This document shows positions 1 to 64,000 of a stretch of DNA of 64,000 nucleotides, in pieces. The stretch is from Bacteroidales bacterium (GTDB lineage Bacteria; Bacteroidota; Bacteroidia; Bacteroidales; JACABE01). Positions within the stretch are counted from its first letter, which is position 1, and every line of letters begins with the position of its first letter. The stretch is from positions 17,030-81,029 of the forward strand of contig JBBRCQ010000005.1 of NCBI GenBank assembly GCA_038204725.1, written 5' to 3'. Below the pieces are notes generated by a model. The model did not search any database. It saw only the letters and a program-made list of their open reading frames with translations, and was not told the DNA's origin. The position numbers and the translations under genes are program-made.

Positions 1-1284
1 AAACTGGCAAGAGCTGCTGTTAAAACCAATAATATTAGCAGTTTACATTATATTAAAAGAGGTGCACATTTAATTAACACTTCTTTCGACAATGCACCTT
101 TCAGCCAGATAAAAGATGCCAGCAAAATTTATTTATTCGGTTCCGAAATCAATAACGACCACCCTGTGGTTGGTTACATGGTAAGCAATACCCGCTTTAC
201 TAAAAATATTGAAGTGGAAGTGCTCACTACCCTACCCCATCACTCAATGGCTCACAAAGTGGATAAGGTTATCAAAGCAGCTTCGTATTATTATTTTATC
301 AAAGCCATCAATTATTACCTTGTCAGTAATAAACTTTACAATGCAATGTTTATCAAAGATAATTGTGTTGATTTTGATAAATATAAAAAGGAACTGTTGA
401 AAGAAAACTTTGACGACCTGGTAAGACTATCAGGTCTTTCAGCCAATGAAATAGCCAACTGTGCCAATGATTATAATTTACAAATGAATGCCATCATTTT
501 GTTTTCTGAAAAAGAAATTTCAGCACCGGCATCCACAGAATTGTACAATTTAACCATGATAACAGGCAAATTGGGTAAAACTTCCAATGGTTTAATTGCC
601 TTGAAATCTAAAAATAATTCACAAGGTTTGTTTGATATGGGAGCTTATCCTAAATTTGGAGTAGGTTATCAGGAAATTGATAACAAGGATTTTATCAAAA
701 AAATGCAAGATATTTGGGAAGTCAGCGATTTATCAACACAATATACCAATGAACAAGAACGATTGTTGCGTGAAGGAAAAATTAAAAACATATTTATCTT
801 TGGCGAAGATCCATTAGGTTGTGGCATCGACAAAGAAAATCTGCTCCAGGTAGCTTCAAAAGGAGGTTTTGGTGTGGTTCAGGACTACTTCATGACTGAA
901 ACTGCGCAAATGGCCGATTTGGTGCTTCCGGCTTCGTTACCCTTTGAAATTGGCGGACATTTTACCAATACTCAAAGGTACATTCAAAGAGTAAACCAGT
1001 CATTACTTTCACCATTTTCGGATACATCTTATATGCAATTATTTACACTGCTCAAAAAAATGGGTGTAAAAACTACCTCTGATGTAAATGATGTTATGAT
1101 GGAAGCAATATCTTTGTTGCCTGATTTTGAAAGTGATGAAGAAAGATCCAGTTATCGTTTTATAGAAACAACTGACAATAATTACCAGGCTTTATTTACA
1201 AATGGATGCGATTATGTTGTCAAAAATTTTGATGATGAATTTAATGAAAAAATTAGCCACTTAGAAACAAAGAAAAAGTCTTAG
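1..1284 (+). CDS. molybdopterin-oxidoreductase-family protein (NuoG / formate-dehydrogenase-alpha-like), 5' end outside the window
   Basis: Frame 1 is open from nt 1 with no stop before the listed ORF 166..1284. Fold-typical motifs IYLFGSEINNDHPVVG, IFIFGEDPLG and ADLVLPAS are present. Ends at TAG 1282-1284. Confidence 0.6.
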   Translation, partial: KLARAAVKTNNISSLHYIKRGAHLINTSFDNAPFSQIKDASKIYLFGSEINNDHPVVGYMVSNTRFTKNIEVEVLTTLPHHSMAHKVDKVIKAASYYYFIKAINYYLVSNKLYNAMFIKDNCVDFDKYKKELLKENFDDLVRLSGLSANEIANCANDYNLQMNAIILFSEKEISAPASTELYNLTMITGKLGKTSNGLIALKSKNNSQGLFDMGAYPKFGVGYQEIDNKDFIKKMQDIWEVSDLSTQYTNEQERLLREGKIKNIFIFGEDPLGCGIDKENLLQVASKGGFGVVQDYFMTETAQMADLVLPASLPFEIGGHFTNTQRYIQRVNQSLLSPFSDTSYMQLFTLLKKMGVKTTSDVNDVMMEAISLLPDFESDEERSSYRFIETTDNNYQALFTNGCDYVVKNFDDEFNEKISHLETKKKS

Positions 1285-1311
1285 TGTCTTTGTGGCAAAA
1301 AACAAAAAACT

Positions 1312-1767
1312 ATGAAAAAATTTAAAAATATTGATAAAATATTAGACTTTGCCATAGGCGAAGAACAAGCAGCTGTTGAATTATACACCAGTTTAGCTGA
1401 AAACTTTTCTTCTTCTGAAATTAAGGAAATTTTTCTTGATTTTGCAAAGGAAGAAATCAGTCATAAAGCAAAGCTAACAGCTATTAAAGAAAACAGTTTG
1501 TTTGACCTTAAACCTGAAGCTGTTACTGATCTCAAAATCAGCGATTACATGGTAAGCGTGGAGCCATCTCCAAAGATGACTTATGCTGAAGCATTGGTAT
1601 TTGCCATGAAAAAAGAAAAAGCGGCTTTTAAACTTTATACAAAACTGGCAGAAAGAGCTCCCAATGCAGATATTAAAAATGTTTTCCTCTCGCTGGCTGC
1701 AGAAGAATCAAAACACAAATTGCGTTTTGAAATCGAGTACGATGAATATGTATTAAGGGAAAACTAG
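1312..1767 (+). CDS. rubrerythrin/ferritin-like diiron domain protein
   Basis: 151 aa with two repeated helical halves, each carrying an ExxH motif (AKEEISHK, AAEESKHK). ATG start 28 nt after the upstream stop. Confidence 0.7.
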   Translation: MKKFKNIDKILDFAIGEEQAAVELYTSLAENFSSSEIKEIFLDFAKEEISHKAKLTAIKENSLFDLKPEAVTDLKISDYMVSVEPSPKMTYAEALVFAMKKEKAAFKLYTKLAERAPNADIKNVFLSLAAEESKHKLRFEIEYDEYVLREN

Positions 1768-1771
1768 AAGA

Positions 1772-2664
1772 ATGTTAAAAATAAAATTAAATACCTCTTT
1801 TAGGATCATCATCCTAACACTTTCTTTTTTTGTAGTTGCCAACCCTAGCAATGCTTTTTCCAGAACCTGAGTTTTGAGGAATTGCTGGGTCTTCAAAAGG
1901 ATTCGAAAAAGAAAATTACAAAATTCTTTAAAGAAAAAAGCTGGATTCAGGATACAAGTAATTTATTTGTATGGTATTACGGAATTTCTACGAATGCTGA
2001 CAGTGCGGAAGCTATGCTTGGGCTTCGTGACAATAATTGCAAAAAGATTATACTTTATTATTCAATGAGCGATTCTCTTAAATACAATGAACTTAAAACA
2101 AGTGCTTTAAAAATTTCAGAAAAAGACAGTATTATTTATTTTAAAAATGTATCTATTAAAGACTTTACACTTGAAAAGTTGTATGTTAGATTCTATGAAA
2201 CACATGAAGTAAATGAGCAACCTTTATATGCTTTGTGGATATTTTCTAAAACAGATGAGTGGTATTGGAGGGATTTAAATTTATATTGTCTTCCGTTGGA
2301 AAAGAAAATCAATAATCGGGAAGCAATAAATGAAAATAATGAATCGATATATACTGTTGTAGAGACAGCTCCGGAGTTTTCAGGAGGAGATAGTGCAAGA
2401 ATTGAATATTTAAAGTACAATATACGATACCCTAAATATGCAAGAGAAAAAGGGATACTGGGGACCGTTTATTCAACTTTTATTGTAGAGAAAGATGGTA
2501 GTATTACAGATATTAAAATAGTTAAAGGTATCGGTGGAGGCTGTGATGAAGAAGTAATTTATTTAATCAAAAATATGCCTCTATGGAAACCAGGTACTCA
2601 TAATGGGAAAGCTGTAAGAGTTCAGTTCAATTGGCCAGTCAAGTTTACAATAAGTAAAGATTAA
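1772..2664 (+). pseudogene. TonB C-terminal-domain protein, frameshifted just after its signal peptide (or an indel error in a T5 run)
   Basis: ATG 1772 opens a signal-peptide-like ORF (MLKIKLNTSFRIIILTLSFFVVANPSNAFS) in frame 2 that stops at TGA 1868-1870. The body is in frame 1 (open from 1849; listed ORF 1882..2664 starts at TTG and has no signal peptide). It reads QNLSFEELLGLQK, matching the paralog downstream. The C-terminus has a TonB_C-like sequence (APEFSGGDSARIEYL...GILGTVYSTFIVEKDGSITDIKIVKG). Confidence 0.6.
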
Positions 2665-2728
2665 AAAAATAAAACAACTTAACCTTATTCTTTTACTAAA
2701 ATAGTTAATCCACCTAAATAAACAATAA

Positions 2729-3583
2729 GTGAAACAATCAAACATCTCAACGAAAGTAAAAATTTTCATATTACCCATTCTCCTCTTCGCATTCAGTTGT
2801 AATATTTATTCTCAAAACCTGAGTTTCGAGGAATTATTAAGTTTACAAAAAGAGACTAAGAAAAAAACTGAGAAATTTTTTCAGGAGAAAAAATGGGAGA
2901 AGGATGTAAAAACAGTAAATAAATGGATGCATAAGAAAGAAAATTCCACAGAGAATGTCGATGCGATTTTTACGATTTAGACTGAAAACTGCAAGGAGGA
3001 TATTATCAATTATATCATAAGTGATTCATTTATTTTTAATAGATTAAAAGATAATTTTGTTCTTCTATCAGAAAAAAAGGACAATATTTATTCCGCAGGT
3101 AATTATGTTAATGATTATATTTTCAATGATTTATATGTAGGGTTTTTCCAGGCAAAAAAAACGAAGCAGCCTGACTTTTATGCTGTCTGGATATTTTCAA
3201 TGTCAGATGGCTGGTATTTTAAAAATTTAAACAAATTCTGCTTACCAAAGATCAATGAAAGTAATGCGAAAGCAGCAGATTATTCCAGAGCCGAATTTCC
3301 AGGTGGACAGAAAGAAAGATTAAAATTTATTGAGAAGAACATGGAATATCCAAATGCTGCATATGATAAAGGAATTGAAGGGGCTGTATATGTTAGCTTT
3401 TATGTAGAAGAAGATGGTAGCCTTAGCAATATTGAAATTATCAAAGGATTGGAAGGTGGTTTTAACGAAGAAGTTGTCAGGTTAATAAAACTGATGCCGA
3501 AATGGAAACCTGCTATTCGCGATGGAAAACCAATAAGAATGAAAATCAGTTATCCTATGGCATTTAGGCTAAATGATTTATAA
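2729..3583 (+). pseudogene. TonB C-terminal-domain paralog interrupted by one in-frame TAG
   Basis: Listed ORFs 2729..2980 and 3200..3583 are in the same frame. No other stop lies between TAG 2978-2980 and 3200. The translation across the gap (TENCKEDIINYIISDSF...AVWIFSMSDGWYF) aligns with paralog 1 (DNNCKKIILYYSMSDS...ALWIFSKTDEWYW). The N-terminus is signal-peptide-like. Confidence 0.65.
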
Positions 3584-3698
3584 TTGGGCTTTAATAAGAT
3601 TTTAAATCCATTTTTATTTTATCTTAAATCTGGAGATTTATGCTGGATTATAAGAAAGTTTGTGACTTGGGCTATTTTTAAACCATTCTTATTTTCTT

Positions 3699-4571
3699 TT
3701 ATTTATTGATTTTCGAATTTGGAGGAATATTTTCAGTAATCCAGACATTTCCTCCGATGACACTGCTCTCTCCTATTGTGATTCTTCCAAGAATCGTAGC
3801 ATTTGCATAAATTATCACATTGTCTTCAATTACTGGGTGTCGTTGAATATTTTTAATAGGATTTCCCTGATCATCCAATGGAAAACTTTTGGCTCCCAGG
3901 GTTACACCCTGGTAAAGCCTTACATTTTTCCCTATAATTGTTGTTTCTCCAATAACAACACCGGTTCCATGATCAATAAAAAAATGATCCCCAATCTTTG
4001 CAGCCGGATGGATATCAATACCGGTTTTTGAATGGGATATTTCGGAAATCATACGGGGTATTAATTCTACACCCAGTTTATGAAGTTCATGCGCTATACG
4101 GTAATATGTAAGTACTACTATGCTTGGATAACACAATATAGTTTCGCTATAACTCTTTGCTGCCGGATCGTTGTTATAGGCTGCTATCACATCTGTTGAT
4201 AATAAATACCTAATTTCAGGAATTTTTTTTATAAAATTTTCTGATAGCATTACTGAATTCAGTTCACATTCAATACAATTTCTTTCAATTTTACTACAAT
4301 TAAAACAAAATTCCATTTTTAACTGTTCCTGCAACATGCGTTGAATCATTTCCAACTTATGGCTCACATAATCAATGAAAGTACTTTGTGATGGTTCATT
4401 GTTTTCCATAAAAACCGGAAATATAATTTCCCTGATATCATCCACTATTTTAGTGAGTTTTGAAATTGAAGGCAAAGGCGTATCATGATTAGCATGAAAC
4501 ATTAACTCATTATCGCTGAAATCACACAAACGCTCTGCAATATCATTATAAAAAGCATTTTTTTTAATCAT
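3699..4571 (-). CDS. cysE: serine O-acetyltransferase
   Basis: Hexapeptide-repeat core DIHPAAKIGDHFFIDHGTGVVIGETTIIGKNVRLYQGVTLG. Adjacent to and co-directional with cysK. Confidence 0.85.
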   Translation of the reverse strand: MIKKNAFYNDIAERLCDFSDNELMFHANHDTPLPSISKLTKIVDDIREIIFPVFMENNEPSQSTFIDYVSHKLEMIQRMLQEQLKMEFCFNCSKIERNCIECELNSVMLSENFIKKIPEIRYLLSTDVIAAYNNDPAAKSYSETILCYPSIVVLTYYRIAHELHKLGVELIPRMISEISHSKTGIDIHPAAKIGDHFFIDHGTGVVIGETTIIGKNVRLYQGVTLGAKSFPLDDQGNPIKNIQRHPVIEDNVIIYANATILGRITIGESSVIGGNVWITENIPPNSKINK

Positions 4572-4605
4572 CGAATCTATTTTTAAAAAGCATTATTTTA
4601 AAAAA

Positions 4606-5532
4606 TTAATTATTGTCAAATAAGGCAGTGCTTAAATAACGCTCAGCGGTATCAGGTAAAATTACAACTATCATTTTATTCATGTTTTCAGCTCGTTGAG
4701 CAACCTGAATGGCTGCCCATGCAGCTGCGCCAGAAGAAATTCCACAAAAGATTCCTTCCTGCCTGATTAGTTTTCTGGTAGTATCAATGGCATCTTCATT
4801 AGACACCTGAATGATTTCGTCAACCATCTGCATGTTTAATATATCCGGAATAAAACCGGCTCCTAATCCCTGAATTTTATGTGGCGAAGGTGAACCACCC
4901 GATAATACAGGTGATGATAGAGGTTCTACAGCTATACTTTTAAATGCTGGTTTGTATTTTTTAATGATTTCTGAAATACCGGTAATAGAACCACCCGTTC
5001 CTACACCAACTACAAGTATATCTACCTTACCATCTGTATCTTTCCAGATTTCTTCGGCTGTTGTCTTTCTATGAATTTCAGGATTGGCAGGATTCTTAAA
5101 TTGCTGAGGCATAAATGAATTTGGAATGGTGATTAATAATTCCTCTGCTTTTGCAATGGCACCTTTCATCCCTTTGGGTGCTTCTGTCAGGAATATTTCA
5201 GCACCAAAGCTTTTCAAAATGGCTCTTCTTTCTATACTCATGCTTTCGGGCATTGTTAGAATAAGCCGGTAACCTTTCACTGCACAGGTAAACGCAAGTG
5301 CAATCCCTGTATTTCCACTGGTGGGTTCTATAATAACTGTATCTTGATTTAAGAGACCTTGTTTTTCTGCAGCTTCAATCATCGCCATCCCAATTCTGTC
5401 TTTTACCGAACTGGTTGGATTAAAGAATTCCAGCTTTGCAATAACTTTTGCCGGCAAGTCCTTTGTGATTCGGTTTAATTGTACCAAAGGTGTATTTCCT
5501 ATTAGTTCACCTATATGTTTTGCTATTTTCAT
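4606..5532 (-). CDS. cysK: cysteine synthase A (O-acetylserine sulfhydrylase)
   Basis: [12 protein letters not shown] and [11 protein letters not shown] (PLP lysine motif), plus a GTGGSITG loop. The listed ORF extends to 5565, but the internal ATG at 5532 ([16 protein letters not shown]) fits the family N-terminus better. Confidence 0.9.
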
Positions 5533-5722
5533 GTTTATCAGTTTTACAATTTTATGGATTAACAATAATTCTATAAATTAGTTTATGAATCGAATAATTG
5601 TAAATATTATCTGGCAAAGGGAATCAAACATATCTATTTGAAAATAAGCATAATCAAGTAGAAATCGTTGTAAAAAACGATTCTTAAGTGTTTTATTCTG
5701 ATTGATTTTACTCAATTATTTC

Positions 5723-5776
5723 AAAAAAGCTGGCTCAACCCGTCGGGTACGGAGTTCCCGACGGGTTGTAAACCAG
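5723..5776 (-). terminator. rho-independent terminator downstream of ychF
   Basis: Perfect 11-bp GC-rich stem AACCCGTCGGG (5737-5747) / CCCGACGGGTT (5757-5767) with a 9-nt loop. An outer CTGG/CCAG pairing is present. On the minus strand a T6 run follows directly (complement of A 5723-5728). Confidence 0.55.
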
Positions 5777-5925
5777 GCAAATATCAGTGAACAGTGAACA
5801 GATTACATCCAAAGGACATAACCCTATAATCTTCGTAAAAAAGGAATCGTGAACATCAAAGGGGCTTAGCCCTGACATCGTTACAGATAGAGGTTGAATA
5901 CTATTTTAATATATAAACAGTCTCG

Positions 5926-7023
5926 TTATACGTTGAAGCGGATATTCAAAATATCGCCGTCGCAAATGATATAACTTTTACCTTCAACGGCAAGTTTACC
6001 GGCTTCCTTAATCTTTGCTTCTGAAGCATATTTGAGCATATCCTCGTATTTGATTACTTCGGCGCGGATAAATCCTCTTTCAAGGTCGCTATGGATAGCA
6101 CCGGCAGCCTGAGGAGCTGTCATTCCCCTGCGAATGGTCCAAGCACGGTTTTCTTTTCCTCCAACTGTAAAAAATGAGATAAGGTTAAGCAATCGATATG
6201 CAGAACGAATCAGTTTATTCACGCCGGGTTCGGCTAAACCATAATCCTGCAAAAACGCTAAACGGTCTTCTTCGGTATCCAATGCGGCAATATCAGCTTC
6301 CAATGCACCGGCAATTACTAATACCTCTGCATTTTCATCTTTAACAGCCTCTTTAAATGTATCCACATAAGCATTTCCTTTGATTGCAGAATCTTCATCA
6401 ACATTGCATACATACATCATTGGTTTATCGGTCAACAAATACATATCGTTTACCCATTTCTTATCTTCTTCAGATATTTCCATCGTGCGAACATTTTGAA
6501 AATTTTCAAGTTGATCTTTGTATCGAGTCAGGACTTCTATCCCATGTTTAGCATCTTTATCTCCTGCTTTTACAAGTTTTTCAGTACGGAGTATTTTACG
6601 TTCAATAAGTTCCAGATCTTTAACTTGTAATTCAAGATCAATAATTTCCTTATCACGCACTGGATTGACTGATCCTTCCACATGTGGCAAATTTTCGTTG
6701 TCAAAACAACGTAAAACATGAATAATGGCATCAGTTTGACGGATATCTGCAAGAAACGCATTCCCAACACCTTCTCCCTGGTTAGAACCTTTAGCCAATC
6801 CAGGTATATCAACAATTTCAATTGTTACAGGAATTACTTTTTCTGCTTTGATTATTTTGTTCAATTCAAGTAAACGTAAATCAGGAACAGTTGCAACTCC
6901 CATATTAGATTTGTTGGTACTATAGGCAAAACTTGTAGTTTCTGCTTTCGTATTTGAAATACAATTGAATAATGTTGTTTTTCCGATATTTGTCAATCCG
7001 ATAATACCACATTTTAATGCCAT
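5926..7023 (-). CDS. ychF: redox-regulated ribosome-binding ATPase YchF
   Basis: N-terminal P-loop MALKCGIIGLTNIGKTTLFN. 365 aa with a conserved TGS-like C-terminus (DGDILNIRFNV). Confidence 0.95.
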   Translation of the reverse strand: MALKCGIIGLTNIGKTTLFNCISNTKAETTSFAYSTNKSNMGVATVPDLRLLELNKIIKAEKVIPVTIEIVDIPGLAKGSNQGEGVGNAFLADIRQTDAIIHVLRCFDNENLPHVEGSVNPVRDKEIIDLELQVKDLELIERKILRTEKLVKAGDKDAKHGIEVLTRYKDQLENFQNVRTMEISEEDKKWVNDMYLLTDKPMMYVCNVDEDSAIKGNAYVDTFKEAVKDENAEVLVIAGALEADIAALDTEEDRLAFLQDYGLAEPGVNKLIRSAYRLLNLISFFTVGGKENRAWTIRRGMTAPQAAGAIHSDLERGFIRAEVIKYEDMLKYASEAKIKEAGKLAVEGKSYIICDGDILNIRFNV

Positions 7024-7081
7024 AGGTTTTGTTTTTTAGACTGCAAAGGTAAGAAAAGTTTGTGAAGTTAAAAAGCAAAGC

Positions 7082-7624
7082 TTACATTTGAGTGTTGGGA
7101 AACATCAGCTCATTTTCTTCAAAACTTTGTTTCAACAATAGATACAGTTCATTGGGCTTTTTATTTTCAATAGTGTAGGTAAACCTTGCTTGCTGGTAAA
7201 ATGATTCTCTTTTATTTAATTGAGTATTCACATAAGTATTTAATTCATCCCGAGAAAGATTCATGAGCAAAGGTCGTTTTTTTTTGGTGTGCAACAACCG
7301 ATCAACGATAGAATTGGGATGTAATTTAAAATATACAGAAATGCCATGCTCATTGATAAGCTGCATATTATTGAAAAAACAGGGAGTTCCTCCACCTGTA
7401 GCTATTACCACATGCTCTTGTTTTAAACTTTCCAGCAAAATACCTTTTTCTAATTCTCTGAATTTATCTTCTCCAAAAAGTTCAAAGAAATTGGTAATGG
7501 TCATTTTATATTTACTTTCAAAAGCGTCATCAATATCAATGAATTCCATGTTTAATTTTCGGGCAAGCTGCTTCCCTATTGTGGATTTCCCACTCGACAT
7601 AAAACCAATCAGAATTATACGCAT
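7082..7624 (-). CDS. aroK: shikimate kinase
   Basis: MRIILIGFMSSGKSTIGKQLARKLNMEFIDID P-loop, ATGGG motif, about 180 aa. Confidence 0.9.
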   Translation of the reverse strand: MRIILIGFMSSGKSTIGKQLARKLNMEFIDIDDAFESKYKMTITNFFELFGEDKFRELEKGILLESLKQEHVVIATGGGTPCFFNNMQLINEHGISVYFKLHPNSIVDRLLHTKKKRPLLMNLSRDELNTYVNTQLNKRESFYQQARFTYTIENKKPNELYLLLKQSFEENELMFPNTQM

Positions 7625-7633
7625 TTGGTTGTT

Positions 7634-7670
7634 GGTTATTAGGTTATTAGGTTATTAGGTTATTAGGTTA
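7634..7670. repeat. octamer tandem array GGTTATTA x4 plus a partial unit
   Basis: Exact units at 7634, 7642, 7650 and 7658, then GGTTA. Lies 10 nt from the aroK start codon. Confidence 0.95.
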
Positions 7671-7671
7671 G

Positions 7672-7792
7672 TGAGCTTTTGCTCAGTCCCGAGCTACAAT
7701 TTCTCGACGCTCAGTACCGAGCTACAATTTCTCGACGCTCAGTCCCGAGCTACAATTTCTCGACGCTAAGTCCCGAGCTACAATTTCTTACG
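7672..7792. repeat. leader stem-loop TGAGC-TTTT-GCTCA followed by a 28-nt unit x4
   Basis: Unit GCTCAGTCCCGAGCTACAATTTCTCGAC starts at 7681, 7709, 7737 and 7765. Copies 2 and 4 have single-base variants, and copy 4 ends TTAC. Confidence 0.95.
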
Positions 7793-7935
7793 AAGTATGA
7801 GTTAGAAATTGTTATTCGGGAAAGTATGAGTTAGAAATTGTTATTCGGGAAAGTATGAGTTAGAAATTGTTATTCGGGAAAGTATAAGTTAGAAATTGTT
7901 ATTCGGAAAAGTATGAGTTAGAAATTGTTATTCGG
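7792..7935. repeat. 29-nt tandem unit x5, whose core is inverted relative to the 28-nt units
   Basis: Unit GAAAGTATGAGTTAGAAATTGTTATTCGG starts at 7792 (28 nt), 7820, 7849, 7878 and 7907. AGAAATTGTTATTCGGG is the imperfect reverse complement of CCCGAGCTACAATTTCT. Confidence 0.95.
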
Positions 7936-7982
7936 GATTAGGTTACTGTTTAATAGTTAAAATTTTAATTCTACTTCCGCTC

Positions 7983-8825
7983 CTACTTTTTCCACTTGTT
8001 ATGTAATTTTCTTTTCTTTTTATTGTTAAGTCCTGAATTGTAGGAACGATTGTTATCACCTTTTGATTTTTCCCATAAACTATTGCTACTACGGCTTTCA
8101 AAATGCACATTCAAATCAAATTTATAAACAACACCCAACGACATATATCCAAAACCTTCCCGTTTGGACGAAGTAGATCTGAAAGCATCCAGATCATCCG
8201 AATTTGTATAATTTAACGCAGTTTCAAAATTAAACAACCATTTTTTATTTAACTGATATCCAATTCCTAATCCTAATTTCAGTAAAGATTCAGTTGTAAA
8301 ATTAGTATGATTTCCATTTTGATCAAATCCCATTGCATTTTGAAATACATCGGTTGTAATATCCCGTCTGATAGCATCAAAACTAAAAAGTCCCATTCCT
8401 GCAAAAGCATAAAATTTGAATTTACTGGATTCCGGCCTTTTCAATATATAATCGAGAAAATGAAATGTAACATCCATGTCCATTGAATAAACAGATCCTT
8501 TGAAATACATACTTGTTTTTTCGTTGCTTCCCGATAGTTTACCATAGGCAAGATGTCCTCTGATTCCCCAAAAACGGGAAATATCTTTTGTTAAACTTAC
8601 ATTTATCATCAAGTTTTTATCGGTATAATAAAATCCACTTAAAGGAGTATTGCTCCATATTCTTCCTTTGTTATCATTTACATCACCATAAAAATAGTTC
8701 ATACCTATATTCGCACCTAAACCCCAGTGATCAAAAAAAGGATAGGTTTGCTGTGCATAAACAATTGATTTACTGAACAGAAATAAGAATAAAACAACAA
8801 ATATTTTAGGGCATTTAGTCAACAT
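7983..8825 (-). CDS. outer-membrane beta-barrel protein (porin-like), same family as the N-terminus of 58454..59794
   Basis: Signal peptide, alternating beta-strand pattern, and N-terminal motif FFDHWGLGANIGMNYFYGDVN (compare FDNWSFNVNGGASLFWGDL in 58454..59794). The tail is basic. Confidence 0.6.
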   Translation of the reverse strand: MLTKCPKIFVVLFLFLFSKSIVYAQQTYPFFDHWGLGANIGMNYFYGDVNDNKGRIWSNTPLSGFYYTDKNLMINVSLTKDISRFWGIRGHLAYGKLSGSNEKTSMYFKGSVYSMDMDVTFHFLDYILKRPESSKFKFYAFAGMGLFSFDAIRRDITTDVFQNAMGFDQNGNHTNFTTESLLKLGLGIGYQLNKKWLFNFETALNYTNSDDLDAFRSTSSKREGFGYMSLGVVYKFDLNVHFESRSSNSLWEKSKGDNNRSYNSGLNNKKKRKLHNKWKK

Positions 8826-9055
8826 CTACAATTACTTTAGAATTTGGTTCAAAATTAGTAATTTTTCCCGCTTTTAAAGGCGATGAATTACACATTATTT
8901 TAATATTATAACAATTGAAATTTCAAAATAGCTCTTAAATGTTTCTGTAAACAAATACTGTCTTTTTAAATGTTGTTGGTTAAAAACGAACTGAGATTGA
9001 TTTAAATTTATATTTACTAAAAGCAAATAAATTTAAGTAAATAAAAATCAGCCAA

Positions 9056-10240
9056 CTATTTAAGATCTATCGGTTTTGAGAAAGCAGGATTGGTAATAAA
9101 TTCATTATCCGTTAAAGTATTCAGAAAAGCTTTTAATTGTTGTTTTTCGATAACTGTGAGTTGCACACCACCATTCATGGCTTGATGCATCAATGAATTA
9201 ACATAAGGTGATAAAATAACACCTTCGCTATAAAAATCCAGCACCTGGTCAATGGTTTGAAACCTTCCATCGTGCATATAGGGTGCTGTTAACAATACAT
9301 TTCTTAAAGTCGGGGCTTTGTATGCACCTTTGTCTGAAATTACGTTAGTTACAGAAAATCTATCCCTGGTGTCGTTGAAAATACTGTCTTTGCCATTGTT
9401 GTAAAACAAATTGGTGGTAAACATAGGATTTCCACTTCCTCCATGACAATGAAAACAATCAGCACCATTTTCGGTGGTAAACAGTACATAACCCTGGAGT
9501 TCTTCGGCTGTTAGATTGGTTTCTCCACGCAAATATTTGTCAAATTTACTGTTACCCGAAATTAAAGTCCTTACAAACTGTGCAATGGCTTTACTAATTC
9601 TATCGTAAGTAACTTCTTCGGTACCAAAAGCTGACTTAAATTTAGGCGGATACATCGTTACACTGGCAATGGTTTGGACTGTTTTTTCGATGCTTCCGTT
9701 CAATTCATGCGGAGCTGCAATTGCCATCCAAACCAATGATTCAACGTTTTTGAAATGATATTGCGGTAATGCAGGAACTCCATAAGCTGCATTCCCTAAC
9801 TGAGAATTATTTTGATTGATAAATCCGTTCCACAAATAGCCATTGTTGTTAAAAACAAGATTTATCATGGGCATCATAAAATGAGGTGTAGGAATACCGG
9901 TCAATCCGAATGTTTTCCCGTTTGGAAATTTAGGATTGTTCATTCCCACTTCAAAACCATTGGCCTGCACATGGCAAGTTGCACAACTCATCAGAGAATC
10001 AGTATGTAATCTACCCGAAAGTCTTCCATCATAAAATAAATATCGGCCTAAGCTTACGCCTTCAACCGTCATGGGATTATCATCCGGAATGTTTAGTAAA
10101 GTTGGGAAATATTTAGGTATCTTTATGGTATAAGGTGTTGGTTGCGTTGTAACAGGAGGCTGCGGTTCGCTATCTTTCTTGCAGCCCCACAAGAGAACAA
10201 GTATAATAATTAAAAAATATGTAGATACAGTTTGTTTCAA
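9056..10240 (-). CDS. di-haem cytochrome c peroxidase family lipoprotein
   Basis: Two CxxCH haem sites (CATCH, CFHCH) and the PTLRNV motif. Lipoprotein-type signal (LLWGC). TTG start at 10238-10240. Confidence 0.85.
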   Translation of the reverse strand: MKQTVSTYFLIIILVLLWGCKKDSEPQPPVTTQPTPYTIKIPKYFPTLLNIPDDNPMTVEGVSLGRYLFYDGRLSGRLHTDSLMSCATCHVQANGFEVGMNNPKFPNGKTFGLTGIPTPHFMMPMINLVFNNNGYLWNGFINQNNSQLGNAAYGVPALPQYHFKNVESLVWMAIAAPHELNGSIEKTVQTIASVTMYPPKFKSAFGTEEVTYDRISKAIAQFVRTLISGNSKFDKYLRGETNLTAEELQGYVLFTTENGADCFHCHGGSGNPMFTTNLFYNNGKDSIFNDTRDRFSVTNVISDKGAYKAPTLRNVLLTAPYMHDGRFQTIDQVLDFYSEGVILSPYVNSLMHQAMNGGVQLTVIEKQQLKAFLNTLTDNEFITNPAFSKPIDLK

Positions 10241-10266
10241 GTTAGCTGTCTTTTTTAAGGATTAAT

Positions 10267-10343
10267 GGTTATTGGTTTGGTTATTGAGTTATTGAGTTAT
10301 TGAGTTATTGAGTTATTGAGTTATTAGGTTATTAGGTTACTGA
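10267..10343. repeat. octamer tandem array (GTTATTGA x5, GTTATTAG x2, GTTACTGA)
   Basis: Exact units from 10280 to 10343, preceded by degenerate GGTTATTG GTTTG. The last unit runs into the conserved leader hairpin. Confidence 0.95.
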
Positions 10344-10377
10344 GCTTTTGCTCAGTCCCGAATTACAATTTTCGTCG
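10336..10377. repeat. single copy of the dispersed repeat core (leader hairpin plus CCCGA-nnn-ACAATTT)
   Basis: GTTACTGAGCTTTTGCTCAGTCCCGAATTACAATTTTCGTCG is near-identical to 7666-7704 and 47142-47180. Confidence 0.85.
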
Positions 10378-10433
10378 CACTATTCACTATTCACTCTTCA
10401 CTATTCACTCTTCACTATTCACTCTTCACTATT
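10378..10433. repeat. heptamer tandem array CACTATT/CACTCTT x8, overlapping the stop codon of the oxidoreductase gene
   Basis: Eight contiguous 7-nt units. The CDS stop (TGA, 10419-10421) and its last four codons lie inside the array. Confidence 0.95.
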
Positions 10434-13358
10434 TAAAGCTTCAAACATAATCTCCACCGGATGTAAAGCTATCCTACCTGTTCCGTCTTTAATCTGACAA
10501 CGGCAACTAGTGCCCAATGCAGCAATCGTTATCTCTTCGGATGTTGCTCTGATTGCAGGAAACAAGACCAACTCCCCTACTTTCATCGAAACTTCATAAT
10601 GTTCTTTTTCATACCCAAAAGAACCGGCCATGCCACAACATCCCGATGGAATTTCCTCTACAGAATAGTTTTCGGGAAATGCAAGCATCTTTTTACTGGG
10701 TAAAGTAGAAGCTATGGATTTTTGTTGGCAATGTCCGTGTAATTTTATTTGTTTCGTAACTTTGCTAAAGCTTTCCTTACTTATTTTTCCTTTTTCAACT
10801 TCTTTCATAAAGAACTCATCAAACATCAACGTATTTTCTGCTAATTTTAGTGTAGCAGGTTTTAATTCTTTTCCAACCAAATCAGGGTATTCATCTCTGA
10901 ATGCAAGAATGGCGGATGGCTCAATACCAATTAAAGGAGTTGTATCTGTAATAATATCTTTGAGATAAACTACATTTTGTATCGCAATTTTTTTGGCAGT
11001 TCTTAGCAATCCTTTCGAAAGATATGTTCGTCCGCTTTCAAGATGTTTTGGTACAATGGCTTCATAGCCTAATTTTTCAAGCAATCGGATTGCTTTTATG
11101 CCAATATCTGATTCATTGAAATTGGTAAACTCATCGGCAAACAAATACACTTTACCGTTTGGATATATACTTGTTAATTTGTTTTTTACAACCCATTTTT
11201 TGAATGTAATTTTCGACAATAAAGGAATAGATCTTTTTTGTGAAAAACCAAGAATTGATTTAGCAATACCTGATGTAAATGCATTGGACATCAAAAAATT
11301 AGTTACAGGTATCAGCAATGAACCCAATGCATTGATACGTGAAATATAAGCAATAGCACGTGTTCGCAAAGGAATACCATTGGCATCATAGTAATGCTGC
11401 AAAAATTCGGCTTTTAGTTTTGCTACATCAACACTTGAAGGGCATTCAGATTTACAAGCTTTACATGACAAACACAAATCGAAAACTTCGTATATTTCGT
11501 TATGATCAAACGGGTTTTTTTTAACTGAATTTGTAAGAAATTCACGCAAAATATTAGCTCTAGCCCTTGTGGTAGCATTTTCATTACGGGTTGCCATATA
11601 ACTCGGGCACATGGTGCCACCAATAATTTCCGATTTACGACAATCGCCTGAACCATTGCACTTTTCTGCTGCACGCAATATCCCTTGTTCTTTTGAAAAA
11701 TCAAAAACAGTGTCTATCTTTCTGAATTCTTTTCCTGGTTCATATCTGAGAAAAGTATTCATAGGTGGGGTATTCACGATTTTACCCGGATTAAAAATAT
11801 GATGAGAATCCCAGGTTTCTTTAATTTCCTGTATAATTTTATAATTCTTTTCACCAATCATCATTGGAATAAATTCACCTCTCAGCCTGCCATCACCATG
11901 TTCGCCACTGAGTGAGCCTTTATATTTTTTGACAAGTTGAGCAGTTTCTAATGCTATGGTATGAAACAATTCTACATCTTTTGAGTCTTTCAGGTTGAGT
12001 ACCGGACGCAAATGCAATTCACCGGTGGCTATATGCGCATAATACACACATTTTAAATTGTATTTATCGAGTATAGCTTGAAATTCATCCACATATTCAG
12101 GTAACAATAATGGATTTACAGCAGTATCCTCAATTACGGGAACTGGTTTTGCATCTCCGGGTAAGTTAGACAAAACACCCAATCCTGCTTTCCTCAAATT
12201 CCAAACCTTTTTGATATCTTCTCCAAAAATAACAGGAAAATGATAACCATATCCGGCTGCTCTCATTTCTTTTTCAAGATTTTCGGTTGCCATTGAAACT
12301 GCTTCTTCTGATTCCATTGCAAATTCAACTATAAGCATTGCTTTAGGATTACCTTGTATAAAGAAACGGTTTTTACGTTGTTCGATATTATCTTTGGTAC
12401 AATCCATAATTATATCGTCCATCAATTCAATGGCTACTGGATGATGCTTGAGTGCAATAATATTACCATATAATGCTGCTTTTAAGCTATTACAATGAAT
12501 ACAAACCACTGCAACATGCCTGGGTGGCAAAGCAACAAGATTTAGTGTAATTTCTGTTGAGAATGCCAATGTGCCTTCTGATCCTGCTAAAAGTTTGGAA
12601 AAGTTAAATGCCTTTTCATTTTCAGAAAAAGGCTGCATATCCATTAACAAGTCAATTGCATAACCTGTATTTCGACGTTCCAATGATTTATCAGGATATT
12701 GTGCAAGTATTTCTGCCCTGATTTCTTCATTGCTTAAAACTGCATTGATTTGCTGATAAATTTTATTTTCTAATGTTTGACCAGATAGTTTAGATGCAAA
12801 TTCAGTTTTATTGAGTGATTGAAAGGTTACCTCCGAACCATCACTCAAGAGTGCTTTTACTGCGAGTGTATGTTCACGTGTACTGCCATATACCAGCGAA
12901 TGGGCACCACATGAATTATTACCGACCATGCCACCTATCATACATCTGTTGGATGTAGAAGTTTCCGGACCAAAAAATAGACCTTTCGGAGCAAGAATTT
13001 TATTGAGTTCATCCAACACAACGCCGGGTTCTACTTTAACCCAACGCTCTGTTTCATTGATTTCTAGAATACGACACATATATTTTGAAACATCCACAAC
13101 AATGCCATTACCAACTACTTGCCCGGCAAGTGATGTACCGGCAGTTCGAGGAATTAAAGCTATATTATGTTTATTGGCAAATAATATAAGTAACCGGATA
13201 TCTTCTTTATCTTTAGGACGAACCACTGCAATAGGTATCTCACGATAAGCTGATGCATCCGTTGCATAAAGTAGCCGCATGGTTTCATCCGTATATATAT
13301 CGCCTTTAATTTCGTTACTTAAAGTTTGTATTGCAAGAAGTGTTTGTGATGAGTCCAT
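10419..13358 (-). CDS. FAD-binding plus (Fe-S)-binding oxidoreductase (YdiJ / GlcD-GlcF-fusion-like)
   Basis: 979 aa. N-terminal FAD-linked oxidase (PCMH-type) region, central Cys clusters (CLSCKACKSECP, CNGSGDCRKS), and a C-terminal CCG-like Cys-rich region (SGCCGMAGSFGY). Confidence 0.85.
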   Translation of the reverse strand: MDSSQTLLAIQTLSNEIKGDIYTDETMRLLYATDASAYREIPIAVVRPKDKEDIRLLILFANKHNIALIPRTAGTSLAGQVVGNGIVVDVSKYMCRILEINETERWVKVEPGVVLDELNKILAPKGLFFGPETSTSNRCMIGGMVGNNSCGAHSLVYGSTREHTLAVKALLSDGSEVTFQSLNKTEFASKLSGQTLENKIYQQINAVLSNEEIRAEILAQYPDKSLERRNTGYAIDLLMDMQPFSENEKAFNFSKLLAGSEGTLAFSTEITLNLVALPPRHVAVVCIHCNSLKAALYGNIIALKHHPVAIELMDDIIMDCTKDNIEQRKNRFFIQGNPKAMLIVEFAMESEEAVSMATENLEKEMRAAGYGYHFPVIFGEDIKKVWNLRKAGLGVLSNLPGDAKPVPVIEDTAVNPLLLPEYVDEFQAILDKYNLKCVYYAHIATGELHLRPVLNLKDSKDVELFHTIALETAQLVKKYKGSLSGEHGDGRLRGEFIPMMIGEKNYKIIQEIKETWDSHHIFNPGKIVNTPPMNTFLRYEPGKEFRKIDTVFDFSKEQGILRAAEKCNGSGDCRKSEIIGGTMCPSYMATRNENATTRARANILREFLTNSVKKNPFDHNEIYEVFDLCLSCKACKSECPSSVDVAKLKAEFLQHYYDANGIPLRTRAIAYISRINALGSLLIPVTNFLMSNAFTSGIAKSILGFSQKRSIPLLSKITFKKWVVKNKLTSIYPNGKVYLFADEFTNFNESDIGIKAIRLLEKLGYEAIVPKHLESGRTYLSKGLLRTAKKIAIQNVVYLKDIITDTTPLIGIEPSAILAFRDEYPDLVGKELKPATLKLAENTLMFDEFFMKEVEKGKISKESFSKVTKQIKLHGHCQQKSIASTLPSKKMLAFPENYSVEEIPSGCCGMAGSFGYEKEHYEVSMKVGELVLFPAIRATSEEITIAALGTSCRCQIKDGTGRIALHPVEIMFEALNSEE

Positions 13359-13487
13359 AGTAATCCTGATAAAATATCTGATTGATATAAAATATAATTT
13401 TTCACCTTTTAAAATAGGTTGTATAATTACAATGCAAATATATAGCTTATTCTTATAAGAAAATAGCTATTTGCTATTTTATACCAC

Positions 13488-13517
13488 AAAAAAAAAGAGG
13501 TAAATCACCTCTTTTTT
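13488..13517 (-). terminator. bidirectional rho-independent terminator
   Basis: AAAAAAGAGGT-aaatc-ACCTCTTTTTT, with an A-run on one side and a T-run on the other. Lies 36 nt downstream of the stop of 13553..14218. Confidence 0.6.
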
Positions 13518-13552
13518 ATATTCCAACTGTTATATTTTTAAATTTATATAAA

Positions 13553-14218
13553 TCAAAACATATCAGCAAATTCTAATTTTGTAGCTTCATTATACTTAAA
13601 TCTTGATTTTGCAATTGATATTGCAAAATCAGAATAAATTTTTTTTAAGACTGAATTACCTGTTAGAAAATATTTTATAGATGTTTCAAAACCATTGTCA
13701 GAACAATGAATATAATTTTGATGGTGATCTTTGATGAAGAATTTATCAATACCTTCAATTGAAGTAGAAATATATTTTTTAGTAAACTCGTTTAAAATAT
13801 TACCTGAAGTTTTTTTATTTAATTCTTTAAATGAATGCTCACCCATAATAAATACTTCATTTGCAAATATGTAAACAGATTTTATTTTTGTATTTTGAAG
13901 GGTTTCACGATATCCAATGAAAACAATGTCATAGTTTCCAAAAACCAATGTACTAAAACAAAATGGTAATCCTTTTTTATGAATTAATTCACTGGAAGTT
14001 AATGAATGAGCACTATTTTCATATTGAATGGTTTCAGAAGTTTCAAATTTTTTAATTTCAGGATCTTTGTTTAAAAAAATAAGAATTTGAGTAAAAAAAT
14101 CATTTTTAAAACATCTTAAAAATGGACTTCGATAGCCAAATTTTCTATATAAATCAACATACTGGAAACTATATTTTCCATAAATACATTTAGTGATAAA
14201 CATTCTGATTTTTAACAT
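13553..14218 (-). CDS. hypothetical protein (orphan, no recognisable domain)
   Basis: 221-aa ORF with no competing ORF. Very AT-rich and bracketed by two terminators. I recognise no motif. Confidence 0.5.
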   Translation of the reverse strand: MLKIRMFITKCIYGKYSFQYVDLYRKFGYRSPFLRCFKNDFFTQILIFLNKDPEIKKFETSETIQYENSAHSLTSSELIHKKGLPFCFSTLVFGNYDIVFIGYRETLQNTKIKSVYIFANEVFIMGEHSFKELNKKTSGNILNEFTKKYISTSIEGIDKFFIKDHHQNYIHCSDNGFETSIKYFLTGNSVLKKIYSDFAISIAKSRFKYNEATKLEFADMF

Positions 14219-14369
14219 ATTTTATTTATTTTGAAACTTCACTATTATTCGTTAAATCTGTCTGGACTTAATTCTTTAAATAAGTCTATATTCAAATTTA
14301 AATTATTAAAAACGAACAAAAATGTTTCTACAAAAATAATATAAAAATTTAAAAATACTAATTTTATTT

Positions 14370-14411
14370 AAAAAAAAGGTTAAAATTTATTTACAAATTT
14401 TAACCTTTTTT
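14370..14411 (-). terminator. bidirectional rho-independent terminator after the acyl-CoA dehydrogenase/etf operon
   Basis: 11-bp stem GGTTAAAATTT (14378-14388) / AAATTTTAACC (14395-14405). An A-run lies upstream and T6 downstream. Confidence 0.6.
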
Positions 14412-14435
14412 CTTAACCAATTAATTTTTAATATA

Positions 14436-16142
14436 TTAATACTTATAATAGCCTAATTCTTTAACATCAAAATTATTAATAAAACTTACTTTTTGAGTAT
14501 TTTCAGTTTTACCTAAGCGAATAAATATTTCTGCTGATTTCTTGAACCTTTCATTGCGATTGGCATCAAAGAGCAATAAGTATCCGATAATTATATTTCC
14601 AGCCATCTCAACTAAACGACGAGCATGGAAATCGTATAACTCAGAACATTCAGCAGCTGTAACTTTCTCAATTGTTTTTCCAAACTGATCGGTCATTTTG
14701 ATTAAAGAATATTTTAAATATTCCAATTCAGGTTTCACAGCAATTTGCTCATTTTCGCGTAATATTTTTAAATACATACCGTTGCTGACACCACGAATAG
14801 CTGCAACAACCTGTAATTGAGAAGTTCCTTCATAAATTGTAGTAATACGAGCATCTCTGTAAATGCGTTCAATTGGAAAATCTTTCATAAAGCCTGTACC
14901 GCCATGTACCTGAAGGGAATCGTAAGCAATTTGGTTACAATATTCGCTTGAAAACAATTTCAACAAAGGAGTAAAAACATCTGCAATTTTCTGATTGAGT
15001 TTAAAATCGTTTCTTTCTTCTGGAGTTAAGCTTCTGTCTTCTGCAATAAAACTGTAGGATTTATAAATATCAACATATCTGCAGGTTTCGTATAACAAAG
15101 TACGAATGGCATCCGTTTTAGTTTTCATATTTGTAAGCATCTCATAAACGGCAGGATATTCGATAATTGCTTTTCCAAACTGTTCTCTTTCATGGGCATA
15201 TTTCAAAGCTTCACGATAAGCTGCTTCAGCAATACCAACAGATTGTGCGCCAACACCTAAACGTGCAGAGTTCATCAATGACATCACATATTTTATCAGA
15301 CCCATTTTGCGATCACCCACCAGTTTGGCTGGTGCATCTGTAAAAACTAATTCGCAGGTTGGAGAACCTTTAATACCCAGTTTGTTTTCGATACGGCGAA
15401 CAATCATTGCGTTGTCTTTTCGATCGTATACAAACAATGATAACCCACGGGCATCTGAAGTTCCTGCTTCAGAACGGGCTAAAACCAATGAAACATCAGC
15501 ATCACCATTGGTAATAAAACGTTTTACTCCATTTAATTTCCAGGTTCCTTTTTTATCATCGAAAGTAGCTTTCAGTTGAACTGCTTGCAAATCAGAACCG
15601 GCATCAGGTTCTGTTAAATCCATTGCAGCAGTTGCTCCATCACGGTTGAAACGGGGTAAAAATTCGTCTTTTATTTCTTCTGAACCAAATTCGTGAATGG
15701 TTTCAGCACAATCCTGTAATCCCCATATATTTGCAAATCCAGCATCTGCACGGGCTACTAATTCAGCCGACATTACGTAAGGTACAATTGAGAAATTCAA
15801 ACCACCATATTTGCGTGGTAATGAAATGCCAACAATCCCTGCCTGCACCATGGTATCGTAATTTTGCTGCGTTCCTTTTGCATATTTTACCTGATTGTTT
15901 TCTAATACAGGTCCATCATGGTCAACGGATTCAGCATTTTCTGCAATAATATTTCCTGCAATTTCACCTATAATTTCAAGTACTTTGTCATAATTATCCA
16001 TCGTATCTTCAAAATCGACGGGAGCGAAATCGTAGGTATCTTTATCAGCAAAATTTCTTTCTTTCAAGCCTACCATTTTCTCCATTAAAGGATGCGTAAG
16101 ATGAAATTTTAAGTCTTCGTTATCTGTATAAAAATTTGCCAT
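14436..16142 (-). CDS. acyl-CoA dehydrogenase family protein (long form)
   Basis: 568 aa with ACAD middle and C-terminal signatures (LTEPDAGSD, IYEGTSQLQ). Immediately downstream of etfA/etfB. Confidence 0.9.
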   Translation of the reverse strand: MANFYTDNEDLKFHLTHPLMEKMVGLKERNFADKDTYDFAPVDFEDTMDNYDKVLEIIGEIAGNIIAENAESVDHDGPVLENNQVKYAKGTQQNYDTMVQAGIVGISLPRKYGGLNFSIVPYVMSAELVARADAGFANIWGLQDCAETIHEFGSEEIKDEFLPRFNRDGATAAMDLTEPDAGSDLQAVQLKATFDDKKGTWKLNGVKRFITNGDADVSLVLARSEAGTSDARGLSLFVYDRKDNAMIVRRIENKLGIKGSPTCELVFTDAPAKLVGDRKMGLIKYVMSLMNSARLGVGAQSVGIAEAAYREALKYAHEREQFGKAIIEYPAVYEMLTNMKTKTDAIRTLLYETCRYVDIYKSYSFIAEDRSLTPEERNDFKLNQKIADVFTPLLKLFSSEYCNQIAYDSLQVHGGTGFMKDFPIERIYRDARITTIYEGTSQLQVVAAIRGVSNGMYLKILRENEQIAVKPELEYLKYSLIKMTDQFGKTIEKVTAAECSELYDFHARRLVEMAGNIIIGYLLLFDANRNERFKKSAEIFIRLGKTENTQKVSFINNFDVKELGYYKY

Positions 16143-16147
16143 TTATG

Positions 16148-17170
16148 TTATTTTGAATTTTCTTTATAATACTTAATCATTTTTGGTAAAACATCACCCA
16201 CATTCGCTATAATTGTATAGTCTGCTATTTTATTAATAGGCGCTTTCGGATCATTATTAATAGAAATAATTTTTGCACTTTGATCCATACCTGCCCTATG
16301 CTGGACAGCTCCTGAAATTCCACAGGCAATATATAATTTAGGTCGAACGGTGATGCCGGTTTGTCCAATTTGGCGGGCATGATCAACAAGACCGGCATCA
16401 ACTGCAGCTCTTGAAGCGCCTACTTCACCTCCGATAGCTTCGGCTAACTGATAAAGCAAATCAAAATTTTCTTTGGTAGCAACACCATAACCCCCTGCAA
16501 CAATAATCTGTGCACCTTTGATATTTATTTTCTGACCTTCAATATGTCTTTCCAATATTTCTACCAAAAAATCATCTTCTTTTAAGAATTTAACAAGGTT
16601 GATTTTTTTTAATTTACCTTTATAGTTCGCATCATATATTTCCTGTTTCATCACGCCTTCTCTGACAGTAGCCATTTGTGGACGGGTATCAGGATTAATG
16701 ATGGTAGCAATAATATTTCCTCCAAAAGCAGGACGAATTTGATACAATAAATTTTTATATTCTTTTTGGGTGCGATTTTCGGTATGATTCCCAATTTCTA
16801 AACTGGTACAATCGGCTGTTAATCCACAACGCAAAGCTGAAGCAACTCTCGGGGCAAGGTCTCTGCCTACTGAAGTAGCTCCAAATATAGCAATTTCCGG
16901 TTTTTCTTCTTTAAAAAGATTTATAACAATGGATGCATGTGGCAATGTCGTGTATGGGAATAAACGTGTTTCCTGGGCCAAATGAATGACATCAACACCA
17001 TATGGAAATAATTGATTTTCGACATTTTGAATTTTATCTCCAATAACAACAGCTTCGAGTTTTATAGAAAGTTCGTTGGCCAGTTTTCGTCCTTTGGATA
17101 ACAATTCAAGACTCACGTCTGCAATTAAACCATCTTCATTAACTTCACAATAAACAAAAATATTATTCAT
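16148..17170 (-). CDS. etfA: electron transfer flavoprotein subunit alpha
   Basis: C-terminal FAD-binding motif (PKLYIACGISGAVQHRAGM), 340 aa, follows etfB. Confidence 0.9.
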   Translation of the reverse strand: MNNIFVYCEVNEDGLIADVSLELLSKGRKLANELSIKLEAVVIGDKIQNVENQLFPYGVDVIHLAQETRLFPYTTLPHASIVINLFKEEKPEIAIFGATSVGRDLAPRVASALRCGLTADCTSLEIGNHTENRTQKEYKNLLYQIRPAFGGNIIATIINPDTRPQMATVREGVMKQEIYDANYKGKLKKINLVKFLKEDDFLVEILERHIEGQKINIKGAQIIVAGGYGVATKENFDLLYQLAEAIGGEVGASRAAVDAGLVDHARQIGQTGITVRPKLYIACGISGAVQHRAGMDQSAKIISINNDPKAPINKIADYTIIANVGDVLPKMIKYYKENSK

Positions 17171-17204
17171 ATATTTAATTAAATTTTATCAATAAAAAAA
17201 GAGA

Positions 17205-18077
17205 TTAACCAATGATGTGTGAACTGATAAGTTCCTGCATTAAACTTTCAATGTCTTTATCAGAATCTGTTAAAAGAATGGTTTCTTTTTGTTGCAATAT
17301 AACATTTTCAATCTTTTTAACTTTGGTGGGTGAACCCGACAATCCAAGTAATTCAAAATCAGCATCTAAATCAGCAACTGTCCATTCTTCCAATTGAAGA
17401 TAAGGTCTTTTGGTATAAAGTTCTGTGTAATCTCTGGTTTCTTCCTGTAATTCTGTCACAGTACGGGCATGTTTATGTTTCATCAGCAATTTAGCATTGC
17501 GTGGTCTACATTCAGGTGCTGAACTATGAACAGTTATAAGTGCAGGTAATGTTGATTTTACAACTTCAATACCTCTTTCAAGTCTTCTTTTGATAGTAAT
17601 TTGTGTTTCGTCAACAGAAATAACTTCTTCGGCATAGGTAATTTGAGGAATACCTAACTTTTCGGCAGTTTGTGGACCGACCTGAGCGGTATCACCATCA
17701 ATAGCCTGACGACCAGACAAAACCAGATGAAATGGAGCTAATTTTTTAACTGCTAATGAAATAGCATAAGAGGTTGCTAATGTATCAGAACCTGCAAATT
17801 TTCTATCAGTAATCAAATATCCGCAGTCAGCACCGCGGTAAATGGATTCACGGATTATTTCTGCTGCTCTGGGTGGTCCCATGGTTAAAATAATTACTTC
17901 TGCACCTTTTATTTTGCTTTTGATATGAAGTGCCATTTCCAATGCATTCAAATCTTCAGGGTTATAAATAGCAGGTAATGCAGCACGGTTTACAGTTCCG
18001 TCAGCCTTCATGGCATCTTTTCCAACATTTCTGGTATCAGGAACCTGTTTAGCTAAAACTACAATTCTAAAACTCAT
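17205..18077 (-). CDS. etfB: electron transfer flavoprotein subunit beta
   Basis: MSFRIVVLAKQVPD N-terminus and LVLSGRQAIDGDTAQVGP motif. Confidence 0.9.
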   Translation of the reverse strand: MSFRIVVLAKQVPDTRNVGKDAMKADGTVNRAALPAIYNPEDLNALEMALHIKSKIKGAEVIILTMGPPRAAEIIRESIYRGADCGYLITDRKFAGSDTLATSYAISLAVKKLAPFHLVLSGRQAIDGDTAQVGPQTAEKLGIPQITYAEEVISVDETQITIKRRLERGIEVVKSTLPALITVHSSAPECRPRNAKLLMKHKHARTVTELQEETRDYTELYTKRPYLQLEEWTVADLDADFELLGLSGSPTKVKKIENVILQQKETILLTDSDKDIESLMQELISSHIIG

Positions 18078-18277
18078 ATTTGTTATTTAGTTAAATTTTC
18101 TTCAAATAGTTTGCAAATTTAAATCTTTCTGATAAATATAACAAATTTATAATTTATCCCGGACTTTAAAAACTAACAATATTGAATGTTTGATTGCATT
18201 TTATATCCAAAATATATAAAATTTTATTAGGATTTTTATCTGTTTGTTCGTATATTTATACCCTTAATATTTAAAAA

Positions 18278-18754
18278 ATGAATATATTTAATAACAAAGG
18301 GATGATGCTTTTTCCAAATCCAAAAAAGGATAGAAAAGAAAGTGATAAAATTATAGTTGTAAAAGAATGTTTTTGTAGTAATGGACATAATTTAGTCAAC
18401 AAAAGAGTAAATTTTAATGGCTTTGATGGTATCTTATTAAAAGCTTCACATAAAGATGAACATGGATTTGTTGGTTTAAGTCCTGTTTTTGGCGACAAAA
18501 GTCGTATTTTTATGGATTTGGATGTCAAAACTGATGATGTTTTAAATTTATATTGTCCACATTGCGATGTACCTTTGCCTATATACTCCTCCTGTAGTTG
18601 CGGAGAAAATATTGTTGCTTTATTTAGTACACCTAAAGTCGAATTTGCAAATTGTATTGGTATTTGTAATAAAGTTGATTGTGTAAATGCAGAAATTATC
18701 AGCGAAAACAAAATGATTTCAATCACAATGATTGACCCAACAATGTTTTATTAA
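18278..18754 (+). CDS. hypothetical Cys-rich (probably zinc-binding) protein
   Basis: 158 aa with paired Cys motifs (CFCSNGH, CPHCD, CSCGEN, CIGICNKVDC) and a normal charged composition. The fully overlapping antisense ORF 18271..18726 looks like a shadow. Confidence 0.5.
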   Translation: MNIFNNKGMMLFPNPKKDRKESDKIIVVKECFCSNGHNLVNKRVNFNGFDGILLKASHKDEHGFVGLSPVFGDKSRIFMDLDVKTDDVLNLYCPHCDVPLPIYSSCSCGENIVALFSTPKVEFANCIGICNKVDCVNAEIISENKMISITMIDPTMFY

Positions 18755-18887
18755 TGCAATCTTTTAAAAAATTTATTAAATTTGCATCAATATATAACTT
18801 AGCTTTAAAATTAATAGACACAAAGAAAAAATAAGAAGATTTATAAAGTAACAAGTCATCTTATCTTTCCTTTGTTGTTTAGTATTT

Positions 18888-20939
18888 TTGTGGCAAAAAA
18901 AAAAAAACTTGGAATTTCAATTAACATCTGATTTTAAACCAACCGGTGATCAACCTGAGGCCATCAAGCAATTGGTAGAAGGTATTGTAAGAGGCGATAA
19001 AGCTCAAACCTTATTGGGAGTAACAGGTTCAGGAAAAACTTTTACTGTAGCCAACATCATTCAACAGGTTCAAAAACCAACGCTTATATTAAGCCATAAC
19101 AAGACTTTGGCAGCTCAGTTGTTCAGTGAATTTAAGCAATTTTTCCCTGACAATGCAGTTGAATATTTTGTTTCTTATTACGATTATTATCAACCTGAAG
19201 CTTTTATTCCATCAACCAATACTTACATTGAAAAAGACCTTTCGATCAACGCTGAAATTGAAAAATTCAGATTAAGTACCTCTTCAGCTTTACTTTCTGC
19301 AAGAAAAGATATTATAGTAGTTGCTTCTGTTTCATGTATTTATGGTATAGGAAACCCAGATGATTTTTATAGCAATATCATTGAAATCAAAAAAGGAGAT
19401 GTAATAAGCCGAAATAAATTATTGCTTGCTTTTGTCGGAAGTTTGTATTCCCGTACCGAAGCTGATTTTAACAGAGGGAATTTCAGAGTTAAAGGGGATA
19501 CTGTTGAAATATACCCTGCCTATCTTGATATTGGCTATCGTATTATTTTCTGGGGCGATGATATTGAGAGCATTGAATCTTTTGATGTTATAAATGGATT
19601 TACAATAGATGCATTTGAGGAAATTAAGATATTTCCTGCAAATATATTTGTTACTTCTCCCGATAAAGTGAAGAAAGCCATTTATGCCATTCAGGATGAC
19701 TTGGTCAAGCAAATTACTTTCTTAAAAGAAGTTGGAAAGCCACTGGAAGCCAAACGACTGGAAGACAGGGTTACATATGATCTGGAAATGTTACGCGAAT
19801 TGGGCTATTGTTCCGGTATTGAGAATTATTCAAGATATTTTGATGGCAGAGAACAGGGTTCAAGACCTTTTTGTCTGATTGATTATTTTCCCGATGATTT
19901 CTTAATGGTTATTGATGAAAGTCATGCTACCATTCCTCAGGTAAGAGCAATGTACGGAGGCGACCGTTCGCGTAAGCAAAATCTTGTTGAATATGGCTTC
20001 CGCCTACCTTCAGCTATGGATAACCGTCCTTTAAAGTTTGATGAATTTGAGGCTATGGTAAAACAAACCATATTTGTAAGTGCCACTCCTGCCGATTACG
20101 AATTACAGCTATCAGATGGGGTAGTTGTTGAACAATTAATTCGTCCAACAGGTTTGCTGGATCCAATCATTGATGTACGCCCAAGTTTGAATCAGGTTGA
20201 TGATTTATTAGGTGAAATAGAGATAGTTACAAAACGAAATGAAAGAACATTGGTGACAACCTTAACCAAAAGAATGGCAGAAGAATTGTCAAAGTACCTT
20301 ACGAATATTGGCATTCGATGCAGATATATCCATTCTGACGTTGTTACTCTGGAAAGAATTGAAATACTAAATGACTTAAGAGCAGGTAGTTTTGATGTAC
20401 TTATTGGAGTAAATCTTTTAAGAGAAGGATTGGATTTACCTGAAGTATCACTGGTGGCTATTTTAGATGCAGATAAAGAAGGTTTTTTACGTTCCGAAAG
20501 GTCTTTAACCCAAACATCGGGTCGGGCTGCACGTAACGTGAACAGCAAAGTAATTATGTATGCTGATAAAATTACGCATTCGATGCAAATGACCATTGAC
20601 TCCACTAACCGCAAACGCGAAAAACAAATTCAATACAATTTAGAAAATAATATTACACCTACAACTATAATAAGATCAAAAGATTCAGTTTTTGGACAAG
20701 TTAAAGCAGGAAATAAAAATGAAGCAAGACCCTATATTGAAAATGAATCAATTGTTATAGCTGCTGAACCGGTTCTTAATTATATGAGTAAAGATCAGCT
20801 ACAAAAAAGCTTACAATCTTTGAAAGTAGAAATGAATAAAGCGGTAAAACAACTCGATTTTATTCAGGCTGCCAAAATAAGAGATGAAATGTTTGAATTG
20901 CAAAAATTAATTGAATTAAAAAGCAGGAAAGCATATTAG
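18888..20939 (+). CDS. uvrB: excinuclease ABC subunit B
   Basis: FKPTGDQPEAI, GVTGSGKTFT (Walker A) and a C-terminal UVR domain (AAKIRDEM). No ATG is available. TTG 18888 or TTG 18909 (MEFQLTSDF) are the possible starts. Confidence 0.95.
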   Translation: MWQKKKNLEFQLTSDFKPTGDQPEAIKQLVEGIVRGDKAQTLLGVTGSGKTFTVANIIQQVQKPTLILSHNKTLAAQLFSEFKQFFPDNAVEYFVSYYDYYQPEAFIPSTNTYIEKDLSINAEIEKFRLSTSSALLSARKDIIVVASVSCIYGIGNPDDFYSNIIEIKKGDVISRNKLLLAFVGSLYSRTEADFNRGNFRVKGDTVEIYPAYLDIGYRIIFWGDDIESIESFDVINGFTIDAFEEIKIFPANIFVTSPDKVKKAIYAIQDDLVKQITFLKEVGKPLEAKRLEDRVTYDLEMLRELGYCSGIENYSRYFDGREQGSRPFCLIDYFPDDFLMVIDESHATIPQVRAMYGGDRSRKQNLVEYGFRLPSAMDNRPLKFDEFEAMVKQTIFVSATPADYELQLSDGVVVEQLIRPTGLLDPIIDVRPSLNQVDDLLGEIEIVTKRNERTLVTTLTKRMAEELSKYLTNIGIRCRYIHSDVVTLERIEILNDLRAGSFDVLIGVNLLREGLDLPEVSLVAILDADKEGFLRSERSLTQTSGRAARNVNSKVIMYADKITHSMQMTIDSTNRKREKQIQYNLENNITPTTIIRSKDSVFGQVKAGNKNEARPYIENESIVIAAEPVLNYMSKDQLQKSLQSLKVEMNKAVKQLDFIQAAKIRDEMFELQKLIELKSRKAY

Positions 20940-21163
20940 TTCCAATAATAAAATTACTTTTGTAATGGATGTATTCATAATGTTAAGCTTAGCATTGTCC
21001 CGAGAGATACAATTTTGGATTGAAAGGTTTATGAAGTACAAATAATTATATTTTTTATTCAATATATAATTCGCAGTGATTACATTTAGTTAAAAAAGCA
21101 AATACTAAAAATAAAGTTTTCATCACCATCTATAAGTAGCTATAAATCATTTATAAAATAACC

Positions 21164-22414
21164 ATGAAATTAAAAAATAAAAATTTATTTTTATCATTTT
21201 TGTTAATAACTATTTCAATTACAGCATTTTCTCAAAACACAGCAAAGAAAGACAAAGCTATTTTTATTGAAAAGAAACCAGGCTATTATCAAAATGTTCT
21301 CTTAAAAAATATTGAAATAGACGATAAAAATAATAGTCAAATTGCGGAAGCTGCAAAATCATTTTCAATAGATTTTACAGATAAAACTTTCCCTACCGAC
21401 ACTTCCGCTTACACAAAAATATGGCATAATAATCCCTTAAACCAAGGTTTGACAGGTACTTGCTGGTGTTTTGCAGGTACTTCATTTCTGGAATCAGAAG
21501 TTGAAAGAACAACTACACGTAAAATAAAATTGTCTGAAATGTTTACTGTATATTGGGAATATGTGGAACGGGCTAGATATTTTGTGGAAAAACGAGGCAA
21601 CATGTATTTTAGTGAAGGTTCTGAATCCAATGCTGTTTTGCGAATGATGAATAAATACGGTGCCGTTCCTTCCTATGTATACACTGGTAGATTGCCTGGA
21701 AAAACTGTTCATAATCATTCCAAAATGCTGGAAGAGATGTTGGATTATCTGGAGTCGGTGAAGAGAAATAATCAATGGAACGAAGAAACCGTATTAACTA
21801 CGATTAAAAGTATTCTAAATTTTTATATGGGAGAACCTCCTACCGCATTTACGTTTGATGGAAAAACAATGAGTCCTGTTGTTTTTTATACCGATATTTT
21901 GAAGTTGAATACAATGAATTATTTCAGTTTTATGTCTACCAAAGAATTAGCCTACAATCAGAAAGGATTATTAGACGAACCTGATAATTGGTGGAAAAGT
22001 GATGATTATTACAATTTATCGTTAAACGATTACATGAAACTTGTAAAAAATGCACTTACAAAAGGTTATTCCATTGCAGTGTGCGGTGATGTTTCGGAAC
22101 CAGGATACAACAGCCAAACTCAGGTTGCTATTGTTCCAACCTTTGATATTCCAGCAGAATATATTGATGAAGATAGTCGCCAATATCGTTTGGAAAATAA
22201 ATCAACAACTGACGATCATTGTTTGCATATTGTTGGTTATCAACAAAAAGACGGTAAATATTGGTTTCTGGTTAAAGATTCAGGAAGTGGTGGTTTTGAC
22301 GGAAAAACCAAAGGGTATCGCTTTTATCACGAAGATTATATCAAACTGAAAATGATGAATATATTGATGCATAAAACTGCTGCTAAAGAATTTTTAGATA
22401 AAATAATTAAGTAG
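21164..22414 (+). CDS. C1-family cysteine peptidase (aminopeptidase C / bleomycin-hydrolase-like) with signal peptide
   Basis: Catalytic Cys context GTCWCFAG and His context DDHCLHIVGY. N-terminal signal peptide present. Confidence 0.85.
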   Translation: MKLKNKNLFLSFLLITISITAFSQNTAKKDKAIFIEKKPGYYQNVLLKNIEIDDKNNSQIAEAAKSFSIDFTDKTFPTDTSAYTKIWHNNPLNQGLTGTCWCFAGTSFLESEVERTTTRKIKLSEMFTVYWEYVERARYFVEKRGNMYFSEGSESNAVLRMMNKYGAVPSYVYTGRLPGKTVHNHSKMLEEMLDYLESVKRNNQWNEETVLTTIKSILNFYMGEPPTAFTFDGKTMSPVVFYTDILKLNTMNYFSFMSTKELAYNQKGLLDEPDNWWKSDDYYNLSLNDYMKLVKNALTKGYSIAVCGDVSEPGYNSQTQVAIVPTFDIPAEYIDEDSRQYRLENKSTTDDHCLHIVGYQQKDGKYWFLVKDSGSGGFDGKTKGYRFYHEDYIKLKMMNILMHKTAAKEFLDKIIK

Positions 22415-22469
22415 GTACTTGGAGTACTTGGAGTACTTGGAGTACTTAAAGTTATGAGACTTTAAGTAC
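22415..22469. repeat. 9-mer GTACTTGGA x3 running into a perfect 11-bp hairpin
   Basis: Units at 22415, 22424 and 22433. Stem GTACTTAAAGT (22442-22452) / ACTTTAAGTAC (22459-22469) with loop TATGAG. Starts immediately after the peptidase stop codon. Confidence 0.9.
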
Positions 22470-22589
22470 GCGAAAAATTTAATCATTAATCATAAATAAA
22501 AGCTTATAAAATGTTGAAAATAATGCTTATAAGAAGCAAAAATCAATTATTTTTTATCGCTTGGTATCTTTATGACAAAAAAAATCTAA

Positions 22590-23843
22590 ATGAACAACGT
22601 AATAATAATAAATAAACGTAAAATAATAAACGATCCAGTTTATGGATTTATTGGATTGCCCAACGATTTGATATTCGACATTATTGAACACCCCTATTTT
22701 CAAAGATTAAGACGAATTAAACAACTTGGTCTTACGCATCTGGTATATCCCGGAGCTTTACACACCCGTTTTGGTCACGCATTGGGCAGTATGCATCTAA
22801 TGTTGCAAGCTTTAGATGTGTTGAAACAAAAAGGACAAATTATTACAGATGAAGAAACCAATGCTGCTGCTATCGCTATTTTATTGCACGATATCGGACA
22901 CGGTCCTTTTTCGCATGCATTGGAACATTCTATTGTTGAATGCATGAGTCACGAATCTCTTTCCGAGATATTTATGAATCGTTTAAATCAGATTTTTAAT
23001 GGAGAGCTTACAATGGCACTGGATATTTTCAAAGGTATCTATCCTAAAAAGTTTCTGCATCAATTGGTTTCCGGTCAATTGGATGTGGACAGGTTGGATT
23101 ATTTAACCCGTGATAGTTTCTTTACAGGTGTTTCTGAAGGTATTATTGGTACCGAACGTATCATTAAAATGCTCAATGTATGGGATGGTGAATTGGTAGT
23201 TGAAATTAAAGGTATCTATTCCATAGAAAAATTTCTGGTTGCCCGACGGTTGATGTATTGGCAAGTATATCTTCACAAAACAGTTCTCTCTGCTGAACAA
23301 CTGATGATAAAAATATTAAAACGGGCTAAACAACTGGCTCAATCAGGCGTTGAAGTATTTTCAACACCTGCATTGCAAATTTTTTTAAAAAATAATTATC
23401 AGAAAAGTGACTTTTTTGATGATGAAACACTCATTGAAACATTTGCTCAATTGGATGATTTTGATATTTTTACGTCTATCAAAGTCTGGCAGAATCATGA
23501 AGATAAAATTCTGTCTGAACTATCCAGCTATTTGGTAAACAGAAAACTTTATCAGATTGAATTACAAAATAATGCATTTGATAAAGAACGCATACTTATA
23601 ATGAAAGAAAAAATATGTAAGTATTTTACCATTAGTTCAGAAGATGCAGATTTTTTTGTTTTTACAACAGATGTAGTGAACAATGCTTATGATTTAAAAC
23701 ACGAAACCATTAATATCTTAATGAAAAACAATGTAATAAAGGATATTTCAGAGGCTTCGGATCAGTTGAATGCAGCTTTTCTTGACAAAGTAGTTACAAA
23801 ACACTTGCTTTGTTATCCCAAAGAAAGATATTTAACAGTGTAA
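22590..23843 (+). CDS. HD-domain phosphohydrolase (dGTPase/SAMHD1-like superfamily)
   Basis: HTRFGHALGSMHL and LLHDIGHGPFSH metal-binding motifs, plus DVDRLDYLTRD. Confidence 0.85.
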   Translation: MNNVIIINKRKIINDPVYGFIGLPNDLIFDIIEHPYFQRLRRIKQLGLTHLVYPGALHTRFGHALGSMHLMLQALDVLKQKGQIITDEETNAAAIAILLHDIGHGPFSHALEHSIVECMSHESLSEIFMNRLNQIFNGELTMALDIFKGIYPKKFLHQLVSGQLDVDRLDYLTRDSFFTGVSEGIIGTERIIKMLNVWDGELVVEIKGIYSIEKFLVARRLMYWQVYLHKTVLSAEQLMIKILKRAKQLAQSGVEVFSTPALQIFLKNNYQKSDFFDDETLIETFAQLDDFDIFTSIKVWQNHEDKILSELSSYLVNRKLYQIELQNNAFDKERILIMKEKICKYFTISSEDADFFVFTTDVVNNAYDLKHETINILMKNNVIKDISEASDQLNAAFLDKVVTKHLLCYPKERYLTV

Positions 23844-23971
23844 TTCCCTTTTTATAAACATGACCAAATGTTTATTTATTTGATTTAATGATAAATATAA
23901 ATATTTTCACAATTATTGCTTAAAGAATTTTCTTTTGAGTATAAAAAATGCTAAAATGTTTAGAAAAGTCT

Positions 23972-23979
23972 TAATTTTG
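23972..23979 (+). promoter_or_regulatory. Bacteroidetes -7-like box TAATTTTG upstream of lpxD
   Basis: Matches TAnnTTTG and ends 41 nt before ATG 24021. No clear -33 TTTG was seen. Confidence 0.3.
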
Positions 23980-24020
23980 CAAATCAGATAAATTAATATT
24001 TTATACTAATACGCTCATTA

Positions 24021-25052
24021 ATGAAATTTACGGTTCAGCAAATAGCCGATACTTTAAACGGTGTTGTAGAAGGAAATCCTGAAATAACAGTAAATAAACT
24101 ATCAAAGATTGAAGAAGGCAGTGAAGGAAGTCTTTCTTTTTTAGCAAATAAGTTGTATACTTCTTATATTTATTCTACTGAGGCTTCAGCAGTGATTGTC
24201 AATAAAGATTTTTTAGCTGAACAACCTATTACTGTTACTTTAATAAGAGTAGACGATGCATACAGTGCATTTGCCAAGCTTCTTGATTTTTACAATCAGG
24301 TAAAGTTGAACAAAACAGGAATTTCAACGCTTGCCTTCATCTCTCCTACAGCAACCACCGGCGAAAATAATTATATCGGAGAGTTTGCTTTTTTAGGTGA
24401 AAATGTTAAACTGGGCAAAAATACGAAAATATACCCTCAGGTTTATTTAGGAGACAACACTATTATCGGTGACAATACTACGTTATTTGCAGGTGCTAAA
24501 ATATATTCCGATACTATCATCGGAAACAATTGCATCATACATGCAGGTGTTGTGTTGGGTGCAGATGGTTTTGGGTTTGCACAGCAAATCGATAATATCT
24601 ACAACAAAGTAGCACAGATTGGAAACGTTGTTATCGAAGACAATGTTGAGATTGGAGCAAATACAAGTATCGACAGGGCTACATTGGGCTCAACCATTAT
24701 TAAAAAAGGTGTAAAACTGGACAATCAAATCCAGATTGGACATAATGTAGTAATTGGTGAAAATACAGTAATCGTTTCTCAAACTGGAATAGCAGGTTCC
24801 ACAAAAATTGGGAAAAATTGTATGATTGCCGGCCAGGTGGGTATTGTCGGGCATATCACAATAGCAGACAATGTAAAAATAGGTGCACAATCGGGTATAA
24901 ATTCTTCCATTAAAAAAGAAGGAGCTGCATTACTGGGTTCTCCTGCATTTAATGTAAGTGATTACAGGAAAACTTCTGTACATTTCCGCAATTTAACCAA
25001 ATTAGTAGCCCGCATTGAAGAATTAGAGAAAAAATTAAAAGATAAAGAATAA
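24021..25052 (+). CDS. lpxD: UDP-3-O-acylglucosamine N-acyltransferase
   Basis: N-terminus [14 protein letters not shown], a long left-handed beta-helix hexapeptide region, and a C-terminal helix. Confidence 0.9.
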
Positions 25053-25089
25053 GGTTTCGATAAATACTTTACTCGTTTCATTATCATTT

Positions 25090-25122
25090 AAGTCCCGAAA
25101 CCAAAGTTCCGGGACTTTTTTT
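25090..25122 (+). terminator. rho-independent terminator after lpxD
   Basis: AAGTCCCG...CGGGACTT stem followed by T7. Confidence 0.65.
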
Positions 25123-25414
25123 ATATCTACCGAAAGGTATTAAAGAAAAATGTGTCTAATTGATTGTTCTAAACTTTAAAATATTAATAATTTTATAACT
25201 TTTTTTTGAAATACTATAACATCGTGGATTTTTAAATTAGTAATATTGCAAATCAAATTGCATCCATTTATAAAGAATATTATATAACTCGATGCATTTA
25301 AAATTTAAAAATAAGTTTTCATTGATACTTATGATTTAAGTCTTAACATATTTTATCCATTTAGTTCAAAAAAAAACTATTTTTGCAAGGCAAAACACTC
25401 ATTTACTTTAAAAT

Positions 25415-27628
25415 ATGCAGAAACTAAAAACATTGTTCCCTCATTATATCAGTAGTTTACTGAATAGTTATTCTCAGATTTTCTTTTCAAAAAGTGTGAT
25501 TTTCGCATGCCTTTTATTAATTGTTACTTTTTTTGATTTTTATGCAGGTTTAAGCGGTTTAATTGCTGTAACCATATCCAATACTGCAGCTTATTTAATC
25601 GGCTTCAACCGCAACAATATCAGATCGGGTTATTATGGTTTCAATAGTTTGCTGGTAGCTTTAGGATTGGGCGTATATTATGATCCCAATATGCAGTTTT
25701 TTATGATTCTGTTTTTTGCAACTTTGCTTACTTTGCTGATTACAGTGTCATTAGAGGGTGTTGTTGGTAAATATGGATTGCCCTATTTAAGTATTTCGTT
25801 TTTGTTAGTTATCTGGATGGTAACTTTAGCTACCAGACAATTTACTTCACTTATTATAAGCGAAAGAGGAATTTACTCGCTGAATGAAATGTATATTTTG
25901 GGAGGTTTTTCAATGGTTAGTATATACGAATGGTTTGAAACTTTGAATTTACCTGTTTCTATCATTCTATATTTTCGTTCGTTGGGTGCAATTTTCTTTC
26001 AATACCATTTAGGTGCAGGTTTACTGGTAGCTTTAGGTTTATTGATTTATTCGAGGATTGCATTTTTATTATCTATATTTGGATTTGGAGCAGCATACAT
26101 CTTTTATCAAATTATAGGAGGCAATATAACAGAATTAAGTTACAGCTATATCGGCTTTAATTATATCCTTACTGCCATTGCCATTGGAGGTTTCTTTATA
26201 GTTTCATCAAAATTTTCATTTTTATGGGTATTATTGATGGTTCCATTAATTTCAATTATTCTTTCGAGTACGAATGTATTACTTTCGATGTTCCAGCTCT
26301 CAATATTTTCATTACCATTTAACATGGTAGTGCTGCTTTTTTTGTACATACTTAAATTTAGAGAACGCTTTTATTTTCATCCTGAGATTGTCACCGTTCA
26401 ACAGTTTTCTCCGGAGAAAAATCTATATACTCAAAAAAACAACATGGGGCGATTTCGCAATGCATTCATTATTCCAATTGCACTCCCTTTTTGGGGCGAA
26501 TGGAAGGTTACTCAGGCTCATGATGGAACTATAACCCACAAAGGCGAATGGAAACATGCCTGGGATTTTGAAATTACAGATGAAAAAAATAAAATGTATA
26601 CTGAAAATGGATTAAACTGCTCTGATTATTATTGTTACAATAAACCTATCATTGCTCCTGCAGCCGGTTGGGTGGAGCTTATTCTTGACAATATTGATGA
26701 TAATAAAATAGGCGAAGTAAACCTTGATGACAACTGGGGAAACACAATTATCATCCGTCATACCGATTTGTTATTCAGTAAAATTTGTCATCTAAAAAAA
26801 GAAAGCTTTAAAGTTAAAGTTGGCGATTATGTTAAAAAAGGAGATATTATTGCCAATAGTGGTAATTCAGGCAGATCGCCCCAACCACATGTTCATTTTC
26901 AATTGCAGGCAACTCCATTTGTGGGCTCTAAAACACTGGATTATCCTTTAGGACATTATATTAAATATAACAAAGGAAAATACACTTTGCAATCTTATCA
27001 AAAACCAAAAGAAAATGATACCATCTCAAATATAGAGAAAAATGAATCTTTGTTCAAAGCCTATCATTTTATTCCGGGGCAACGCTTGATTTTTAGTGTG
27101 CAAACTAAGAAAAAAACTCAGCAAAAGGAATATATTTGGGAAGTACAAGTGGATATCAATAACCAATCATTGCTACATTGCGAAACTACCGGTGCAAAAG
27201 CATATTTTTACAACGATGGAAGTTTTCACTATTTTACACATTACGAAGGCAACAAAAAAACATTGTTATATTACTTCTATCTGGCTAATTTTAAGGTAAT
27301 GAACGGATTTTATAAAAATTTAATCATCGAAGACAACTATCCATTGCACATTACGGCTAATAAGCTAATTCTAATTGTTCAGGATTTTATAGCACCCTTT
27401 TATATTTTTATGCAATCAAAATTTCAAATGACTTATATCTCTAAAAAAGATGATTTTAATAATAGCGATATAGAATTGAAATCACAATCAACCATCAGCA
27501 TAGGGAAAATTATCACTCGGCAATTAAAGTTTAATATAACAATTAAGGATAATGGTATTGACAAAATTAAAGTTACACAAGGCGATAAAAGTTTCATTGC
27601 TCAACGCTTGATGAAAGATATCGTTTAA
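25415..27628 (+). CDS. fusion protein: urea-transporter-like (UT family) multi-pass membrane domain, M23 metallopeptidase domain, and an unknown C-terminal domain of about 240 aa
   Basis: The N-terminal ~330 aa are hydrophobic with UT-like motifs (LLNSYSQIFF, GYYGFNSLLVALGLG). The M23 motifs are HAWDF and GNSGRSPQPHVHFQL. Confidence 0.75.
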   Translation: MQKLKTLFPHYISSLLNSYSQIFFSKSVIFACLLLIVTFFDFYAGLSGLIAVTISNTAAYLIGFNRNNIRSGYYGFNSLLVALGLGVYYDPNMQFFMILFFATLLTLLITVSLEGVVGKYGLPYLSISFLLVIWMVTLATRQFTSLIISERGIYSLNEMYILGGFSMVSIYEWFETLNLPVSIILYFRSLGAIFFQYHLGAGLLVALGLLIYSRIAFLLSIFGFGAAYIFYQIIGGNITELSYSYIGFNYILTAIAIGGFFIVSSKFSFLWVLLMVPLISIILSSTNVLLSMFQLSIFSLPFNMVVLLFLYILKFRERFYFHPEIVTVQQFSPEKNLYTQKNNMGRFRNAFIIPIALPFWGEWKVTQAHDGTITHKGEWKHAWDFEITDEKNKMYTENGLNCSDYYCYNKPIIAPAAGWVELILDNIDDNKIGEVNLDDNWGNTIIIRHTDLLFSKICHLKKESFKVKVGDYVKKGDIIANSGNSGRSPQPHVHFQLQATPFVGSKTLDYPLGHYIKYNKGKYTLQSYQKPKENDTISNIEKNESLFKAYHFIPGQRLIFSVQTKKKTQQKEYIWEVQVDINNQSLLHCETTGAKAYFYNDGSFHYFTHYEGNKKTLLYYFYLANFKVMNGFYKNLIIEDNYPLHITANKLILIVQDFIAPFYIFMQSKFQMTYISKKDDFNNSDIELKSQSTISIGKIITRQLKFNITIKDNGIDKIKVTQGDKSFIAQRLMKDIV

Positions 27629-27639
27629 ATATAAAAAAT

Positions 27640-28986
27640 ATGTTTATAAAAGTTTTTAAAATATCAATTATAGTAATTTTTGTGCTATTCAGTTACAGCA
27701 GCATTGCTCAGGAAACAAATGAAAATATTGAACAAAAGACACTTGAATTGTTTCAGAATAAGCAATACAAAATACTCATTAATGTCGGTGAAAAAGCTAT
27801 CAGAAACAAAATCGACTACTTTTTTCTACGTTACAGGATTGGCGTTGCCTATTATGAATTGAGGAATTATCGAATGGCTGCCTTTCATTTAGAAAAAGCA
27901 CTTTTTTTTAATTCGGATGATGCTGGCGAATTGGAATATCTTTATTATAGTTATATTTTCTCCGGGAGGTTTTCGGATGCCAGTTTTATTACGCTAAACA
28001 TGTCAGATAGCTTAAAAGATAAGATTGGATATAAAACCAAATTTCTTAGTACTGTTTATGCTGAAGGTGGTGCTTCATTCAGTAATAATATATCTAAAAA
28101 TACCGGCATTGACATAGATTCCGATAGTAATATTTATGGTGAAAACGATATGAATAACAATGTATTGTATGGACATATCGGACTGAAACACGAAATATTG
28201 CCATTTTTAAGTGTTTACCATGGATATAGCCATCTTGCAATAGATAAGCGACAAATAATCAGGCAGAATGATAAAGACACAATATTTAATTACACTTTAA
28301 AACAAAATGAATACTACATCAACAGTGATATTCAATTAAAAAAAGGATTGAAACTAACACCTGCTTTTCATTTAATAAATGTAAGTTCAAACGTTATGAA
28401 ATTTGATACAAGCAGTTTTTTGAATCCATTTAAGATCGATACATTCAGTTTAACGAATTATGTAATCTCATTATCCATTTCAAAAGAATACAAACGATTT
28501 TCCTTTAATTTTTCCGGCAGCTATTCCAACCTGAATGCTGCAAAACAAATGCAGGGAGGAATAGGTATAACCTACTACCCTTTTGGAAATCTTAATTTAT
28601 ATACCAATACCGGTATGGTTTATTTTTATCAGAAAATGCCCGGCAGACAAGCTGGAAGTAAGGAAAACCGCCTAATATTTGATCAGATGATCGGATTAAA
28701 ATTATTTCCAAATCTATGGACAGAAGCATCTGTTACATTTGGTAACCTTGCAAACTATAATGAGAAAAATGCATTTATAGTATATAATATTGCTGATAAA
28801 ATAAATTTCAAGACAGGGATTTCATTTATCTTTGCTTTATCTTCAAAAATTGAATTATCTTTGAGATATCAATTTTTAAGCCGTGAAAGCGATTATATTA
28901 GCTATGAAAATACAACCTCATTTATCACAAAAACAACAAATTATCAAAATAATACCCTAATAGGAGGAATTAAATGGAAACTTTAA
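27640..28986 (+). CDS. secreted protein with an N-terminal TPR-like region and a probable outer-membrane beta-barrel
   Basis: Signal peptide. TPR-like helices (YRIGVAYYELRNYRMAAFHLEKAL). A long alternating beta pattern ends in IGGIKWKL. The gap to the upstream gene is 11 nt. Confidence 0.6.
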   Translation: MFIKVFKISIIVIFVLFSYSSIAQETNENIEQKTLELFQNKQYKILINVGEKAIRNKIDYFFLRYRIGVAYYELRNYRMAAFHLEKALFFNSDDAGELEYLYYSYIFSGRFSDASFITLNMSDSLKDKIGYKTKFLSTVYAEGGASFSNNISKNTGIDIDSDSNIYGENDMNNNVLYGHIGLKHEILPFLSVYHGYSHLAIDKRQIIRQNDKDTIFNYTLKQNEYYINSDIQLKKGLKLTPAFHLINVSSNVMKFDTSSFLNPFKIDTFSLTNYVISLSISKEYKRFSFNFSGSYSNLNAAKQMQGGIGITYYPFGNLNLYTNTGMVYFYQKMPGRQAGSKENRLIFDQMIGLKLFPNLWTEASVTFGNLANYNEKNAFIVYNIADKINFKTGISFIFALSSKIELSLRYQFLSRESDYISYENTTSFITKTTNYQNNTLIGGIKWKL

Positions 28987-29597
28987 AAAAATCAATGTTG
29001 ATAGGTGTTATCGCCTTATTTATTACAAATTTCAGTTTTGCACAAAACTACAAGGAAATTCAGGATGCTTTTAATATGAGCTATCAACATGAAACTAAGG
29101 CTGAATATCCTAAAGCTATTGATGTTTTGAAAACAGTTTATTTCGAGAAATCTTACGAAATCAATTTACGTTTGGGCTGGTTAACTTATATGTCTGGCTT
29201 ATTTACCGAATCAACAGCTTATTATCAAAAAGCGATGAAACTAATGCCATTATCCATCGAAGCTAAGCTGGGTTATATAAATCCTGCTGCTGCATTGGGA
29301 AATTGGGAACAGGTAAAAACACAATATATCGATATTTTAAAAATTGATCCTAAGCATTACACTGCTAATTACAGAATGGGTTTAATACTATACGGAAAGA
29401 AAAACTATATGGGAGCCATTAAATATTTTGAAACTATAACCAACCTCTACCCTTTCGATTATGATGCATTGATTATGTATGCATGGTGCAATTATTTTTT
29501 ACAAAAAACCCGCGAAGCCAAGGTTTTGTTCAACAAAGCTTTGATGAACCGTCCCAATGATGTTTCTGCTTTGGAAGGATTGGTGCTTATAAAATAG
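28974..29597 (+). CDS. secreted TPR-repeat protein
   Basis: Signal peptide plus several TPR-like repeats (AYYQKAMKL, ANYRMGLILYGKKNYMGAIKYFE). Overlaps the upstream gene by 13 nt. Confidence 0.7.
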   Translation: METLKKSMLIGVIALFITNFSFAQNYKEIQDAFNMSYQHETKAEYPKAIDVLKTVYFEKSYEINLRLGWLTYMSGLFTESTAYYQKAMKLMPLSIEAKLGYINPAAALGNWEQVKTQYIDILKIDPKHYTANYRMGLILYGKKNYMGAIKYFETITNLYPFDYDALIMYAWCNYFLQKTREAKVLFNKALMNRPNDVSALEGLVLIK

Positions 29598-29699
29598 TTA
29601 TTTGTTACAGCGTTTATGCTTAGGCCCAAAAGTAATTTAGGAATTTGGTGAATTGGCAATTTGTTGATTCAAAACATTCGAATACCTTTACAAACTGTT

Positions 29700-30218
29700 T
29701 TAATATACAATTTTATTTTCCATTTTTATCCAATTCTTAAATACCTCTAAAGCATCATCTTGCATCATTTGTAAAGCAGGAATTCTTCTTTCAAGCAATG
29801 GGATACTGATTTCTTTATAAATAAAAGAATCATCGAAACCGGTATTTGCTGCATCTGTTTTGGTGCAGGCATAATATATTTTTTTTGTACGTGCCCAATA
29901 AATTGCACCTAAACACATCGGGCAAGGTTCACAACTCGTATAAATCTCACAGTCATCTAATTGGAATGTATTCAGATTTTCACAGGCATTGCGTATAGCA
30001 TTTATTTCGGCATGAGCAGTGGGGTCATTGGAAGAAGTTACACTATTACTGCCACGCCCCACAATTCTTCCATCTTTCACAACCACAGCTCCAAACGGAC
30101 CTCCATTACCTGTTTCTAAATTTTCAGCTGCCAACCGAATAGCTTCTGCCATAAATATATTTTTGTTTTGAATCATATTACTTGTTATATTTGTAGAAGT
30201 TTTTGTAAAATTACTCAT
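29700..30218 (-). CDS. guaD: guanine deaminase (CDA-fold, GuaD-like)
   Basis: DPTAHAEINAIR and CEPCPMCLGAIYWAR zinc motifs, plus the GFDDSFIYKEI tail typical of Bacillus GuaD. The true start may be an internal ATG (30176 or 30152). Confidence 0.85.
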   Translation of the reverse strand: MSNFTKTSTNITSNMIQNKNIFMAEAIRLAAENLETGNGGPFGAVVVKDGRIVGRGSNSVTSSNDPTAHAEINAIRNACENLNTFQLDDCEIYTSCEPCPMCLGAIYWARTKKIYYACTKTDAANTGFDDSFIYKEISIPLLERRIPALQMMQDDALEVFKNWIKMENKIVY

Positions 30219-30235
30219 TTATTTTTACCAAAAAT

Positions 30236-30688
30236 ATGAATAAAACTGAAATAAAGAAAAAACTTTTTGATGCTTGTCTTGATCGTCAAAATATGGTGAT
30301 TGAAAATCTGAAAGAATTGATGAAAGAATCACAACAAAGTGCAAACGATTACGGAATGCCAAAAGATCGGTACGATTCTTTTCGCATGCAATTGTTGCAC
30401 AAAAGGGATATGTATGGACAACAACTCGATAAAGCTTTGGAAGAATTATCCATTCTTAAAAAGATTGATGTTTCTATTGAAAATAAAGAGGTAAGCTTCG
30501 GTGCCTTTGTAATTACTGATGCACAAAAATTATTTATCTCAATTAGTTTAGGTAAAATTGAGATGGATGGTGAGATATTTTATGCTGTTTCTGTTAAAGT
30601 TCCTTTTTATGAAGTAATTAGAGGGAAAAAGAAAGGTAATATTATTGATTTCAGAGGTAAACAATATAAGGTGATTGAAGTCTTTTAA
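30236..30688 (+). CDS. hypothetical protein (coiled-coil N-terminus, beta-rich C-terminus)
   Basis: 150-aa ORF with no competing frame. No motif I can name with confidence. Confidence 0.55.
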   Translation: MNKTEIKKKLFDACLDRQNMVIENLKELMKESQQSANDYGMPKDRYDSFRMQLLHKRDMYGQQLDKALEELSILKKIDVSIENKEVSFGAFVITDAQKLFISISLGKIEMDGEIFYAVSVKVPFYEVIRGKKKGNIIDFRGKQYKVIEVF

Positions 30689-30789
30689 CTTTCAGACCTT
30701 TGAGGAAAGTGTTATATATTATTGATAAAGTGGTTAGAGTATTGAAAAATATTATTTACCTGTTTTTCAATAAGATTAATAAATGAAAA

Positions 30790-31662
30790 ATGAATGTAAC
30801 AATTGATAAATATTCTGGTTTTTGTTTTGGAGTTATCCATGCAATTGAAGTAGCAGAACGAAAATTAAATGAACATGGTCAGTTATACTGCCTGGGTGAC
30901 ATTGTCCACAATGGCATGGAAGTAAAACGTCTTGTTGATAAAGGTTTACAAATTATTACGCATGAAGAATACAGGCAATTGAAAAATTGCAATGTATTAA
31001 TCAGGGCACATGGTGAACCACCCGAAACATACAGTATTGCTATCAAGAACAACATTTCTCTGATAGATGCCTCCTGCCCTATTGTATTGAAATTACAAAG
31101 CAAAATTAAAAAGGGTTATGAAGAAATGTTACAAAAAAATGGTCAAATCGTAATTTATGGTAAACTTGGACATGCTGAAGTAAATGGTTTGGTCGGACAA
31201 ACAGAAAATACTGCAATAGTTGTTGACAATGATGAAGATATTGAAAAAATTGATTTTTCCCGACCTCTTCGATTGTATTCACAAACTACCAAAAGTATTG
31301 ATGGCCTGGCAAGAATTATCGAAAAAATAAATACAAGAATAAAAGAAATTAACAACGGTAAAGAAATTGATTTTGTGTCTAATGATACTGTTTGTAGACA
31401 AGTTTCCAACCGCTCAACCCAATTAAAAGAGTTTTCTGATAACTTTGAAGTGATTATCTTTGTAAGCGGAAAAAAGAGTTCAAATGGTATGTTTCTTTAT
31501 GACTTATGTAAATCGGTAAATCCTCGTACTTATATGGTTGCTGAACCTGCTGAAATTAAAAATGAATGGTTTAATGGTGTAATGAATGTTGGCATTTGTG
31601 GTGCTACTTCTACACCCATGTGGTTAATGGAAGAAATTGCAGGAATCATCAAAGAATATTAA
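30790..31662 (+). CDS. ispH: 4-hydroxy-3-methylbut-2-enyl diphosphate reductase
   Basis: GFCFGV N-terminal Cys motif, IRAHGEPP, SCPIV, and a conserved third Cys (DTVCRQV). Confidence 0.9.
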   Translation: MNVTIDKYSGFCFGVIHAIEVAERKLNEHGQLYCLGDIVHNGMEVKRLVDKGLQIITHEEYRQLKNCNVLIRAHGEPPETYSIAIKNNISLIDASCPIVLKLQSKIKKGYEEMLQKNGQIVIYGKLGHAEVNGLVGQTENTAIVVDNDEDIEKIDFSRPLRLYSQTTKSIDGLARIIEKINTRIKEINNGKEIDFVSNDTVCRQVSNRSTQLKEFSDNFEVIIFVSGKKSSNGMFLYDLCKSVNPRTYMVAEPAEIKNEWFNGVMNVGICGATSTPMWLMEEIAGIIKEY

Positions 31663-31665
31663 AAT

Positions 31666-32784
31666 ATGTATCTTAAAAGTTTGACAATAAGTAATTTTAA
31701 AAACTATACTGAAGCCAACCTTCAGTTTTCGGAGAGAATAAATTGTTTTGTAGGTGATAATGGCGAAGGAAAAACGAATTTGTTGGATGCTATCTACTAT
31801 CTTTCATTTTGTAAAAGTTATTTTAATCTGATAGATATGCAAAATATCAATCACAATGAAGATTTTTTCGCAATACACGGACAGTATTCACGTAAAGATG
31901 AGCAATTGGATATGATTAGTTGTATTCAAAAACGGAGTCAACGCAAAGTATTTAAAATCAACAAAAAAGAATATGAACGTTTAGCCGATCACATAGGACT
32001 GTTTCCATTGGTGATGATATCTCCTTACGATCGCGATTTAATAAATGAAGGTAGCGAAGTTCGCCGGAAATATATTGACAGTGTAATTTCTCAATTTGAC
32101 CGTATATATCTTGACGATTTGATGAATTATAACAAGGCTTTGCAACAACGCAATTCCTTACTCAAACAATTTGCAGAAAATAATCGTTTTGATCCGGCTT
32201 CATTAGAATTATGGAACTTTCATTTGCAAAAACATGGCGAAAATATCTATCAAAAACGCAAAGTTTTTCTTGAAGAATTTATGCCTATATTTCAACATTA
32301 TTTTGCTTTTATATCAGGAGAAAGAGAAAAAGTTGACATCATTTATCAATCGCAATTAAATGATAATGATATGGAAGGATTGTTCAAGGATAATATCCAG
32401 CGCGATCGGGCCTTACAATACACTTCTGTGGGCATACATAAGGATGATCTGGATTTTATGATGGATGGGTTCCCTGTCAAAAAATTTGGTTCACAAGGAC
32501 AACAGAAATCATTCTTTATTGCTTTAAAGTTGGCTCAATTTGAATATACCAAGAAAATTAAAGGATTTAAACCTGTTTTGTTGTTCGATGATATTTTTGA
32601 TAAACTCGATACTACCAGAGTGGAACAACTAATAAAATTAGTTGCTGATCATAACTTTAAACAAGTTTTTATTACAGATACTCAAACCGAACGTATTGTA
32701 CATGTATTTGAAAATATGAACATTCCGCATAAAATATTTAATATAGAAAAAGGTATCGTTACAGAAATGGAAGAAAATGTTTAA
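31666..32784 (+). CDS. recF: DNA replication/repair protein RecF
   Basis: MYLKSLTISNFKNY, the GDNGEGKTNLLDAI P-loop, and the signature SQGQQKS plus LLFDDIFDKLD. Confidence 0.9.
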   Translation: MYLKSLTISNFKNYTEANLQFSERINCFVGDNGEGKTNLLDAIYYLSFCKSYFNLIDMQNINHNEDFFAIHGQYSRKDEQLDMISCIQKRSQRKVFKINKKEYERLADHIGLFPLVMISPYDRDLINEGSEVRRKYIDSVISQFDRIYLDDLMNYNKALQQRNSLLKQFAENNRFDPASLELWNFHLQKHGENIYQKRKVFLEEFMPIFQHYFAFISGEREKVDIIYQSQLNDNDMEGLFKDNIQRDRALQYTSVGIHKDDLDFMMDGFPVKKFGSQGQQKSFFIALKLAQFEYTKKIKGFKPVLLFDDIFDKLDTTRVEQLIKLVADHNFKQVFITDTQTERIVHVFENMNIPHKIFNIEKGIVTEMEENV

Positions 32785-33070
32785 AAAGAGCAACGAATTT
32801 ACCTTAAAAGAGGCCATAGAGCAACTATTGAATGCTTATAAAATGAATGGTAAAATTAATGAGACGCGTATCATACAAGCATGGGAACAGGTATGTGGTG
32901 CTATGATATCAAGACATACAGAAGATATGTATGTTAAAAACCGTATATTATATGTAAAAGTTGATTCTGCTGCATTACGTAACGAACTCAGCTTTGCGAA
33001 AACAAAATTAGTAAAAGCACTCAATCATGCTGTAAAAGAAGAAGTTATAAATGAAATTGTTTTTTTATAA
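32777..33070 (+). CDS. DUF721-family protein (recF-associated)
   Basis: 97 aa, overlaps the recF stop by 8 nt, and occupies the conserved position after recF. Contains a W..VCG motif. Confidence 0.7.
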   Translation: MFKKSNEFTLKEAIEQLLNAYKMNGKINETRIIQAWEQVCGAMISRHTEDMYVKNRILYVKVDSAALRNELSFAKTKLVKALNHAVKEEVINEIVFL

Positions 33071-33389
33071 ATGGAAATCTGTAAGTTGCTTTTCCTGATT
33101 AATAGCTACGTTTACAAGTTATGGATGTCCATTAGAGTATTTAGATGTTTCCATTAAGGCAATATCCACAATTGCATAAATATTCTCACTCCCCAAAAAC
33201 TTTGTTGATTCTATAATCGTTCATTCGTTAAGCGGTTGTATAACATTTGTCTGGCATGCCTTGAATAGTTTTGGCAATAATTCCTGCAACCCATATCACT
33301 GTTTTAGAACAGAACTTGTTTATTGCTTAATTCCAGAATATTACCATTTTAATAATAGATCTGCATACATATTAATAAATCTCAGTGAT

Positions 33390-33572
33390 TTATATTCCAA
33401 AATGTTTAAATGCTTCATATACAAGAAAAGCCGGCCAAACAATTGCTTTTAGAAACCCAATTGCACCCATCCAAAATCCTGTTGCATGAGAAATAAAATA
33501 AATTACTGCTCCTATAAAACCTAAACCATATACAACACCTGAAGATGCAGTATTGTGAATATCGTTTTTCAT
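33390..33572 (-). CDS. small two-TM membrane protein
   Basis: 60 aa with two clear hydrophobic helices (GVVYGLGFIGAVIYFI, MGAIGFLKAIVWPAFLV). Confidence 0.5.
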   Translation of the reverse strand: MKNDIHNTASSGVVYGLGFIGAVIYFISHATGFWMGAIGFLKAIVWPAFLVYEAFKHFGI

Positions 33573-34273
33573 TTGAATACTTTTTAATTGATTAATTAGA
33601 TTTTAAGCAAATATAAAGAATAATTTATAGATAACTTCATTTCTTAAATCAAAATTCTACGCATTCTTTCAATTTGATATATATTTAGTTGATTATATTC
33701 AACTGTACAAGACGTATAAAATTGAAATGCTATCCATATTTAAACCTAATTAATTGATTTTAAATATATTTTTGCTTATTTACCTTTAATTTAAAGATAA
33801 TACTATTTTTAAGAAATAATTAAAATAGTAAAACCGGATGTTTTTATTTAAAAAAGGTTTTTCATTCATATAGGGGATAGGATTTATTTTTTATTAAAAT
33901 ATTGATACATCAATAATGATACAAATTTTTATTTTTAAGATAAATTATCAATATACATTTGTGAATTATCATCATAATGTTACAAATGTATACCAGTAAA
34001 GATACATAAATATTGTTTATGTTTGTAAATTACATTTGTAATTTGTAAATATTTTTGTAATTTTATTAAAATTGTATATATTTGTATAAAATATATTTAT
34101 ATCTATATAATAACCAGTAATTTACAAATTCTATATAAACTATAGGTTTCAATAAATTCACAATTATAGTTGATATGTAAACAGCTATTACATTTTACTT
34201 AAAACTCATTAAATCAATATTTTATATATATTTATATGATTATTTACTTCACAATTGTACTATTTTAATTTAA

Positions 34274-34329
34274 TTACATTTGTAACATTGAAATAATTAC
34301 ACTTGTAATCGTATTTTTGTTTATCTTTG
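34274..34329 (+). promoter_or_regulatory. paired 12-bp palindromic operator-like sites plus -7-like promoter boxes upstream of the HTH gene
   Basis: TTACATTTGTAA (34274-34285) and TTACACTTGTAA (34297-34308) are 23 bp apart. TAnnTTTG matches are TATTTTTG 34312-34319 and TATCTTTG 34322-34329. ATG at 34366. Confidence 0.45.
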
Positions 34330-34365
34330 TAATCTAAAAAATCATTTCAATTAATATTGTAAACT

Positions 34366-34932
34366 ATGATAAGCCGTATTTTATTAATATTGAAAACACA
34401 AAATTTAAGTTCATCTCAATTTGCAGATGAAATAGGTGTTCAACGTTCAAGTATTTCGCATATACTATCAGGGAGAAATAATCCTAGTTTAGAATTTGTA
34501 ACTAAAATATTAAAACGATATCCTGAAATTAATTCAGATTGGATTATTTTTGGAAAAGGAAGTATGTACAAAGGGAGTGATTCAAATACTGATTTACAAA
34601 CGAAGGAAATAAAGAAAAATATTCTCCAGCCGGACTTATTTAATTTTGATGTACCCGAACAAGACGTCATACAGCCAGTAGAAACTGATGAATCGGACAA
34701 AGAATATAAATATGACAACCTAAGTGAGGTAAAAAGCGATCAAAAAGAAACTATAACTCCTGATATTCAATTTGATACAAAAGAAATAAAAGAAGAAAAA
34801 ACTGAACAAAAATTTGAAAGGAAAATTGAAACAGAAGAAAAAACGATGGAAATTAATTTAACTTCAAAAACGATGGAAAGAATTGTAATTTTTTATAACG
34901 ACAAAACATTTAAAGAGTATTTACCGGAATAA
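34366..34932 (+). CDS. XRE-type helix-turn-helix DNA-binding protein with an acidic low-complexity tail
   Basis: HTH segment LSSSQFADEIGVQRSSISHILSGRNNPSLEFVTKIL. The C-terminal half is rich in E and K. Confidence 0.8.
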   Translation: MISRILLILKTQNLSSSQFADEIGVQRSSISHILSGRNNPSLEFVTKILKRYPEINSDWIIFGKGSMYKGSDSNTDLQTKEIKKNILQPDLFNFDVPEQDVIQPVETDESDKEYKYDNLSEVKSDQKETITPDIQFDTKEIKEEKTEQKFERKIETEEKTMEINLTSKTMERIVIFYNDKTFKEYLPE

Positions 34933-35028
34933 ATTTGAAAGTTGTTACAAAAAGTGAGTTAAAGGATAACTAAAAAAAATTAAAGCACGAGAATCTTATT
35001 AATCTAAAAGTTTTTGTATTTTTGCTTT

Positions 35029-35406
35029 ATGTTAAAAATGTTGTTTATAGTTGGATCCGGCGGTTTTTTGGGGAGTATTGTAAGGTATTTATCTCAGGTT
35101 ATGATTTATAAGTATTTTCCTACTTCCTTCCCTTACGGAACCTTTTCTATAAATGTTTCCGGAAGTTTTTTAATAGGAATCATTTTTGCATTGGGCGAAA
35201 AAGGAAACATTTTAAGTCCTGAAGTCAGAATGTTTTTAGCCACAGGATTTTGTGGAGGGTTTACTACTTTTTCAACATTCTCCTACGAGATATTACAACA
35301 ACTCAGAGATGGAGAAATCTTGATGGCTTCACTATACATTATTTCAAGCATAGTTTTCGGATTATTAGCTGCATATGCAGGTTTTTATCTTATTAAATCT
35401 TTATAA
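35029..35406 (+). CDS. crcB: fluoride ion channel CrcB/FluC
   Basis: GSGGFLGSIVRY and GFCGGFTTFSTF motifs. The listed ORF starts at TTG 35014. ATG 35029 or 35038 is more likely, because a TATTTTTG box sits at 35017-35024. Confidence 0.9.
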   Translation: MLKMLFIVGSGGFLGSIVRYLSQVMIYKYFPTSFPYGTFSINVSGSFLIGIIFALGEKGNILSPEVRMFLATGFCGGFTTFSTFSYEILQQLRDGEILMASLYIISSIVFGLLAAYAGFYLIKSL

Positions 35407-35407
35407 A

Positions 35408-35764
35408 ATGATGATGAAAATACAAGGAAACGCATTGTTATTAAGAATATTTACAGGATCTCTGGATAAAATAAATGGAACACCATTGTACGAAGTAATA
35501 GTATATGCAGCCAGAAAATACGGATTAGCAGGAGCAACAGTTATTAGAGGAGTTATGTCTTATGGAGCCAACAGTTATGTTCATACAGCCAAAATATTAG
35601 CCATTTCAGATGATATGCCTATCATTATCGAAATGATTGATGAAGCAGAGAAAATCAATGGGTTTATTAAAATAATTGAACCTTACTTTGAAAACTCAAA
35701 ATATGGGGGTTTAATTACAAAGCAAAATGTTGAAGTGTTGCATTATAAATCCGGGAAAAAGTAA
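35408..35764 (+). CDS. DUF190 (PII-like) protein, a common partner of crcB
   Basis: LLRIFTGSLDKINGTPLYEVIVYAARKYGLAGATVIRG. ATG 35408 lies 1 nt after the crcB stop. Confidence 0.8.
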   Translation: MMMKIQGNALLLRIFTGSLDKINGTPLYEVIVYAARKYGLAGATVIRGVMSYGANSYVHTAKILAISDDMPIIIEMIDEAEKINGFIKIIEPYFENSKYGGLITKQNVEVLHYKSGKK

Positions 35765-35812
35765 GAAATCTGCTATTTACAATATAAGCTCGTTTTTAAT
35801 GATACTTACTAT

Positions 35813-36343
35813 TTAAATTTTAAAGAACTCTATTTGCCCGAAAACAACGCTGCTTTTAATTGTCAAACATGGTAAACCTGCATTAAAACCGGGTGCAGTA
35901 TAAACCTGAGAACCAAATCCATCAGTGCTTCTATCACTCATAGAAGTTTTTCCAAAAACAGTATTGGACACAATTTTGTAATTTAGCTTTTCTGATAACT
36001 TAATTTTAAAATCTCCAAAAATACAATTGATTTCAATAGTTTTATCTTCGGTGATTTCAACAGTACTTAAATCTAATTTTGATTCTCCGAAAATATTGGA
36101 ATAATCATTCAACCCATCGCTGTAAGCCAAAATATGACTACCAAAAACGTTTAGATTTTCCATCTTCCGTGAATGAACATTGCCATTTATCAACCTGATT
36201 CCTAAATATATAAGCAAAAGTGAAATGAGTATAGTAAATAACGGAATATCTATTTCTAAAAATTCCTCAGCTAAAAACAAACCTCCCATTAGAATCAGCA
36301 AAATACCCCAAAAATTTGGGTTTAATATAACTTTAGTTTTCAT
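35813..36343 (-). CDS. membrane protein with a LiaF/DUF2154-like C-terminal domain
   Basis: Two N-terminal TM helices, then a beta-rich repeat region (FGDFKIKL, VFGQIEF). Confidence 0.55.
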   Translation of the reverse strand: MKTKVILNPNFWGILLILMGGLFLAEEFLEIDIPLFTILISLLLIYLGIRLINGNVHSRKMENLNVFGSHILAYSDGLNDYSNIFGESKLDLSTVEITEDKTIEINCIFGDFKIKLSEKLNYKIVSNTVFGKTSMSDRSTDGFGSQVYTAPGFNAGLPCLTIKSSVVFGQIEFFKI

Positions 36344-36433
36344 AATGATATATATTTATATGTTTAATAACCTTACTATTTAAATACTATTACTGATGAA
36401 TATCACATTAAACTACCTTTGTGCCCTATATTA

Positions 36434-37156
36434 TTATTTTATGCCTCTTTGTTTTTTAATTTGGTCATAAGCAGCATTTAATTGCTGGAATTTTTGTTTG
36501 GCTGCATTTTCAATTTCTGCACCTAATTGACTCACTTTATCAGGATGGTATTTCACTGCCATCTTGCGATAAGCCTTTTTTAATTCTTCATCTGTTGCAT
36601 CCGGTGTTATTTCCAATATCTTATAAGCACTTTCTGAGTCTTTAATAAACATTGCTTTAATGGAAGATATGTCATTCGTTTGAATATTCAGATAACGGGC
36701 AATGTATTCTACTACCGTAATTTCTTCTATATGAACGTGTCCATCTGCTGCAGCGATTCCAAAAAGGAAATGAATCAGTTGTAAACGAACCGAATATTCC
36801 ATATTTTGCTTGATCTGTGAACAAACTTCTCCAAGAGGAATTTCCTGTTTAAGAATCTCACGAAGAAGTAACATTTTCTCCTCGGTTTCAACACTGCCAA
36901 ACTGTTTGTAAAAGAACTGTTTAACAAAATCTAATTCAGATTTTAGTATTCTTTTATCAGCTTTCATTACAGCAGCAGTTAAAACTAACAAACTGGCAAC
37001 GAAATCACCTGATTGAGTGGGTTGTTGTTGTTGAAGCCCTGTAATTGTCACCCCATCCAGCATTGAACCAAATGCAAATCCTAAAAGTGCTCCAATGGGT
37101 CCACCAACAGCCCAACCCAACGTCCCTCCTATCCATTTTCCGTATTTTCCCATCAT
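36434..37156 (-). CDS. TerB-domain plus J-domain co-chaperone (DjlA-like)
   Basis: Gly-rich membrane N-terminus and a central TerB-like region. The C-terminal J domain reads YKILEITPDATDEELKKAYRKMAVKYHPDK. Confidence 0.8.
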   Translation of the reverse strand: MMGKYGKWIGGTLGWAVGGPIGALLGFAFGSMLDGVTITGLQQQQPTQSGDFVASLLVLTAAVMKADKRILKSELDFVKQFFYKQFGSVETEEKMLLLREILKQEIPLGEVCSQIKQNMEYSVRLQLIHFLFGIAAADGHVHIEEITVVEYIARYLNIQTNDISSIKAMFIKDSESAYKILEITPDATDEELKKAYRKMAVKYHPDKVSQLGAEIENAAKQKFQQLNAAYDQIKKQRGIK

Positions 37157-37278
37157 TCTTATTTATTATTCCAAGTCAAAAAGTAACTTAATGTAAAATA
37201 ATTTACTACAAATACTTCATTTACTTTTTTAAAGATATTTACTTAAACTTTTTTTTAAAATCAATCTGTTGATTCATC

Positions 37279-38625
37279 TTATAATTCTATTTCCTCTTCT
37301 GTAAATTTAACATTATAATTTTCAAGTTCTAAGAGAATTGGTTCATACAATTCTTTAATTACAGGAGTATGAACACCTGTAAGGTTAATTTTACCGGTAA
37401 GCAATAATTTGGCAGCAATAGCCAGAGGAGTACCCACGGTAATTGCCATAGCAGTATGCACATTGTCAATACCAATAACTATTAATGAAGATGTGATTCT
37501 GTATTTTTTACCTGATTTTTCGTATTCAAACTGATGTTGCATAACGATTAAATCTTTATCATCCTTACCCAACACCCACTTATCAACCAGAATTTTTTGT
37601 AAGATCTGAGCTGGCGTGGCATCTTTTAGTCCAACTTTAGTATTCCCGAACAATCCTAACCATTTCAAACGATACATGCTATCGGAATCTATACTAAGAT
37701 TAAATTTTGTAGCAATTTTTTCTTCAACACTTAATTTTTTATCAAAGTCGAGGAATAAATTTAAAAACTGACGATACGTTAAGTTTTCAGAATTTTCGAT
37801 GATATAGGTATCATCCGTCATTCCCAATTGAACAAATACATTCCACGCTTTACAATAGCCCGGACGACGCATGGTGCCTCTAAACATGGTAGGAATATCA
37901 GGAAGATTGTATGTTTCACGATATTTCAAAGAGTCACGGTTTGGATAGACTTCAAATTCGCCTAATCCTGGAACTGTTGTCGTTTCGAGCCTTTCAAACA
38001 ATTGATGATAAGGAAGATATTTATAATCACCATTTACAATATATTGAGATACACCTTGACCAGCAACCACCACATTACGTGGATTCCATGTAAATTTGTA
38101 ATTCCATGGATTATTATCAAATTCAGGTGCAATCAGACCTCCGGTTGATGATTTGAACGACAACATTTTTCCACCTTCTGCTTTAATTTTATCCACCACT
38201 TTCATTGCCGACATGTGATCAATCCCGGGATCGACACCTAATTCGTTCAACATGGCAATACCTGCCTTTTTAGCATCTTCATTCAACGCTTTCATTTCGG
38301 GAGAAACATAGGAAGCTGTAAGCATGTGTTTTTTTAATTTTACACAACTCTCAGCTACTATAGGATGAAAACGTGCTGGAAGCATAGAAATAACAATATC
38401 AGCATTTTTAATTTCTTCTTCTTTTTGAATTTCATTAAAAATGTCAAATTCAATGGCAATGCCATTTGGGTGATTATTAATTTTCTCCTTTGCAACATCC
38501 AGAGATACATCCCCTACTTTAATTTTCCAGTTATGTTCAACGGAATGGTCCAGTAAGTATTTTATTAAACTTGAAGTGGATAATCCAGCCCCTAAAATTA
38601 AAATGTTTTTCATATTTATTTTCAA
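37279..38625 (-). CDS. saccharopine dehydrogenase family protein (NADP-binding)
   Basis: Rossmann N-terminus KNILILGAGLSTSS and GVDPGIDHM motif, about 445 aa. Confidence 0.85.
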   Translation of the reverse strand: MKINMKNILILGAGLSTSSLIKYLLDHSVEHNWKIKVGDVSLDVAKEKINNHPNGIAIEFDIFNEIQKEEEIKNADIVISMLPARFHPIVAESCVKLKKHMLTASYVSPEMKALNEDAKKAGIAMLNELGVDPGIDHMSAMKVVDKIKAEGGKMLSFKSSTGGLIAPEFDNNPWNYKFTWNPRNVVVAGQGVSQYIVNGDYKYLPYHQLFERLETTTVPGLGEFEVYPNRDSLKYRETYNLPDIPTMFRGTMRRPGYCKAWNVFVQLGMTDDTYIIENSENLTYRQFLNLFLDFDKKLSVEEKIATKFNLSIDSDSMYRLKWLGLFGNTKVGLKDATPAQILQKILVDKWVLGKDDKDLIVMQHQFEYEKSGKKYRITSSLIVIGIDNVHTAMAITVGTPLAIAAKLLLTGKINLTGVHTPVIKELYEPILLELENYNVKFTEEEIEL

Positions 38626-38845
38626 TTAATTTACTGAAAGACGATTTATTATATTCTTGATTTTATTAATATCAGTTTCGACCATGCAAAAAAAACAATC
38701 TTGAAAATAAGCTGCAAAATAATCTCAATTTGAATTGATATTTTATTTATGGCTATTTCATCATGTTTGATTTAGCAATTATACTGCGAAATTATAATTA
38801 TTTTAAAAATAAAAGCTTTAATATTTAAAAAAATTTAACTTTAAC

Positions 38846-38883
38846 AAAAAAAAATCCCGTACGCATTGAAGTACGGAATTTTT
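38846..38883 (-). terminator. rho-independent terminator downstream of rlmB (bidirectional shape)
   Basis: CCGTAC (38857-38862) / GTACGG (38871-38876) stem. A9 lies on the plus strand (T9 on the minus) and T5 on the other side. Confidence 0.55.
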
Positions 38884-38996
38884 ACTTAGAGTTTAATTTT
38901 TTTATATGTTAGTTTAATTTTAAATTTACGCCTATTTTAGTAATGATTATTAACACATTACAGGATTTTTGAATTTGCAATCAGTAACCAATTAAC

Positions 38997-39737
38997 TTAT
39001 GCGGTTAAACGTTGTTTGATCGCTTCGTAAAGAATTACACCACAGGCAACCGATACATTTAAAGAGGCAATATCTCCTAAAATAGGAATTTTTACAATAT
39101 TATCTGTTAGTCTTAAATATTCGGGAGAAACGCCATCTTCTTCTGAACCCATTATAATTGCTGTTGGTGCAGTGTAATCAACTTTATAATGATAATCACC
39201 TCCTTTTTCGGATGCTGCAATAATTTGCAAACCACTTTTTCTTAAAAAATCAATGGTTACTTTAAGATTTTCGCTACGACAAACAGGAATGATGTGTAAT
39301 GCTCCGGCTGATGTTTTTAAAGCATCTGAATTGATTTGAGCTCCGCCTTTTGATGGAACTATAATGGCATCCACGCCTGCACATTCTGCAGTACGGGCAA
39401 TGGCTCCAAAATTTCGAACATCTGTAATCCTATCAAGTATAAGAATTAGCGGAGTTTTGCCTTGTTCCCAGATCATAGGAATTAAATTCTCAATTTGAGT
39501 ATAAGAAACAACTGACATAAAACAAGCGACACCCTGATGGTTTTTCATGGTAAGCTTGTTTAATTTTTCAAGTGGAACGTATTGAAAAGGAATGTTATTT
39601 ATCTTGATTTCATCCATTAATTCAAGAAAAATCTCACCTCGTAAACCATTCTGTATAAATATTTTGTCAATTTCTTTTCCCGATTTAATGGCTTCAATTA
39701 CAGGTCGGATACCATATATAAAGTTGTCAGTGTTCAT
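38997..39737 (-). CDS. rlmB: SpoU/TrmH-family 23S rRNA 2'-O-methyltransferase (RlmB-like)
   Basis: N-terminal substrate-binding domain (IYGIRPVIEAI) and SpoU motifs (LDRITDVRNFGAIARTAE, IIMGSEEDGVS, IPILGDIASLNVSVA). Confidence 0.85.
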   Translation of the reverse strand: MNTDNFIYGIRPVIEAIKSGKEIDKIFIQNGLRGEIFLELMDEIKINNIPFQYVPLEKLNKLTMKNHQGVACFMSVVSYTQIENLIPMIWEQGKTPLILILDRITDVRNFGAIARTAECAGVDAIIVPSKGGAQINSDALKTSAGALHIIPVCRSENLKVTIDFLRKSGLQIIAASEKGGDYHYKVDYTAPTAIIMGSEEDGVSPEYLRLTDNIVKIPILGDIASLNVSVACGVILYEAIKQRLTA

Positions 39738-39738
39738 A

Positions 39739-39768
39739 GTTAAAGGTTAAAGGTTAAAGGTTAATAGG
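39739..39768. repeat. heptamer GTTAAAG x3 plus a degenerate unit, abutting the rlmB start codon
   Basis: Units at 39739, 39746 and 39753, then GTTAATAGG. Starts 2 nt from the start codon. Confidence 0.9.
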
Positions 39769-39905
39769 CAAAGTATAATTTAATAATAATTTGTCCTTTA
39801 TGAATGGCAAAATTACAAAAATTTTATCTCAATTTCCGGATTACTATTAGAATCATTAACTTTGCTTTTTTTTAATATGGTTTTTAATCTCAAAATCTGA
39901 TAAAT

Positions 39906-40826
39906 ATGTCAATTCCAACATCAAGAACCAAAGAAAAAGCCAACATTTACATAGATACTGAAAAATGTAACGGATGTGGAAACTGTGTGGAAGTTTGTAA
40001 AGATTTCAGTCTTGAAATCAAAAATGGGAAAGTCAGTCTTTCGGAAAATCCTTTTTTTGGCTGTATAGGATGCGGACATTGTATGTGTATCTGTCAACAG
40101 GATGCCATTAGTATAAAAGGTCGTTTTACTTCAAGAAGTCACCTTTTTTCATTGCATGAAATACATGAAACCACTGATTATACAGCTTTAATTTATTTGT
40201 TAAAACGCCGGAGAAGTATTCGTGAATTTAAAAAAGTGGAAGTAGAAAAGGAAATAATTAAAAAAATTATTGCTGCCGCTACTCATTCTCCTATGGGAAT
40301 ACCTCCTTCAGATGTAAATGTTATGGTACTTGATAGTTTTGAGAAAGTAAAAATGTTTAGCAAAGATTATTGCCGTTTTCTGAGTAACTATAAATGGATG
40401 GTTTCCGGTTGGTTTCTGACGATTATGCGTCCATTCTGGGGAAAAAATAACGACCAATTGTTTCGAAAGTTTGTAAAACCATTGATCAATAAATTTTCAG
40501 ATACTGTTGAAAAAGAGGAAGACCTATTTACTTACAATGCACCAGTTGCATTGTATTTTTATGGTTCACCTTTTACTGATCCCGCCGATCCTATTATTGC
40601 AGCTACTTATGCTATGATTGCTGCTGAATCATTGGGTTTAGGATCTTGTATGATTGGAAGTTTTCATCCGATGATACAATATGGAAAAAAAGGAAAACAA
40701 TTCAGGGATAAATACAATATCCGGTTCAAAAGTCGCGAAGGACTCATTGTTATTTTGGGCTATTCAAATGTTCATTATAAATATGGTATTCATCGGAATT
40801 TTGCAAATGTAGATTGGATTCAATAA
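39906..40826 (+). CDS. nitroreductase-family protein with an N-terminal 2x[4Fe-4S] ferredoxin domain
   Basis: CNGCGNCVEVC and CIGCGHCMCIC clusters, plus the nitroreductase motif LLKRRRSIREFK. Confidence 0.75.
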   Translation: MSIPTSRTKEKANIYIDTEKCNGCGNCVEVCKDFSLEIKNGKVSLSENPFFGCIGCGHCMCICQQDAISIKGRFTSRSHLFSLHEIHETTDYTALIYLLKRRRSIREFKKVEVEKEIIKKIIAAATHSPMGIPPSDVNVMVLDSFEKVKMFSKDYCRFLSNYKWMVSGWFLTIMRPFWGKNNDQLFRKFVKPLINKFSDTVEKEEDLFTYNAPVALYFYGSPFTDPADPIIAATYAMIAAESLGLGSCMIGSFHPMIQYGKKGKQFRDKYNIRFKSREGLIVILGYSNVHYKYGIHRNFANVDWIQ

Positions 40827-41023
40827 ATTTGAATTTAAGATCAATAATTCCCATTTAAAAAAATAAACCTATTTACTAAAACAATTCTAATGAAACGAGA
40901 CATGAGAACTATTCACACACGAGGATGTTTATTTGGCGAGTCCATCGGCGAAATTAAAATAGGAGTAATGAACACAACATACCTAACATTAACCACTTCA
41001 GATATTTAATAAAAAATTAACAG

Positions 41024-42451
41024 ATGAAAACAAATAACTTATATAAGACCATCCTTATAGTAGTATTTATATGCATTAGTTGGAATTTAAAAACCAAAGC
41101 TCAAACACCGGAAGCTTTCCTCCTTGGGAATTGGATAGGAACTATTGAATTTCAAAAAAGAAATTTAACATTGGTTTTTCGTGTAAATTATTTTGAGAAA
41201 GACAGTATTCATGCTTTTATGGACAGCCCAGATCAGGGAGCTAAAGATATAAAGGTAAGTAATTTATTAGTGAGAGGTGATTCGGTTTTTATTCGGGTGA
41301 AATCTTTAGGTGTCTCTGTTGCAGGAATACTTAGCATTAAAGATTCGATGATTACAGGAATCTTTCGTCAAAGTATTTTTAATGGTCCGATCATTTTAAA
41401 AAAAGTTGAGAAAATACCACAAATCAATCGGCCACAAGAGCCCAAACCACCTTACCCCTATCAATCCAATGAAATTAGTTTTAAAAATGAGACAGATCAA
41501 ATTGAATTAGCAGCAACGCTTTCAATACCAAATACATTGGGCAAATACGCTGCAGTTGTATTAATTTCAGGCTCTGGTCCTCAAAACCGGGATGAAGAAT
41601 TGTTGGGACACAAACCTTTTTTAGTGTTAGCTGATTACTTAACCAGGAATGGAATTGCTGTATTGCGTTATGATGACCGTGGAGTCGGAAAATCAAAAGG
41701 AGTTTTTGCAAATGCTTCAACATACGACTTTAGCAGAGATGCAGAAGCTGCAGTTCATTACCTGAAAACCTTGCCCAATATTGATACTACAAAAATCGGA
41801 TTAATTGGTCATAGCGAAGGAGGAATGATAGCTCCTATTATTGCATCACACAATCAATCAATTCATTTTATAGTACTACTTGCCGGACCCGGTCTCAGTG
41901 GTGAAGAAATTCTGCTAAAACAATCTGCGCTTATTGCAAAAACACAAGGTGAAACAGAAAAGAATATTGCAAAAGCTAACAAAATCAATACAAAAATCTA
42001 TAAAATAGTAAAACATGAAAAAGACAATTCGGTTGCAGCAAATAAAATCAGGAAAGCTTTTGACAAATACCTTGAAACGCTGACAAAAGAAGAAAGGATT
42101 CCTTTAGAAGCACAGAAAGAAAGTATGATTCAGCAAATATTATCTCCATGGTTCAGAATATTTTTAAGTTTTGACCCTAAAAAATATCTTACGAAAACCC
42201 ATTGTGCAGTATTAGCTCTAAATGGTGCCAACGACTTACAAGTTCCACCCGATGAAAATCTGGCAGCAATCGAAAAATATCTTAAAGCAGCAGGTAATAA
42301 CAATTATATGATCAAAAAATTGCCTCATCTTAATCATTTATTTCAAACTTCAGCAACAGGATCACCCAACGATTATATAAAAATTGAGGAAACGTTTTCT
42401 CCTGTTGCTTTGTTGATTATCAAAGATTGGATTAAAGAAAATACGAAATAA
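41024..42451 (+). CDS. secreted alpha/beta hydrolase (S9/dienelactone-hydrolase-like)
   Basis: Signal peptide, nucleophile elbow GHSEGG, and a C-terminal LNH motif. Confidence 0.8.
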   Translation: MKTNNLYKTILIVVFICISWNLKTKAQTPEAFLLGNWIGTIEFQKRNLTLVFRVNYFEKDSIHAFMDSPDQGAKDIKVSNLLVRGDSVFIRVKSLGVSVAGILSIKDSMITGIFRQSIFNGPIILKKVEKIPQINRPQEPKPPYPYQSNEISFKNETDQIELAATLSIPNTLGKYAAVVLISGSGPQNRDEELLGHKPFLVLADYLTRNGIAVLRYDDRGVGKSKGVFANASTYDFSRDAEAAVHYLKTLPNIDTTKIGLIGHSEGGMIAPIIASHNQSIHFIVLLAGPGLSGEEILLKQSALIAKTQGETEKNIAKANKINTKIYKIVKHEKDNSVAANKIRKAFDKYLETLTKEERIPLEAQKESMIQQILSPWFRIFLSFDPKKYLTKTHCAVLALNGANDLQVPPDENLAAIEKYLKAAGNNNYMIKKLPHLNHLFQTSATGSPNDYIKIEETFSPVALLIIKDWIKENTK

Positions 42452-42578
42452 ATACTATTTCGCTTTTGGTTTTGGTTAAAATCTTGAATTGATTCAATCA
42501 ATGAATTGCTAAATAACACTATCAGTTTAACTCAAAATTGCATAATATTCTTTATTTTTACAAAAATTATCCGAAACT

Positions 42579-43391
42579 ATGATTGCATTTCCTAATTGTA
42601 AAATAAATTTAGGCTTATATCTTGAAAATAAGCGAACTGACGGATTTCACAATATCAAAACTGTTTTTTTTCCGGTTAAATTAACAGATGTTTTAGAGAT
42701 CATTGAATCGGATACAGCTGATTGTTCGATGACAATGAGTGGTATTCCAATTGATGGAGATATACAATCTAATTTATGTATAAAAGCTTACAAAATACTT
42801 AAAAATGATTTTAAGTTACCATCTGTAAAAATTCACTTGCATAAAGTAATCCCACATGGTGCTGGATTAGGTGGAGGCTCATCCGATGCTGCATTTACAA
42901 TCAAAACATTGAACACTAAATTCAATCTGCATTTATCCAATTTACAAATGCAACAATATGCATCAAAATTAGGCAGCGACTGTGCTTTTTTTATTGAAAA
43001 CAAAACTGTGATAGCCAAAGGTAAAGGTGATTTATTCGAAAAAATAGAACTCTCTTTAAGCGGTTATTATATATATATTGTTAAACCAGATGTATTTGTA
43101 AGCACTCCTGAGGCTTTTAAATGGGTACATCCGCGCAACGAAAAAATTGACATTCAACAAATATTATACAAGCCTATTGAAAAGTGGAATGAGACACTTT
43201 TTAATGATTTTGAAGAAAGTATATTTATGAAATATCCAGCCATCGCTTCTATCAAAGATATGCTTTATAAAAAAGGAGCTGTTTATGCAGCTATGAGTGG
43301 TAGCGGTGCAGCTGTTTTCGGGCTATTCAAGAATAAGCCGACTGATATGACTTTTACCAAAGGTAATTTTAGTTGGGGATATCAGATTTAA
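42579..43391 (+). CDS. ispE: 4-diphosphocytidyl-2-C-methyl-D-erythritol kinase
   Basis: PNCKINLGL, the GHMP motif GAGLGGGSSDAA, and MSGSGAAVFG. Confidence 0.9.
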   Translation: MIAFPNCKINLGLYLENKRTDGFHNIKTVFFPVKLTDVLEIIESDTADCSMTMSGIPIDGDIQSNLCIKAYKILKNDFKLPSVKIHLHKVIPHGAGLGGGSSDAAFTIKTLNTKFNLHLSNLQMQQYASKLGSDCAFFIENKTVIAKGKGDLFEKIELSLSGYYIYIVKPDVFVSTPEAFKWVHPRNEKIDIQQILYKPIEKWNETLFNDFEESIFMKYPAIASIKDMLYKKGAVYAAMSGSGAAVFGLFKNKPTDMTFTKGNFSWGYQI

Positions 43392-43442
43392 AAAACATTA
43401 AAGAACATATAAGAATTCATCATAAATTCAATCAACCAAACA

Positions 43443-45413
43443 TTACCGAAAAGCTACTACTGCAGGAGATCCGCTGATAAAATCGACCAATCTTAAAATA
43501 TCCTGACCTGAAATGCCAAATACAAAACCGGATTTACCATTGGGAAGCATGGGATAATAGGCTACATTCAATTGAAAAGTTTGAAAAACAAGGTTGTCAT
43601 TTCTCATCCTCAAACCTGATCCAATGCCTAAAAAGTATTTTTCAGTTAAAATAAAGTGTTCACTTGATCCGATTACACCTACATCCCAAAATCCATATAA
43701 TGCAACTTTAAAACCGTAAAAATTTATGGGTGTAAAAGCAACTGTTTCCAGTTTAACTGCTAATTTTTGCTTACCTTGCATAAATGGACTCTGCATTTTT
43801 CTTTCTGTTTGATCTAAAAAAATATACTCTCCTGCAAAACGATTGATACCAAGGACATAATTGAGATTAAAGAAATTACGAAATTTGTAAGTATTAATAA
43901 AGTATAAATTACTAAATGAATTCAAGGTGAATCGCAATGTACTCTGTTCTAATTTATTACCATTTTTATATCCACCAAATCCAAGTTGAGCATACAAATA
44001 CCCAAATTTATTGATTACACTTGCAGCAGAATACTGAAATCCATAATAAAAACGATTACCAAATTCCCTGTTTTCAGGGCCTACGACTAATTCAAGCAAA
44101 TAACCATAAGGTATATCTTCTGTATTTCCAAAAGCATAAATCAAACTCCCTTTGTAATAATTTCGCTTCGAAATAGCTACTTTTGTTAGAAATAAATCAG
44201 ATTGATGGTAAATATTATTCAGTGTATCATTTACTTCAGGTCTGATAATAAAATGAGTTCTATAATATCGGGTTGAAAGTATCAGCCTTTGTGCATTTAT
44301 TTTCTTTTGTTCTTTACTTAATAGAAAAGACCTGCCAATCCATACGTCAATATTTGTATAGCTCAAAGGGTGATTATATAAGTTTTGATCTACAATATTC
44401 ACTTTTATTTTCTCATTGTTTTTTGACATTGCTAGTCCACCTGCATATTTAGTTTTCGTCATAAGAAAACTACGCTCAGCATAAAATCCAAATTTTTCGA
44501 TATCGTCCATTGTTTGATAAAAAATACCTGCATTTATAAACGATTGTCTGAAATTGTTGAATTTATATTCACCTCTATACCCATAATGTTGTGATGAATC
44601 TAAATTGTAGAAGAATGTATTACTTAAATCATTTCCTAAACCTGCAAAATTTAAATCGTACAACTCCATACTACCTACCCTGGTTCCAATATCTGGTAAA
44701 ATGCCAATTGAAAACAGATCTTGAGTAACAACAAGAAGATCTACAGAATCATTTTTTACTTTATTTACATAAATTTTTGCATCGTAAATATAGGGCAAAG
44801 TACGCAAAATACGTTCATTTTCAGCTAGTAAATAAGAATTGAGCTTCTCCCCTTTTTTAATAAATAAATTACCTTTGATCACCTTTTCAATTGTAAGGAT
44901 GTGAATATCATTGGCTGCTTTACTCACCCATGCATCAGATTTCATTGAAGTATCCTTAACAGAAGTCCCAAAAGCTTCCAACCTAACGATATTGATATTT
45001 CTTATTTTTCTTCCGTTGAATTGTTTATATTCATCTTCACTTTCATTCGCTATTTCATTTTCACTCAAAGGAGGCACATCTTCTCGTGTAATCAATAAAT
45101 CATACAACCCTTTTGTAAATTTTTTTCTGGACCATTTCGTTTTTAACGAATCATAAAACAGATTCGTTCGTGTTTCAGAATAAGTTTTCACAGAATATTT
45201 GGTTTTTTTTGAAACAATCACTATTGTATCATTCTGAGCGGTAATTATTTTTTTACCAATTTTAAGCACATCTCCTTTGTTTAAATAAATTGTATCAGGC
45301 TTAGTAACCCTATCATGTTTTTGTGCATTTAATGAACTGGAAATCATTAAAAAACAAATGATAAGACAATATATTGATATTTTATTTAAAAGTTTCAATT
45401 TTAACATAAACAA
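43443..45413 (-). CDS. Omp85-like outer-membrane protein (POTRA-like segment plus beta-barrel)
   Basis: Signal peptide, POTRA-like region (IRNINIVRLEAFG...GEKLNSYLLAENERILRTLPYIYDAKIYV), a long beta pattern, and a C-terminal F. Confidence 0.6.
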   Translation of the reverse strand: MFMLKLKLLNKISIYCLIICFLMISSSLNAQKHDRVTKPDTIYLNKGDVLKIGKKIITAQNDTIVIVSKKTKYSVKTYSETRTNLFYDSLKTKWSRKKFTKGLYDLLITREDVPPLSENEIANESEDEYKQFNGRKIRNINIVRLEAFGTSVKDTSMKSDAWVSKAANDIHILTIEKVIKGNLFIKKGEKLNSYLLAENERILRTLPYIYDAKIYVNKVKNDSVDLLVVTQDLFSIGILPDIGTRVGSMELYDLNFAGLGNDLSNTFFYNLDSSQHYGYRGEYKFNNFRQSFINAGIFYQTMDDIEKFGFYAERSFLMTKTKYAGGLAMSKNNEKIKVNIVDQNLYNHPLSYTNIDVWIGRSFLLSKEQKKINAQRLILSTRYYRTHFIIRPEVNDTLNNIYHQSDLFLTKVAISKRNYYKGSLIYAFGNTEDIPYGYLLELVVGPENREFGNRFYYGFQYSAASVINKFGYLYAQLGFGGYKNGNKLEQSTLRFTLNSFSNLYFINTYKFRNFFNLNYVLGINRFAGEYIFLDQTERKMQSPFMQGKQKLAVKLETVAFTPINFYGFKVALYGFWDVGVIGSSEHFILTEKYFLGIGSGLRMRNDNLVFQTFQLNVAYYPMLPNGKSGFVFGISGQDILRLVDFISGSPAVVAFR

Positions 45414-45424
45414 ATGAATAACAA

Positions 45425-47104
45425 TTAGTTAGTTTTTAAATTGATGATTTTAGTTGTTGAATCTATTAAGTGTTCACAATTTACAAATAATTGCTTATAA
45501 ATAATTTTTGCTTCTGTTGATACGGGATTTGCTGTATTTTCATCTGATTGCTCAATATTTTGTTGCTGTCGATGGAATTCCATTTTTACTTCAATGTTTT
45601 TTAATGTATCCATACTATTTTTATTCATTCCCGAATTTTGTTTCAAGTAATCAAAAGTCTCATTAACCAATTCAAATACTTCCAGCAACTGCTCACGTAT
45701 GGGCTGATTAAACCAGATTTTAGATTTGTTTTTATTAACAATTATTTTAAACATATTAAAACATATATTCTTATTTTTTTCAAAATATTCAATGATCTTA
45801 TACAAATTGGAAAGCTCTAAAGCTCCATTTTCACTTAAATTTCTTTGAGAGAATGAAGTTAGAAAATCCATTAATCTTAGCATTTTCTTATCCAGTTTAA
45901 CATCTAACTTAGAAATTTTAAGTAGCATTTTTTCATATTTTTTTTCTTCTTTTTCTAACAGCAAATCCGGAACAAACCGAAACAAGTCAGCATTCATTAT
46001 TCCAATGGTATACAATTCTCTCAGCACAAGTTCTACAGACAATTCAGAAGTGGATAACAAACCGGAATTGATGTTTTTTAAAATAAACTTTTCCTTTTTC
46101 TTTTTTTCTGGAATTAAGAAATGGAGTATTTTCACCATTAACGGAATTAATCCAATCCAAAGCAAAGTATTAATTAAATTAAATAATGTATGGAAAAAGC
46201 ACAATGCAATTGGAATATAATTCTGATTAGTAAATGGAGAAGCATTCCAAAACTTTAGTATTATCCAATCAATTAGTTGCAAAAATGGGTAAAATAGCAA
46301 TAACATCCAGATAACACCTGAAATATTAAAGAAACTATGAGCCAAAGCTGCTCTTTTTGCAGATTTATTGGCTATAAATGCAGCAATATTTGCAGTTACG
46401 GTTGTTCCTATATTTTCACCTAATATCATGGCAGCCGCTAATTCAAAAGATAACAACCCATTTAGAGACATTATGATCGTAAATGTTATCGTGGCACTCG
46501 ATGATTGAATGCCCACTGTAAGCAACATCCCAAATAATACAAACAAAAGTATCGAAAAAAAGTTATCATGAGAAAAAGCCTGAATAAAAGCAAATAAATC
46601 AGTATTATTTTGGATTTCAGGAATTATTGTTGTTAAAAAATCAATACCTAAAAATAACAATGAAAAACCCATTATAAATTCGCCAACAGATTTTAAATAT
46701 CCATCTTTAGAAAACAGCATGGGTAAACTCAATCCAATTAAAGGCAATAAAATCAGACTAAAATTAAACTTCATTCCCAAACCAACAATAAACCAAAGCT
46801 TAATAGTAGTTCCAATATTTGCCCCCATCATTACACCAATTGATTCGGTAAGGGTAAGTAATCCTGCATTTACAAAACTCACCATCAATACAGTTGTTGC
46901 AGAAGATGCCTGAATAATCACTGTAACAAAAAACCCACTGAAAACAGCTCTGAATTTATTAGCTATCATTGATTTAATGATGTTTCTCAATCGAACACCT
47001 GCAACTTTTTGCAATGATTCACTCATGAGTTTCATACCATAGAGAAACAGGCCTATAGCACCTAAAACTCTCAATAATTGATATATAACATCAAAAGCAC
47101 TCAT
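45425..47104 (-). CDS. Na/Pi cotransporter family protein with a PhoU-like C-terminal region
   Basis: Duplicated Na/Pi motifs (QASSATT, QSSSATI and GANIGTT, GENIGTT). The C-terminal half is helical and soluble. Confidence 0.85.
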   Translation of the reverse strand: MSAFDVIYQLLRVLGAIGLFLYGMKLMSESLQKVAGVRLRNIIKSMIANKFRAVFSGFFVTVIIQASSATTVLMVSFVNAGLLTLTESIGVMMGANIGTTIKLWFIVGLGMKFNFSLILLPLIGLSLPMLFSKDGYLKSVGEFIMGFSLLFLGIDFLTTIIPEIQNNTDLFAFIQAFSHDNFFSILLFVLFGMLLTVGIQSSSATITFTIIMSLNGLLSFELAAAMILGENIGTTVTANIAAFIANKSAKRAALAHSFFNISGVIWMLLLFYPFLQLIDWIILKFWNASPFTNQNYIPIALCFFHTLFNLINTLLWIGLIPLMVKILHFLIPEKKKKEKFILKNINSGLLSTSELSVELVLRELYTIGIMNADLFRFVPDLLLEKEEKKYEKMLLKISKLDVKLDKKMLRLMDFLTSFSQRNLSENGALELSNLYKIIEYFEKNKNICFNMFKIIVNKNKSKIWFNQPIREQLLEVFELVNETFDYLKQNSGMNKNSMDTLKNIEVKMEFHRQQQNIEQSDENTANPVSTEAKIIYKQLFVNCEHLIDSTTKIINLKTN

Positions 47105-47141
47105 TAATTTAGTTATTGATTAATAGTTATTATTTTATACA

Positions 47142-47239
47142 GTTACTGAGCTTTTGCTCAGTCCCGAGCTACAATTTCTTACGAAGTATGAGTTAGAAAT
47201 TGTTATTCGGGAAAGTATGAGTTAGAAATTGTTATTCGG
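47142..47239. repeat. compact copy of the dispersed repeat: leader hairpin, one 28-nt-type unit, two 29-nt units
   Basis: 47156-47239 matches 7765-7848 with one mismatch, including the identical 49-nt hairpin CCCGAGCTACAATTTCT-15 nt-AGAAATTGTTATTCGGG (47163-47211 matches 7772-7820). Confidence 0.95.
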
Positions 47240-47249
47240 TATTAAGTTA

Positions 47250-47909
47250 TTATTGAACGAATAGTAAGCTGCCTATTCTCACCATTGTACTACCTTCTTC
47301 TATAGCTATTTGATAATCACCTGACATTCCCATTGAAATTTCTTTAAAAAATGTTTGATCACTAAAGATTGCTATTTTTAGTTTTTCATAAAAGGTTTTA
47401 AGTTGTGCAAATTCCTGATGAATAAGTTGATAATTTGAAGTATAAGTAGCCATTCCCATTACACCAACAATTCTGATATTTTGCATTTCTTTAAATTCTT
47501 TAGCATTTAACATTGCTAAAGCCTCTTTTAAATCAAACCCAAATTTACTTTCTTCGGTAGCAATATAAAACTGCAATAAGCAATCAATAACTCTATTATT
47601 TTTTTGGCCTTCTTTATTAATGACAGTCAATAATTTAGCGCTGTCTACACTATGTATTAAATGAATAAAAGGAGTTATATATTTTACTTTATTGGTTTGC
47701 AAATGACCAATAAAATGCCATTGAATGTCTTTTGGTAAAACATCGTATTTTTCAGCTATTTCAAGGGCTTTGTTTTCTCCAAAAATTCGTTGACCTGCAT
47801 GATATGCTTCTAAAATGGCATCAATAGGTTTTGTTTTGGATACAGCAACTAAAGCTACATTTCCGGGAATATGTTTAAGAATATTTTCAAGATTGTGTTT
47901 TATACCCAT
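47250..47909 (-). CDS. yggS: YggS-family pyridoxal-phosphate homeostasis protein
   Basis: VALVAVSKTK (PLP lysine), HFIGHLQTNK and MGMSGDY motifs. Confidence 0.9.
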   Translation of the reverse strand: MGIKHNLENILKHIPGNVALVAVSKTKPIDAILEAYHAGQRIFGENKALEIAEKYDVLPKDIQWHFIGHLQTNKVKYITPFIHLIHSVDSAKLLTVINKEGQKNNRVIDCLLQFYIATEESKFGFDLKEALAMLNAKEFKEMQNIRIVGVMGMATYTSNYQLIHQEFAQLKTFYEKLKIAIFSDQTFFKEISMGMSGDYQIAIEEGSTMVRIGSLLFVQ

Positions 47910-48075
47910 CTTTTATTTTTTAGCAAAGTTAATAAATAATAAAGAAATTAAATTCAGTACCTTTCAAATTTGAAAAAAATTAATTATTTTAAATTAAAAG
48001 CTAAATTTAATTCTAAAACTTTTAAAAGTCCTACTATGCAATAATTTTATTTTATATCATTTCAGCTGATTGCTG

Positions 48076-49713
48076 TTAATTCAGTCTGTCTTTTTTTACT
48101 CTTTTTAAAGTTAACAAATTCATTGGATTAGAGCCTAAACCATGAATATCATTCTGTATAAACCTTAATACCTGATCATAATACAAAACCACAACAGGTG
48201 CTTCATTCATAATAATCTGATCCATTTGATGATAGTAATTGTATCGGATTGAATCATTTACTTCATTTTGAGCTTTATTGTATAGCAAATCAAACGTCTT
48301 ATTTTTGAAATGCGTATAATTTGGTCCTGCCGGAGAGAAATTAGGTGAATAAAATAAGGATAAATAATTCTCAGCATCAGGATAATCAGCAATCCATGAG
48401 CCTCTGAAAAAATACACTTTCGATTTAGCAATCATTTCCCTTAATGTAGCTGGTGGATTAACATCAATTTTTATTTTTAGGCCAATTTCAGCTAATTGAT
48501 TCTGGATATATTTACATACATCAAGGTAAGATGCAGTAGTTGACAATGTAATTTCACCTAAACCATCACCATTAGGGAATCCGGCTTCTGCTAATAATTT
48601 TCTGGATTTGTCAGGTTGGTAATCATATCCTTTTACTTTTGTTGTATCAAAACCTTGTAACCCTTTGGGAATAAATCCATTCAATGCCGGTGAACCTATA
48701 TTATTTCTTAAATACCGCATCATTTTCACTCTGTCGAAACCATAATTAATTGCCTGACGAACTGCTTTATATTTTACAGGATTATTTTTTAATACTTGCT
48801 GAGTAGTATCCATTAGAAAAGCAAGGTATTCAGTATTCAGATAAGGTTGAGAAATCAACTGAAATTTATTTTTAAACTTTGGATTTAACTGACCATTCAC
48901 TGTTAACAATTCATCTTTATAGCTGGCATCAATTCCACTCATAAAATCTATACTCCCTTTTATAAATTCCAGAAAAACAGACTGCTTATCAATAATAAAA
49001 GTAATAGCTATGGCATCTAAATAGGGTAATCGTTTTGGTCCATCAAATTCAAAATAATTTTCATTTTTCAAAAGCACCAATTTCACTCCTTCTTTCCAGA
49101 GTTTTAGTTGAAAAGGACCAGTTCCAACAGGGTTTTTACGAAAGTCTTTACCATAAACTTCAATGGCTTCATGTGGGACTACCGAACAATATTGCATACT
49201 CAACAATCCCAAAAAAGGAGGAAATGATTGATTCAATGTAATTTCCAAAACAGAATCATTCAAAGCTTTAAATGCAAATTCGCCTTTATCTTTTTTAATG
49301 TAATTAAAAATCCATGCTCCGGGAGATGCATTTTTTTCATCAGTGATTCTATTGAAACTGTAAACAAAATCTTTTGCAATAACCCGACGGTTACTATCTG
49401 CAAAAATCTCGCATTTATGAAAATAAACATTTTGATGAAGCGTAAAAGTATAGGTTCTCCCATCCTCCGAAATTAACCATTTAGCTGCAATGCAGGGCTG
49501 TACTTTCAATTGTTCATCCAATTGCACCAAACCGTTAAAAAGTTGATTACATGCCCAGATATTCGATTGATCTTTTGCAAAAGCCGGGTCTAAAGAAGAA
49601 ATTCCTGCCGACTCATTATAACGAAAAACTTGTTTTGTTTCATTATTAGAATCAATAGAATTACAGGAAGATATTAAAAGGAAAAAAAATATACTATAAA
49701 TAAATTTTTGCAT
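48076..49713 (-). CDS. ABC transporter substrate-binding protein, family 5 (peptide/nickel type), lipoprotein
   Basis: LISSC lipobox, SBP_bac_5-like length and motifs (AKWLISEDGRTYTFTL). Confidence 0.8.
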   Translation of the reverse strand: MQKFIYSIFFFLLISSCNSIDSNNETKQVFRYNESAGISSLDPAFAKDQSNIWACNQLFNGLVQLDEQLKVQPCIAAKWLISEDGRTYTFTLHQNVYFHKCEIFADSNRRVIAKDFVYSFNRITDEKNASPGAWIFNYIKKDKGEFAFKALNDSVLEITLNQSFPPFLGLLSMQYCSVVPHEAIEVYGKDFRKNPVGTGPFQLKLWKEGVKLVLLKNENYFEFDGPKRLPYLDAIAITFIIDKQSVFLEFIKGSIDFMSGIDASYKDELLTVNGQLNPKFKNKFQLISQPYLNTEYLAFLMDTTQQVLKNNPVKYKAVRQAINYGFDRVKMMRYLRNNIGSPALNGFIPKGLQGFDTTKVKGYDYQPDKSRKLLAEAGFPNGDGLGEITLSTTASYLDVCKYIQNQLAEIGLKIKIDVNPPATLREMIAKSKVYFFRGSWIADYPDAENYLSLFYSPNFSPAGPNYTHFKNKTFDLLYNKAQNEVNDSIRYNYYHQMDQIIMNEAPVVVLYYDQVLRFIQNDIHGLGSNPMNLLTLKRVKKDRLN

Positions 49714-49739
49714 TAGTTGAAAATTAAATTTAAAATACG

Positions 49740-49747
49740 TATTTTTG
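49740..49747 (+). promoter_or_regulatory. -7-like box TATTTTTG upstream of the DUF3307 gene
   Basis: Matches TAnnTTTG and ends 26 nt before ATG 49774. It lies inside the longer listed ORF, which argues for the downstream start. Confidence 0.3.
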
Positions 49748-49773
49748 CTGTGAATAAATTAAATAAATTAAAT

Positions 49774-50151
49774 ATGATAACACTTGTTTTTCTTATAATA
49801 ATGCATGCTGCAGGAGATTTTCTTTTACAAGGAAGTTCACTTAGTAAATTAAAAGTTACAAAATTTTACTACCTTTTAGCTCATGTTGGAATTTATACTG
49901 CTTTTTTTATTGCTGTAAGCCCAATTTTGCTTGGATTAACATTTATGCAAGGACTTATCTTTAGCTTAATTAACGGTGTTTTACATCTTGCTGTAGATTT
50001 TGTGACCAGCAGATTAAAAAAGAAATATTGGGAATTAAATGAAGCTAAATATGTTGCTGTAGTTAGTTTTGACCATATAACTCATATCATTATCTTAATA
50101 TCTTCTTATTTATTAATGTTTCCGGAAATGTCGAATTTAAAATTATATTAG
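49774..50151 (+). CDS. DUF3307-like membrane protein
   Basis: HAAGDFLLQ motif at the N-terminus and three or four TM helices. The start was chosen at ATG 49774 rather than TTG 49717. Confidence 0.6.
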   Translation: MITLVFLIIMHAAGDFLLQGSSLSKLKVTKFYYLLAHVGIYTAFFIAVSPILLGLTFMQGLIFSLINGVLHLAVDFVTSRLKKKYWELNEAKYVAVVSFDHITHIIILISSYLLMFPEMSNLKLY

Positions 50152-50203
50152 AATAAGCATTGTCAACTCAAAACAAACAGTTTATTTTATTATAAACAGT
50201 AAA

Positions 50204-51397
50204 TCAAATGGCTTGCATCCTTTTTGCATTTCTGGTTTCCATAAAATTAAGTAATGCAGCCGGATTTTGAAAACGGCTGGTAAGCATCATCGCTGCTATA
50301 ACATAGGGTTTAAAACCTGCTTCTTTATAGGTTTCAACCCGGTATTTATCAAAAATATCTTTAGCTACTTCACCTTTAACACACGAAACACCCGAAATAT
50401 CAGCTGGTAAACAGTGCATATACAATGCTTTACCATTTTTTGTAAGTTTCATTTTTTCTGCATCACATTCCCAGTTTTTAAATTTCGCATTGTTTGCCAA
50501 GCATGATTTTTCCAATTCTTTCAAACCAATTGTATCATTGGCATATAATAATTGAGTACGAGACTGCATTACGGAATATGGAGCCCAACTTTTAGGATAT
50601 ACAATGTCAGCATTTCTAAAAGCATCTTCCATAGAATTTACCACATTAAAACTTCCACCGCTTAATTTGGCATTTTTAACGGCGATATCCAATACTTCAG
50701 GTATAAGTCCATATCCTTCGGGGTAAGCCAGTTCTACTTCCATTCCGAAGCGACTCATTAAACCGATAATACCCTGAGGTACAGATAATGGTTTTCCATA
50801 ACTTGGAGAATAAGCCCATGTCATAGCAATTTTTTTACCTTTAAGGTTTTCTAGTGAACCAAAATAATTTTTCAGATGCATTAAATCAGCCATACTTTGT
50901 GTAGGATGATCTATATCACATTGTAAATTAATAACAGCAGTACGTTGAGGAAGTACCCCTTCGTTAAATCCTACTTCTAGTGAATCTGCAACTTCTTTCA
51001 TATAAGTATGGCCTGCTCCCAAAAACATATCATCACGAATACCAATAATTTCAGATAAAAAAGAAATCATATTGGAAGTTTCTCTTACAGTTTCGCCATG
51101 TGCAATCTGAGACTTACCTTCTTCCAGGTCCTGAACGACTAATCCCAGCATATTGGCTGCCGAAGCAAAAGAAAACCGGGTCCGGGTTGAATTATCCCTG
51201 AATTGAGAAACGGCTAACCCCGATTCGAAACATCTGGTAGAAATATTATCATTGTTAAGATTTTTCAATGCTTCTGCCACATGAAGCAACATTTCCAATT
51301 CTGCTGAAGATTTATCCCATGTAAACAGGAAATCTTTACCATATAAACTGGCATTGCTTTGTTTGATAACTTCTATATTTCTTTTAAAACTATCCAT
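50204..51397 (-). CDS. ygeW: knotted carbamoyltransferase YgeW
   Basis: 397 aa. FRDNSTRTRFSF, QIAHGETVRET, DIDHPTQSMADL, KIAMTWAYSPSYGKPLSVPQGIIGL and HCLPADISGVSC closely match E. coli YgeW as I remember it. Confidence 0.85.
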   Translation of the reverse strand: MDSFKRNIEVIKQSNASLYGKDFLFTWDKSSAELEMLLHVAEALKNLNNDNISTRCFESGLAVSQFRDNSTRTRFSFASAANMLGLVVQDLEEGKSQIAHGETVRETSNMISFLSEIIGIRDDMFLGAGHTYMKEVADSLEVGFNEGVLPQRTAVINLQCDIDHPTQSMADLMHLKNYFGSLENLKGKKIAMTWAYSPSYGKPLSVPQGIIGLMSRFGMEVELAYPEGYGLIPEVLDIAVKNAKLSGGSFNVVNSMEDAFRNADIVYPKSWAPYSVMQSRTQLLYANDTIGLKELEKSCLANNAKFKNWECDAEKMKLTKNGKALYMHCLPADISGVSCVKGEVAKDIFDKYRVETYKEAGFKPYVIAAMMLTSRFQNPAALLNFMETRNAKRMQAI

Positions 51398-51499
51398 ATT
51401 CTATCAGTTTAGTATATAAAAATTTTGCTTAACCTATCAGTATCGTGAATAACGAACTTCAAAGTTAAGCAAAACAATATGAATCTTGAAATTATTTTT

Positions 51500-52636
51500 T
51501 TATTGATTGAGCATTACAGGCATTACCAGCATTAAAATTTCTTCACTTTTATTTTCATTGTCAACGGGAACTAAAATACCGGCTCTGTTGGGTTGTGACA
51601 TTTCAATGGTAATCATTTCGCTGTCGATATTGCTTAACATTTCCTGAAGAAACTTAGAGTTGAAACCAATTTCCATTGCTTCACCATCATAACTACATGC
51701 TAATCTTTCTCTTGCTTCGTTGGAATAATCAATATCTTCGGCAGAAATATACAATTCCTGACCACTTATTTTTAAACGAACCTGATGTGTTGATTGGTTG
51801 GCAAAAATAGCCACACGACGAATAGCGTTTAAAAATGAAATTCTGTCGATAATTAATTTATTGGGGTTTTCTTTGGGTATTACAGCTTCGTAATTAGGAT
51901 ATTTTCCATCAATTAAACGACATACCAATTCAATGTTTTCGAATGAAAAGAAAGCATTTCGTTGATTATATTCAATTTTAACAGGTATATCTTTATTGGA
52001 AAGTGTATTTTTTAACTGATTCAATGGCTTTTTAGGAAGGATAAATGATGCTGAATTTTCAGCTTTAACATCCGTTCTTCTGTATCGTGCCAATTTGTGT
52101 GCATCAGTAGCAACAAATGTAATATCGTCGGGTGTTAACTCACAGAAAACACCTAACATTACTGGTCTTAATTCATCATTTCCTGATGCAAACAGCGTTT
52201 TTGCGATGGCAGTAGCAATTACATCAGAATTAATTTCAACAACTGTAGCATCTTCCAAAATTGGAATTTGAGGAAATTCTTCCCCATTTTGACCGCTTAA
52301 TTTATATTTACCTTCTCCAGCTGAAATTTCGATTCCATACGTTTTTGTATCAATACTAAAAACCAAAGGAATATCAGGAAATGTTTTTAAAGATTCCAGT
52401 AATTTTTTTGCAGGGATTGCAATTGTACCTTCTTCAGCATCTCCGAGTGTTTCATTATCCAATGGAATATTTACAGTCATTGTAGTTTCTAAATCAGAGG
52501 CAGTTACTACTAGTTTCCCTTCCTTTAACTCAAATAAAAAATTTTCAAGTATTGGTAAAGTAGTGTTCGAACTTAACACACCACTTATGGTTTGTAAATT
52601 CTTCAATAACAATGGGCTTTGAACAATAAATCTCAT
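51500..52636 (-). CDS. dnaN: DNA polymerase III subunit beta (sliding clamp)
   Basis: MRFIVQSPLLLKNLQ N-terminus, three-domain length, and LVMPVMLNQ C-terminus. Confidence 0.95.
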   Translation of the reverse strand: MRFIVQSPLLLKNLQTISGVLSSNTTLPILENFLFELKEGKLVVTASDLETTMTVNIPLDNETLGDAEEGTIAIPAKKLLESLKTFPDIPLVFSIDTKTYGIEISAGEGKYKLSGQNGEEFPQIPILEDATVVEINSDVIATAIAKTLFASGNDELRPVMLGVFCELTPDDITFVATDAHKLARYRRTDVKAENSASFILPKKPLNQLKNTLSNKDIPVKIEYNQRNAFFSFENIELVCRLIDGKYPNYEAVIPKENPNKLIIDRISFLNAIRRVAIFANQSTHQVRLKISGQELYISAEDIDYSNEARERLACSYDGEAMEIGFNSKFLQEMLSNIDSEMITIEMSQPNRAGILVPVDNENKSEEILMLVMPVMLNQ

Positions 52637-52706
52637 GTCTTTACAGTTTTCTATTAATATTTATGCAAATGTAAATTAAAAATAATTTATATTGAAATTT
52701 TATTTA

Positions 52707-53771
52707 TTATTCTTGTGATTTTTTATCAACATTCAGTTTAAAATAAGAAACAGGCTGTAAGATTGTATTAAATACATAATATTGTATATACACAAAATCT
52801 TTATCGTCATTTACTAAACCATAAAAACGATCTCTGTCGATAATGATTGGTTCATGTGTAATATCATCAACAGCTCCATATTCGGCTAATTTTAAAAATG
52901 CCTTTAACGTTATCTGTTTTCCGGTTATATCGGTAACTGTTAGAATCGCCATAGGTTTATGAGAAGTTATTGAATCTTTATCACTTTTTTTCAAATCATT
53001 CAAAAAAGACTCAAAACCCAGATTGGAAAAAGAACTCATATATTCTACTACTTTCATGGTGTCAAAGTTATTCATTAATTTATCAGATGCCAATAGTTTA
53101 ATCTCAAAATCTTTATTATTACGAGAAATTTCAAAGGAAGATTCAGGAGCGGCAGGATACTCAATCTTTACAGATTTAATATCACCGATTTTAAGTTCAA
53201 AAATAACACGTTTACGCCAATCACCATCAAATGCGGTATAACGAGGTGAAAGAAAACCCCGAAAACCTGGTACATATACGATAAATGGTTCTTCAGAACC
53301 TTGTTCTAACATAAAAGTACCTTGATTATCCTGTGTTTCATCACCAACATAGTAAACTTTTGTACATTTTTCGTGAGGAAACAATTTTATTTTATTGAAT
53401 AAATCAATTCGGTAAACCATTTGATAGATTTCTACTTTTACACTTTTAGCAGCCAGCCATTTTATGATAGTATTTCTTCCGGCTATTGAAACCGGCTCTT
53501 TTACTTTCAAATTAGAAATTGTTTCCAATAAAATAGCTATTCCATCTTTACGGGCTGGATATTTATCGTTCACTTTCCAATTTTCATCTCCAATTCGCAC
53601 AAGTGTTACGGTATTATTGCTTTTATCACTCATAAATATTTTAGTGATTGATGAAACATCTTTTACAGCAAAATCAGCTTTTATCGTAGATTTGGAACTT
53701 TTCAATATAAATACCAATGCTACTATTGCAAGTACGATTGTTACAATTAATATATATTTATTTTTATGCAT
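52707..53771 (-). CDS. DUF4340-domain protein (GldG-associated)
   Basis: Single N-terminal TM helix and the conserved position directly downstream of gldF-gldG. Confidence 0.65.
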   Translation of the reverse strand: MHKNKYILIVTIVLAIVALVFILKSSKSTIKADFAVKDVSSITKIFMSDKSNNTVTLVRIGDENWKVNDKYPARKDGIAILLETISNLKVKEPVSIAGRNTIIKWLAAKSVKVEIYQMVYRIDLFNKIKLFPHEKCTKVYYVGDETQDNQGTFMLEQGSEEPFIVYVPGFRGFLSPRYTAFDGDWRKRVIFELKIGDIKSVKIEYPAAPESSFEISRNNKDFEIKLLASDKLMNNFDTMKVVEYMSSFSNLGFESFLNDLKKSDKDSITSHKPMAILTVTDITGKQITLKAFLKLAEYGAVDDITHEPIIIDRDRFYGLVNDDKDFVYIQYYVFNTILQPVSYFKLNVDKKSQE

Positions 53772-53779
53772 TTTTTGCT

Positions 53780-53820
53780 GTTAGTTAATGGTTATTAAGT
53801 TATTGAGTTATTTGAATAAC
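53780..53820. repeat. degenerate GTTATTnA-type octamer repeats near the DUF4340 gene start
   Basis: GTTAGTTAATG GTTATTAA GTTATTGA GTTATTTGAATAAC. The last part is a palindrome, GTTATT-TG-AATAAC. Confidence 0.7.
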
Positions 53821-53945
53821 AAATAATCAGTTTTTTGAAAAGTTTATTTTGAATAATTATGAACTTAATGAACTTATTAAATCCCGAATAATGTCTCTCG
53901 ATAAGAGGCAAAGCTTAGTTTAATGAACTTTTCGAAATTTATAAA

Positions 53946-55694
53946 TTATCTAGTATATCGACGTTTACGAATAAATGTCATTAAAAATCCAAAAATGATA
54001 ACGATTAAAACAGGGAAAACAATATTAATAACCTGCCATTTTATTTTTGATTTTTCAATTATAGTTTTATCCAGCATTCTTAATTTCAGTTCACGTGATC
54101 GAACCGTTATCAAACCGGAATCATCACATAAGTAATTCATGCAATTAAGTATAAATTCTTTATTGCCAAACATTTGCCCGGTATATTGGTCGTAGCCCAA
54201 AGGCAATGGATATCCTTTTGAATAATGAAACTGACTCTTTATTATATCCCCATCCGAGATCACTATCATACTGGTAGGTTTACTTTTTTCGAGGAATCCA
54301 ATTTTATCACTTTGAGCAATTTCAGAAGGAACGCGATTTATAAAATTTGATTCAAATTCACCTTCCAGAAGTACAGCAACAGTTTGAAAAGGTGTATTGA
54401 ATAGTCGTTCTTCCGGTTCCTTTTTCAATATGCCTAAATCAATAATTACAGGAGTATTAATGAGCCTGGAATATTTGGATGAAGTAAGTAAAATCGTTTT
54501 TTTAATTCCGTTGTCTATTGTATCGATACTGCTAACAAATTCTGTTTTGATTGCATTCAGGTTTTTAACTATGGGATGATTAGCGGTAGGTGTAATAATT
54601 GGAAAATAATACCAGGGTAAAAAACTGGTTTGTGGTTGATTCCCAACTTTACCGGTAACAATTGGAATAGGAAGTGCAGATATATCCATAATCAAATTGG
54701 TGTTCAAACGGACTCCATAACGAAACAATTGATCGGTTAAATTAATTTCGTTAGCTATACCAACAGTTTGAGCTGTATTGTTCAAACTATCCATACTTGC
54801 AAATACCGGATCAATCAGCCAAAGCACTTTACCACCATACATAATGTATTGGTCGATAATAAATTTATCCTTTTCACTAAAAGCAGAATCGGGTTTTGCA
54901 ATGATAATAGCTTTGTAGATATTTGTAATTTTAGTTGCTGATGAATCGGAAAGCACTCTTGTAGTAAGCTTATTAATCTGTTCATCAATTCTAACGCGTT
55001 CTACCTGATAATATTCCGATAGTGCATTACTGATATCATACATTTCATAATTATTCAATTCTCCTTGTCCTTCTATGATCGCAATTTTTGGTTTTGATTT
55101 GATACTAAGTTTTCTTATAACATTTGAAATATTATATTCTAAAGCTTGAATCGAATTATTTAACACATTTTCAGGAGCTAACCCCATTTGATCTACAAGC
55201 AATTGCAAAGGCATTGTTTGTGTTTTGTAGGTCACTTCAGCTCCTGGAAAAATTACTTGTTGACTAGCCCCTCCTTTTTGTTTAACCTGTAAATTTGTAG
55301 GTTGAATTCCTTTTTCAACCAACAATTTATACATATCATTTCTTTGTTGCTTGTCAACTATTGCATTTGGATCAATAAATTCATACTGAATATTGCTATT
55401 GTATGCCCTGAATTCATCTAACATTTCCTTGGTTGAATTACTCAATCTCTTGAAGCCAACAGGAAAATCACCTTCAAGATATATTTTAAAATAAACAATA
55501 TCATCTAATTGTTTCAACAGTGTTTTGGTGGCAGGTGAAAGTGAATATCTTTTTTCAGCCGTTAAATCAAAGCGAGTATATACAAAACTTCCGATAATAT
55601 TAAGTAGAACAATAATTATCAAACAATAAACTATCTGAGTAATATTGCTGCGTTTTAAATTTCTTTTCTTTTTTTCCATAATATGATTGCGCAT
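53946..55694 (-). CDS. gldG: gliding-motility-associated ABC transporter accessory protein GldG
   Basis: N- and C-terminal TM anchors with a large periplasmic region. Directly downstream of the gldF-like permease. The start may be ATG 55679 (MEKKKRN). Confidence 0.8.
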   Translation of the reverse strand: MRNHIMEKKKRNLKRSNITQIVYCLIIIVLLNIIGSFVYTRFDLTAEKRYSLSPATKTLLKQLDDIVYFKIYLEGDFPVGFKRLSNSTKEMLDEFRAYNSNIQYEFIDPNAIVDKQQRNDMYKLLVEKGIQPTNLQVKQKGGASQQVIFPGAEVTYKTQTMPLQLLVDQMGLAPENVLNNSIQALEYNISNVIRKLSIKSKPKIAIIEGQGELNNYEMYDISNALSEYYQVERVRIDEQINKLTTRVLSDSSATKITNIYKAIIIAKPDSAFSEKDKFIIDQYIMYGGKVLWLIDPVFASMDSLNNTAQTVGIANEINLTDQLFRYGVRLNTNLIMDISALPIPIVTGKVGNQPQTSFLPWYYFPIITPTANHPIVKNLNAIKTEFVSSIDTIDNGIKKTILLTSSKYSRLINTPVIIDLGILKKEPEERLFNTPFQTVAVLLEGEFESNFINRVPSEIAQSDKIGFLEKSKPTSMIVISDGDIIKSQFHYSKGYPLPLGYDQYTGQMFGNKEFILNCMNYLCDDSGLITVRSRELKLRMLDKTIIEKSKIKWQVINIVFPVLIVIIFGFLMTFIRKRRYTR

Positions 55695-55700
55695 TCTGTT

Positions 55701-56432
55701 TTACCATTTACGACTTTGAAGCGAGAGTTTTGTTAATAATATAAAGAGAGTAATTATACTAAGATAATATATTATATCTCTTGTATCAATTACGCCTCTA
55801 CTTATTGACGAGTAATGATGACTAATCCCCATCATTTTAATAAGCAAATCGAACTTCCCAAATAATTCGAGAGAATAAATAAGCTCAAAGCCAATATAAA
55901 TAGTTCCACATAAAAAAACAGAAACAATAAATGAAACAATTTGATTATCAGTTATTGACGAACTAAACAACCCAATCGATGCAAAAGCTGCTCCTAATAA
56001 TAACAAACCGATGTATGACCCCCAGGTTCCACCCATATCAATGTTGCCAATAGGTAATCCCAAATGATATACGGAATAAAAATAGATAAAAGTAGGTAAT
56101 AATGAAAGTACAACCAACACTACGCTCGCAAAAAATTTAGCAAGAATAATTTGTAAATCGGTCAATGGTTTGGTAAGTAATATTTCAATGGTTCCGCTTT
56201 TTTTTTCATCAGCAAACAATCGCATGGTGATAGCAGGGATTAAGAATAAAAAAACAAATGGAGCTATCATGAACAAACCATCTAATCCGGCATATCCATA
56301 ATCAAGTATATTTGAATCAGAAGGGATTACCCATAAAAACAATCCATTGATTAACAAAAAAACAATAATTACAATAAACCCAATCAATGAATTTAAAAAA
56401 CTGCTGACTTCCTTTTTAAATAATGTATACAT
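55701..56432 (-). CDS. gldF: gliding-motility-associated ABC transporter permease GldF
   Basis: 243-aa ABC-2-type six-TM permease, 6 nt upstream of gldG. Confidence 0.8.
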   Translation of the reverse strand: MYTLFKKEVSSFLNSLIGFIVIIVFLLINGLFLWVIPSDSNILDYGYAGLDGLFMIAPFVFLFLIPAITMRLFADEKKSGTIEILLTKPLTDLQIILAKFFASVVLVVLSLLPTFIYFYSVYHLGLPIGNIDMGGTWGSYIGLLLLGAAFASIGLFSSSITDNQIVSFIVSVFLCGTIYIGFELIYSLELFGKFDLLIKMMGISHHYSSISRGVIDTRDIIYYLSIITLFILLTKLSLQSRKW

Positions 56433-56537
56433 GATAAGGCTGATTTTAATTTAGGCGGCGAAATTAAGATTTTTCCACGAATAATGTAGTATCTTAACAA
56501 TAATTAAGATACCGTTTTTGAATCCAATAAAATACAA

Positions 56538-57335
56538 TTAAGAAAAAGTAACAGTTATTATATCATCATAACTGAGTCCCAGCAAACTCTTAGCCTTGTT
56601 GGTGTTCAATGCAATTTGCAACATTCCATTTGATGCAAATAAAGCGAGAAGTTCTCCCTCAGGGACATCATGATAAGATTTACTTAATTTATTTATATTA
56701 TTTTTTCTAACTTCTATATTAAATAATCTTCCTTTTTGAATGCTTCTAAATTCGACTTCCGAGATATTGGTAATCAGATTTTCATAAATATCCACATACA
56801 CAATATTACCAATAATAGAATTTTCATCCTTGATAGATAGTAATGGTGTTTTAACATGAAGTTGGGTTCTTATAGTTCCTAAATCTTCCAATTTCCCACC
56901 ATTAGCAATATAACAGGCAGCTTTAACAAAAATATCTTTGGTTGAAAATGTAAAATAATCAGTATCCTGATTGATTTCCAATTCAATAATTTTTTCGGGT
57001 GTTGTATTAAAAATCAAAGAAAACATTCCATTATCTGCTCCTATAAAATAATGACCATCAGCCAAAATTCCTACATGAGGTGTTTCTATAGCTGCAACGG
57101 TATTAATGCCAATGATATGAATACTCCCTTTTGGGAAAAAAGAATAAGCATTTTTTACAATATAAGCAGCCTGAGCAATGTCATATTGTGGAATTAAATG
57201 TGAAATATCAACAATATTTACATCCGGTAGTTGAGTATAGATAGAAGCTTTAACCACAGCAAGATAATGATCTTTCAAACCCCAATCGCTTGTAAGTGTA
57301 ATTATAGGCATTTTATTTTTTTTAATTTTCTCCAA
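56538..57335 (-). CDS. SAM hydrolase / SAM-dependent halogenase family protein (DUF62)
   Basis: PIITLTSDWGLKDHY N-terminal motif and VVDISH-like VNIVDISH. The start may be ATG 57311. Confidence 0.8.
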   Translation of the reverse strand: MEKIKKNKMPIITLTSDWGLKDHYLAVVKASIYTQLPDVNIVDISHLIPQYDIAQAAYIVKNAYSFFPKGSIHIIGINTVAAIETPHVGILADGHYFIGADNGMFSLIFNTTPEKIIELEINQDTDYFTFSTKDIFVKAACYIANGGKLEDLGTIRTQLHVKTPLLSIKDENSIIGNIVYVDIYENLITNISEVEFRSIQKGRLFNIEVRKNNINKLSKSYHDVPEGELLALFASNGMLQIALNTNKAKSLLGLSYDDIITVTFS

Positions 57336-57412
57336 AATTAATAATTTATCATCAATTGACGTGTTTTTTTAATAATTTTGAATTATAAATTTCATTTATA
57401 TATTTAAACAGA

Positions 57413-58357
57413 ATGAGCGAAAAAAAAATAACATTAGAATCTATAAATCCTGTTGATATTCTTGGGATTAACAATAAAAATATTGAATTTTTAAAGCATT
57501 TTTTCTCAAAAATAAAAATTATTTCCAGAGGTGCCGAAATAATAATTATCGGTGAAGAGGAGGAAATTACAATATTCGAAGAAAAATTCAAACTAATTCT
57601 TATTCATTTCGAAAAATTTGGAAGAATCAACGAAAACGACATTTTGGAAATAATGGAAAACAGTGATTATTTCAAAGACAAAGACAAAAATAATGATATC
57701 TTGGTTCATGGCCGAAATGGATTGATTATAAAAGCACAAACTACCAATCAAATAAAAATGGTAGAAGCTTGCAATGAAAATGATTTAGTTTTTGCGATAG
57801 GACCAGCCGGAACAGGAAAAACTTACACTGCTGTAGCATTGGCAGTCAGGGCTTTGAAAAACAAAGAAATCAGAAAAATAATATTAACAAGACCAGCTGT
57901 TGAAGCAGGTGAAAATCTTGGTTTTTTGCCGGGTGATCTGAGAGATAAACTGGATCCCTATCTACAACCATTGTACGACGCACTGCGCGATATGATTCCC
58001 ACTCAAAAATTATTGACTTACTGGGAAGATGGTGTTATTGAAATTGCGCCATTAGCATTCATGAGAGGAAGAACGCTTGATCATGCATTTGTAATTTTGG
58101 ATGAAGCTCAAAATGCTACTGAAGGTCAACTCAAAATGTTTTTAACAAGAATGGGTAAATCTGCAAAATTTGTTGTAACAGGCGATATTACTCAAATCGA
58201 CTTACCCCGTAATCAGGCTTCAGGGTTAATACAAGCTTCTAAAATATTACAGAATGTTAAAGGATTAGCTTTTATTTTTCTGGATGATAGAGATATTATT
58301 CGTCATAATTTAGTTTCAAAAATCATCAATGCTTATGAATCAATTGAAAATAAGTAA
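57413..58357 (+). CDS. phoH: PhoH-family ATPase
   Basis: GPAGTGKTYTAVA Walker A, ILTRPAVEAGE, and FVILDEAQN Walker B. Confidence 0.9.
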   Translation: MSEKKITLESINPVDILGINNKNIEFLKHFFSKIKIISRGAEIIIIGEEEEITIFEEKFKLILIHFEKFGRINENDILEIMENSDYFKDKDKNNDILVHGRNGLIIKAQTTNQIKMVEACNENDLVFAIGPAGTGKTYTAVALAVRALKNKEIRKIILTRPAVEAGENLGFLPGDLRDKLDPYLQPLYDALRDMIPTQKLLTYWEDGVIEIAPLAFMRGRTLDHAFVILDEAQNATEGQLKMFLTRMGKSAKFVVTGDITQIDLPRNQASGLIQASKILQNVKGLAFIFLDDRDIIRHNLVSKIINAYESIENK

Positions 58358-58387
58358 TATTTTTTGCTGATGAGAATTTTTATATGT

Positions 58388-58395
58388 TATATTTG
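58388..58395 (+). promoter_or_regulatory. -7-like box TATATTTG upstream of the OMP/SPOR gene
   Basis: Matches TAnnTTTG and ends 58 nt before ATG 58454. Confidence 0.3.
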
Positions 58396-58453
58396 CAAAT
58401 TGATTTTATTTTTAATTAATATTTACAGATAATTAACTATTAAAATAATTTAC

Positions 58454-59794
58454 ATGAAAAAATACATTTTAATTTTTATACTGATTTTTCTTTATTTACC
58501 TCATTTAGCTATAAGCCAGAAAACCAGAGAATTTCATTTGTTTGACAACTGGTCATTCAACGTGAATGGTGGTGCCAGCCTTTTTTGGGGTGATCTTAGA
58601 GAATACAAATTTTATCCTGTCAATAATTATGAAAGTGAAAGAAATCTAGCTTATGGATTTGTGCTTTCCAAACAGCTAAATTCTATTTTCCATATTCGCG
58701 GTCAACTTATTAAAGGAAACTTATCCGGTACAAGAAGAACTTTAAATAGCTATTTTAATGCTGAATTTAATGAATATATTGTTAATGCTACTATTGATTT
58801 CAGCAGAATCATTTTTGGAGATAAACCAGATAGAAAATTAACCATGTATGGCATAGGAGGTATAGGTTTTATTGATTTCAGATCTTTAAAAAAAGAATTA
58901 GTTAGCAATAAATATATCGACAGTCGTGGATATACCATAAATGGCAGCTTAAAAGAAAGCCATAAAATGGTAACAGAAACCATTATTCCATTTGGCTTTG
59001 GAGTTAAATACAATTTAAGTTCAAGATTAGCACTCAATTTTGAAAATATTTGGTCTATTGCAAATACAGACTTTATTGATGTGAGTGGAGCTAATAATTT
59101 TGACGTAAATTCAGGCGGATTTAAATATGATTTTTTAACCTATACTTCATTTGGACTTACATTTAAATTTTCACAATCAGAAAAGGAAAAGAAGATTCCA
59201 TTAATTGAACCTACTGATGAAATTACAGAAGATGAGCCAATTGAAATAATTAAAAATGAATCAAAAAATACCGAATCAGAAATAAAAACAGAGACAAAAG
59301 ATATAGAAACAGCTGTAAAAGATGATTCAGAAACAATTGAACCAGTCAAAATAATTAAAGCTGAACCCAAAACTACGGAACCTGAGATAAAAAATGAGAC
59401 AAAGCATATAGAAACGGTTTTAACAGATGAATCGAAAGCAATTGAAACAACGCTAATAATTAAAAATAAAATTGCTGAAAAGCCGGAATTTGATTATGAG
59501 TTCAGAGTTCAGGTATTTGCTTCATTTTTTAAAGCAAATATGCGTTTTATCAAAAAATATAATATTTCTGAACCAATTACAGAGGATTTCAACGGTGTAT
59601 TATACACCTATTCAGTAGGTTCATTTAAAACATATACTGAAGCTAAAGCAAAAGCTTATCAATTGATTACTGAGAACAAAGCGTATGGTGCATTTGTTAT
59701 TGGAATAAAAGGAAACAAACGACTTTATTCATTAATTGAATTGCTTTCGAACGAAGAAAAAGCTGCATTGAAAGTTTCATCTAAAAAAAAATAG
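58454..59794 (+). CDS. outer-membrane beta-barrel protein with an acidic tandem-repeat linker and a C-terminal SPOR-like domain
   Basis: The N-terminal half is paralogous to 7983..8825. A 35-aa unit is repeated twice in the linker. The C-terminus (FRVQVFASFF...YSVGSFKTYTEAKAKA) is SPOR-like. Confidence 0.7.
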   Translation: MKKYILIFILIFLYLPHLAISQKTREFHLFDNWSFNVNGGASLFWGDLREYKFYPVNNYESERNLAYGFVLSKQLNSIFHIRGQLIKGNLSGTRRTLNSYFNAEFNEYIVNATIDFSRIIFGDKPDRKLTMYGIGGIGFIDFRSLKKELVSNKYIDSRGYTINGSLKESHKMVTETIIPFGFGVKYNLSSRLALNFENIWSIANTDFIDVSGANNFDVNSGGFKYDFLTYTSFGLTFKFSQSEKEKKIPLIEPTDEITEDEPIEIIKNESKNTESEIKTETKDIETAVKDDSETIEPVKIIKAEPKTTEPEIKNETKHIETVLTDESKAIETTLIIKNKIAEKPEFDYEFRVQVFASFFKANMRFIKKYNISEPITEDFNGVLYTYSVGSFKTYTEAKAKAYQLITENKAYGAFVIGIKGNKRLYSLIELLSNEEKAALKVSSKKK

Positions 59795-59821
59795 CCGCTT
59801 AATTTTTATGACCTGAAAATC

Positions 59822-59857
59822 AAAAACCACTCATCTAAAAGCATGAGTGGTTTTTTT
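59822..59857 (+). terminator. rho-independent (bidirectional) terminator
   Basis: AAAAACCACTCAT (59822-59834) / ATGAGTGGTTTTT (59843-59855), then further Ts. Sits between two convergent genes. Confidence 0.7.
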
Positions 59858-59993
59858 ATTTAAGTAATAGTTGATTTAGTATCCTCGTAATCAAAAGTAA
59901 TAGTAAACTCAATTAAATGATTTGTCTTTGAGGAAGTTAATTTTTTCTGAAGTTTTTAAATGTGAAACAAACATCTAATTATCATTCAATTCT

Positions 59994-62483
59994 TTAAAAC
60001 GCTACAACCAACTTAAGATTTAATTGACGGGGTGTTAAATAATTAGGAACTGCATATTGACGATTGCTAACATCACTAATCCAGATATAAGAAATCGTAT
60101 TGCTGATTTGCAATAAATTAAAAACTTCAAGACTGATCCAAATTGTTTCTAAATTGCGAAAAATATTTTTGGATGAAAGCTTAGCTGTTTTACTTTTTAA
60201 TAGATACGAAGATCCAATATCCACTCTCCGGTAAGCAGGAATTCTGAGTGTCTGTTTGTATCTAGGAGAATTAGGTGGTCCAAAAGGAAGACTTGCTCCA
60301 AAAACTAAGTTTAAGTGCATTTTTATATTTGGAATTCTAGGCAAATAATCCTGAAAAAACAAATTAAAAACAACGCTCTGATCGGTGGGACGGGGAATGT
60401 ATCCTGGTTCAATGATGTTCCCTTTACTATCGATATAACTATCATTATCAATATCTTCCTGTGTTTTCATGATTGACAAACTTGCCCAGGATTCAATACC
60501 TTTCACAAACTCTCCGTTTAATCTGAAATCAATACCTGTAGCATATCCATGTGCTTCATTTTTAGCTGCATATCTGATACGTACATTATCTATTTCATAT
60601 GGAATTAAATTGTTCAGGAATTTATAATAAATTTCCGAAACAAATTTAAATGGTCGGTTCCAGATCGTCAGATTCCAATCCATACCTGTAACAAAATGTA
60701 TAGATTGTTGAGATTTGATGGCTTTATTAAGATTTCCTTCTCTGTCTCTTAATTCCCTGTAAAATGGTGATTGATAGTAAATACCTGTTGAAAACCGGAG
60801 TAATATGTCCTTTTCCCATTTTGGCTTATAAGAAATTGTAGCTCTTGGACTCACCAACATTTCTTTATTCAAATCCCAATAACTAAAACGAATTCCGTAT
60901 GTTAAAGACAATCTGTTACTATCCCCGTCTATTGTCCAGGTATCCTGAATAAAACCTGAAATACGGTTGGATGACAAATCATTTCTTGCTTTATATACAT
61001 TTTGTAATTCAGGTGCGTAATGTGGAGGAATAGAATCACCAATAGCATCAGGATGAAAAGGTAATGAAAAATCGGAAGAATCTACTAATTTCCATTCATT
61101 TAATTTGTCAGTTATTTGTTCCCTTTGATATTTGGCACCCCATTGGAAAAAATGATAAATTTTAGCAACAGAACCTCTGTTTTCAAAATTCATAACAGTA
61201 GCATTCAGATAGTTACGTGCATGATCGATATAAGTTCCTACTCCTCGATTGAAAGATTCCTGTGCAAAATTTTCTTTACCAAAATCAGCTTCCAATTGAT
61301 ACAACCAGTATTGTCCCTGGATATCAAAAGTTTCATCTTCATACGATTGAAAAACTGAGATGGTATTTTTAATATTTACATATACGAATGGCTTATAATT
61401 AAGTGACAATGCTCCAAAATAGGTTTCAAATTTATCAAATTCCTGTCCGTCGAAATAAATTTTCAACCTTAACGCCTCATTAATAGTTCCAAAGTCTGTT
61501 TCACGATTTTCTGGTACTACATTGTATATATTTCGAGCATAATTACCTAAGAAGGATAATTCCAATTTTTCATTGATATCGTATGTTAAAAGTGATTGCA
61601 CATCCGTAAAGGAAGGACGGTATTCTCCTTTAGTTTGCATTGAGTTTAAAAGATATTGGTTTGATTTTTGCCGCACACCAATTAAATAACTTAAACGTGA
61701 TTTTAATGCTGTACCTTCTAAATGCATGTTAGCTCCTAATAAGCTCATAGAAACACTTCCAGCAAAAACAGTTGGCTTTTTATATTTTATATCCAATACT
61801 GAAGACATTTTATCGCCATAGCGTGCATCAAAACCTCCAGCAGAAAACAAAATAGATGATACCATATCAGAGTTTACAAAACTCAATCCTTCCTGCTGAC
61901 CGGAACGTACCAGTAATGGACGGTAAATTTCAATATCATTTACATAAACTAGATTTTCGTCGTAATTCCCACCTCTAACATTGTATTGTGAACTTAATTC
62001 GTTGTTGGAACTAACACCTGGCATGGTTTTAATAATCGATTCCACTCCACCTGATACGCTGGGAATTTGTGTAACATTCTTAGGATCGAGACGGGTAAAA
62101 TTTGTTGTTCTCACAACCTTATCCTGAATAACAAATTCAGGCAACTGAGTTGTAATTTCTTTTAATCTGAAATTGATTTCTTTGGTTTCACCTGGAGTGA
62201 GTATCAGCTTATTTGTTTGAGATTCAAATCCAGTAAATGAAGCAACAATAGTAATTTCGGTATTGGCGGGAATGGTGAATATAAATTTACCATTACGGTC
62301 GGTTGAAGTTCCAATTGGAATTGGAATATTAAAAACTCCTACATTTACAAATTCTAACGGATTGTTCCTTTCATCGGTAATTTTGCCAATTATTTTGGCC
62401 TTTTCCTGTGCAGAGGTCTGACCTTGAAATAAGGAAAAAATTATACAGTGTATGAATAAATAAATGAGTTTTTTAGTTGTCAA
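59994..62483 (-). CDS. TonB-dependent receptor with an N-terminal CarboxypepD_reg-like domain
   Basis: Signal peptide, IIGKITDERNNPLEFVNV (CarboxypepD_reg), plug motifs (GVESIIKTMPGV, NVRGG), an 829-aa barrel, and a terminal F. Confidence 0.8.
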   Translation of the reverse strand: MTTKKLIYLFIHCIIFSLFQGQTSAQEKAKIIGKITDERNNPLEFVNVGVFNIPIPIGTSTDRNGKFIFTIPANTEITIVASFTGFESQTNKLILTPGETKEINFRLKEITTQLPEFVIQDKVVRTTNFTRLDPKNVTQIPSVSGGVESIIKTMPGVSSNNELSSQYNVRGGNYDENLVYVNDIEIYRPLLVRSGQQEGLSFVNSDMVSSILFSAGGFDARYGDKMSSVLDIKYKKPTVFAGSVSMSLLGANMHLEGTALKSRLSYLIGVRQKSNQYLLNSMQTKGEYRPSFTDVQSLLTYDINEKLELSFLGNYARNIYNVVPENRETDFGTINEALRLKIYFDGQEFDKFETYFGALSLNYKPFVYVNIKNTISVFQSYEDETFDIQGQYWLYQLEADFGKENFAQESFNRGVGTYIDHARNYLNATVMNFENRGSVAKIYHFFQWGAKYQREQITDKLNEWKLVDSSDFSLPFHPDAIGDSIPPHYAPELQNVYKARNDLSSNRISGFIQDTWTIDGDSNRLSLTYGIRFSYWDLNKEMLVSPRATISYKPKWEKDILLRFSTGIYYQSPFYRELRDREGNLNKAIKSQQSIHFVTGMDWNLTIWNRPFKFVSEIYYKFLNNLIPYEIDNVRIRYAAKNEAHGYATGIDFRLNGEFVKGIESWASLSIMKTQEDIDNDSYIDSKGNIIEPGYIPRPTDQSVVFNLFFQDYLPRIPNIKMHLNLVFGASLPFGPPNSPRYKQTLRIPAYRRVDIGSSYLLKSKTAKLSSKNIFRNLETIWISLEVFNLLQISNTISYIWISDVSNRQYAVPNYLTPRQLNLKLVVAF

Positions 62484-62513
62484 AGTAATTTGCTTTTAAA
62501 ATAATTCAATGAT

Positions 62514-63152
62514 TTAATACTTTTTTTTAAAATCTCCATTTTGCCAGGCTTTTATAAATTGAGCCCAAGCTATGGGATTTAATAGATTATTAGGAGGTAA
62601 CTGTCCGGCATAATATAATTTGTTGGTTTGTTGTTCGATATAATTTTTATAATTCATGCTTCCATCCATTTTATATGCTCTTATCATTATTTTCAAATCT
62701 TCAAGTGCCAGATTTTTCATGGCTATATCATAATCGTCAGATGGAACTTTTAGTGCAAGGAATGCTTGCTTAAACTGTTCTCTTGAAGGCCAAGCATAAA
62801 TAATTGTTTCAGCTAACATAATCGTATCTTTTGTAAGAGATTGTATAAACGAATATCTATCTTTCGACAAAGTATCAGGAATGGTAAAATAAGCTTTCTT
62901 ATACCCTATGGCAGAAAAAACAATGTGATCACCTTCAAGTGCTGCAAAAGAAAAAAATCCGTTAAAATCAGCTGTAGTCCCTCTATTGGAGCCTTTTATT
63001 ATTATATTGGTAAATGATACCGGCATTAAACTATCAGAAGTTACTACCACTCCCGAAAATTGAATAGGTTTTCTATCTCGTAGTTGTGCATACGAATCAT
63101 TGTTTATCAACAACAAAACAGCTAAAGAATATAAAATTATAATTATTCTCAT
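62514..63152 (-). CDS. carboxypeptidase-regulatory-like domain protein
   Basis: Signal peptide plus FSGVVVTSDSLMPVSFTNIIIKGSNRGTTADFNGFFSF. Confidence 0.65.
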   Translation of the reverse strand: MRIIIILYSLAVLLLINNDSYAQLRDRKPIQFSGVVVTSDSLMPVSFTNIIIKGSNRGTTADFNGFFSFAALEGDHIVFSAIGYKKAYFTIPDTLSKDRYSFIQSLTKDTIMLAETIIYAWPSREQFKQAFLALKVPSDDYDIAMKNLALEDLKIMIRAYKMDGSMNYKNYIEQQTNKLYYAGQLPPNNLLNPIAWAQFIKAWQNGDFKKKY

Positions 63153-63263
63153 TTACATACAAAGATAAAATTTTATTTCAGAATTCATTAACGCAAAAAA
63201 TACTTTTTTATTTTTTTATGATTCAATATTTCATTTATTTCATTTCCCATTAAATAAATACAT

Positions 63264-63306
63264 AAAAAAAGCTGTCTTATAGTATTTTTACTATCAGACA
63301 GCTTTT
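63264..63306 (-). terminator. rho-independent terminator downstream of plsY
   Basis: AAAAGCTGTCT...AGACAGCTTTT long hairpin with inner ATAGTA/TACTAT pairing. The A7 run on the plus strand gives a T-run on the minus strand. Confidence 0.65.
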
Positions 63307-63331
63307 AAATTATTTTTTGATTAATTATTCA

Positions 63332-63967
63332 TCAATGTACTTTTTTTTTGAGTTTAAATTTATTCTCAGTACCATTTAACAATCTTATAATGTTCTTTTT
63401 ATGAATAAACGGAATAAAAATTGCAATTAAAATTGAAAATATTATTAATGAAGGATAATGTACTTTGAAAAGGAAAACACAAATAAAAGGAAATGCTACA
63501 GCAGTTGTGATAGATGAAAGCGAAACATAACCCGAAGCGATTAATACCATTAAGAAAACGCCTAACAACACAAAAAACGAAGCCGGATATAATGCAAGAA
63601 TCACCCCTACCAGTGTAGCTACACCTTTACCACCTTTGAATCCGACATAAATCGGAAAGATGTGACCTAAAACAGCTGCTAAGGCAAGCACAAGTTTTAA
63701 ATTAACTATTTGTTCCGTTACATAAAAATCAGGGGCGAAAAAATTTCCTAAAAATACAGCCAACCAACCTTTAAAAACATCAAAAATTAAAACAATCAGC
63801 CCTTGCTTTGGACCTAATATTCTTATAGTATTGGTTGCACCAGCATTACCACTTCCCTGTGTGCGGATATCAACACCAAAAAAAGCTCTTCCTATCCAAA
63901 CTGATGTAGCTATAGAACCAATTAAATAAGCAGTAATTACTCCTATTATAACACTATATGTAATCAT
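63332..63967 (-). CDS. plsY: glycerol-3-phosphate acyltransferase PlsY
   Basis: GSGNAGATN and FKGGKGVAT motifs, with five or six TM helices. Confidence 0.9.
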   Translation of the reverse strand: MITYSVIIGVITAYLIGSIATSVWIGRAFFGVDIRTQGSGNAGATNTIRILGPKQGLIVLIFDVFKGWLAVFLGNFFAPDFYVTEQIVNLKLVLALAAVLGHIFPIYVGFKGGKGVATLVGVILALYPASFFVLLGVFLMVLIASGYVSLSSITTAVAFPFICVFLFKVHYPSLIIFSILIAIFIPFIHKKNIIRLLNGTENKFKLKKKVH

Positions 63968-64000
63968 TTAATTATGGTAAAAATGAGTTGCAAAGTTACT

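Follow-up and report, generated by a model that had tools for sequence, protein, structure and literature searches.

A probable new family of dispersed palindromic repeats with separately amplified arms in an uncultured Bacteroidales-like lineage

Introduction

The BOX elements of Streptococcus pneumoniae (boxA-boxB(n)-boxC) are composite, interspersed, noncoding repeats that are co-transcribed with their neighbors (PMC3049150). Their outer modules pair into a stem-loop, while the inner module is repeated in tandem, in numbers that vary by locus and strain; long copies make spurious annotated ORFs (PMC3049150). BOX elements also have terminal inverted repeats and target-site duplications. In another group, the REP sequences, the unit is an imperfect palindrome of 20-40 nt whose foot carries a conserved, unpaired GTAG or CGTC, and BIME-2 and REP clusters are tandem extragenic palindromes (PMC3333891, PMC3733652). 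The copy number of BIME-2 varies by locus and strain, and the copies at one locus are well conserved (PMC3333891). These clusters lie mostly between unidirectional or convergent genes and are presumed to be transcribed. REPINs are dispersed and extragenic as well, and each is a long hairpin made from two inverted short copies with a spacer between them. A cognate single-copy RAYT and the conserved GTAG define them, and they occur as tens to hundreds of near-identical copies that are not internally amplified.

Few composite repeat families have been described in the Bacteroidota. An example is BrickBuilt/PgRS from the Bacteroidales species Porphyromonas gingivalis, which has tandemly variable internal modules (PMC4596501). 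These repeats are species-restricted, always intergenic, and present in around 10-20 copies; each is a spacer-less minisatellite (23 or 41 nt) inside a dispersed nonautonomous element, with 1 to about 23 repeats depending on the locus, and pipelines annotate hypothetical genes over them (PMC4596501). Their 200-300-nt leader and tail end in IS5-type inverted repeats (GAGACCTTTGCA), and they carry promoter activity. A different kind of repeat is known from Beggiatoaceae, Cyanobacteria, and five Bacteroidetes: TAACTGA heptamers, in 2-6 or more forward direct copies, lie a few nucleotides upstream of start codons without a Shine-Dalgarno site (PMC4679880). The downstream genes are functionally unrelated, and the spacers of close relatives are shorter and repeat-free (PMC4679880).

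Here we describe a palindromic repeat locus (locus A) in the window, by which we mean the whole 64-kb stretch of DNA that was analyzed. The initial annotation had treated the three tandem arrays at this locus as one unique architecture that fits no described repeat class.

Anatomy of the locus

Locus A (7623-7937) lies between an OMP gene (7983..8825, minus strand; Pfam match OMP_b-brl) and aroK, which encodes shikimate kinase (7082..7624, minus strand; PF01202), so the initial annotation was right to place it between two co-directional minus-strand genes. The locus consists of an array of 8-mers, a hairpin with a tetraloop, four 28-mers, and five 29-mers. Tandem Repeats Finder identified the 8-mers at 7623-7670 (period 8, 6.1 copies, 90% matches), the 28-mers at 7681-7788 (period 28, 3.9 copies, 96%), and the 29-mers at 7793-7937 (period 29, 5.0 copies, 96%), which bears out the arrays that had been reported (8-mer x4 at 7634-7665, 28-mer x4, and 29-mer x5). 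The 8-mer GGTTATTA is perfectly repeated four times at 7634-7665, with degenerate copies on both flanks. Read on the sense strand of aroK (the minus strand), the same region (7623..7670) is a leader repeat of the form (TAATAACC)x4 plus degenerate copies, as seen by Tandem Repeats Finder, in the sequence, and in the fold.

Next to the 8-mers is hairpin H1 (7671..7686; GTGAGC TTTT GCTCAG), whose core, TGAGC-TTTT-GCTCA, is at 7672-7685, where the hairpin had been noticed originally. The stem of H1 has 5 bp at locus A and 7 bp at two further copies, loci B and C (see below). GCTCAG is both the 3' half of H1 and the start of the first 28-mer unit. The left-arm array (7681..7792; Tandem Repeats Finder, core scan, and repeat family D4) has four units of 28 nt (GCTCAG-TCCCGAGCTACAATTTCT-CGAC), of which units 2 and 4 (A2 and A4) have one private substitution apiece; the final unit terminates in TACG, which is the loop. 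At the center is a hairpin (7780..7812) with a perfect 9-bp stem, ACAATTTCT/AGAAATTGT, and a 15-nt loop, just as first described; it is apparent in the sequence, in inverted-repeat pair I1, and in the folds. This hairpin lengthens into an 18-bp imperfect helix (7771-7821), in which the innermost arms form 15 Watson-Crick pairs and one G-T pair out of 18. The right-arm array (7793..7937; Tandem Repeats Finder, core scan, and repeat family D1) has five units of 29 nt (AAGTATGAGTT-AGAAATTGTTATTCGGGA), with two private substitutions in unit 4 (B4). One small correction concerns the 29-mers: the offset of the first copy is 28 nt, since this copy borders on the loop.

The 28-mers and 29-mers share an 18-nt core in opposite orientation. 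When we scanned the window for a 17-nt core with up to three mismatches, we found 11 matches, as compared to 0.12 expected from shuffles. Four of these are on the plus strand in the 28-mer array and four are on the minus strand in the 29-mer array, which agrees with the opposite orientations that had been claimed. The fifth minus-strand core (in unit B4) was not among the core-scan matches and was found by inspecting the sequence. The units abut, so there are indeed no unique spacers, and we rejected a CRISPR array for this reason. Just beyond the last unit is TTAGGTTA (7938..7945), which is the same 8 nt as directly before H1 (7663-7670). This pair is either a target-site duplication or the element's terminus within GGTTA-type repeat DNA.

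The locus was also said to contain no ORF. Mechanically, two ORFs do cross the array, of 51 aa (7679..7834, plus strand) and 32 aa (7671..7769, plus strand), but neither is a credible gene.

Folding and transcription signals

Folding both strands, as had been proposed, gave structures that beat every shuffle, as RNA and as DNA. The predicted free energies were -79.2 kcal/mol for the minus-strand RNA (z -5.2), -105.2 kcal/mol for the plus-strand RNA (z -4.4), and -42.4 kcal/mol for the DNA (z -5.3). The 8-mer leader is unpaired in the predicted RNA fold. The minimal element forms two coaxial hairpins, with a z of about -7 on either strand (z -7.2; locus B fold, z -5.6). We also considered a hairpin within the 28-mer unit (GTCGAG...CTCG, with an apparently compensatory CGAA...TTCG at locus C) and rejected it: with z +0.6, it was no better than shuffles.

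The -7 motif of Bacteroidota, TAnnTTTG, is absent from the minus strand in the spacers of all three loci. The nearest occurrences are upstream of the OMP gene (8850-8857) and upstream of a YggS-like gene (47924-47931), and another lies within the 3' end of the FAD-oxidase ORF (10442-10449). In the spacer of locus A, which is the only one that was scanned for them, there are no sigma-70-like sites. On these grounds, we rejected a promoter inside the element. An intrinsic terminator was rejected as well: a scan of 7625-7982 found no terminator-like site (a G+C-rich hairpin followed directly by a T-run) on either strand, and downstream of H1, the sense strand reads TAACCTAATAACC.

Further copies of the element

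Two more copies are present in the window. Locus B (47146..47241) is a minimal element, with H1 (47146-47161), one left arm (47162-47179), the loop, and two right arms (47184-47241). It is 99% identical to the center of locus A (83 of 84 nt, to 7765-7848), and the longest exact run between the two loci is 80 nt. Locus B and its flanking AATAAC-type repeats together take up all 145 nt between a YggS-like gene (47250..47909, minus strand) and a Na/Pi cotransporter gene (45425..47104, minus strand). Locus C (10340..10371) is half an element: H1 (10340-10355) is followed by a variant left arm, TCCCGAATTACAATTT, without a right arm. It is 90% identical over 68 nt to the left side of locus A (7635-7702). 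It is flanked by 8-mer repeats (10279-10336) and by eight copies of CACTATT (10378-10433), and it lies between genes for an FAD oxidase (10419..13358, minus strand) and CCP_MauG (9056..10240, minus strand). The 21-nt junction of H1 and the arm, TGAGCTTTTGCTCAGTCCCGA, occurs exactly three times in the 64 kb, with 0 expected. All three copies have one orientation relative to transcription, each is between co-directional genes, and in each, H1 adjoins the AATAAC leader of the downstream gene.

A protein search with the translation of the array identified two additional copies, P0124 (on a 172-kb contig) and P0125 (on an 84-kb contig), and when profiles were run against 5.8 billion clustered proteins and against 1.84 billion representatives, no ORFs other than these two came up. 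Both are spurious ORFs that translate straight through paralogous copies; the copies themselves are deduced from the peptides. Residues 58-76 of P0124 match the locus B translation with 100% identity. Thus, three copies are known as DNA, in the 64-kb window, and two are inferred on other contigs. No further copy was found in the roughly 10 kb of adjoining sequence (two flanking Logan contigs).

The number of modules varies. Locus A has four left arms of 28 nt and five right arms of 29 nt, locus B has one left arm and two right arms of 29 nt, and locus C has one left arm and no right arm. P0124 has a single left arm, then three of 39 nt, and two right arms at a spacing of 22 nt, and P0125 has two of each arm.

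Assembly support

The flanks of the array are supported by a separate assembly: short-read unitigs from Logan (SRR19962012), which carry the window's genes in identical form, contain both flanks and the four 8-mers. These unitigs (k=31) stop inside the long units, as they must, since the repeats are longer than k and the unitigs break exactly there. The number of long units comes from the window's assembly alone. Inside the array, no exact repeat exceeds 64 nt, and no exact match elsewhere exceeds 80 nt; given this and the private substitutions in A2, A4, and B4, ordinary 150-nt reads could resolve the array.

We considered whether the copy numbers, or the whole amplification, might be an assembly artifact, with a single locus-B-like element at the true locus. 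The contig is from a MAG, and the k=31 unitigs from the same run cannot cross the array. However, assemblers tend to collapse tandem repeats rather than expand them. Also, the private substitutions follow a non-periodic pattern, the exact repeats within the array and elsewhere are both shorter than the usual read length, and both arms are multi-unit on two other contigs as well. We consider an artifact to be very improbable.

Relatives and database searches

Three relatives (L005, L007, and L013) keep the gene order ETF-ETF-ACAD-hyp-FAD oxidase-CCP-OMP-aroK, with ychF next after aroK wherever the contig reaches that far. (For ETF, ETF, ACAD, CCP, and ychF, Pfam assignments were read from the tables of orthologues or from identical Logan gene calls.) The proteins flanking the element equal their orthologues in length, while the spacers differ. 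Between the OMP gene and aroK, the window has 358 nt and the relatives have 67 nt (L005), 42 nt (L007), and 67 nt (L013); between the FAD oxidase and CCP genes, the window has 178 nt and the relatives have 123, 54, and 29 nt, respectively. The initial annotation had proposed searching related genomes for the units with blastn-short, but neither this nor nhmmer found any copy of the element in about 70 kb of the relatives' DNA. Because the element has no counterpart in three syntenic spacers, it is a lineage-specific insertion.

The whole window had 0 matches in Rfam at gathering thresholds, and the only other matches were at chance level (E of at least 5). The exact 20-mer GAGCTTTTGCTCAGTCCCGA had one match across 185,579 species-representative (GTDB) genomes, in a coding region from Blastocatellia, and one match in JGI metagenomes, on an unrelated contig. 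Neither match has a hairpin partner, and both look like chance. In IMG/VR, the three unit patterns had only isolated matches of 16-20 nt, without a partner arm or hairpin, and on this result we rejected a viral origin. The minimal element had no match by blastn to the plasmids in PLSDB or the phages in INPHARED. Among the window's scanned ORFs of at least 100 aa, Pfam identified no transposase, RAYT, integrase, or Y1_Tnp, and the Pfam tables consulted for the other five genes showed none either.

Short leader repeats

The 8-mers belong to the AATAAC-type leader repeats, a class that is distinct from the hairpin element and older. The window's 64 kb contains five sets of leader repeats, upstream of aroK and four other genes. 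One of these (three copies at 53789..53812, minus strand; repeat family D3) is upstream of a DUF4340 gene (start 53771) and stands without a hairpin element, so the leader repeats are independent of the hairpin. An 8-mer-type leader repeat is also present in the relative L005. Hence, the three arrays are not one unique architecture, as had been supposed. The distance from the leader repeat to the start of the gene is 9 nt for aroK (from the end of TAATAACC x4 to the ATG at 7624), 8 nt for the Na/Pi gene, 21 nt for the DUF4340 gene, and 1 nt for the SpoU gene.

In position and form, the 8-mer array matches the TAACTGA heptamers (PMC4679880), although this likeness concerns only the 8-mer part of the locus. 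It is an analogue and not the same repeat: the leader unit is AATAAC-based and mostly 8 nt, and the window has just five sets. Also, the association with a hairpin element is seen here but is not described for TAACTGA repeats.

Comparison with known repeat classes

The initial annotation's statement that no described class fits was too strong: BOX (PMC3049150), BIME-2/REP (PMC3333891, PMC3733652), and BrickBuilt/PgRS (PMC4596501) all fit in kind. Like BOX, the element is built of ordered modules, with tandem copies in varying number and with pairing between the outer modules, and P0124 and P0125 reproduce the spurious ORFs of long BOX copies. This resemblance is in architecture only, and the element is not a member of BOX, which is from another phylum and has no sequence similarity to it. 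Furthermore, the module amplified in BOX is boxB, which has the pairing modules on either side and scarcely pairs with them, whereas here the pairing arms themselves are amplified. Each arm is amplified on its own side, so that, unlike in BOX, a helix is possible in many registers. Neither the terminal inverted repeats nor the target-site duplications of BOX are established for the element.

BIME-2 and REP clusters resemble the element in being tandem clusters of extragenic palindromic units, in their variable copy number, in the conservation of copies at one locus, and in lying between genes, which for these clusters are mostly unidirectional or convergent. However, BIME-2 alternates REP and inverted REP (y and z2), while here runs in the same orientation face each other: four plus-strand cores are followed by five minus-strand cores. 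The arms are not REP-type palindromes with GTAG or CGTC at the foot. H1 is a perfect hairpin of 16-18 nt with neither motif at its foot; a GTAG does lie 6 nt from the foot of H1, within the stem of the second hairpin, H2 (minus strand, AAATTGTAGCTCGGGA), but it varies among the copies in P0124. And unlike in REP systems, no RAYT turned up in the available sequence. A REPIN is similar in forming one long hairpin from two inverted copies, in being dispersed, and in being extragenic. REPINs are further characterized by a cognate RAYT, the GTAG, a high copy number, and no internal amplification; of the element, three copies lie in 64 kb and at least two more on other contigs.

BrickBuilt and MITE464/PgRS are from the same phylum (Bacteroidota). 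Like the element, they are intergenic and dispersed, hold a spacer-less minisatellite whose repeat number depends on the locus, and give rise to predicted genes in annotation. BrickBuilt is built around one minisatellite, which is not the arm of a palindrome, while the element has two opposed minisatellites. The IS5-type inverted repeats of BrickBuilt are absent from the element: GAGACCTTTGCA had no match near any of the loci, and its three matches in the window, at two mismatches, are at chance level. BrickBuilt's promoter activity also contrasts with the lack of a promoter motif in the element.

As would be expected of a MITE, the element is small, noncoding, and multicopy, with empty sites in relatives. 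It does not have terminal inverted repeats: of its two ends, GGTTA-CTGAGC... and ...TTCGGGA-TTAGGTTA, neither is an inverted copy of the other. As for target-site duplications, the same 8 bp, TTAGGTTA, stand before and after the element at locus A (7663-7670 and 7938-7945); the pair in this position at locus B is TACAGTTA and TTAAGTTA (6 of 8 identical), and locus C has no such pair. The 8-bp identity may not be a duplication, because the flanks are themselves GGTTA-type repeat DNA.

Discussion

We think that locus A is probably one copy of a lineage-specific family of small, noncoding, dispersed palindromic repeats from an uncultured member of the Bacteroidota (Bacteroidales-like). The initial annotation had suggested a tandemly amplified element similar to a REPIN or MITE, and the other copies, in the window and on other contigs, and the empty spacers of the relatives favor this option. 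As a sequence family it is new, but its kind is familiar (BOX, BIME, and BrickBuilt-like), and its closest analogues are BOX, BIME-2/REP clusters, and the BrickBuilt/PgRS of P. gingivalis. Amplifying both arms of one palindrome separately, so that each expands into its own minisatellite, is an unusual feature.

The basic element would be about 75-100 nt and would consist of two abutting hairpins: H1, with a 7-bp stem and a tetraloop, and H2, with an 18-bp imperfect stem formed by the left arm TCCCGAGCTACAATTTCT and the right arm AGAAATTGTTATTCGGGA around a 15-nt loop. We infer that such an element entered the OMP-aroK spacer and that its two arms, each together with a few neighboring bases, were later multiplied head-to-tail, to four and five copies. 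The cause might be slipped-strand mispairing or unequal recombination, perhaps aided by the alternative hairpin registers of the copies or by a nuclease that mobilizes the family. The outcome would be the multi-register palindrome of roughly 250 nt. The element may settle beside AATAAC-type leader sequence or carry along a copy or two of it. Alternatively, it could spread without transposition, by gene conversion or recombination between preexisting GGTTA-rich leader repeats. Since it lies inside an apparent operon and has neither its own promoter motif nor a terminator, it is probably co-transcribed on the minus strand, within an OMP-aroK mRNA, where it would fold into a long stem-loop. Any effect, such as shielding from 3' exonucleases or providing an RNase target that uncouples the cistrons, would be a by-product or an exaptation.

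Some observations fit this explanation less well. The known copies are few (three as DNA and two inferred), the scanned ORFs revealed no enzyme that could mobilize the element, and it has no terminal inverted repeats. The candidate target-site duplication is clean only at locus A. Also, a purely selfish element need not show an orientation bias, yet three of three copies have the same orientation (with a chance probability of about 1/4). Their shared orientation and their position next to the downstream gene's leader hint at selection or function.

Loci with amplified arms are likely hot-spots of length polymorphism, and they break short-read assemblies; the spurious ORFs that the arrays yield in public protein databases are relevant to annotators. 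If the element or the AATAAC leaders affect expression, then they would bear on tuning within operons in bacteria that do not use Shine-Dalgarno-led initiation.

A possible but rather unlikely alternative is that the host maintains the locus as an intercistronic RNA module, in which stacked hairpins followed by a structure-free AAUAAC leader would control how strongly the upstream cistron is expressed relative to the downstream one. The hairpins would act as a barrier to 3' exonucleases or as a site for RNase III/E, with a landing pad for ribosomes behind them, and the number of arms would tune the effect. The initial option of a structured RNA or insulator is compatible with the element's location inside apparent operons, and this idea overlaps with our preferred explanation, as a repeat element can be exapted. 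The module would account for the consistent orientation of the copies between co-directional genes, with H1 beside the AATAAC leader; for the lack of a promoter motif or terminator between the genes; and for the strong folds with an unpaired leader. For REP, BOX, and ERIC, effects on how stable a co-transcribed mRNA is, or on its cleavage, have been reported or proposed (PMC3049150, PMC3733652). However, three relatives have no copy in the orthologous spacers, so the same genes manage without it, and the flanking genes are unrelated in function (aroK, cytochrome c peroxidase, and a Na/Pi transporter). Both strands fold about equally well, and as the mismatches give one wobble pair per strand, no strand is favored. 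There is no Rfam match, and the small hairpins within units (z +0.6) are no better than shuffles. A platform of phased DNA-binding sites (an operator array, a centromere-like site, or a topological/gyrase site) would instead explain the nine near-identical 18-bp cores, spaced by 28-29 bp in two opposed blocks, and BIMEs do bind IHF, gyrase, and Pol I (PMC3333891). But the length of the unit varies by locus (28, 39, 29, and 22 nt), so there is no constant phasing, and with a period of 28-29 bp (about 2.7 helical turns), neighboring sites do not share one face of the helix. The minimal copies hold just two or three sites, the genes downstream of the copies are unrelated, and there is no adjacent par, rep, or regulator gene. 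Nothing speaks specifically for the phased protein-binding array that the initial annotation had listed, and such a platform is scarcely probable. The absence of par and rep genes also led us to reject an iteron or centromere, and an inverton was rejected because the 15-nt gap is too short for an invertible segment.

We also give little credence to the view that this is an already catalogued classical family in disguise, either a REP/REPIN mobilized by a RAYT or an IS-derived MITE with terminal inverted repeats. The element is extragenic, palindromic, and dispersed, with GTAG within its left arm (minus strand). In addition, subclass 2.6 of TnpAREP, which is found largely in Bacteroidetes, has flanking "atypical secondary structures" (PMC6006769), and TnpAREP can assemble tandem BIME copies in vitro (PMC3333891). 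However, the GTAG does not stand at the foot of a palindrome of REP size, and the right arm has GTTA instead. In P0124, peptide changes (L to P and T to A) imply that two copies probably have GTGG and GCAG. There are no terminal inverted repeats, the inverted repeat of BrickBuilt/IS5 is absent, Pfam found no Y1 transposase among the window's scanned ORFs, and Rfam, GTDB representatives, JGI metagenomes, IMG/VR, PLSDB, and INPHARED had no match to the family.

More speculatively, the hairpin element and the AAUAAC leader might together form a lineage-specific intercistronic cassette in a lineage of Bacteroidota that does not use Shine-Dalgarno sites. The multi-register stem would serve the upstream cistron as a barrier that affects its processing or stability, the A/C-rich leader would be an unstructured landing pad that leaves the start codon downstream accessible, and the number of arm and leader units, which slippage could change, would be a heritable dial for the expression ratio between neighboring genes. 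We view this as a long shot. In a weaker variant, amplification arm by arm would be the footprint of a single-strand nuclease or transposase acting on the hairpin.

A two-hairpin element at three loci

Three abutting tandem arrays lie between the genes for an OMP beta-barrel protein (7983..8825) and shikimate kinase (aroK, 7082..7624), which are both on the minus strand, as the initial annotation had it. Reading positions 7300-8300 and running Tandem Repeats Finder identified an 8-mer array at 7623-7670 (ATTAGGTT/GGTTATTA, period 8, 6.1 copies, with four perfect copies at 7634-7665), a left-arm array at 7681-7788 (GCTCAGTCCCGAGCTACAATTTCTCGAC, period 28, 3.9 copies, 96% matches), and a right-arm array at 7793-7937 (AAGTATGAGTTAGAAATTGTTATTCGGGA, period 29, 5.0 copies, 96% matches), in agreement with the three arrays first described. 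The small hairpin TGAGC-TTTT-GCTCA (H1) is indeed present at 7672-7685, and its 3' half doubles as the initial six bases of the first 28-mer unit. The arms were said to share a core in opposite orientations: with up to 3 mismatches, the 17-nt core occurs 11 times in the window (0.12 expected), and the arrays contribute four plus-strand and four minus-strand matches. The arms are 81-83% complementary, and at the centre we found the perfect 9-bp stem and 15-nt loop that had been reported (H2).

Since both flanking ORFs match the lengths of their orthologues, the 358-nt spacer is truly intergenic. The array has no unique spacers, as claimed, but the claim that it has no ORF needs a small correction: the left-arm array is open in all three plus frames, and two mechanical ORFs, of 51 aa at 7679..7834 and of 32 aa at 7671..7769, cross it, although they are not credible genes. 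When both strands of the spacer were folded, as had been proposed, the predicted RNA energies were -79.2 kcal/mol for the minus strand (z -5.2) and -105.2 kcal/mol for the plus strand (z -4.4), and the DNA fold was -42.4 kcal/mol (z -5.3); each was better than all shuffles.

The aroK array (locus A) is one copy of a dispersed element. The window contains exactly three copies of a 21-mer that runs across the hairpin into the left arm, against an expectation of none. Locus B (47146-47241), which surfaced in the search for the 17-nt core, is a minimal element with H1 (CTGAGC TTTT GCTCAG), a single left arm, the TACGAAGTATGAGTT loop also present in the aroK copy, and two right-arm units. Together with flanking AATAAC-type repeats, it occupies the whole 145-nt spacer from a YggS-like gene to a Na/Pi cotransporter gene. 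It matches the innermost part of the aroK copy at 83 of 84 positions, including an exact run of 80 nt. Locus C (10340-10371), between the genes for an FAD oxidase and cytochrome c peroxidase (CCP), has H1 and a variant left arm but lacks the right arm; it is bordered by an 8-mer array and, on its other side, by a CACTATT x8 array. The three copies are oriented alike, each between co-directional minus-strand genes, with H1 beside the downstream gene's leader. For the minimal element, a fold into two directly abutting hairpins is predicted (z of about -7 on each strand). Thus, a two-hairpin non-coding element is present at several loci, distant copies are nearly identical, and the number of arm units is specific to the locus.

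Absence from relatives and reality of the arrays

We compared the region to three relatives: L005 (GCA_037133555.1), L007 (JGI 3300021166), and L013 (Logan SRR12042537). The gene order ETF-ETF-ACAD-hyp-FAD oxidase-CCP-OMP-aroK is kept in all three, with ychF next where the contig reaches. The spacer from OMP to aroK is 358 nt in the window vs 67, 42, and 67 nt in L005, L007, and L013, and the spacer from FAD oxidase to CCP is 178 nt vs 123, 54, and 29 nt. Neither blastn-short, which had been suggested as a check, nor nhmmer found the hairpin element in the relatives' DNA. It is absent from their orthologous sites, and at aroK it is a lineage-specific insertion.

In the public collection, the aroK protein is found only in an NCBI contig (106,319 bp) and among the Logan unitigs from run SRR19962012; its nearest relatives are from uncultured Bacteroidota/Bacteroidales MAGs (72-81% identity). 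The unitigs reproduce the left flank, in which TAATAACC is present four times, and the right flank as far as the first unit of the right arm, where they stop. Unitigs with k=31 must stop at repeats of this kind. Because they end inside the repeats, this separate assembly backs the flanks and not the number of long units. Nevertheless, we think it very improbable that the copy numbers are an assembly artefact: left-arm units 2 and 4 and right-arm unit 4 carry private substitutions, the longest exact internal repeat is only 64 nt, and multi-unit arrays also exist on other contigs.

Family members on other contigs

DNA scans of large collections gave only chance-like matches in unrelated contexts, so we translated the left-arm array and searched with it as a protein. 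Among 5.8 billion proteins, two short "proteins", both found only in NCBI, matched: P0124 and P0125, from contigs of 172,135 and 83,765 bp. P0124 begins with GYWVTELF, which corresponds to the 8-mer and then H1, and continues with a left arm, three 13-residue (39-nt) left-arm units DAKRQLSPEPQFL, a TKYE loop, and two right arms. The two right arms are read in different frames, which implies a 22-nt period. Residues 58-76 are an exact translation of locus B. P0125 combines a 24-nt tandem repeat with two left arms and two right arms, separated by the loop. These hypothetical proteins are mere translations through the repeat family, an annotation artefact that has also been reported for BOX and BrickBuilt. 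In this family, both arms are multiplied in tandem repeatedly, with unit lengths that are specific to the locus. Profile searches of two protein libraries found no members beyond these two, so the family is dispersed and rare in public data. Separately, 20 nt identical to the left arm (TCCCGAGCTACAATTTCTTA) occur in two related IMG/VR viral contigs (L017, 1313-1332, and L018, 6763-6782), with no hairpin or partner arm, probably by chance.

Short repeats in leaders

On the sense strand, the 8-mer array reads TAACC(TAATAACC)x4 AACAACCAA ATG. Direct repeats of 7-8 nt, AATAAC-based or other, precede the start codons of four further non-first operon genes by 1-21 nt, and similar repeats precede that of CCP by about 30 nt. 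In the window, these leader repeats are at 7634-7665, 10279-10336, 39739-39764, 47105-47140, and 53789-53812 (sense strand), with the units TAATAACC, TCAATAAC, and CTTTAAC; the genes concerned follow a co-directional gene. Repeats of the AATAAC type stand alone before a DUF4340 gene (53789-53812). L005 also has them (7768-7814 and 16948-16996), in the orthologous CCP spacer and, at 16948-16996, directly upstream of another gene's start. Since L005 has the repeats but not the hairpin element, the repeats are older than the element and independent of it. The proposal that all three arrays form one architecture is therefore not supported, and we treat the 8-mer array as a separate feature. Loci A and C have an identical junction, GGTTATTAGGTTA, then C or G, then TGAGC; the hairpin element would either target short leader repeats or carry one or two copies with it.

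These repeats may characterize translation start regions throughout the lineage. They resemble, in position and form, the TAACTGA heptamers that precede start codons in Beggiatoaceae, Cyanobacteria, and five Bacteroidetes, for which a role in translation was suggested but not shown (PMC4679880).

The other array beside locus C, CACTATT/CACTCTT x8 (10378-10433), runs into the 3' end of the FAD-oxidase ORF (10419..13358). Because it supplies the last codons and the stop (…EALNSEE* vs …EALIK* in L005), it has rewritten the C-terminus.

Relation to known repeats

The element has no match in Rfam. It is not a CRISPR, as the array lacks unique spacers, and it is not a terminator, as we found no hairpin followed by a T run. 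Among the scanned ORFs of at least 100 aa in the window, Pfam identified no transposase, RAYT, or integrase; for five further genes (ETF, ETF, ACAD, CCP, and ychF), the Pfam tables of their orthologues or of identical Logan gene calls were used. The surrounding genes (dnaN, recF, uvrB, lpxD, ispH, and others) mark this as housekeeping chromosome, and neither PLSDB plasmids nor INPHARED phages matched the element.

The initial annotation did not recognize the architecture from described repeat classes. However, in architecture and behaviour the element works like the composite interspersed repeats BOX, BIME-2/REP clusters, and BrickBuilt/PgRS, although it does not pass the sequence or structure tests that define each of them. 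BOX, boxA-boxB(n)-boxC, amplifies a module that hardly pairs, between ends that do (PMC3049150); in BIME-2 and REP clusters, unit orientation alternates along the array (PMC3333891, PMC3733652); and BrickBuilt/PgRS of P. gingivalis combines IS5-type inverted repeats, which are absent here, with a single minisatellite (PMC4596501). What is distinctive here is that each of the palindrome's arms forms a minisatellite of its own. Thus, the sequence family is new, but the kind of repeat is already known.

Of the explanations first suggested, a REPIN/MITE-like amplified element fits best: the element is dispersed, amplified in its arms, and absent from relatives. Its ends are not terminal inverted repeats, which rejects a TIR-type MITE. 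GTAG is present in the left arm (minus strand), but it does not form the foot of a REP-type palindrome, and the right arm, and probably the P0124 copies, do not conserve it, which rejects a classical REP. We therefore doubt strongly that this is a disguised member of a classical REP/MITE family. The 8-bp TTAGGTTA lies on both sides of locus A, and a target-site duplication is possible but unproven, since locus B matches at only 6 of 8 positions and the flanks are themselves GGTTA-type repeats. A phased protein-binding array, also suggested, seems to us marginally less credible still.

Proposed origin and possible role

We favor, with some reserve, a dispersed composite repeat with tandem amplification of its arms. 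It might spread by some form of mobilization or by recombination between GGTTA-rich leader regions, and the inserted arms might then gain and lose units through slipped-strand mispairing or unequal exchange. A second arm copy would allow alternative hairpin registers, which should favor more slippage. Alternatively, a hairpin-specific nuclease might multiply the arms, which would be analogous to the proposed amplification of BIMEs by TnpAREP (PMC3333891).

On the sense strand, none of the three spacers has a Bacteroidota -7 motif (TAnnTTTG). The nearest such motifs precede the OMP gene (8850-8857) and the YggS-like gene (47924-47931), and a further one falls within the 3'-terminal part of the FAD-oxidase ORF (10442-10449). 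With neither a promoter motif nor a terminator in the spacers, the elements are probably transcribed within the OMP-aroK, FAD oxidase-CCP, and yggS-Na/Pi transcripts. There, they are predicted to fold as stable stems and to leave the AAUAAC leader single-stranded. A host-functional intercistronic RNA module, which overlaps with the dispersed-repeat reading, is a minority possibility; the uniform orientation (3/3) is a hint of, not evidence for, an effect on mRNA stability, processing, or translation.

Other repeats in the window

Downstream of ychF, a G+C-rich palindrome, AACCCGTCGGG-N9-CCCGACGGGTT (5737-5767), is present in a single copy in the window. Two Logan unitigs (L015 and L003) end inside it, which suggests a second repeat family elsewhere in the genome or a polymorphism of the loop. 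An AT-rich region of about 0.8 kb (33573-34365), with no ORF of at least 40 aa and several TTACAAATGTA / TTACATTTGTAA palindromes, lies upstream of an HTH_3 (XRE-type) gene (34366..34932), about 0.8 kb downstream of recF. Its possible roles include an operator cluster or some other regulatory region. A peptidase C1-like gene (21164..22414) is followed, directly after its stop codon, by GTACTTGGA x3.7 (22415-22447). The ORF at 58454..59794, which encodes a 446-aa protein with no Pfam match, contains a 105-nt tandem repeat (59244-59467, 2.1 copies, 76% matches). Finally, two TonB_C-domain ORFs (1882..2664 and 3200..3583), separated by 535 nt, correspond to a single TonB_C gene in L005 and may reflect a duplication or a disrupted gene.

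Follow-up and report, generated by a model that had tools for sequence, protein, structure and literature searches.

BOX elements of Streptococcus pneumoniae have the arrangement boxA-boxB(n)-boxC, in which the complementary outer modules pair into a stem-loop; they are co-transcribed with neighboring genes and have no transposase of their own. IS1397 and ISKpn1 are autonomous insertion sequences, equipped with a transposase, that insert into REP/BIME sequences, and the STRR heptamer tracts are short tandemly repeated repetitive sequences of cyanobacteria. REP units are imperfect palindromes of 20-40 nt, with tens to hundreds of copies in a genome. In REP sequences, the palindrome bears GTAG (or CGTC) as an unpaired tag at one of its ends (PMC3733652). 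Within the Bacteroidota, BrickBuilt and PgRS/MITE464 of Porphyromonas gingivalis are exclusively intergenic elements; each begins with a leader, continues as a minisatellite with a variable number of 23- or 41-nt repeats, and ends in a tail, and the ~10-20 copies per genome are confined to one species group (PMC4596501).

The DNA analyzed here, a stretch of 64,000 nt (hereafter the window), comes from an uncultured low-GC Bacteroidota genome. Our best reading of the repeats described below is that they constitute a previously undescribed family of a familiar kind, that is, a small modular repeat like MITE, BOX and BrickBuilt elements.

Results

The original prediction had posited a dispersed modular repeat family with variable module number. 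In agreement, we found three copies in the window, denoted locus 1 (7623-7948), locus 2 (10280-10433) and locus 3 (47111-47254), and at least two diverged copies on other contigs, giving at least five documented copies. The general layout is an 8-mer tract (GGTTATTN)n, followed by a 7-bp leader hairpin, one to four left-arm units of 28 nt, a loop, and two to five right-arm units of 29 nt in inverted orientation, with the left junction always falling after GTTA(C/G). The 20-nt leader core GAGCTTTTGCTCAGTCCCGA is present three times in the window (at 7673, 10342 and 47148), always on the + strand, and was not matched in any of 100 dinucleotide-preserving shuffles. The arm motif gave 13 matches with up to three mismatches, compared to 0.45 expected, and 12 of these are inside the three loci. 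Elements are ~100-320 nt in size, below the limit of ~600 bp for MITEs, and apart from frame-cycling read-through of the 28-nt array they contain no ORFs. All three gaps are bordered by minus-strand ORFs, which are housekeeping genes, and the element has the same orientation in each, so the proposed placement between co-directional minus-strand genes holds for all three loci.

At locus 3, a degenerate 8-mer tract (AGTTATTG / ATTAAT / AGTTATTA / TTTTATAC / AGTTAC; 47111-47146), recognized in the three-locus alignment, directly precedes the start codon of the Na/Pi cotransporter gene (47104) when read on the gene (minus) strand, with AATAAC motifs at -27 and -13 relative to this codon. The leader hairpin (ACTGAGC-TTTT-GCTCAGT, 7-bp stem; 47145-47162) is predicted to fold with -10.3 (+) and -9.7 (-) kcal/mol (z ~ -4.9), and its 3' half doubles as the start of the first 28-nt unit. 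The core hairpin that follows (47162-47212, identical to 7771-7821) comprises the left arm TCCCGAGCTACAATTTCT (47162-47179), a 15-nt loop region (47180-47194) and the right arm AGAAATTGTTATTCGGGA (47195-47212). The 18-nt arms are 83% complementary, and this 51-nt inverted unit doublet folds with -20.7 (+) and -17.8 (-) kcal/mol (z -6.2 and -5.4). A second 29-nt unit (47213-47240; TRF period 29, 1.9 copies, 100% matches), made up of the linker AAGTATGAGTT and a right arm, AGAAATTGTTATTCGGT, that matches the arm motif, forms the right end of the element. TRF and the unit table thus bear out the predicted content of one 28-nt-type unit and two 29-nt units. We also considered AATAAC as a general upstream motif, which was rejected given that it is found within 60 nt of only 9 of 52 genes.

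Locus 1 is an expanded version of the same structure. Its 8-mer tract, (ATTAGGTT)x6 at 7623-7670, or (TAATAACC)n on the gene strand, abuts the aroK start codon at 7624, and is followed by a leader hairpin (AGTGAGC-TTTT-GCTCAGT; 7670-7687) in which a C-to-G change breaks one stem pair. The predicted sharing of the leader by copies starting at 7666, 10336 and 47142 was correct in that all three loci have it, but the 26-nt leader of locus 1 begins at 7667 and carries one mismatch (G for C). TRF delineated a left array of 3.9 units of 28 nt (GCTCAGTCCCGAGCTACAATTTCTCGAC; 7681-7788, 96% matches), and a loop plus right array of 5.0 units of 29 nt (AAGTATGAGTTAGAAATTGTTATTCGGGA; 7789-7937), counts that come from a short-read MAG in which mis-assembly is possible. 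The two arrays, with 20 inverted-repeat pairs, fold as one long nested hairpin. As had been noted, 47156-47239 and 7765-7848 differ by a single mismatch (83 of 84 bases shared; C at 47159 versus A), and the 49-nt hairpin at 47163-47211 has no differences from 7772-7820. These near-identical stretches (99%) are 39 kb apart and have unrelated flanks.

Locus 2 is a partial copy. An 8-mer tract, (GTTATTGA)x6 followed by (GTTATTAG)x2 (10280-10344, TRF), precedes the gene for cytochrome c peroxidase (TTG start at 10240) when read on the gene strand. Alignment and motif matches place the leader hairpin and one variant left arm (CCCGAATTACAATTTTC) at 10339-10373. Where right arms would be, there is an unrelated 7/14-nt array, (CACTCTTCACTATT)x4 (10378-10433, TRF), which overlaps the stop codon of the FAD-oxidase/Fe-S gene (10419-10421), and neither a right arm nor the core hairpin is present at this locus. 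The original count of three full copies therefore becomes three loci sharing the leader, of which two are full and locus 2 is truncated.

Evidence for copies outside the window came from two spurious ORFs in a public protein collection, P0121 and P0122, which translate diverged copies on contigs of 172,135 and 83,765 bp. Residues 58-76 of P0121 are 100% identical to the translation of 47157-47213, and the peptides point to unit periods of 39 nt and 22 nt for these copies. A phmmer search with P0121 against 1.84 billion representative proteins returned only P0121, P0122 and two unrelated repeat proteins. Exact scans for the 20-nt leader gave one chance match (a Blastocatellia MAG) in the species-representative genome collection and three chance matches, all in coding DNA, in the JGI metagenomes; the family therefore is absent from those collections or too diverged for an exact 20-mer. 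A right-arm scan of viral contigs found one chance 17-mer only, plasmid and phage sequences had no blastn match to the element, and Rfam gave none in the window at the gathering threshold. Within the window, a 16-nt exact match to the left arm at 60829-60844, inside a TonB-dependent receptor gene, was treated as a probable coincidence.

A further concern is that collapsed or chimeric repeats in the short-read MAG produced the element. Logan contigs of SRR19962012, probably the same reads, end inside the elements, as expected for a tangled assembly graph, but these contig ends join the same element ends to the correct flanking genes. In addition, the three loci each have different specific flanks, and the same modules recur in independent ORFs from the two other contigs. 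We consider an assembly artifact extremely improbable; at most, the unit counts alone are uncertain. The contig breaks were also considered as a sign of high copy number, which was rejected given that other Logan contigs stop within ordinary coding DNA as well, and the copies within the window suffice to account for the breaks at the elements.

The 8-mer tract, which was overlooked in the original prediction, is a separate and older feature than the hairpin element. A solo tract, (GTTATTNN)x3, is found at 53789-53812, upstream of the gene at 52707..53771(-), with no leader or arms (10252-10301 and 53761-53812 match with 79% identity), and in one relative (L015) the tract alone, without the element, is at the ortholog of locus 2 (6770-6815). 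These two instances establish that the tract is independent of the hairpin element. In another relative (L014), AATAACTATTAA is retained upstream of the orthologous Na/Pi start.

We compared the orthologous gaps in four to five related genomes that retain the gene order (loci L010, L012, L013, L014, L015 and L017), a presence/absence check that the original prediction had called for. All three sites are empty in the relatives: the OMP-to-aroK gap is 358 nt here versus 67, 42 and 99 nt, the FAD-oxidase-to-CCP gap 178 nt versus 123, 54 and -4 nt, and the YggS-to-NaPi gap 145 nt versus -4, -4, -4 and 56 nt. No leader or arm sequence was detected in any relative locus, nor were comparable dispersed repeats. 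Since the relatives' gaps are short and without leader or arms, and one has the tract alone, the hairpin element appears to be a lineage-specific addition to pre-existing tracts. The relatives are distant, with flanking genes of 62-81% amino-acid identity, so the comparison is between species, not between strains, and the empty sites document lineage-specific gain, not recent transposition.

The original prediction also described short direct repeats at the flanks of the elements. These are present at loci 1 and 3, but their status as target-site duplications is confounded by the 8-mer periodicity. At locus 3, the 10-nt repeat AGTTATTATT (10/10) lies at 47125-47134 and at 47245-47254, the right copy overlapping the YggS-like stop codon (47250-47252), at offsets of 11 and 4 nt from the element ends. 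It occurs nowhere else in the window, and 31 of 5000 shuffles of the flanks produced an exact repeat as long as this one. The exact repeats flanking locus 1 are no longer than 8 nt, a length that 580 of 5000 shuffles also gave; ATTAGGTTA (9/9) adjoins both ends of the element, and an 8-mer-like unit in the right flank, ATTAGGTTACTG (7937-7948), is a direct repeat of ATTAGGTTAGTG at 7662-7673 with 11 of 12 bases shared. The element boundaries implied by the direct repeats disagree between the two loci. Because the repeats are inside, or similar to, the periodic 8-mer tract, they are ambiguous as target-site duplications.

We evaluated whether the element could be of the REPIN/REP type, moved by a RAYT or IS200/IS605-like Y1 HUH transposase that would recognize the hairpin on single-stranded DNA and insert it 3' of a short target, for example TTAC at the junction of GGTTAC and TGAGC. 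The core is an inverted-arm doublet that forms a hairpin, as in REPINs, the left junction is constant (GTTA(C/G)), and REPs mostly follow coding regions, in gaps flanked by unidirectional or convergent ORFs (PMC3733652). All copies also have one orientation, although for three to four copies this is statistically uninformative. GTAG is found on the minus strand of every left unit, which had led to the suggestion of a resemblance to RAYT-mobilized REP elements that could be coincidental; CGTC is present too. The resemblance was not supported: GTAG falls within the long stem, in an internal 3-nt mismatch, instead of forming an unpaired end tag, CGTC is in the linker, and a given tetranucleotide is expected in a 28-nt unit approximately one time in five by chance (an estimate). 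On its own, a 28-nt unit does not qualify as a significant palindrome, folding with only a 4-bp stem at -4.4 and -5.2 kcal/mol (z -0.1 and -2.1). The copies are also flanked by direct repeats, and IS200/IS605-type transposition makes none. Finally, the search for a RAYT or IS200/IS605 Y1 HUH gene that had been proposed found no Y1_Tnp/RAYT gene, nor a transposase of any other kind, in ~74 kb of this genome. Mobilization of a REP-type element by such an enzyme thus seems doubtful. Doubtful to a slightly greater degree is an active, target-specific hairpin transposon that homes to AATAAC-type tracts 3' of GGTTA(C), is mobilized in trans by an HUH/Y1 (RAYT- or IS200/IS605-like) enzyme, and has arms that expand independently into head-to-head arrays tuning intercistronic mRNA structure; if true, REPIN-like systems would extend beyond the Proteobacteria in which they are usually found, and this one would have a defined microsatellite as its target.

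With respect to transcription, the Bacteroidota -7 promoter box TAnnTTTG precedes the OMP, FAD-oxidase and YggS genes but is missing from the element-bearing gaps. From this distribution, we infer that the element most likely is transcribed inside a polycistronic minus-strand mRNA. No sigma-70-type promoter-like or terminator-like sites were predicted inside the elements, and roles as an intrinsic terminator or sigma-70 promoter were rejected on this basis. In the transcript, the element would form a stable intercistronic hairpin (-18 to -79 kcal/mol) that separates gene pairs overlapping or no more than 123 nt apart in the relatives, and might affect mRNA stability or translational coupling, by analogy with REP/BIME and BOX elements.

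The elements could instead be a multi-copy family of small RNA genes on the + strand, antisense to the flanking genes. Bidirectional promoter activity has been reported for BrickBuilt elements (PMC4596501), and the + strand folds better both for the whole element at locus 3 (-49.8 versus -28.4 kcal/mol; z -8.8 versus -5.6) and at locus 1 (-105 versus -79). However, the extra + strand stability is mostly due to G-U pairs in a G+T-rich strand, and there is no promoter-like or terminator-like site on this strand in or beside the elements. Additionally, nothing relevant was found in Rfam for 7400-10700 even at E<=10, and the variable unit number and truncated locus 2 disfavor a defined RNA product. 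An sRNA family is very improbable.

Another explanation is that the element is not mobile, the modules having arisen in place and then been carried from one 8-mer tract to another by recombination or gene conversion, with selection retaining them as intercistronic RNA or DNA structures (an mRNA stabilizer, attenuator or protein-binding array, as proposed for BIMEs). The upstream 8-mer tract to which every copy is tied could provide homology for conversion, and the strong hairpins, the constant position and orientation relative to genes, and the host gaps devoid of promoter boxes, which would put the element inside an mRNA, are all compatible with selection for structure. Nevertheless, the neighboring genes have unrelated functions (aroK, cytochrome c peroxidase, Na/Pi transporter), and the element is dispensable at all three sites in the relatives. 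Two sharply bounded copies that are nearly identical despite a separation of 39 kb fit recent copying better than they fit structural selection, and the stems of loci 1 and 3 have the same three-base mismatch in every left/right arm pair, with no compensatory change. Although not implausible, spread of a non-mobile structure is unlikely.

Discussion

The element probably is a lineage-specific, non-autonomous, MITE-like modular repeat. Its core consists of the 7-bp leader hairpin and, after it, two inverted arms of ~18 nt that pair into a ~50-nt hairpin. Copies would have been inserted at the distal border of AATAAC-type 8-mer tracts already present in the short gaps in front of some genes of this clade. 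Thereafter, the 28-nt left units and 29-nt right units each could be gained or lost, presumably via replication slippage, such that left units run in one direction, right units in the other, and unit numbers differ from locus to locus; locus 2 would have lost its right half. Mobility would be provided in trans by an enzyme encoded elsewhere. Counting against the MITE-like reading, no transposase was found in ~74 kb of this genome, and the inverted arms are not strictly terminal, as the 18-nt leader hairpin lies outside the left arm with no inverted leader copy at the right end.

Few modular intergenic repeats are known in the Bacteroidota, and the present ones add to them a new family that is restricted to one lineage. 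They break short-read assemblies at their sites, yield spurious ORF calls such as P0121 and P0122, and could serve as strain markers by virtue of unit-number variation. Operon expression may change, since the element splits gene pairs that overlap or are tightly spaced in the relatives. We do not propose a new class of biology unless a dedicated mobilizing enzyme or a regulatory role is demonstrated.

The analogy with IS1397 and ISKpn1 is limited to target choice, with the present non-coding element apparently using the 8-mer tract as its target, judging from five junctions. The 7-8-nt intergenic tracts, (GGTTATTN)n, (CACTMTT)n and (GTTAAAG)n, are similar to STRR tracts in size and location, but differ in phylum and sequence, and the present tracts are directly upstream of start codons on the gene strand, with one conserved at an orthologous site. 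As for REP/BIME/REPIN sequences, inverted pairs of short units form hairpins, plausibly also in RNA, and are found in mosaic arrays between unidirectional genes and with GTAG (PMC3733652), whereas the present units are not palindromes, same-orientation units are in tandem rather than alternating, and GTAG is internal. BOX elements likewise are modular intergenic repeats with variable internal module number and complementary parts that form a stem-loop, but belong to another phylum, differ in sequence and vary only in the middle module, while here both complementary arms are amplified.

The likeness to BrickBuilt/PgRS is in architecture only: both are short, non-coding, intergenic elements of Bacteroidota with a leader, a variable tandem array without spacers and a tail, and annotation pipelines call spurious ORFs through both. 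There is no sequence similarity, and the IS5-type terminal inverted repeats of BrickBuilt (GAGACCTTTGCA / TGCAAAGGTCTC) are absent at the present loci; with up to two mismatches, these repeats gave three matches in the window, none near the elements, compared to 3.7 expected. The leader is 18 nt here, whereas that of BrickBuilt can reach 285 nt. BrickBuilt arrays a single type of repeat, all facing the same way; the present element has two partly complementary unit types arranged head-to-head that give one nested hairpin, and, unlike BrickBuilt, is attached to 8-mer tracts.

A dispersed modular repeat family

Comparison of the window with itself identified three loci (7623-7948, 10280-10433 and 47111-47254; loci 1 to 3) as the sole substantial dispersed non-coding repeats, supporting the original prediction of a dispersed modular repeat family. 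As had been claimed, 47156-47239 differs from 7765-7848 at only one of 84 bases (47159), and the 49-nt hairpin at 7772-7820 recurs without differences at 47163-47211. The 20-nt core of the common leader, GAGCTTTTGCTCAGTCCCGA, is present on the + strand at 7673, 10342 and 47148, compared to no matches in 100 dinucleotide-preserving shuffles, and the arm motif (≤3 mismatches) was matched 13 times versus 0.45 expected, with 12 of the 13 matches inside the three loci. While the leader is at all three copies, the 26-nt leader at locus 1 begins at 7667 rather than 7666 and has one mismatch. The description of three full copies also needs amending, as locus 2 is truncated: its leader is followed by a single variant left arm and then by an unrelated 7/14-nt array in place of the right arm. 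This array, (CACTCTTCACTATT)x4 at 10378-10433, covers the stop codon (10419-10421) and final codons of the 979-aa FAD-oxidase/Fe-S gene. A 16-nt exact left-arm match, GAGCTACAATTTCTTA, at 60829-60844 (~22/26 with flanks), on the coding strand of a TonB-dependent-receptor-like gene (59994..62483(-)), is probably due to chance.

In + strand order, an 8-mer tract, (ATTAGGTT)x6 at locus 1, (GTTATTGA/GTTATTAG)x8 at locus 2 and degenerate at locus 3, precedes a leader hairpin (ACTGAGC-TTTT-GCTCAGT, 7-bp stem) whose 3´ half doubles as the beginning of the first left unit. Left units of 28 nt, each with the left arm TCCCGAGCTACAATTTCT, are separated by a loop from right units of 29 nt, each with the right arm AGAAATTGTTATTCGGGA, after which there is one more 8-mer-like unit (ATTAGGTTACTG at locus 1, ATTAAGTTATTATT at locus 3). 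The numbers of left (1-4) and right (2-5) units are provisional and need long-read confirmation, since the window is from a short-read MAG and the elements interrupt Logan contigs that probably derive from the same reads. Complementarity between left and right arms is 83%, with an identical 3-nt internal mismatch in every pair. The innermost arm pair is predicted to fold with -20.7 kcal/mol (+ strand) or -17.8 kcal/mol (- strand), and the entire locus 1 as a nested hairpin built from successive pairings of a left with a right unit (-105 and -79 kcal/mol, respectively).

Further copies on other contigs

Scans for the 20-nt leader, in collections that lack the source genome, gave a single chance match in 185,579 species-representative genomes and three, all in coding DNA, in JGI metagenomes; plasmid, phage and viral searches gave nothing or chance matches only. 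Since none of the three + frames of the 28-nt array is closed by a stop codon, we used its translation as a query against 5.8 billion predicted proteins, which returned two small, spurious ORFs, P0121 and P0122, from two other NCBI contigs (172,135 and 83,765 bp, compared to 106,319 bp for the contig that holds the window). These are plainly translations of other copies of the element, with nucleotide details as implied by the peptides. P0121 reads GYWVTELF, corresponding to GGTTATTGGGTTACTGAGCTTTT, then QSRAAISYEV and, in frame, three units of 13 residues, LSPEPQFLDAKRQ, from which a left unit of 39 nt is implied. The stretch after these, LSPELQFLTKYELEIVIRE, matches translated 47157-47213 at every residue (100%), and the terminal VRNCYSG implies a right-unit period of 22 nt. 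P0122 has the same core, and its right side, MVNGVIG, is consistent with GGTTAATGGNGTTATTGG, another 8-mer tract. Thus the family numbers five or more copies spread over three or more contigs, a lower bound given that the protein route sees only copies called as genes, and varies in unit length as well as number. An exhaustive phmmer search with P0121 found no ORFs beyond these two.

Genomic context and predicted transcription

The window (G+C ~31%) carries a housekeeping gene set of an anaerobic Bacteroidota-like organism. For the flanking proteins, the nearest database entries are MAG-derived, carry the labels Bacteroidota, Bacteroidetes or Bacteroidales, and are only 62-81% identical, indicating a poorly sampled lineage. 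All three elements lie between minus-strand genes: the beta-barrel OMP gene and aroK (358-nt gap, locus 1), the FAD-oxidase/Fe-S (FADox) and di-haem cytochrome c peroxidase (CCP) genes (178 nt, locus 2), and the YggS-like and Na/Pi cotransporter (NaPi) genes (145 nt, locus 3). On the gene strand, the upstream stop codon is followed by right units, left units, leader, 8-mer tract and the downstream start codon.

The Bacteroidota -7 promoter box, TAnnTTTG, was found upstream of 22 of 52 window genes, including the three upstream partner genes, but in none of the three element-bearing gaps, from which we infer that the elements are transcribed within polycistronic mRNAs. Inside the elements, neither sigma-70-like promoters nor sites resembling intrinsic terminators were predicted. 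A role as intercistronic RNA hairpins, in mRNA stability or in uncoupling neighbouring cistrons in the manner of REP/BIME and BOX elements, would be plausible.

Orthologous sites and the 8-mer tracts

Gene order (ETF-ETF-ACAD-x-FADox-CCP-OMP-aroK-YchF and SBP-YggS-NaPi) is kept in relatives, where the gaps are 67, 42 and 99 nt for OMP to aroK, 123, 54 and -4 nt for FADox to CCP, and -4 nt (three loci, two or three genomes) and 56 nt for YggS to NaPi; these empty sites come from distant relatives (62-81% protein identity), and few element copies are sampled. Neither leader or arm sequence nor comparable dispersed repeats were detected in ~130 kb of relative DNA. At 47250-47280, the YggS-like protein ends RIGSLLFVQ*, compared to RIGSSIFGERNY... 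(RIGSSIFGERNYxxx*) in relatives, where the gene has a 4-nt overlap with the NaPi start codon; in the window, its 3´ end seems to have been remodelled at the position of the element.

The 8-mer tract also occurs alone. In one relative (L015), the locus-2 ortholog (6770-6815) has the gene-strand tract CCAATAAT CAATAAAT CAATAACT CAATAGC CAATAAC CAATAAC, equivalent to (CAATAACN) ~6 times, without the hairpin element, and a single TCAATAAC lies upstream of aroK; in another (L014), AATAACTATTAA is retained upstream of NaPi. Within the window, a solo tract, (GTTATTNN)x3 at 53789-53812, upstream of gene 52707..53771(-), has the proximal TTAATGGTTATT in common with the tract at locus 2 (52 nt, 79% identity). 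Given these occurrences, the tract predates the hairpin element and exists independently of it in upstream spacers, and the leader and arms were added later, in a lineage-specific manner, at the distal edge of the tract.

About 70 nt beyond the solo tract, TCCCGAATAATGTCTCTCGA (53881-53900) bears a weak likeness to the left unit and may be the relic of an element. This genome repeatedly has short tandem tracts immediately before start codons, as for a 7-mer array, (GTTAAAG)x3.7 at 39739-39764, adjoining the start codon of gene 38997..39737(-). L014 has (AGTTATAA/AGTTTTTAA)n at 20815-20905, upstream of a 1234-aa Fe-S/molybdopterin gene, and 8/9-mer tracts upstream of genes look like a clade-wide trait.

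Origin of the copies

Copies that are nearly identical within unrelated flanks and have sharp boundaries in common, together with empty orthologous sites and a specific host-sequence association, point to a discrete element copied into new sites. Differences in unit number within and between copies would reflect replication slippage in the 28/29-nt direct repeats. Direct repeats adjoin both ends of locus 1 (ATTAGGTTA, 9/9) and flank locus 3 (AGTTATTATT, 10/10, which occurs nowhere else in the window and was equalled in 31 of 5000 shuffles), but they are inseparable from the periodic 8-mer tract and imply different boundaries at the two loci, and are therefore at most candidate target-site duplications. 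No transposase of any kind is encoded in ~74 kb of readable DNA. The suggested REPIN/RAYT affiliation, drawn from a GTAG tetranucleotide, was not supported: a lone 28-nt unit folded into no significant palindrome, GTAG lies inside the stem, and one tetranucleotide in 28 nt is unremarkable.

Other repeats were noted. In a third relative (L012), a 41-nt minisatellite (x5.4, CGATATGATCTCACGGCGACCGTGAAGGTTTAATGAGTTCT, 17610-17830) contains a CACGG..CCGTG palindrome, shows no sequence relationship to the window's element and lies ~480 nt from gene 16496..17131, which has a weak Transposase_mut match. A G+C-rich hairpin in the window, CCCGTCGGG-N9-CCCGACGGG (5741-5767), lies in the 360 nt that separate 4606..5565(-) from 5926..7023(-); the ends of two Logan contigs overlap at this point, and the window has no second copy of the hairpin. 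A 446-aa ORF without a Pfam match, 58454..59794(+), includes 2.1 tandem copies of a 105-nt repeat (76% matches, 59244-59467).

Comparison with known repeat families

Among described elements, the BrickBuilt and PgRS MITEs of Porphyromonas gingivalis come closest. They have a minisatellite of 23 or 41 nt between a leader and a tail, and are intergenic and species-restricted, with ~19 copies (PMC4596501). These, however, have IS5-type terminal repeats, for which we searched the present loci and found none, and one repeat type rather than two. The modular logic is in common with BOX elements, and the inverted-unit hairpins and position between unidirectional genes with REP/BIME/REPIN sequences (PMC3733652). 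What sets the element apart from all of these is the head-to-head arrangement of two complementary unit types, each tandem-amplified, and the attachment to 8-mer tracts. The element is thus a new family among a known kind of repeat rather than a new kind.
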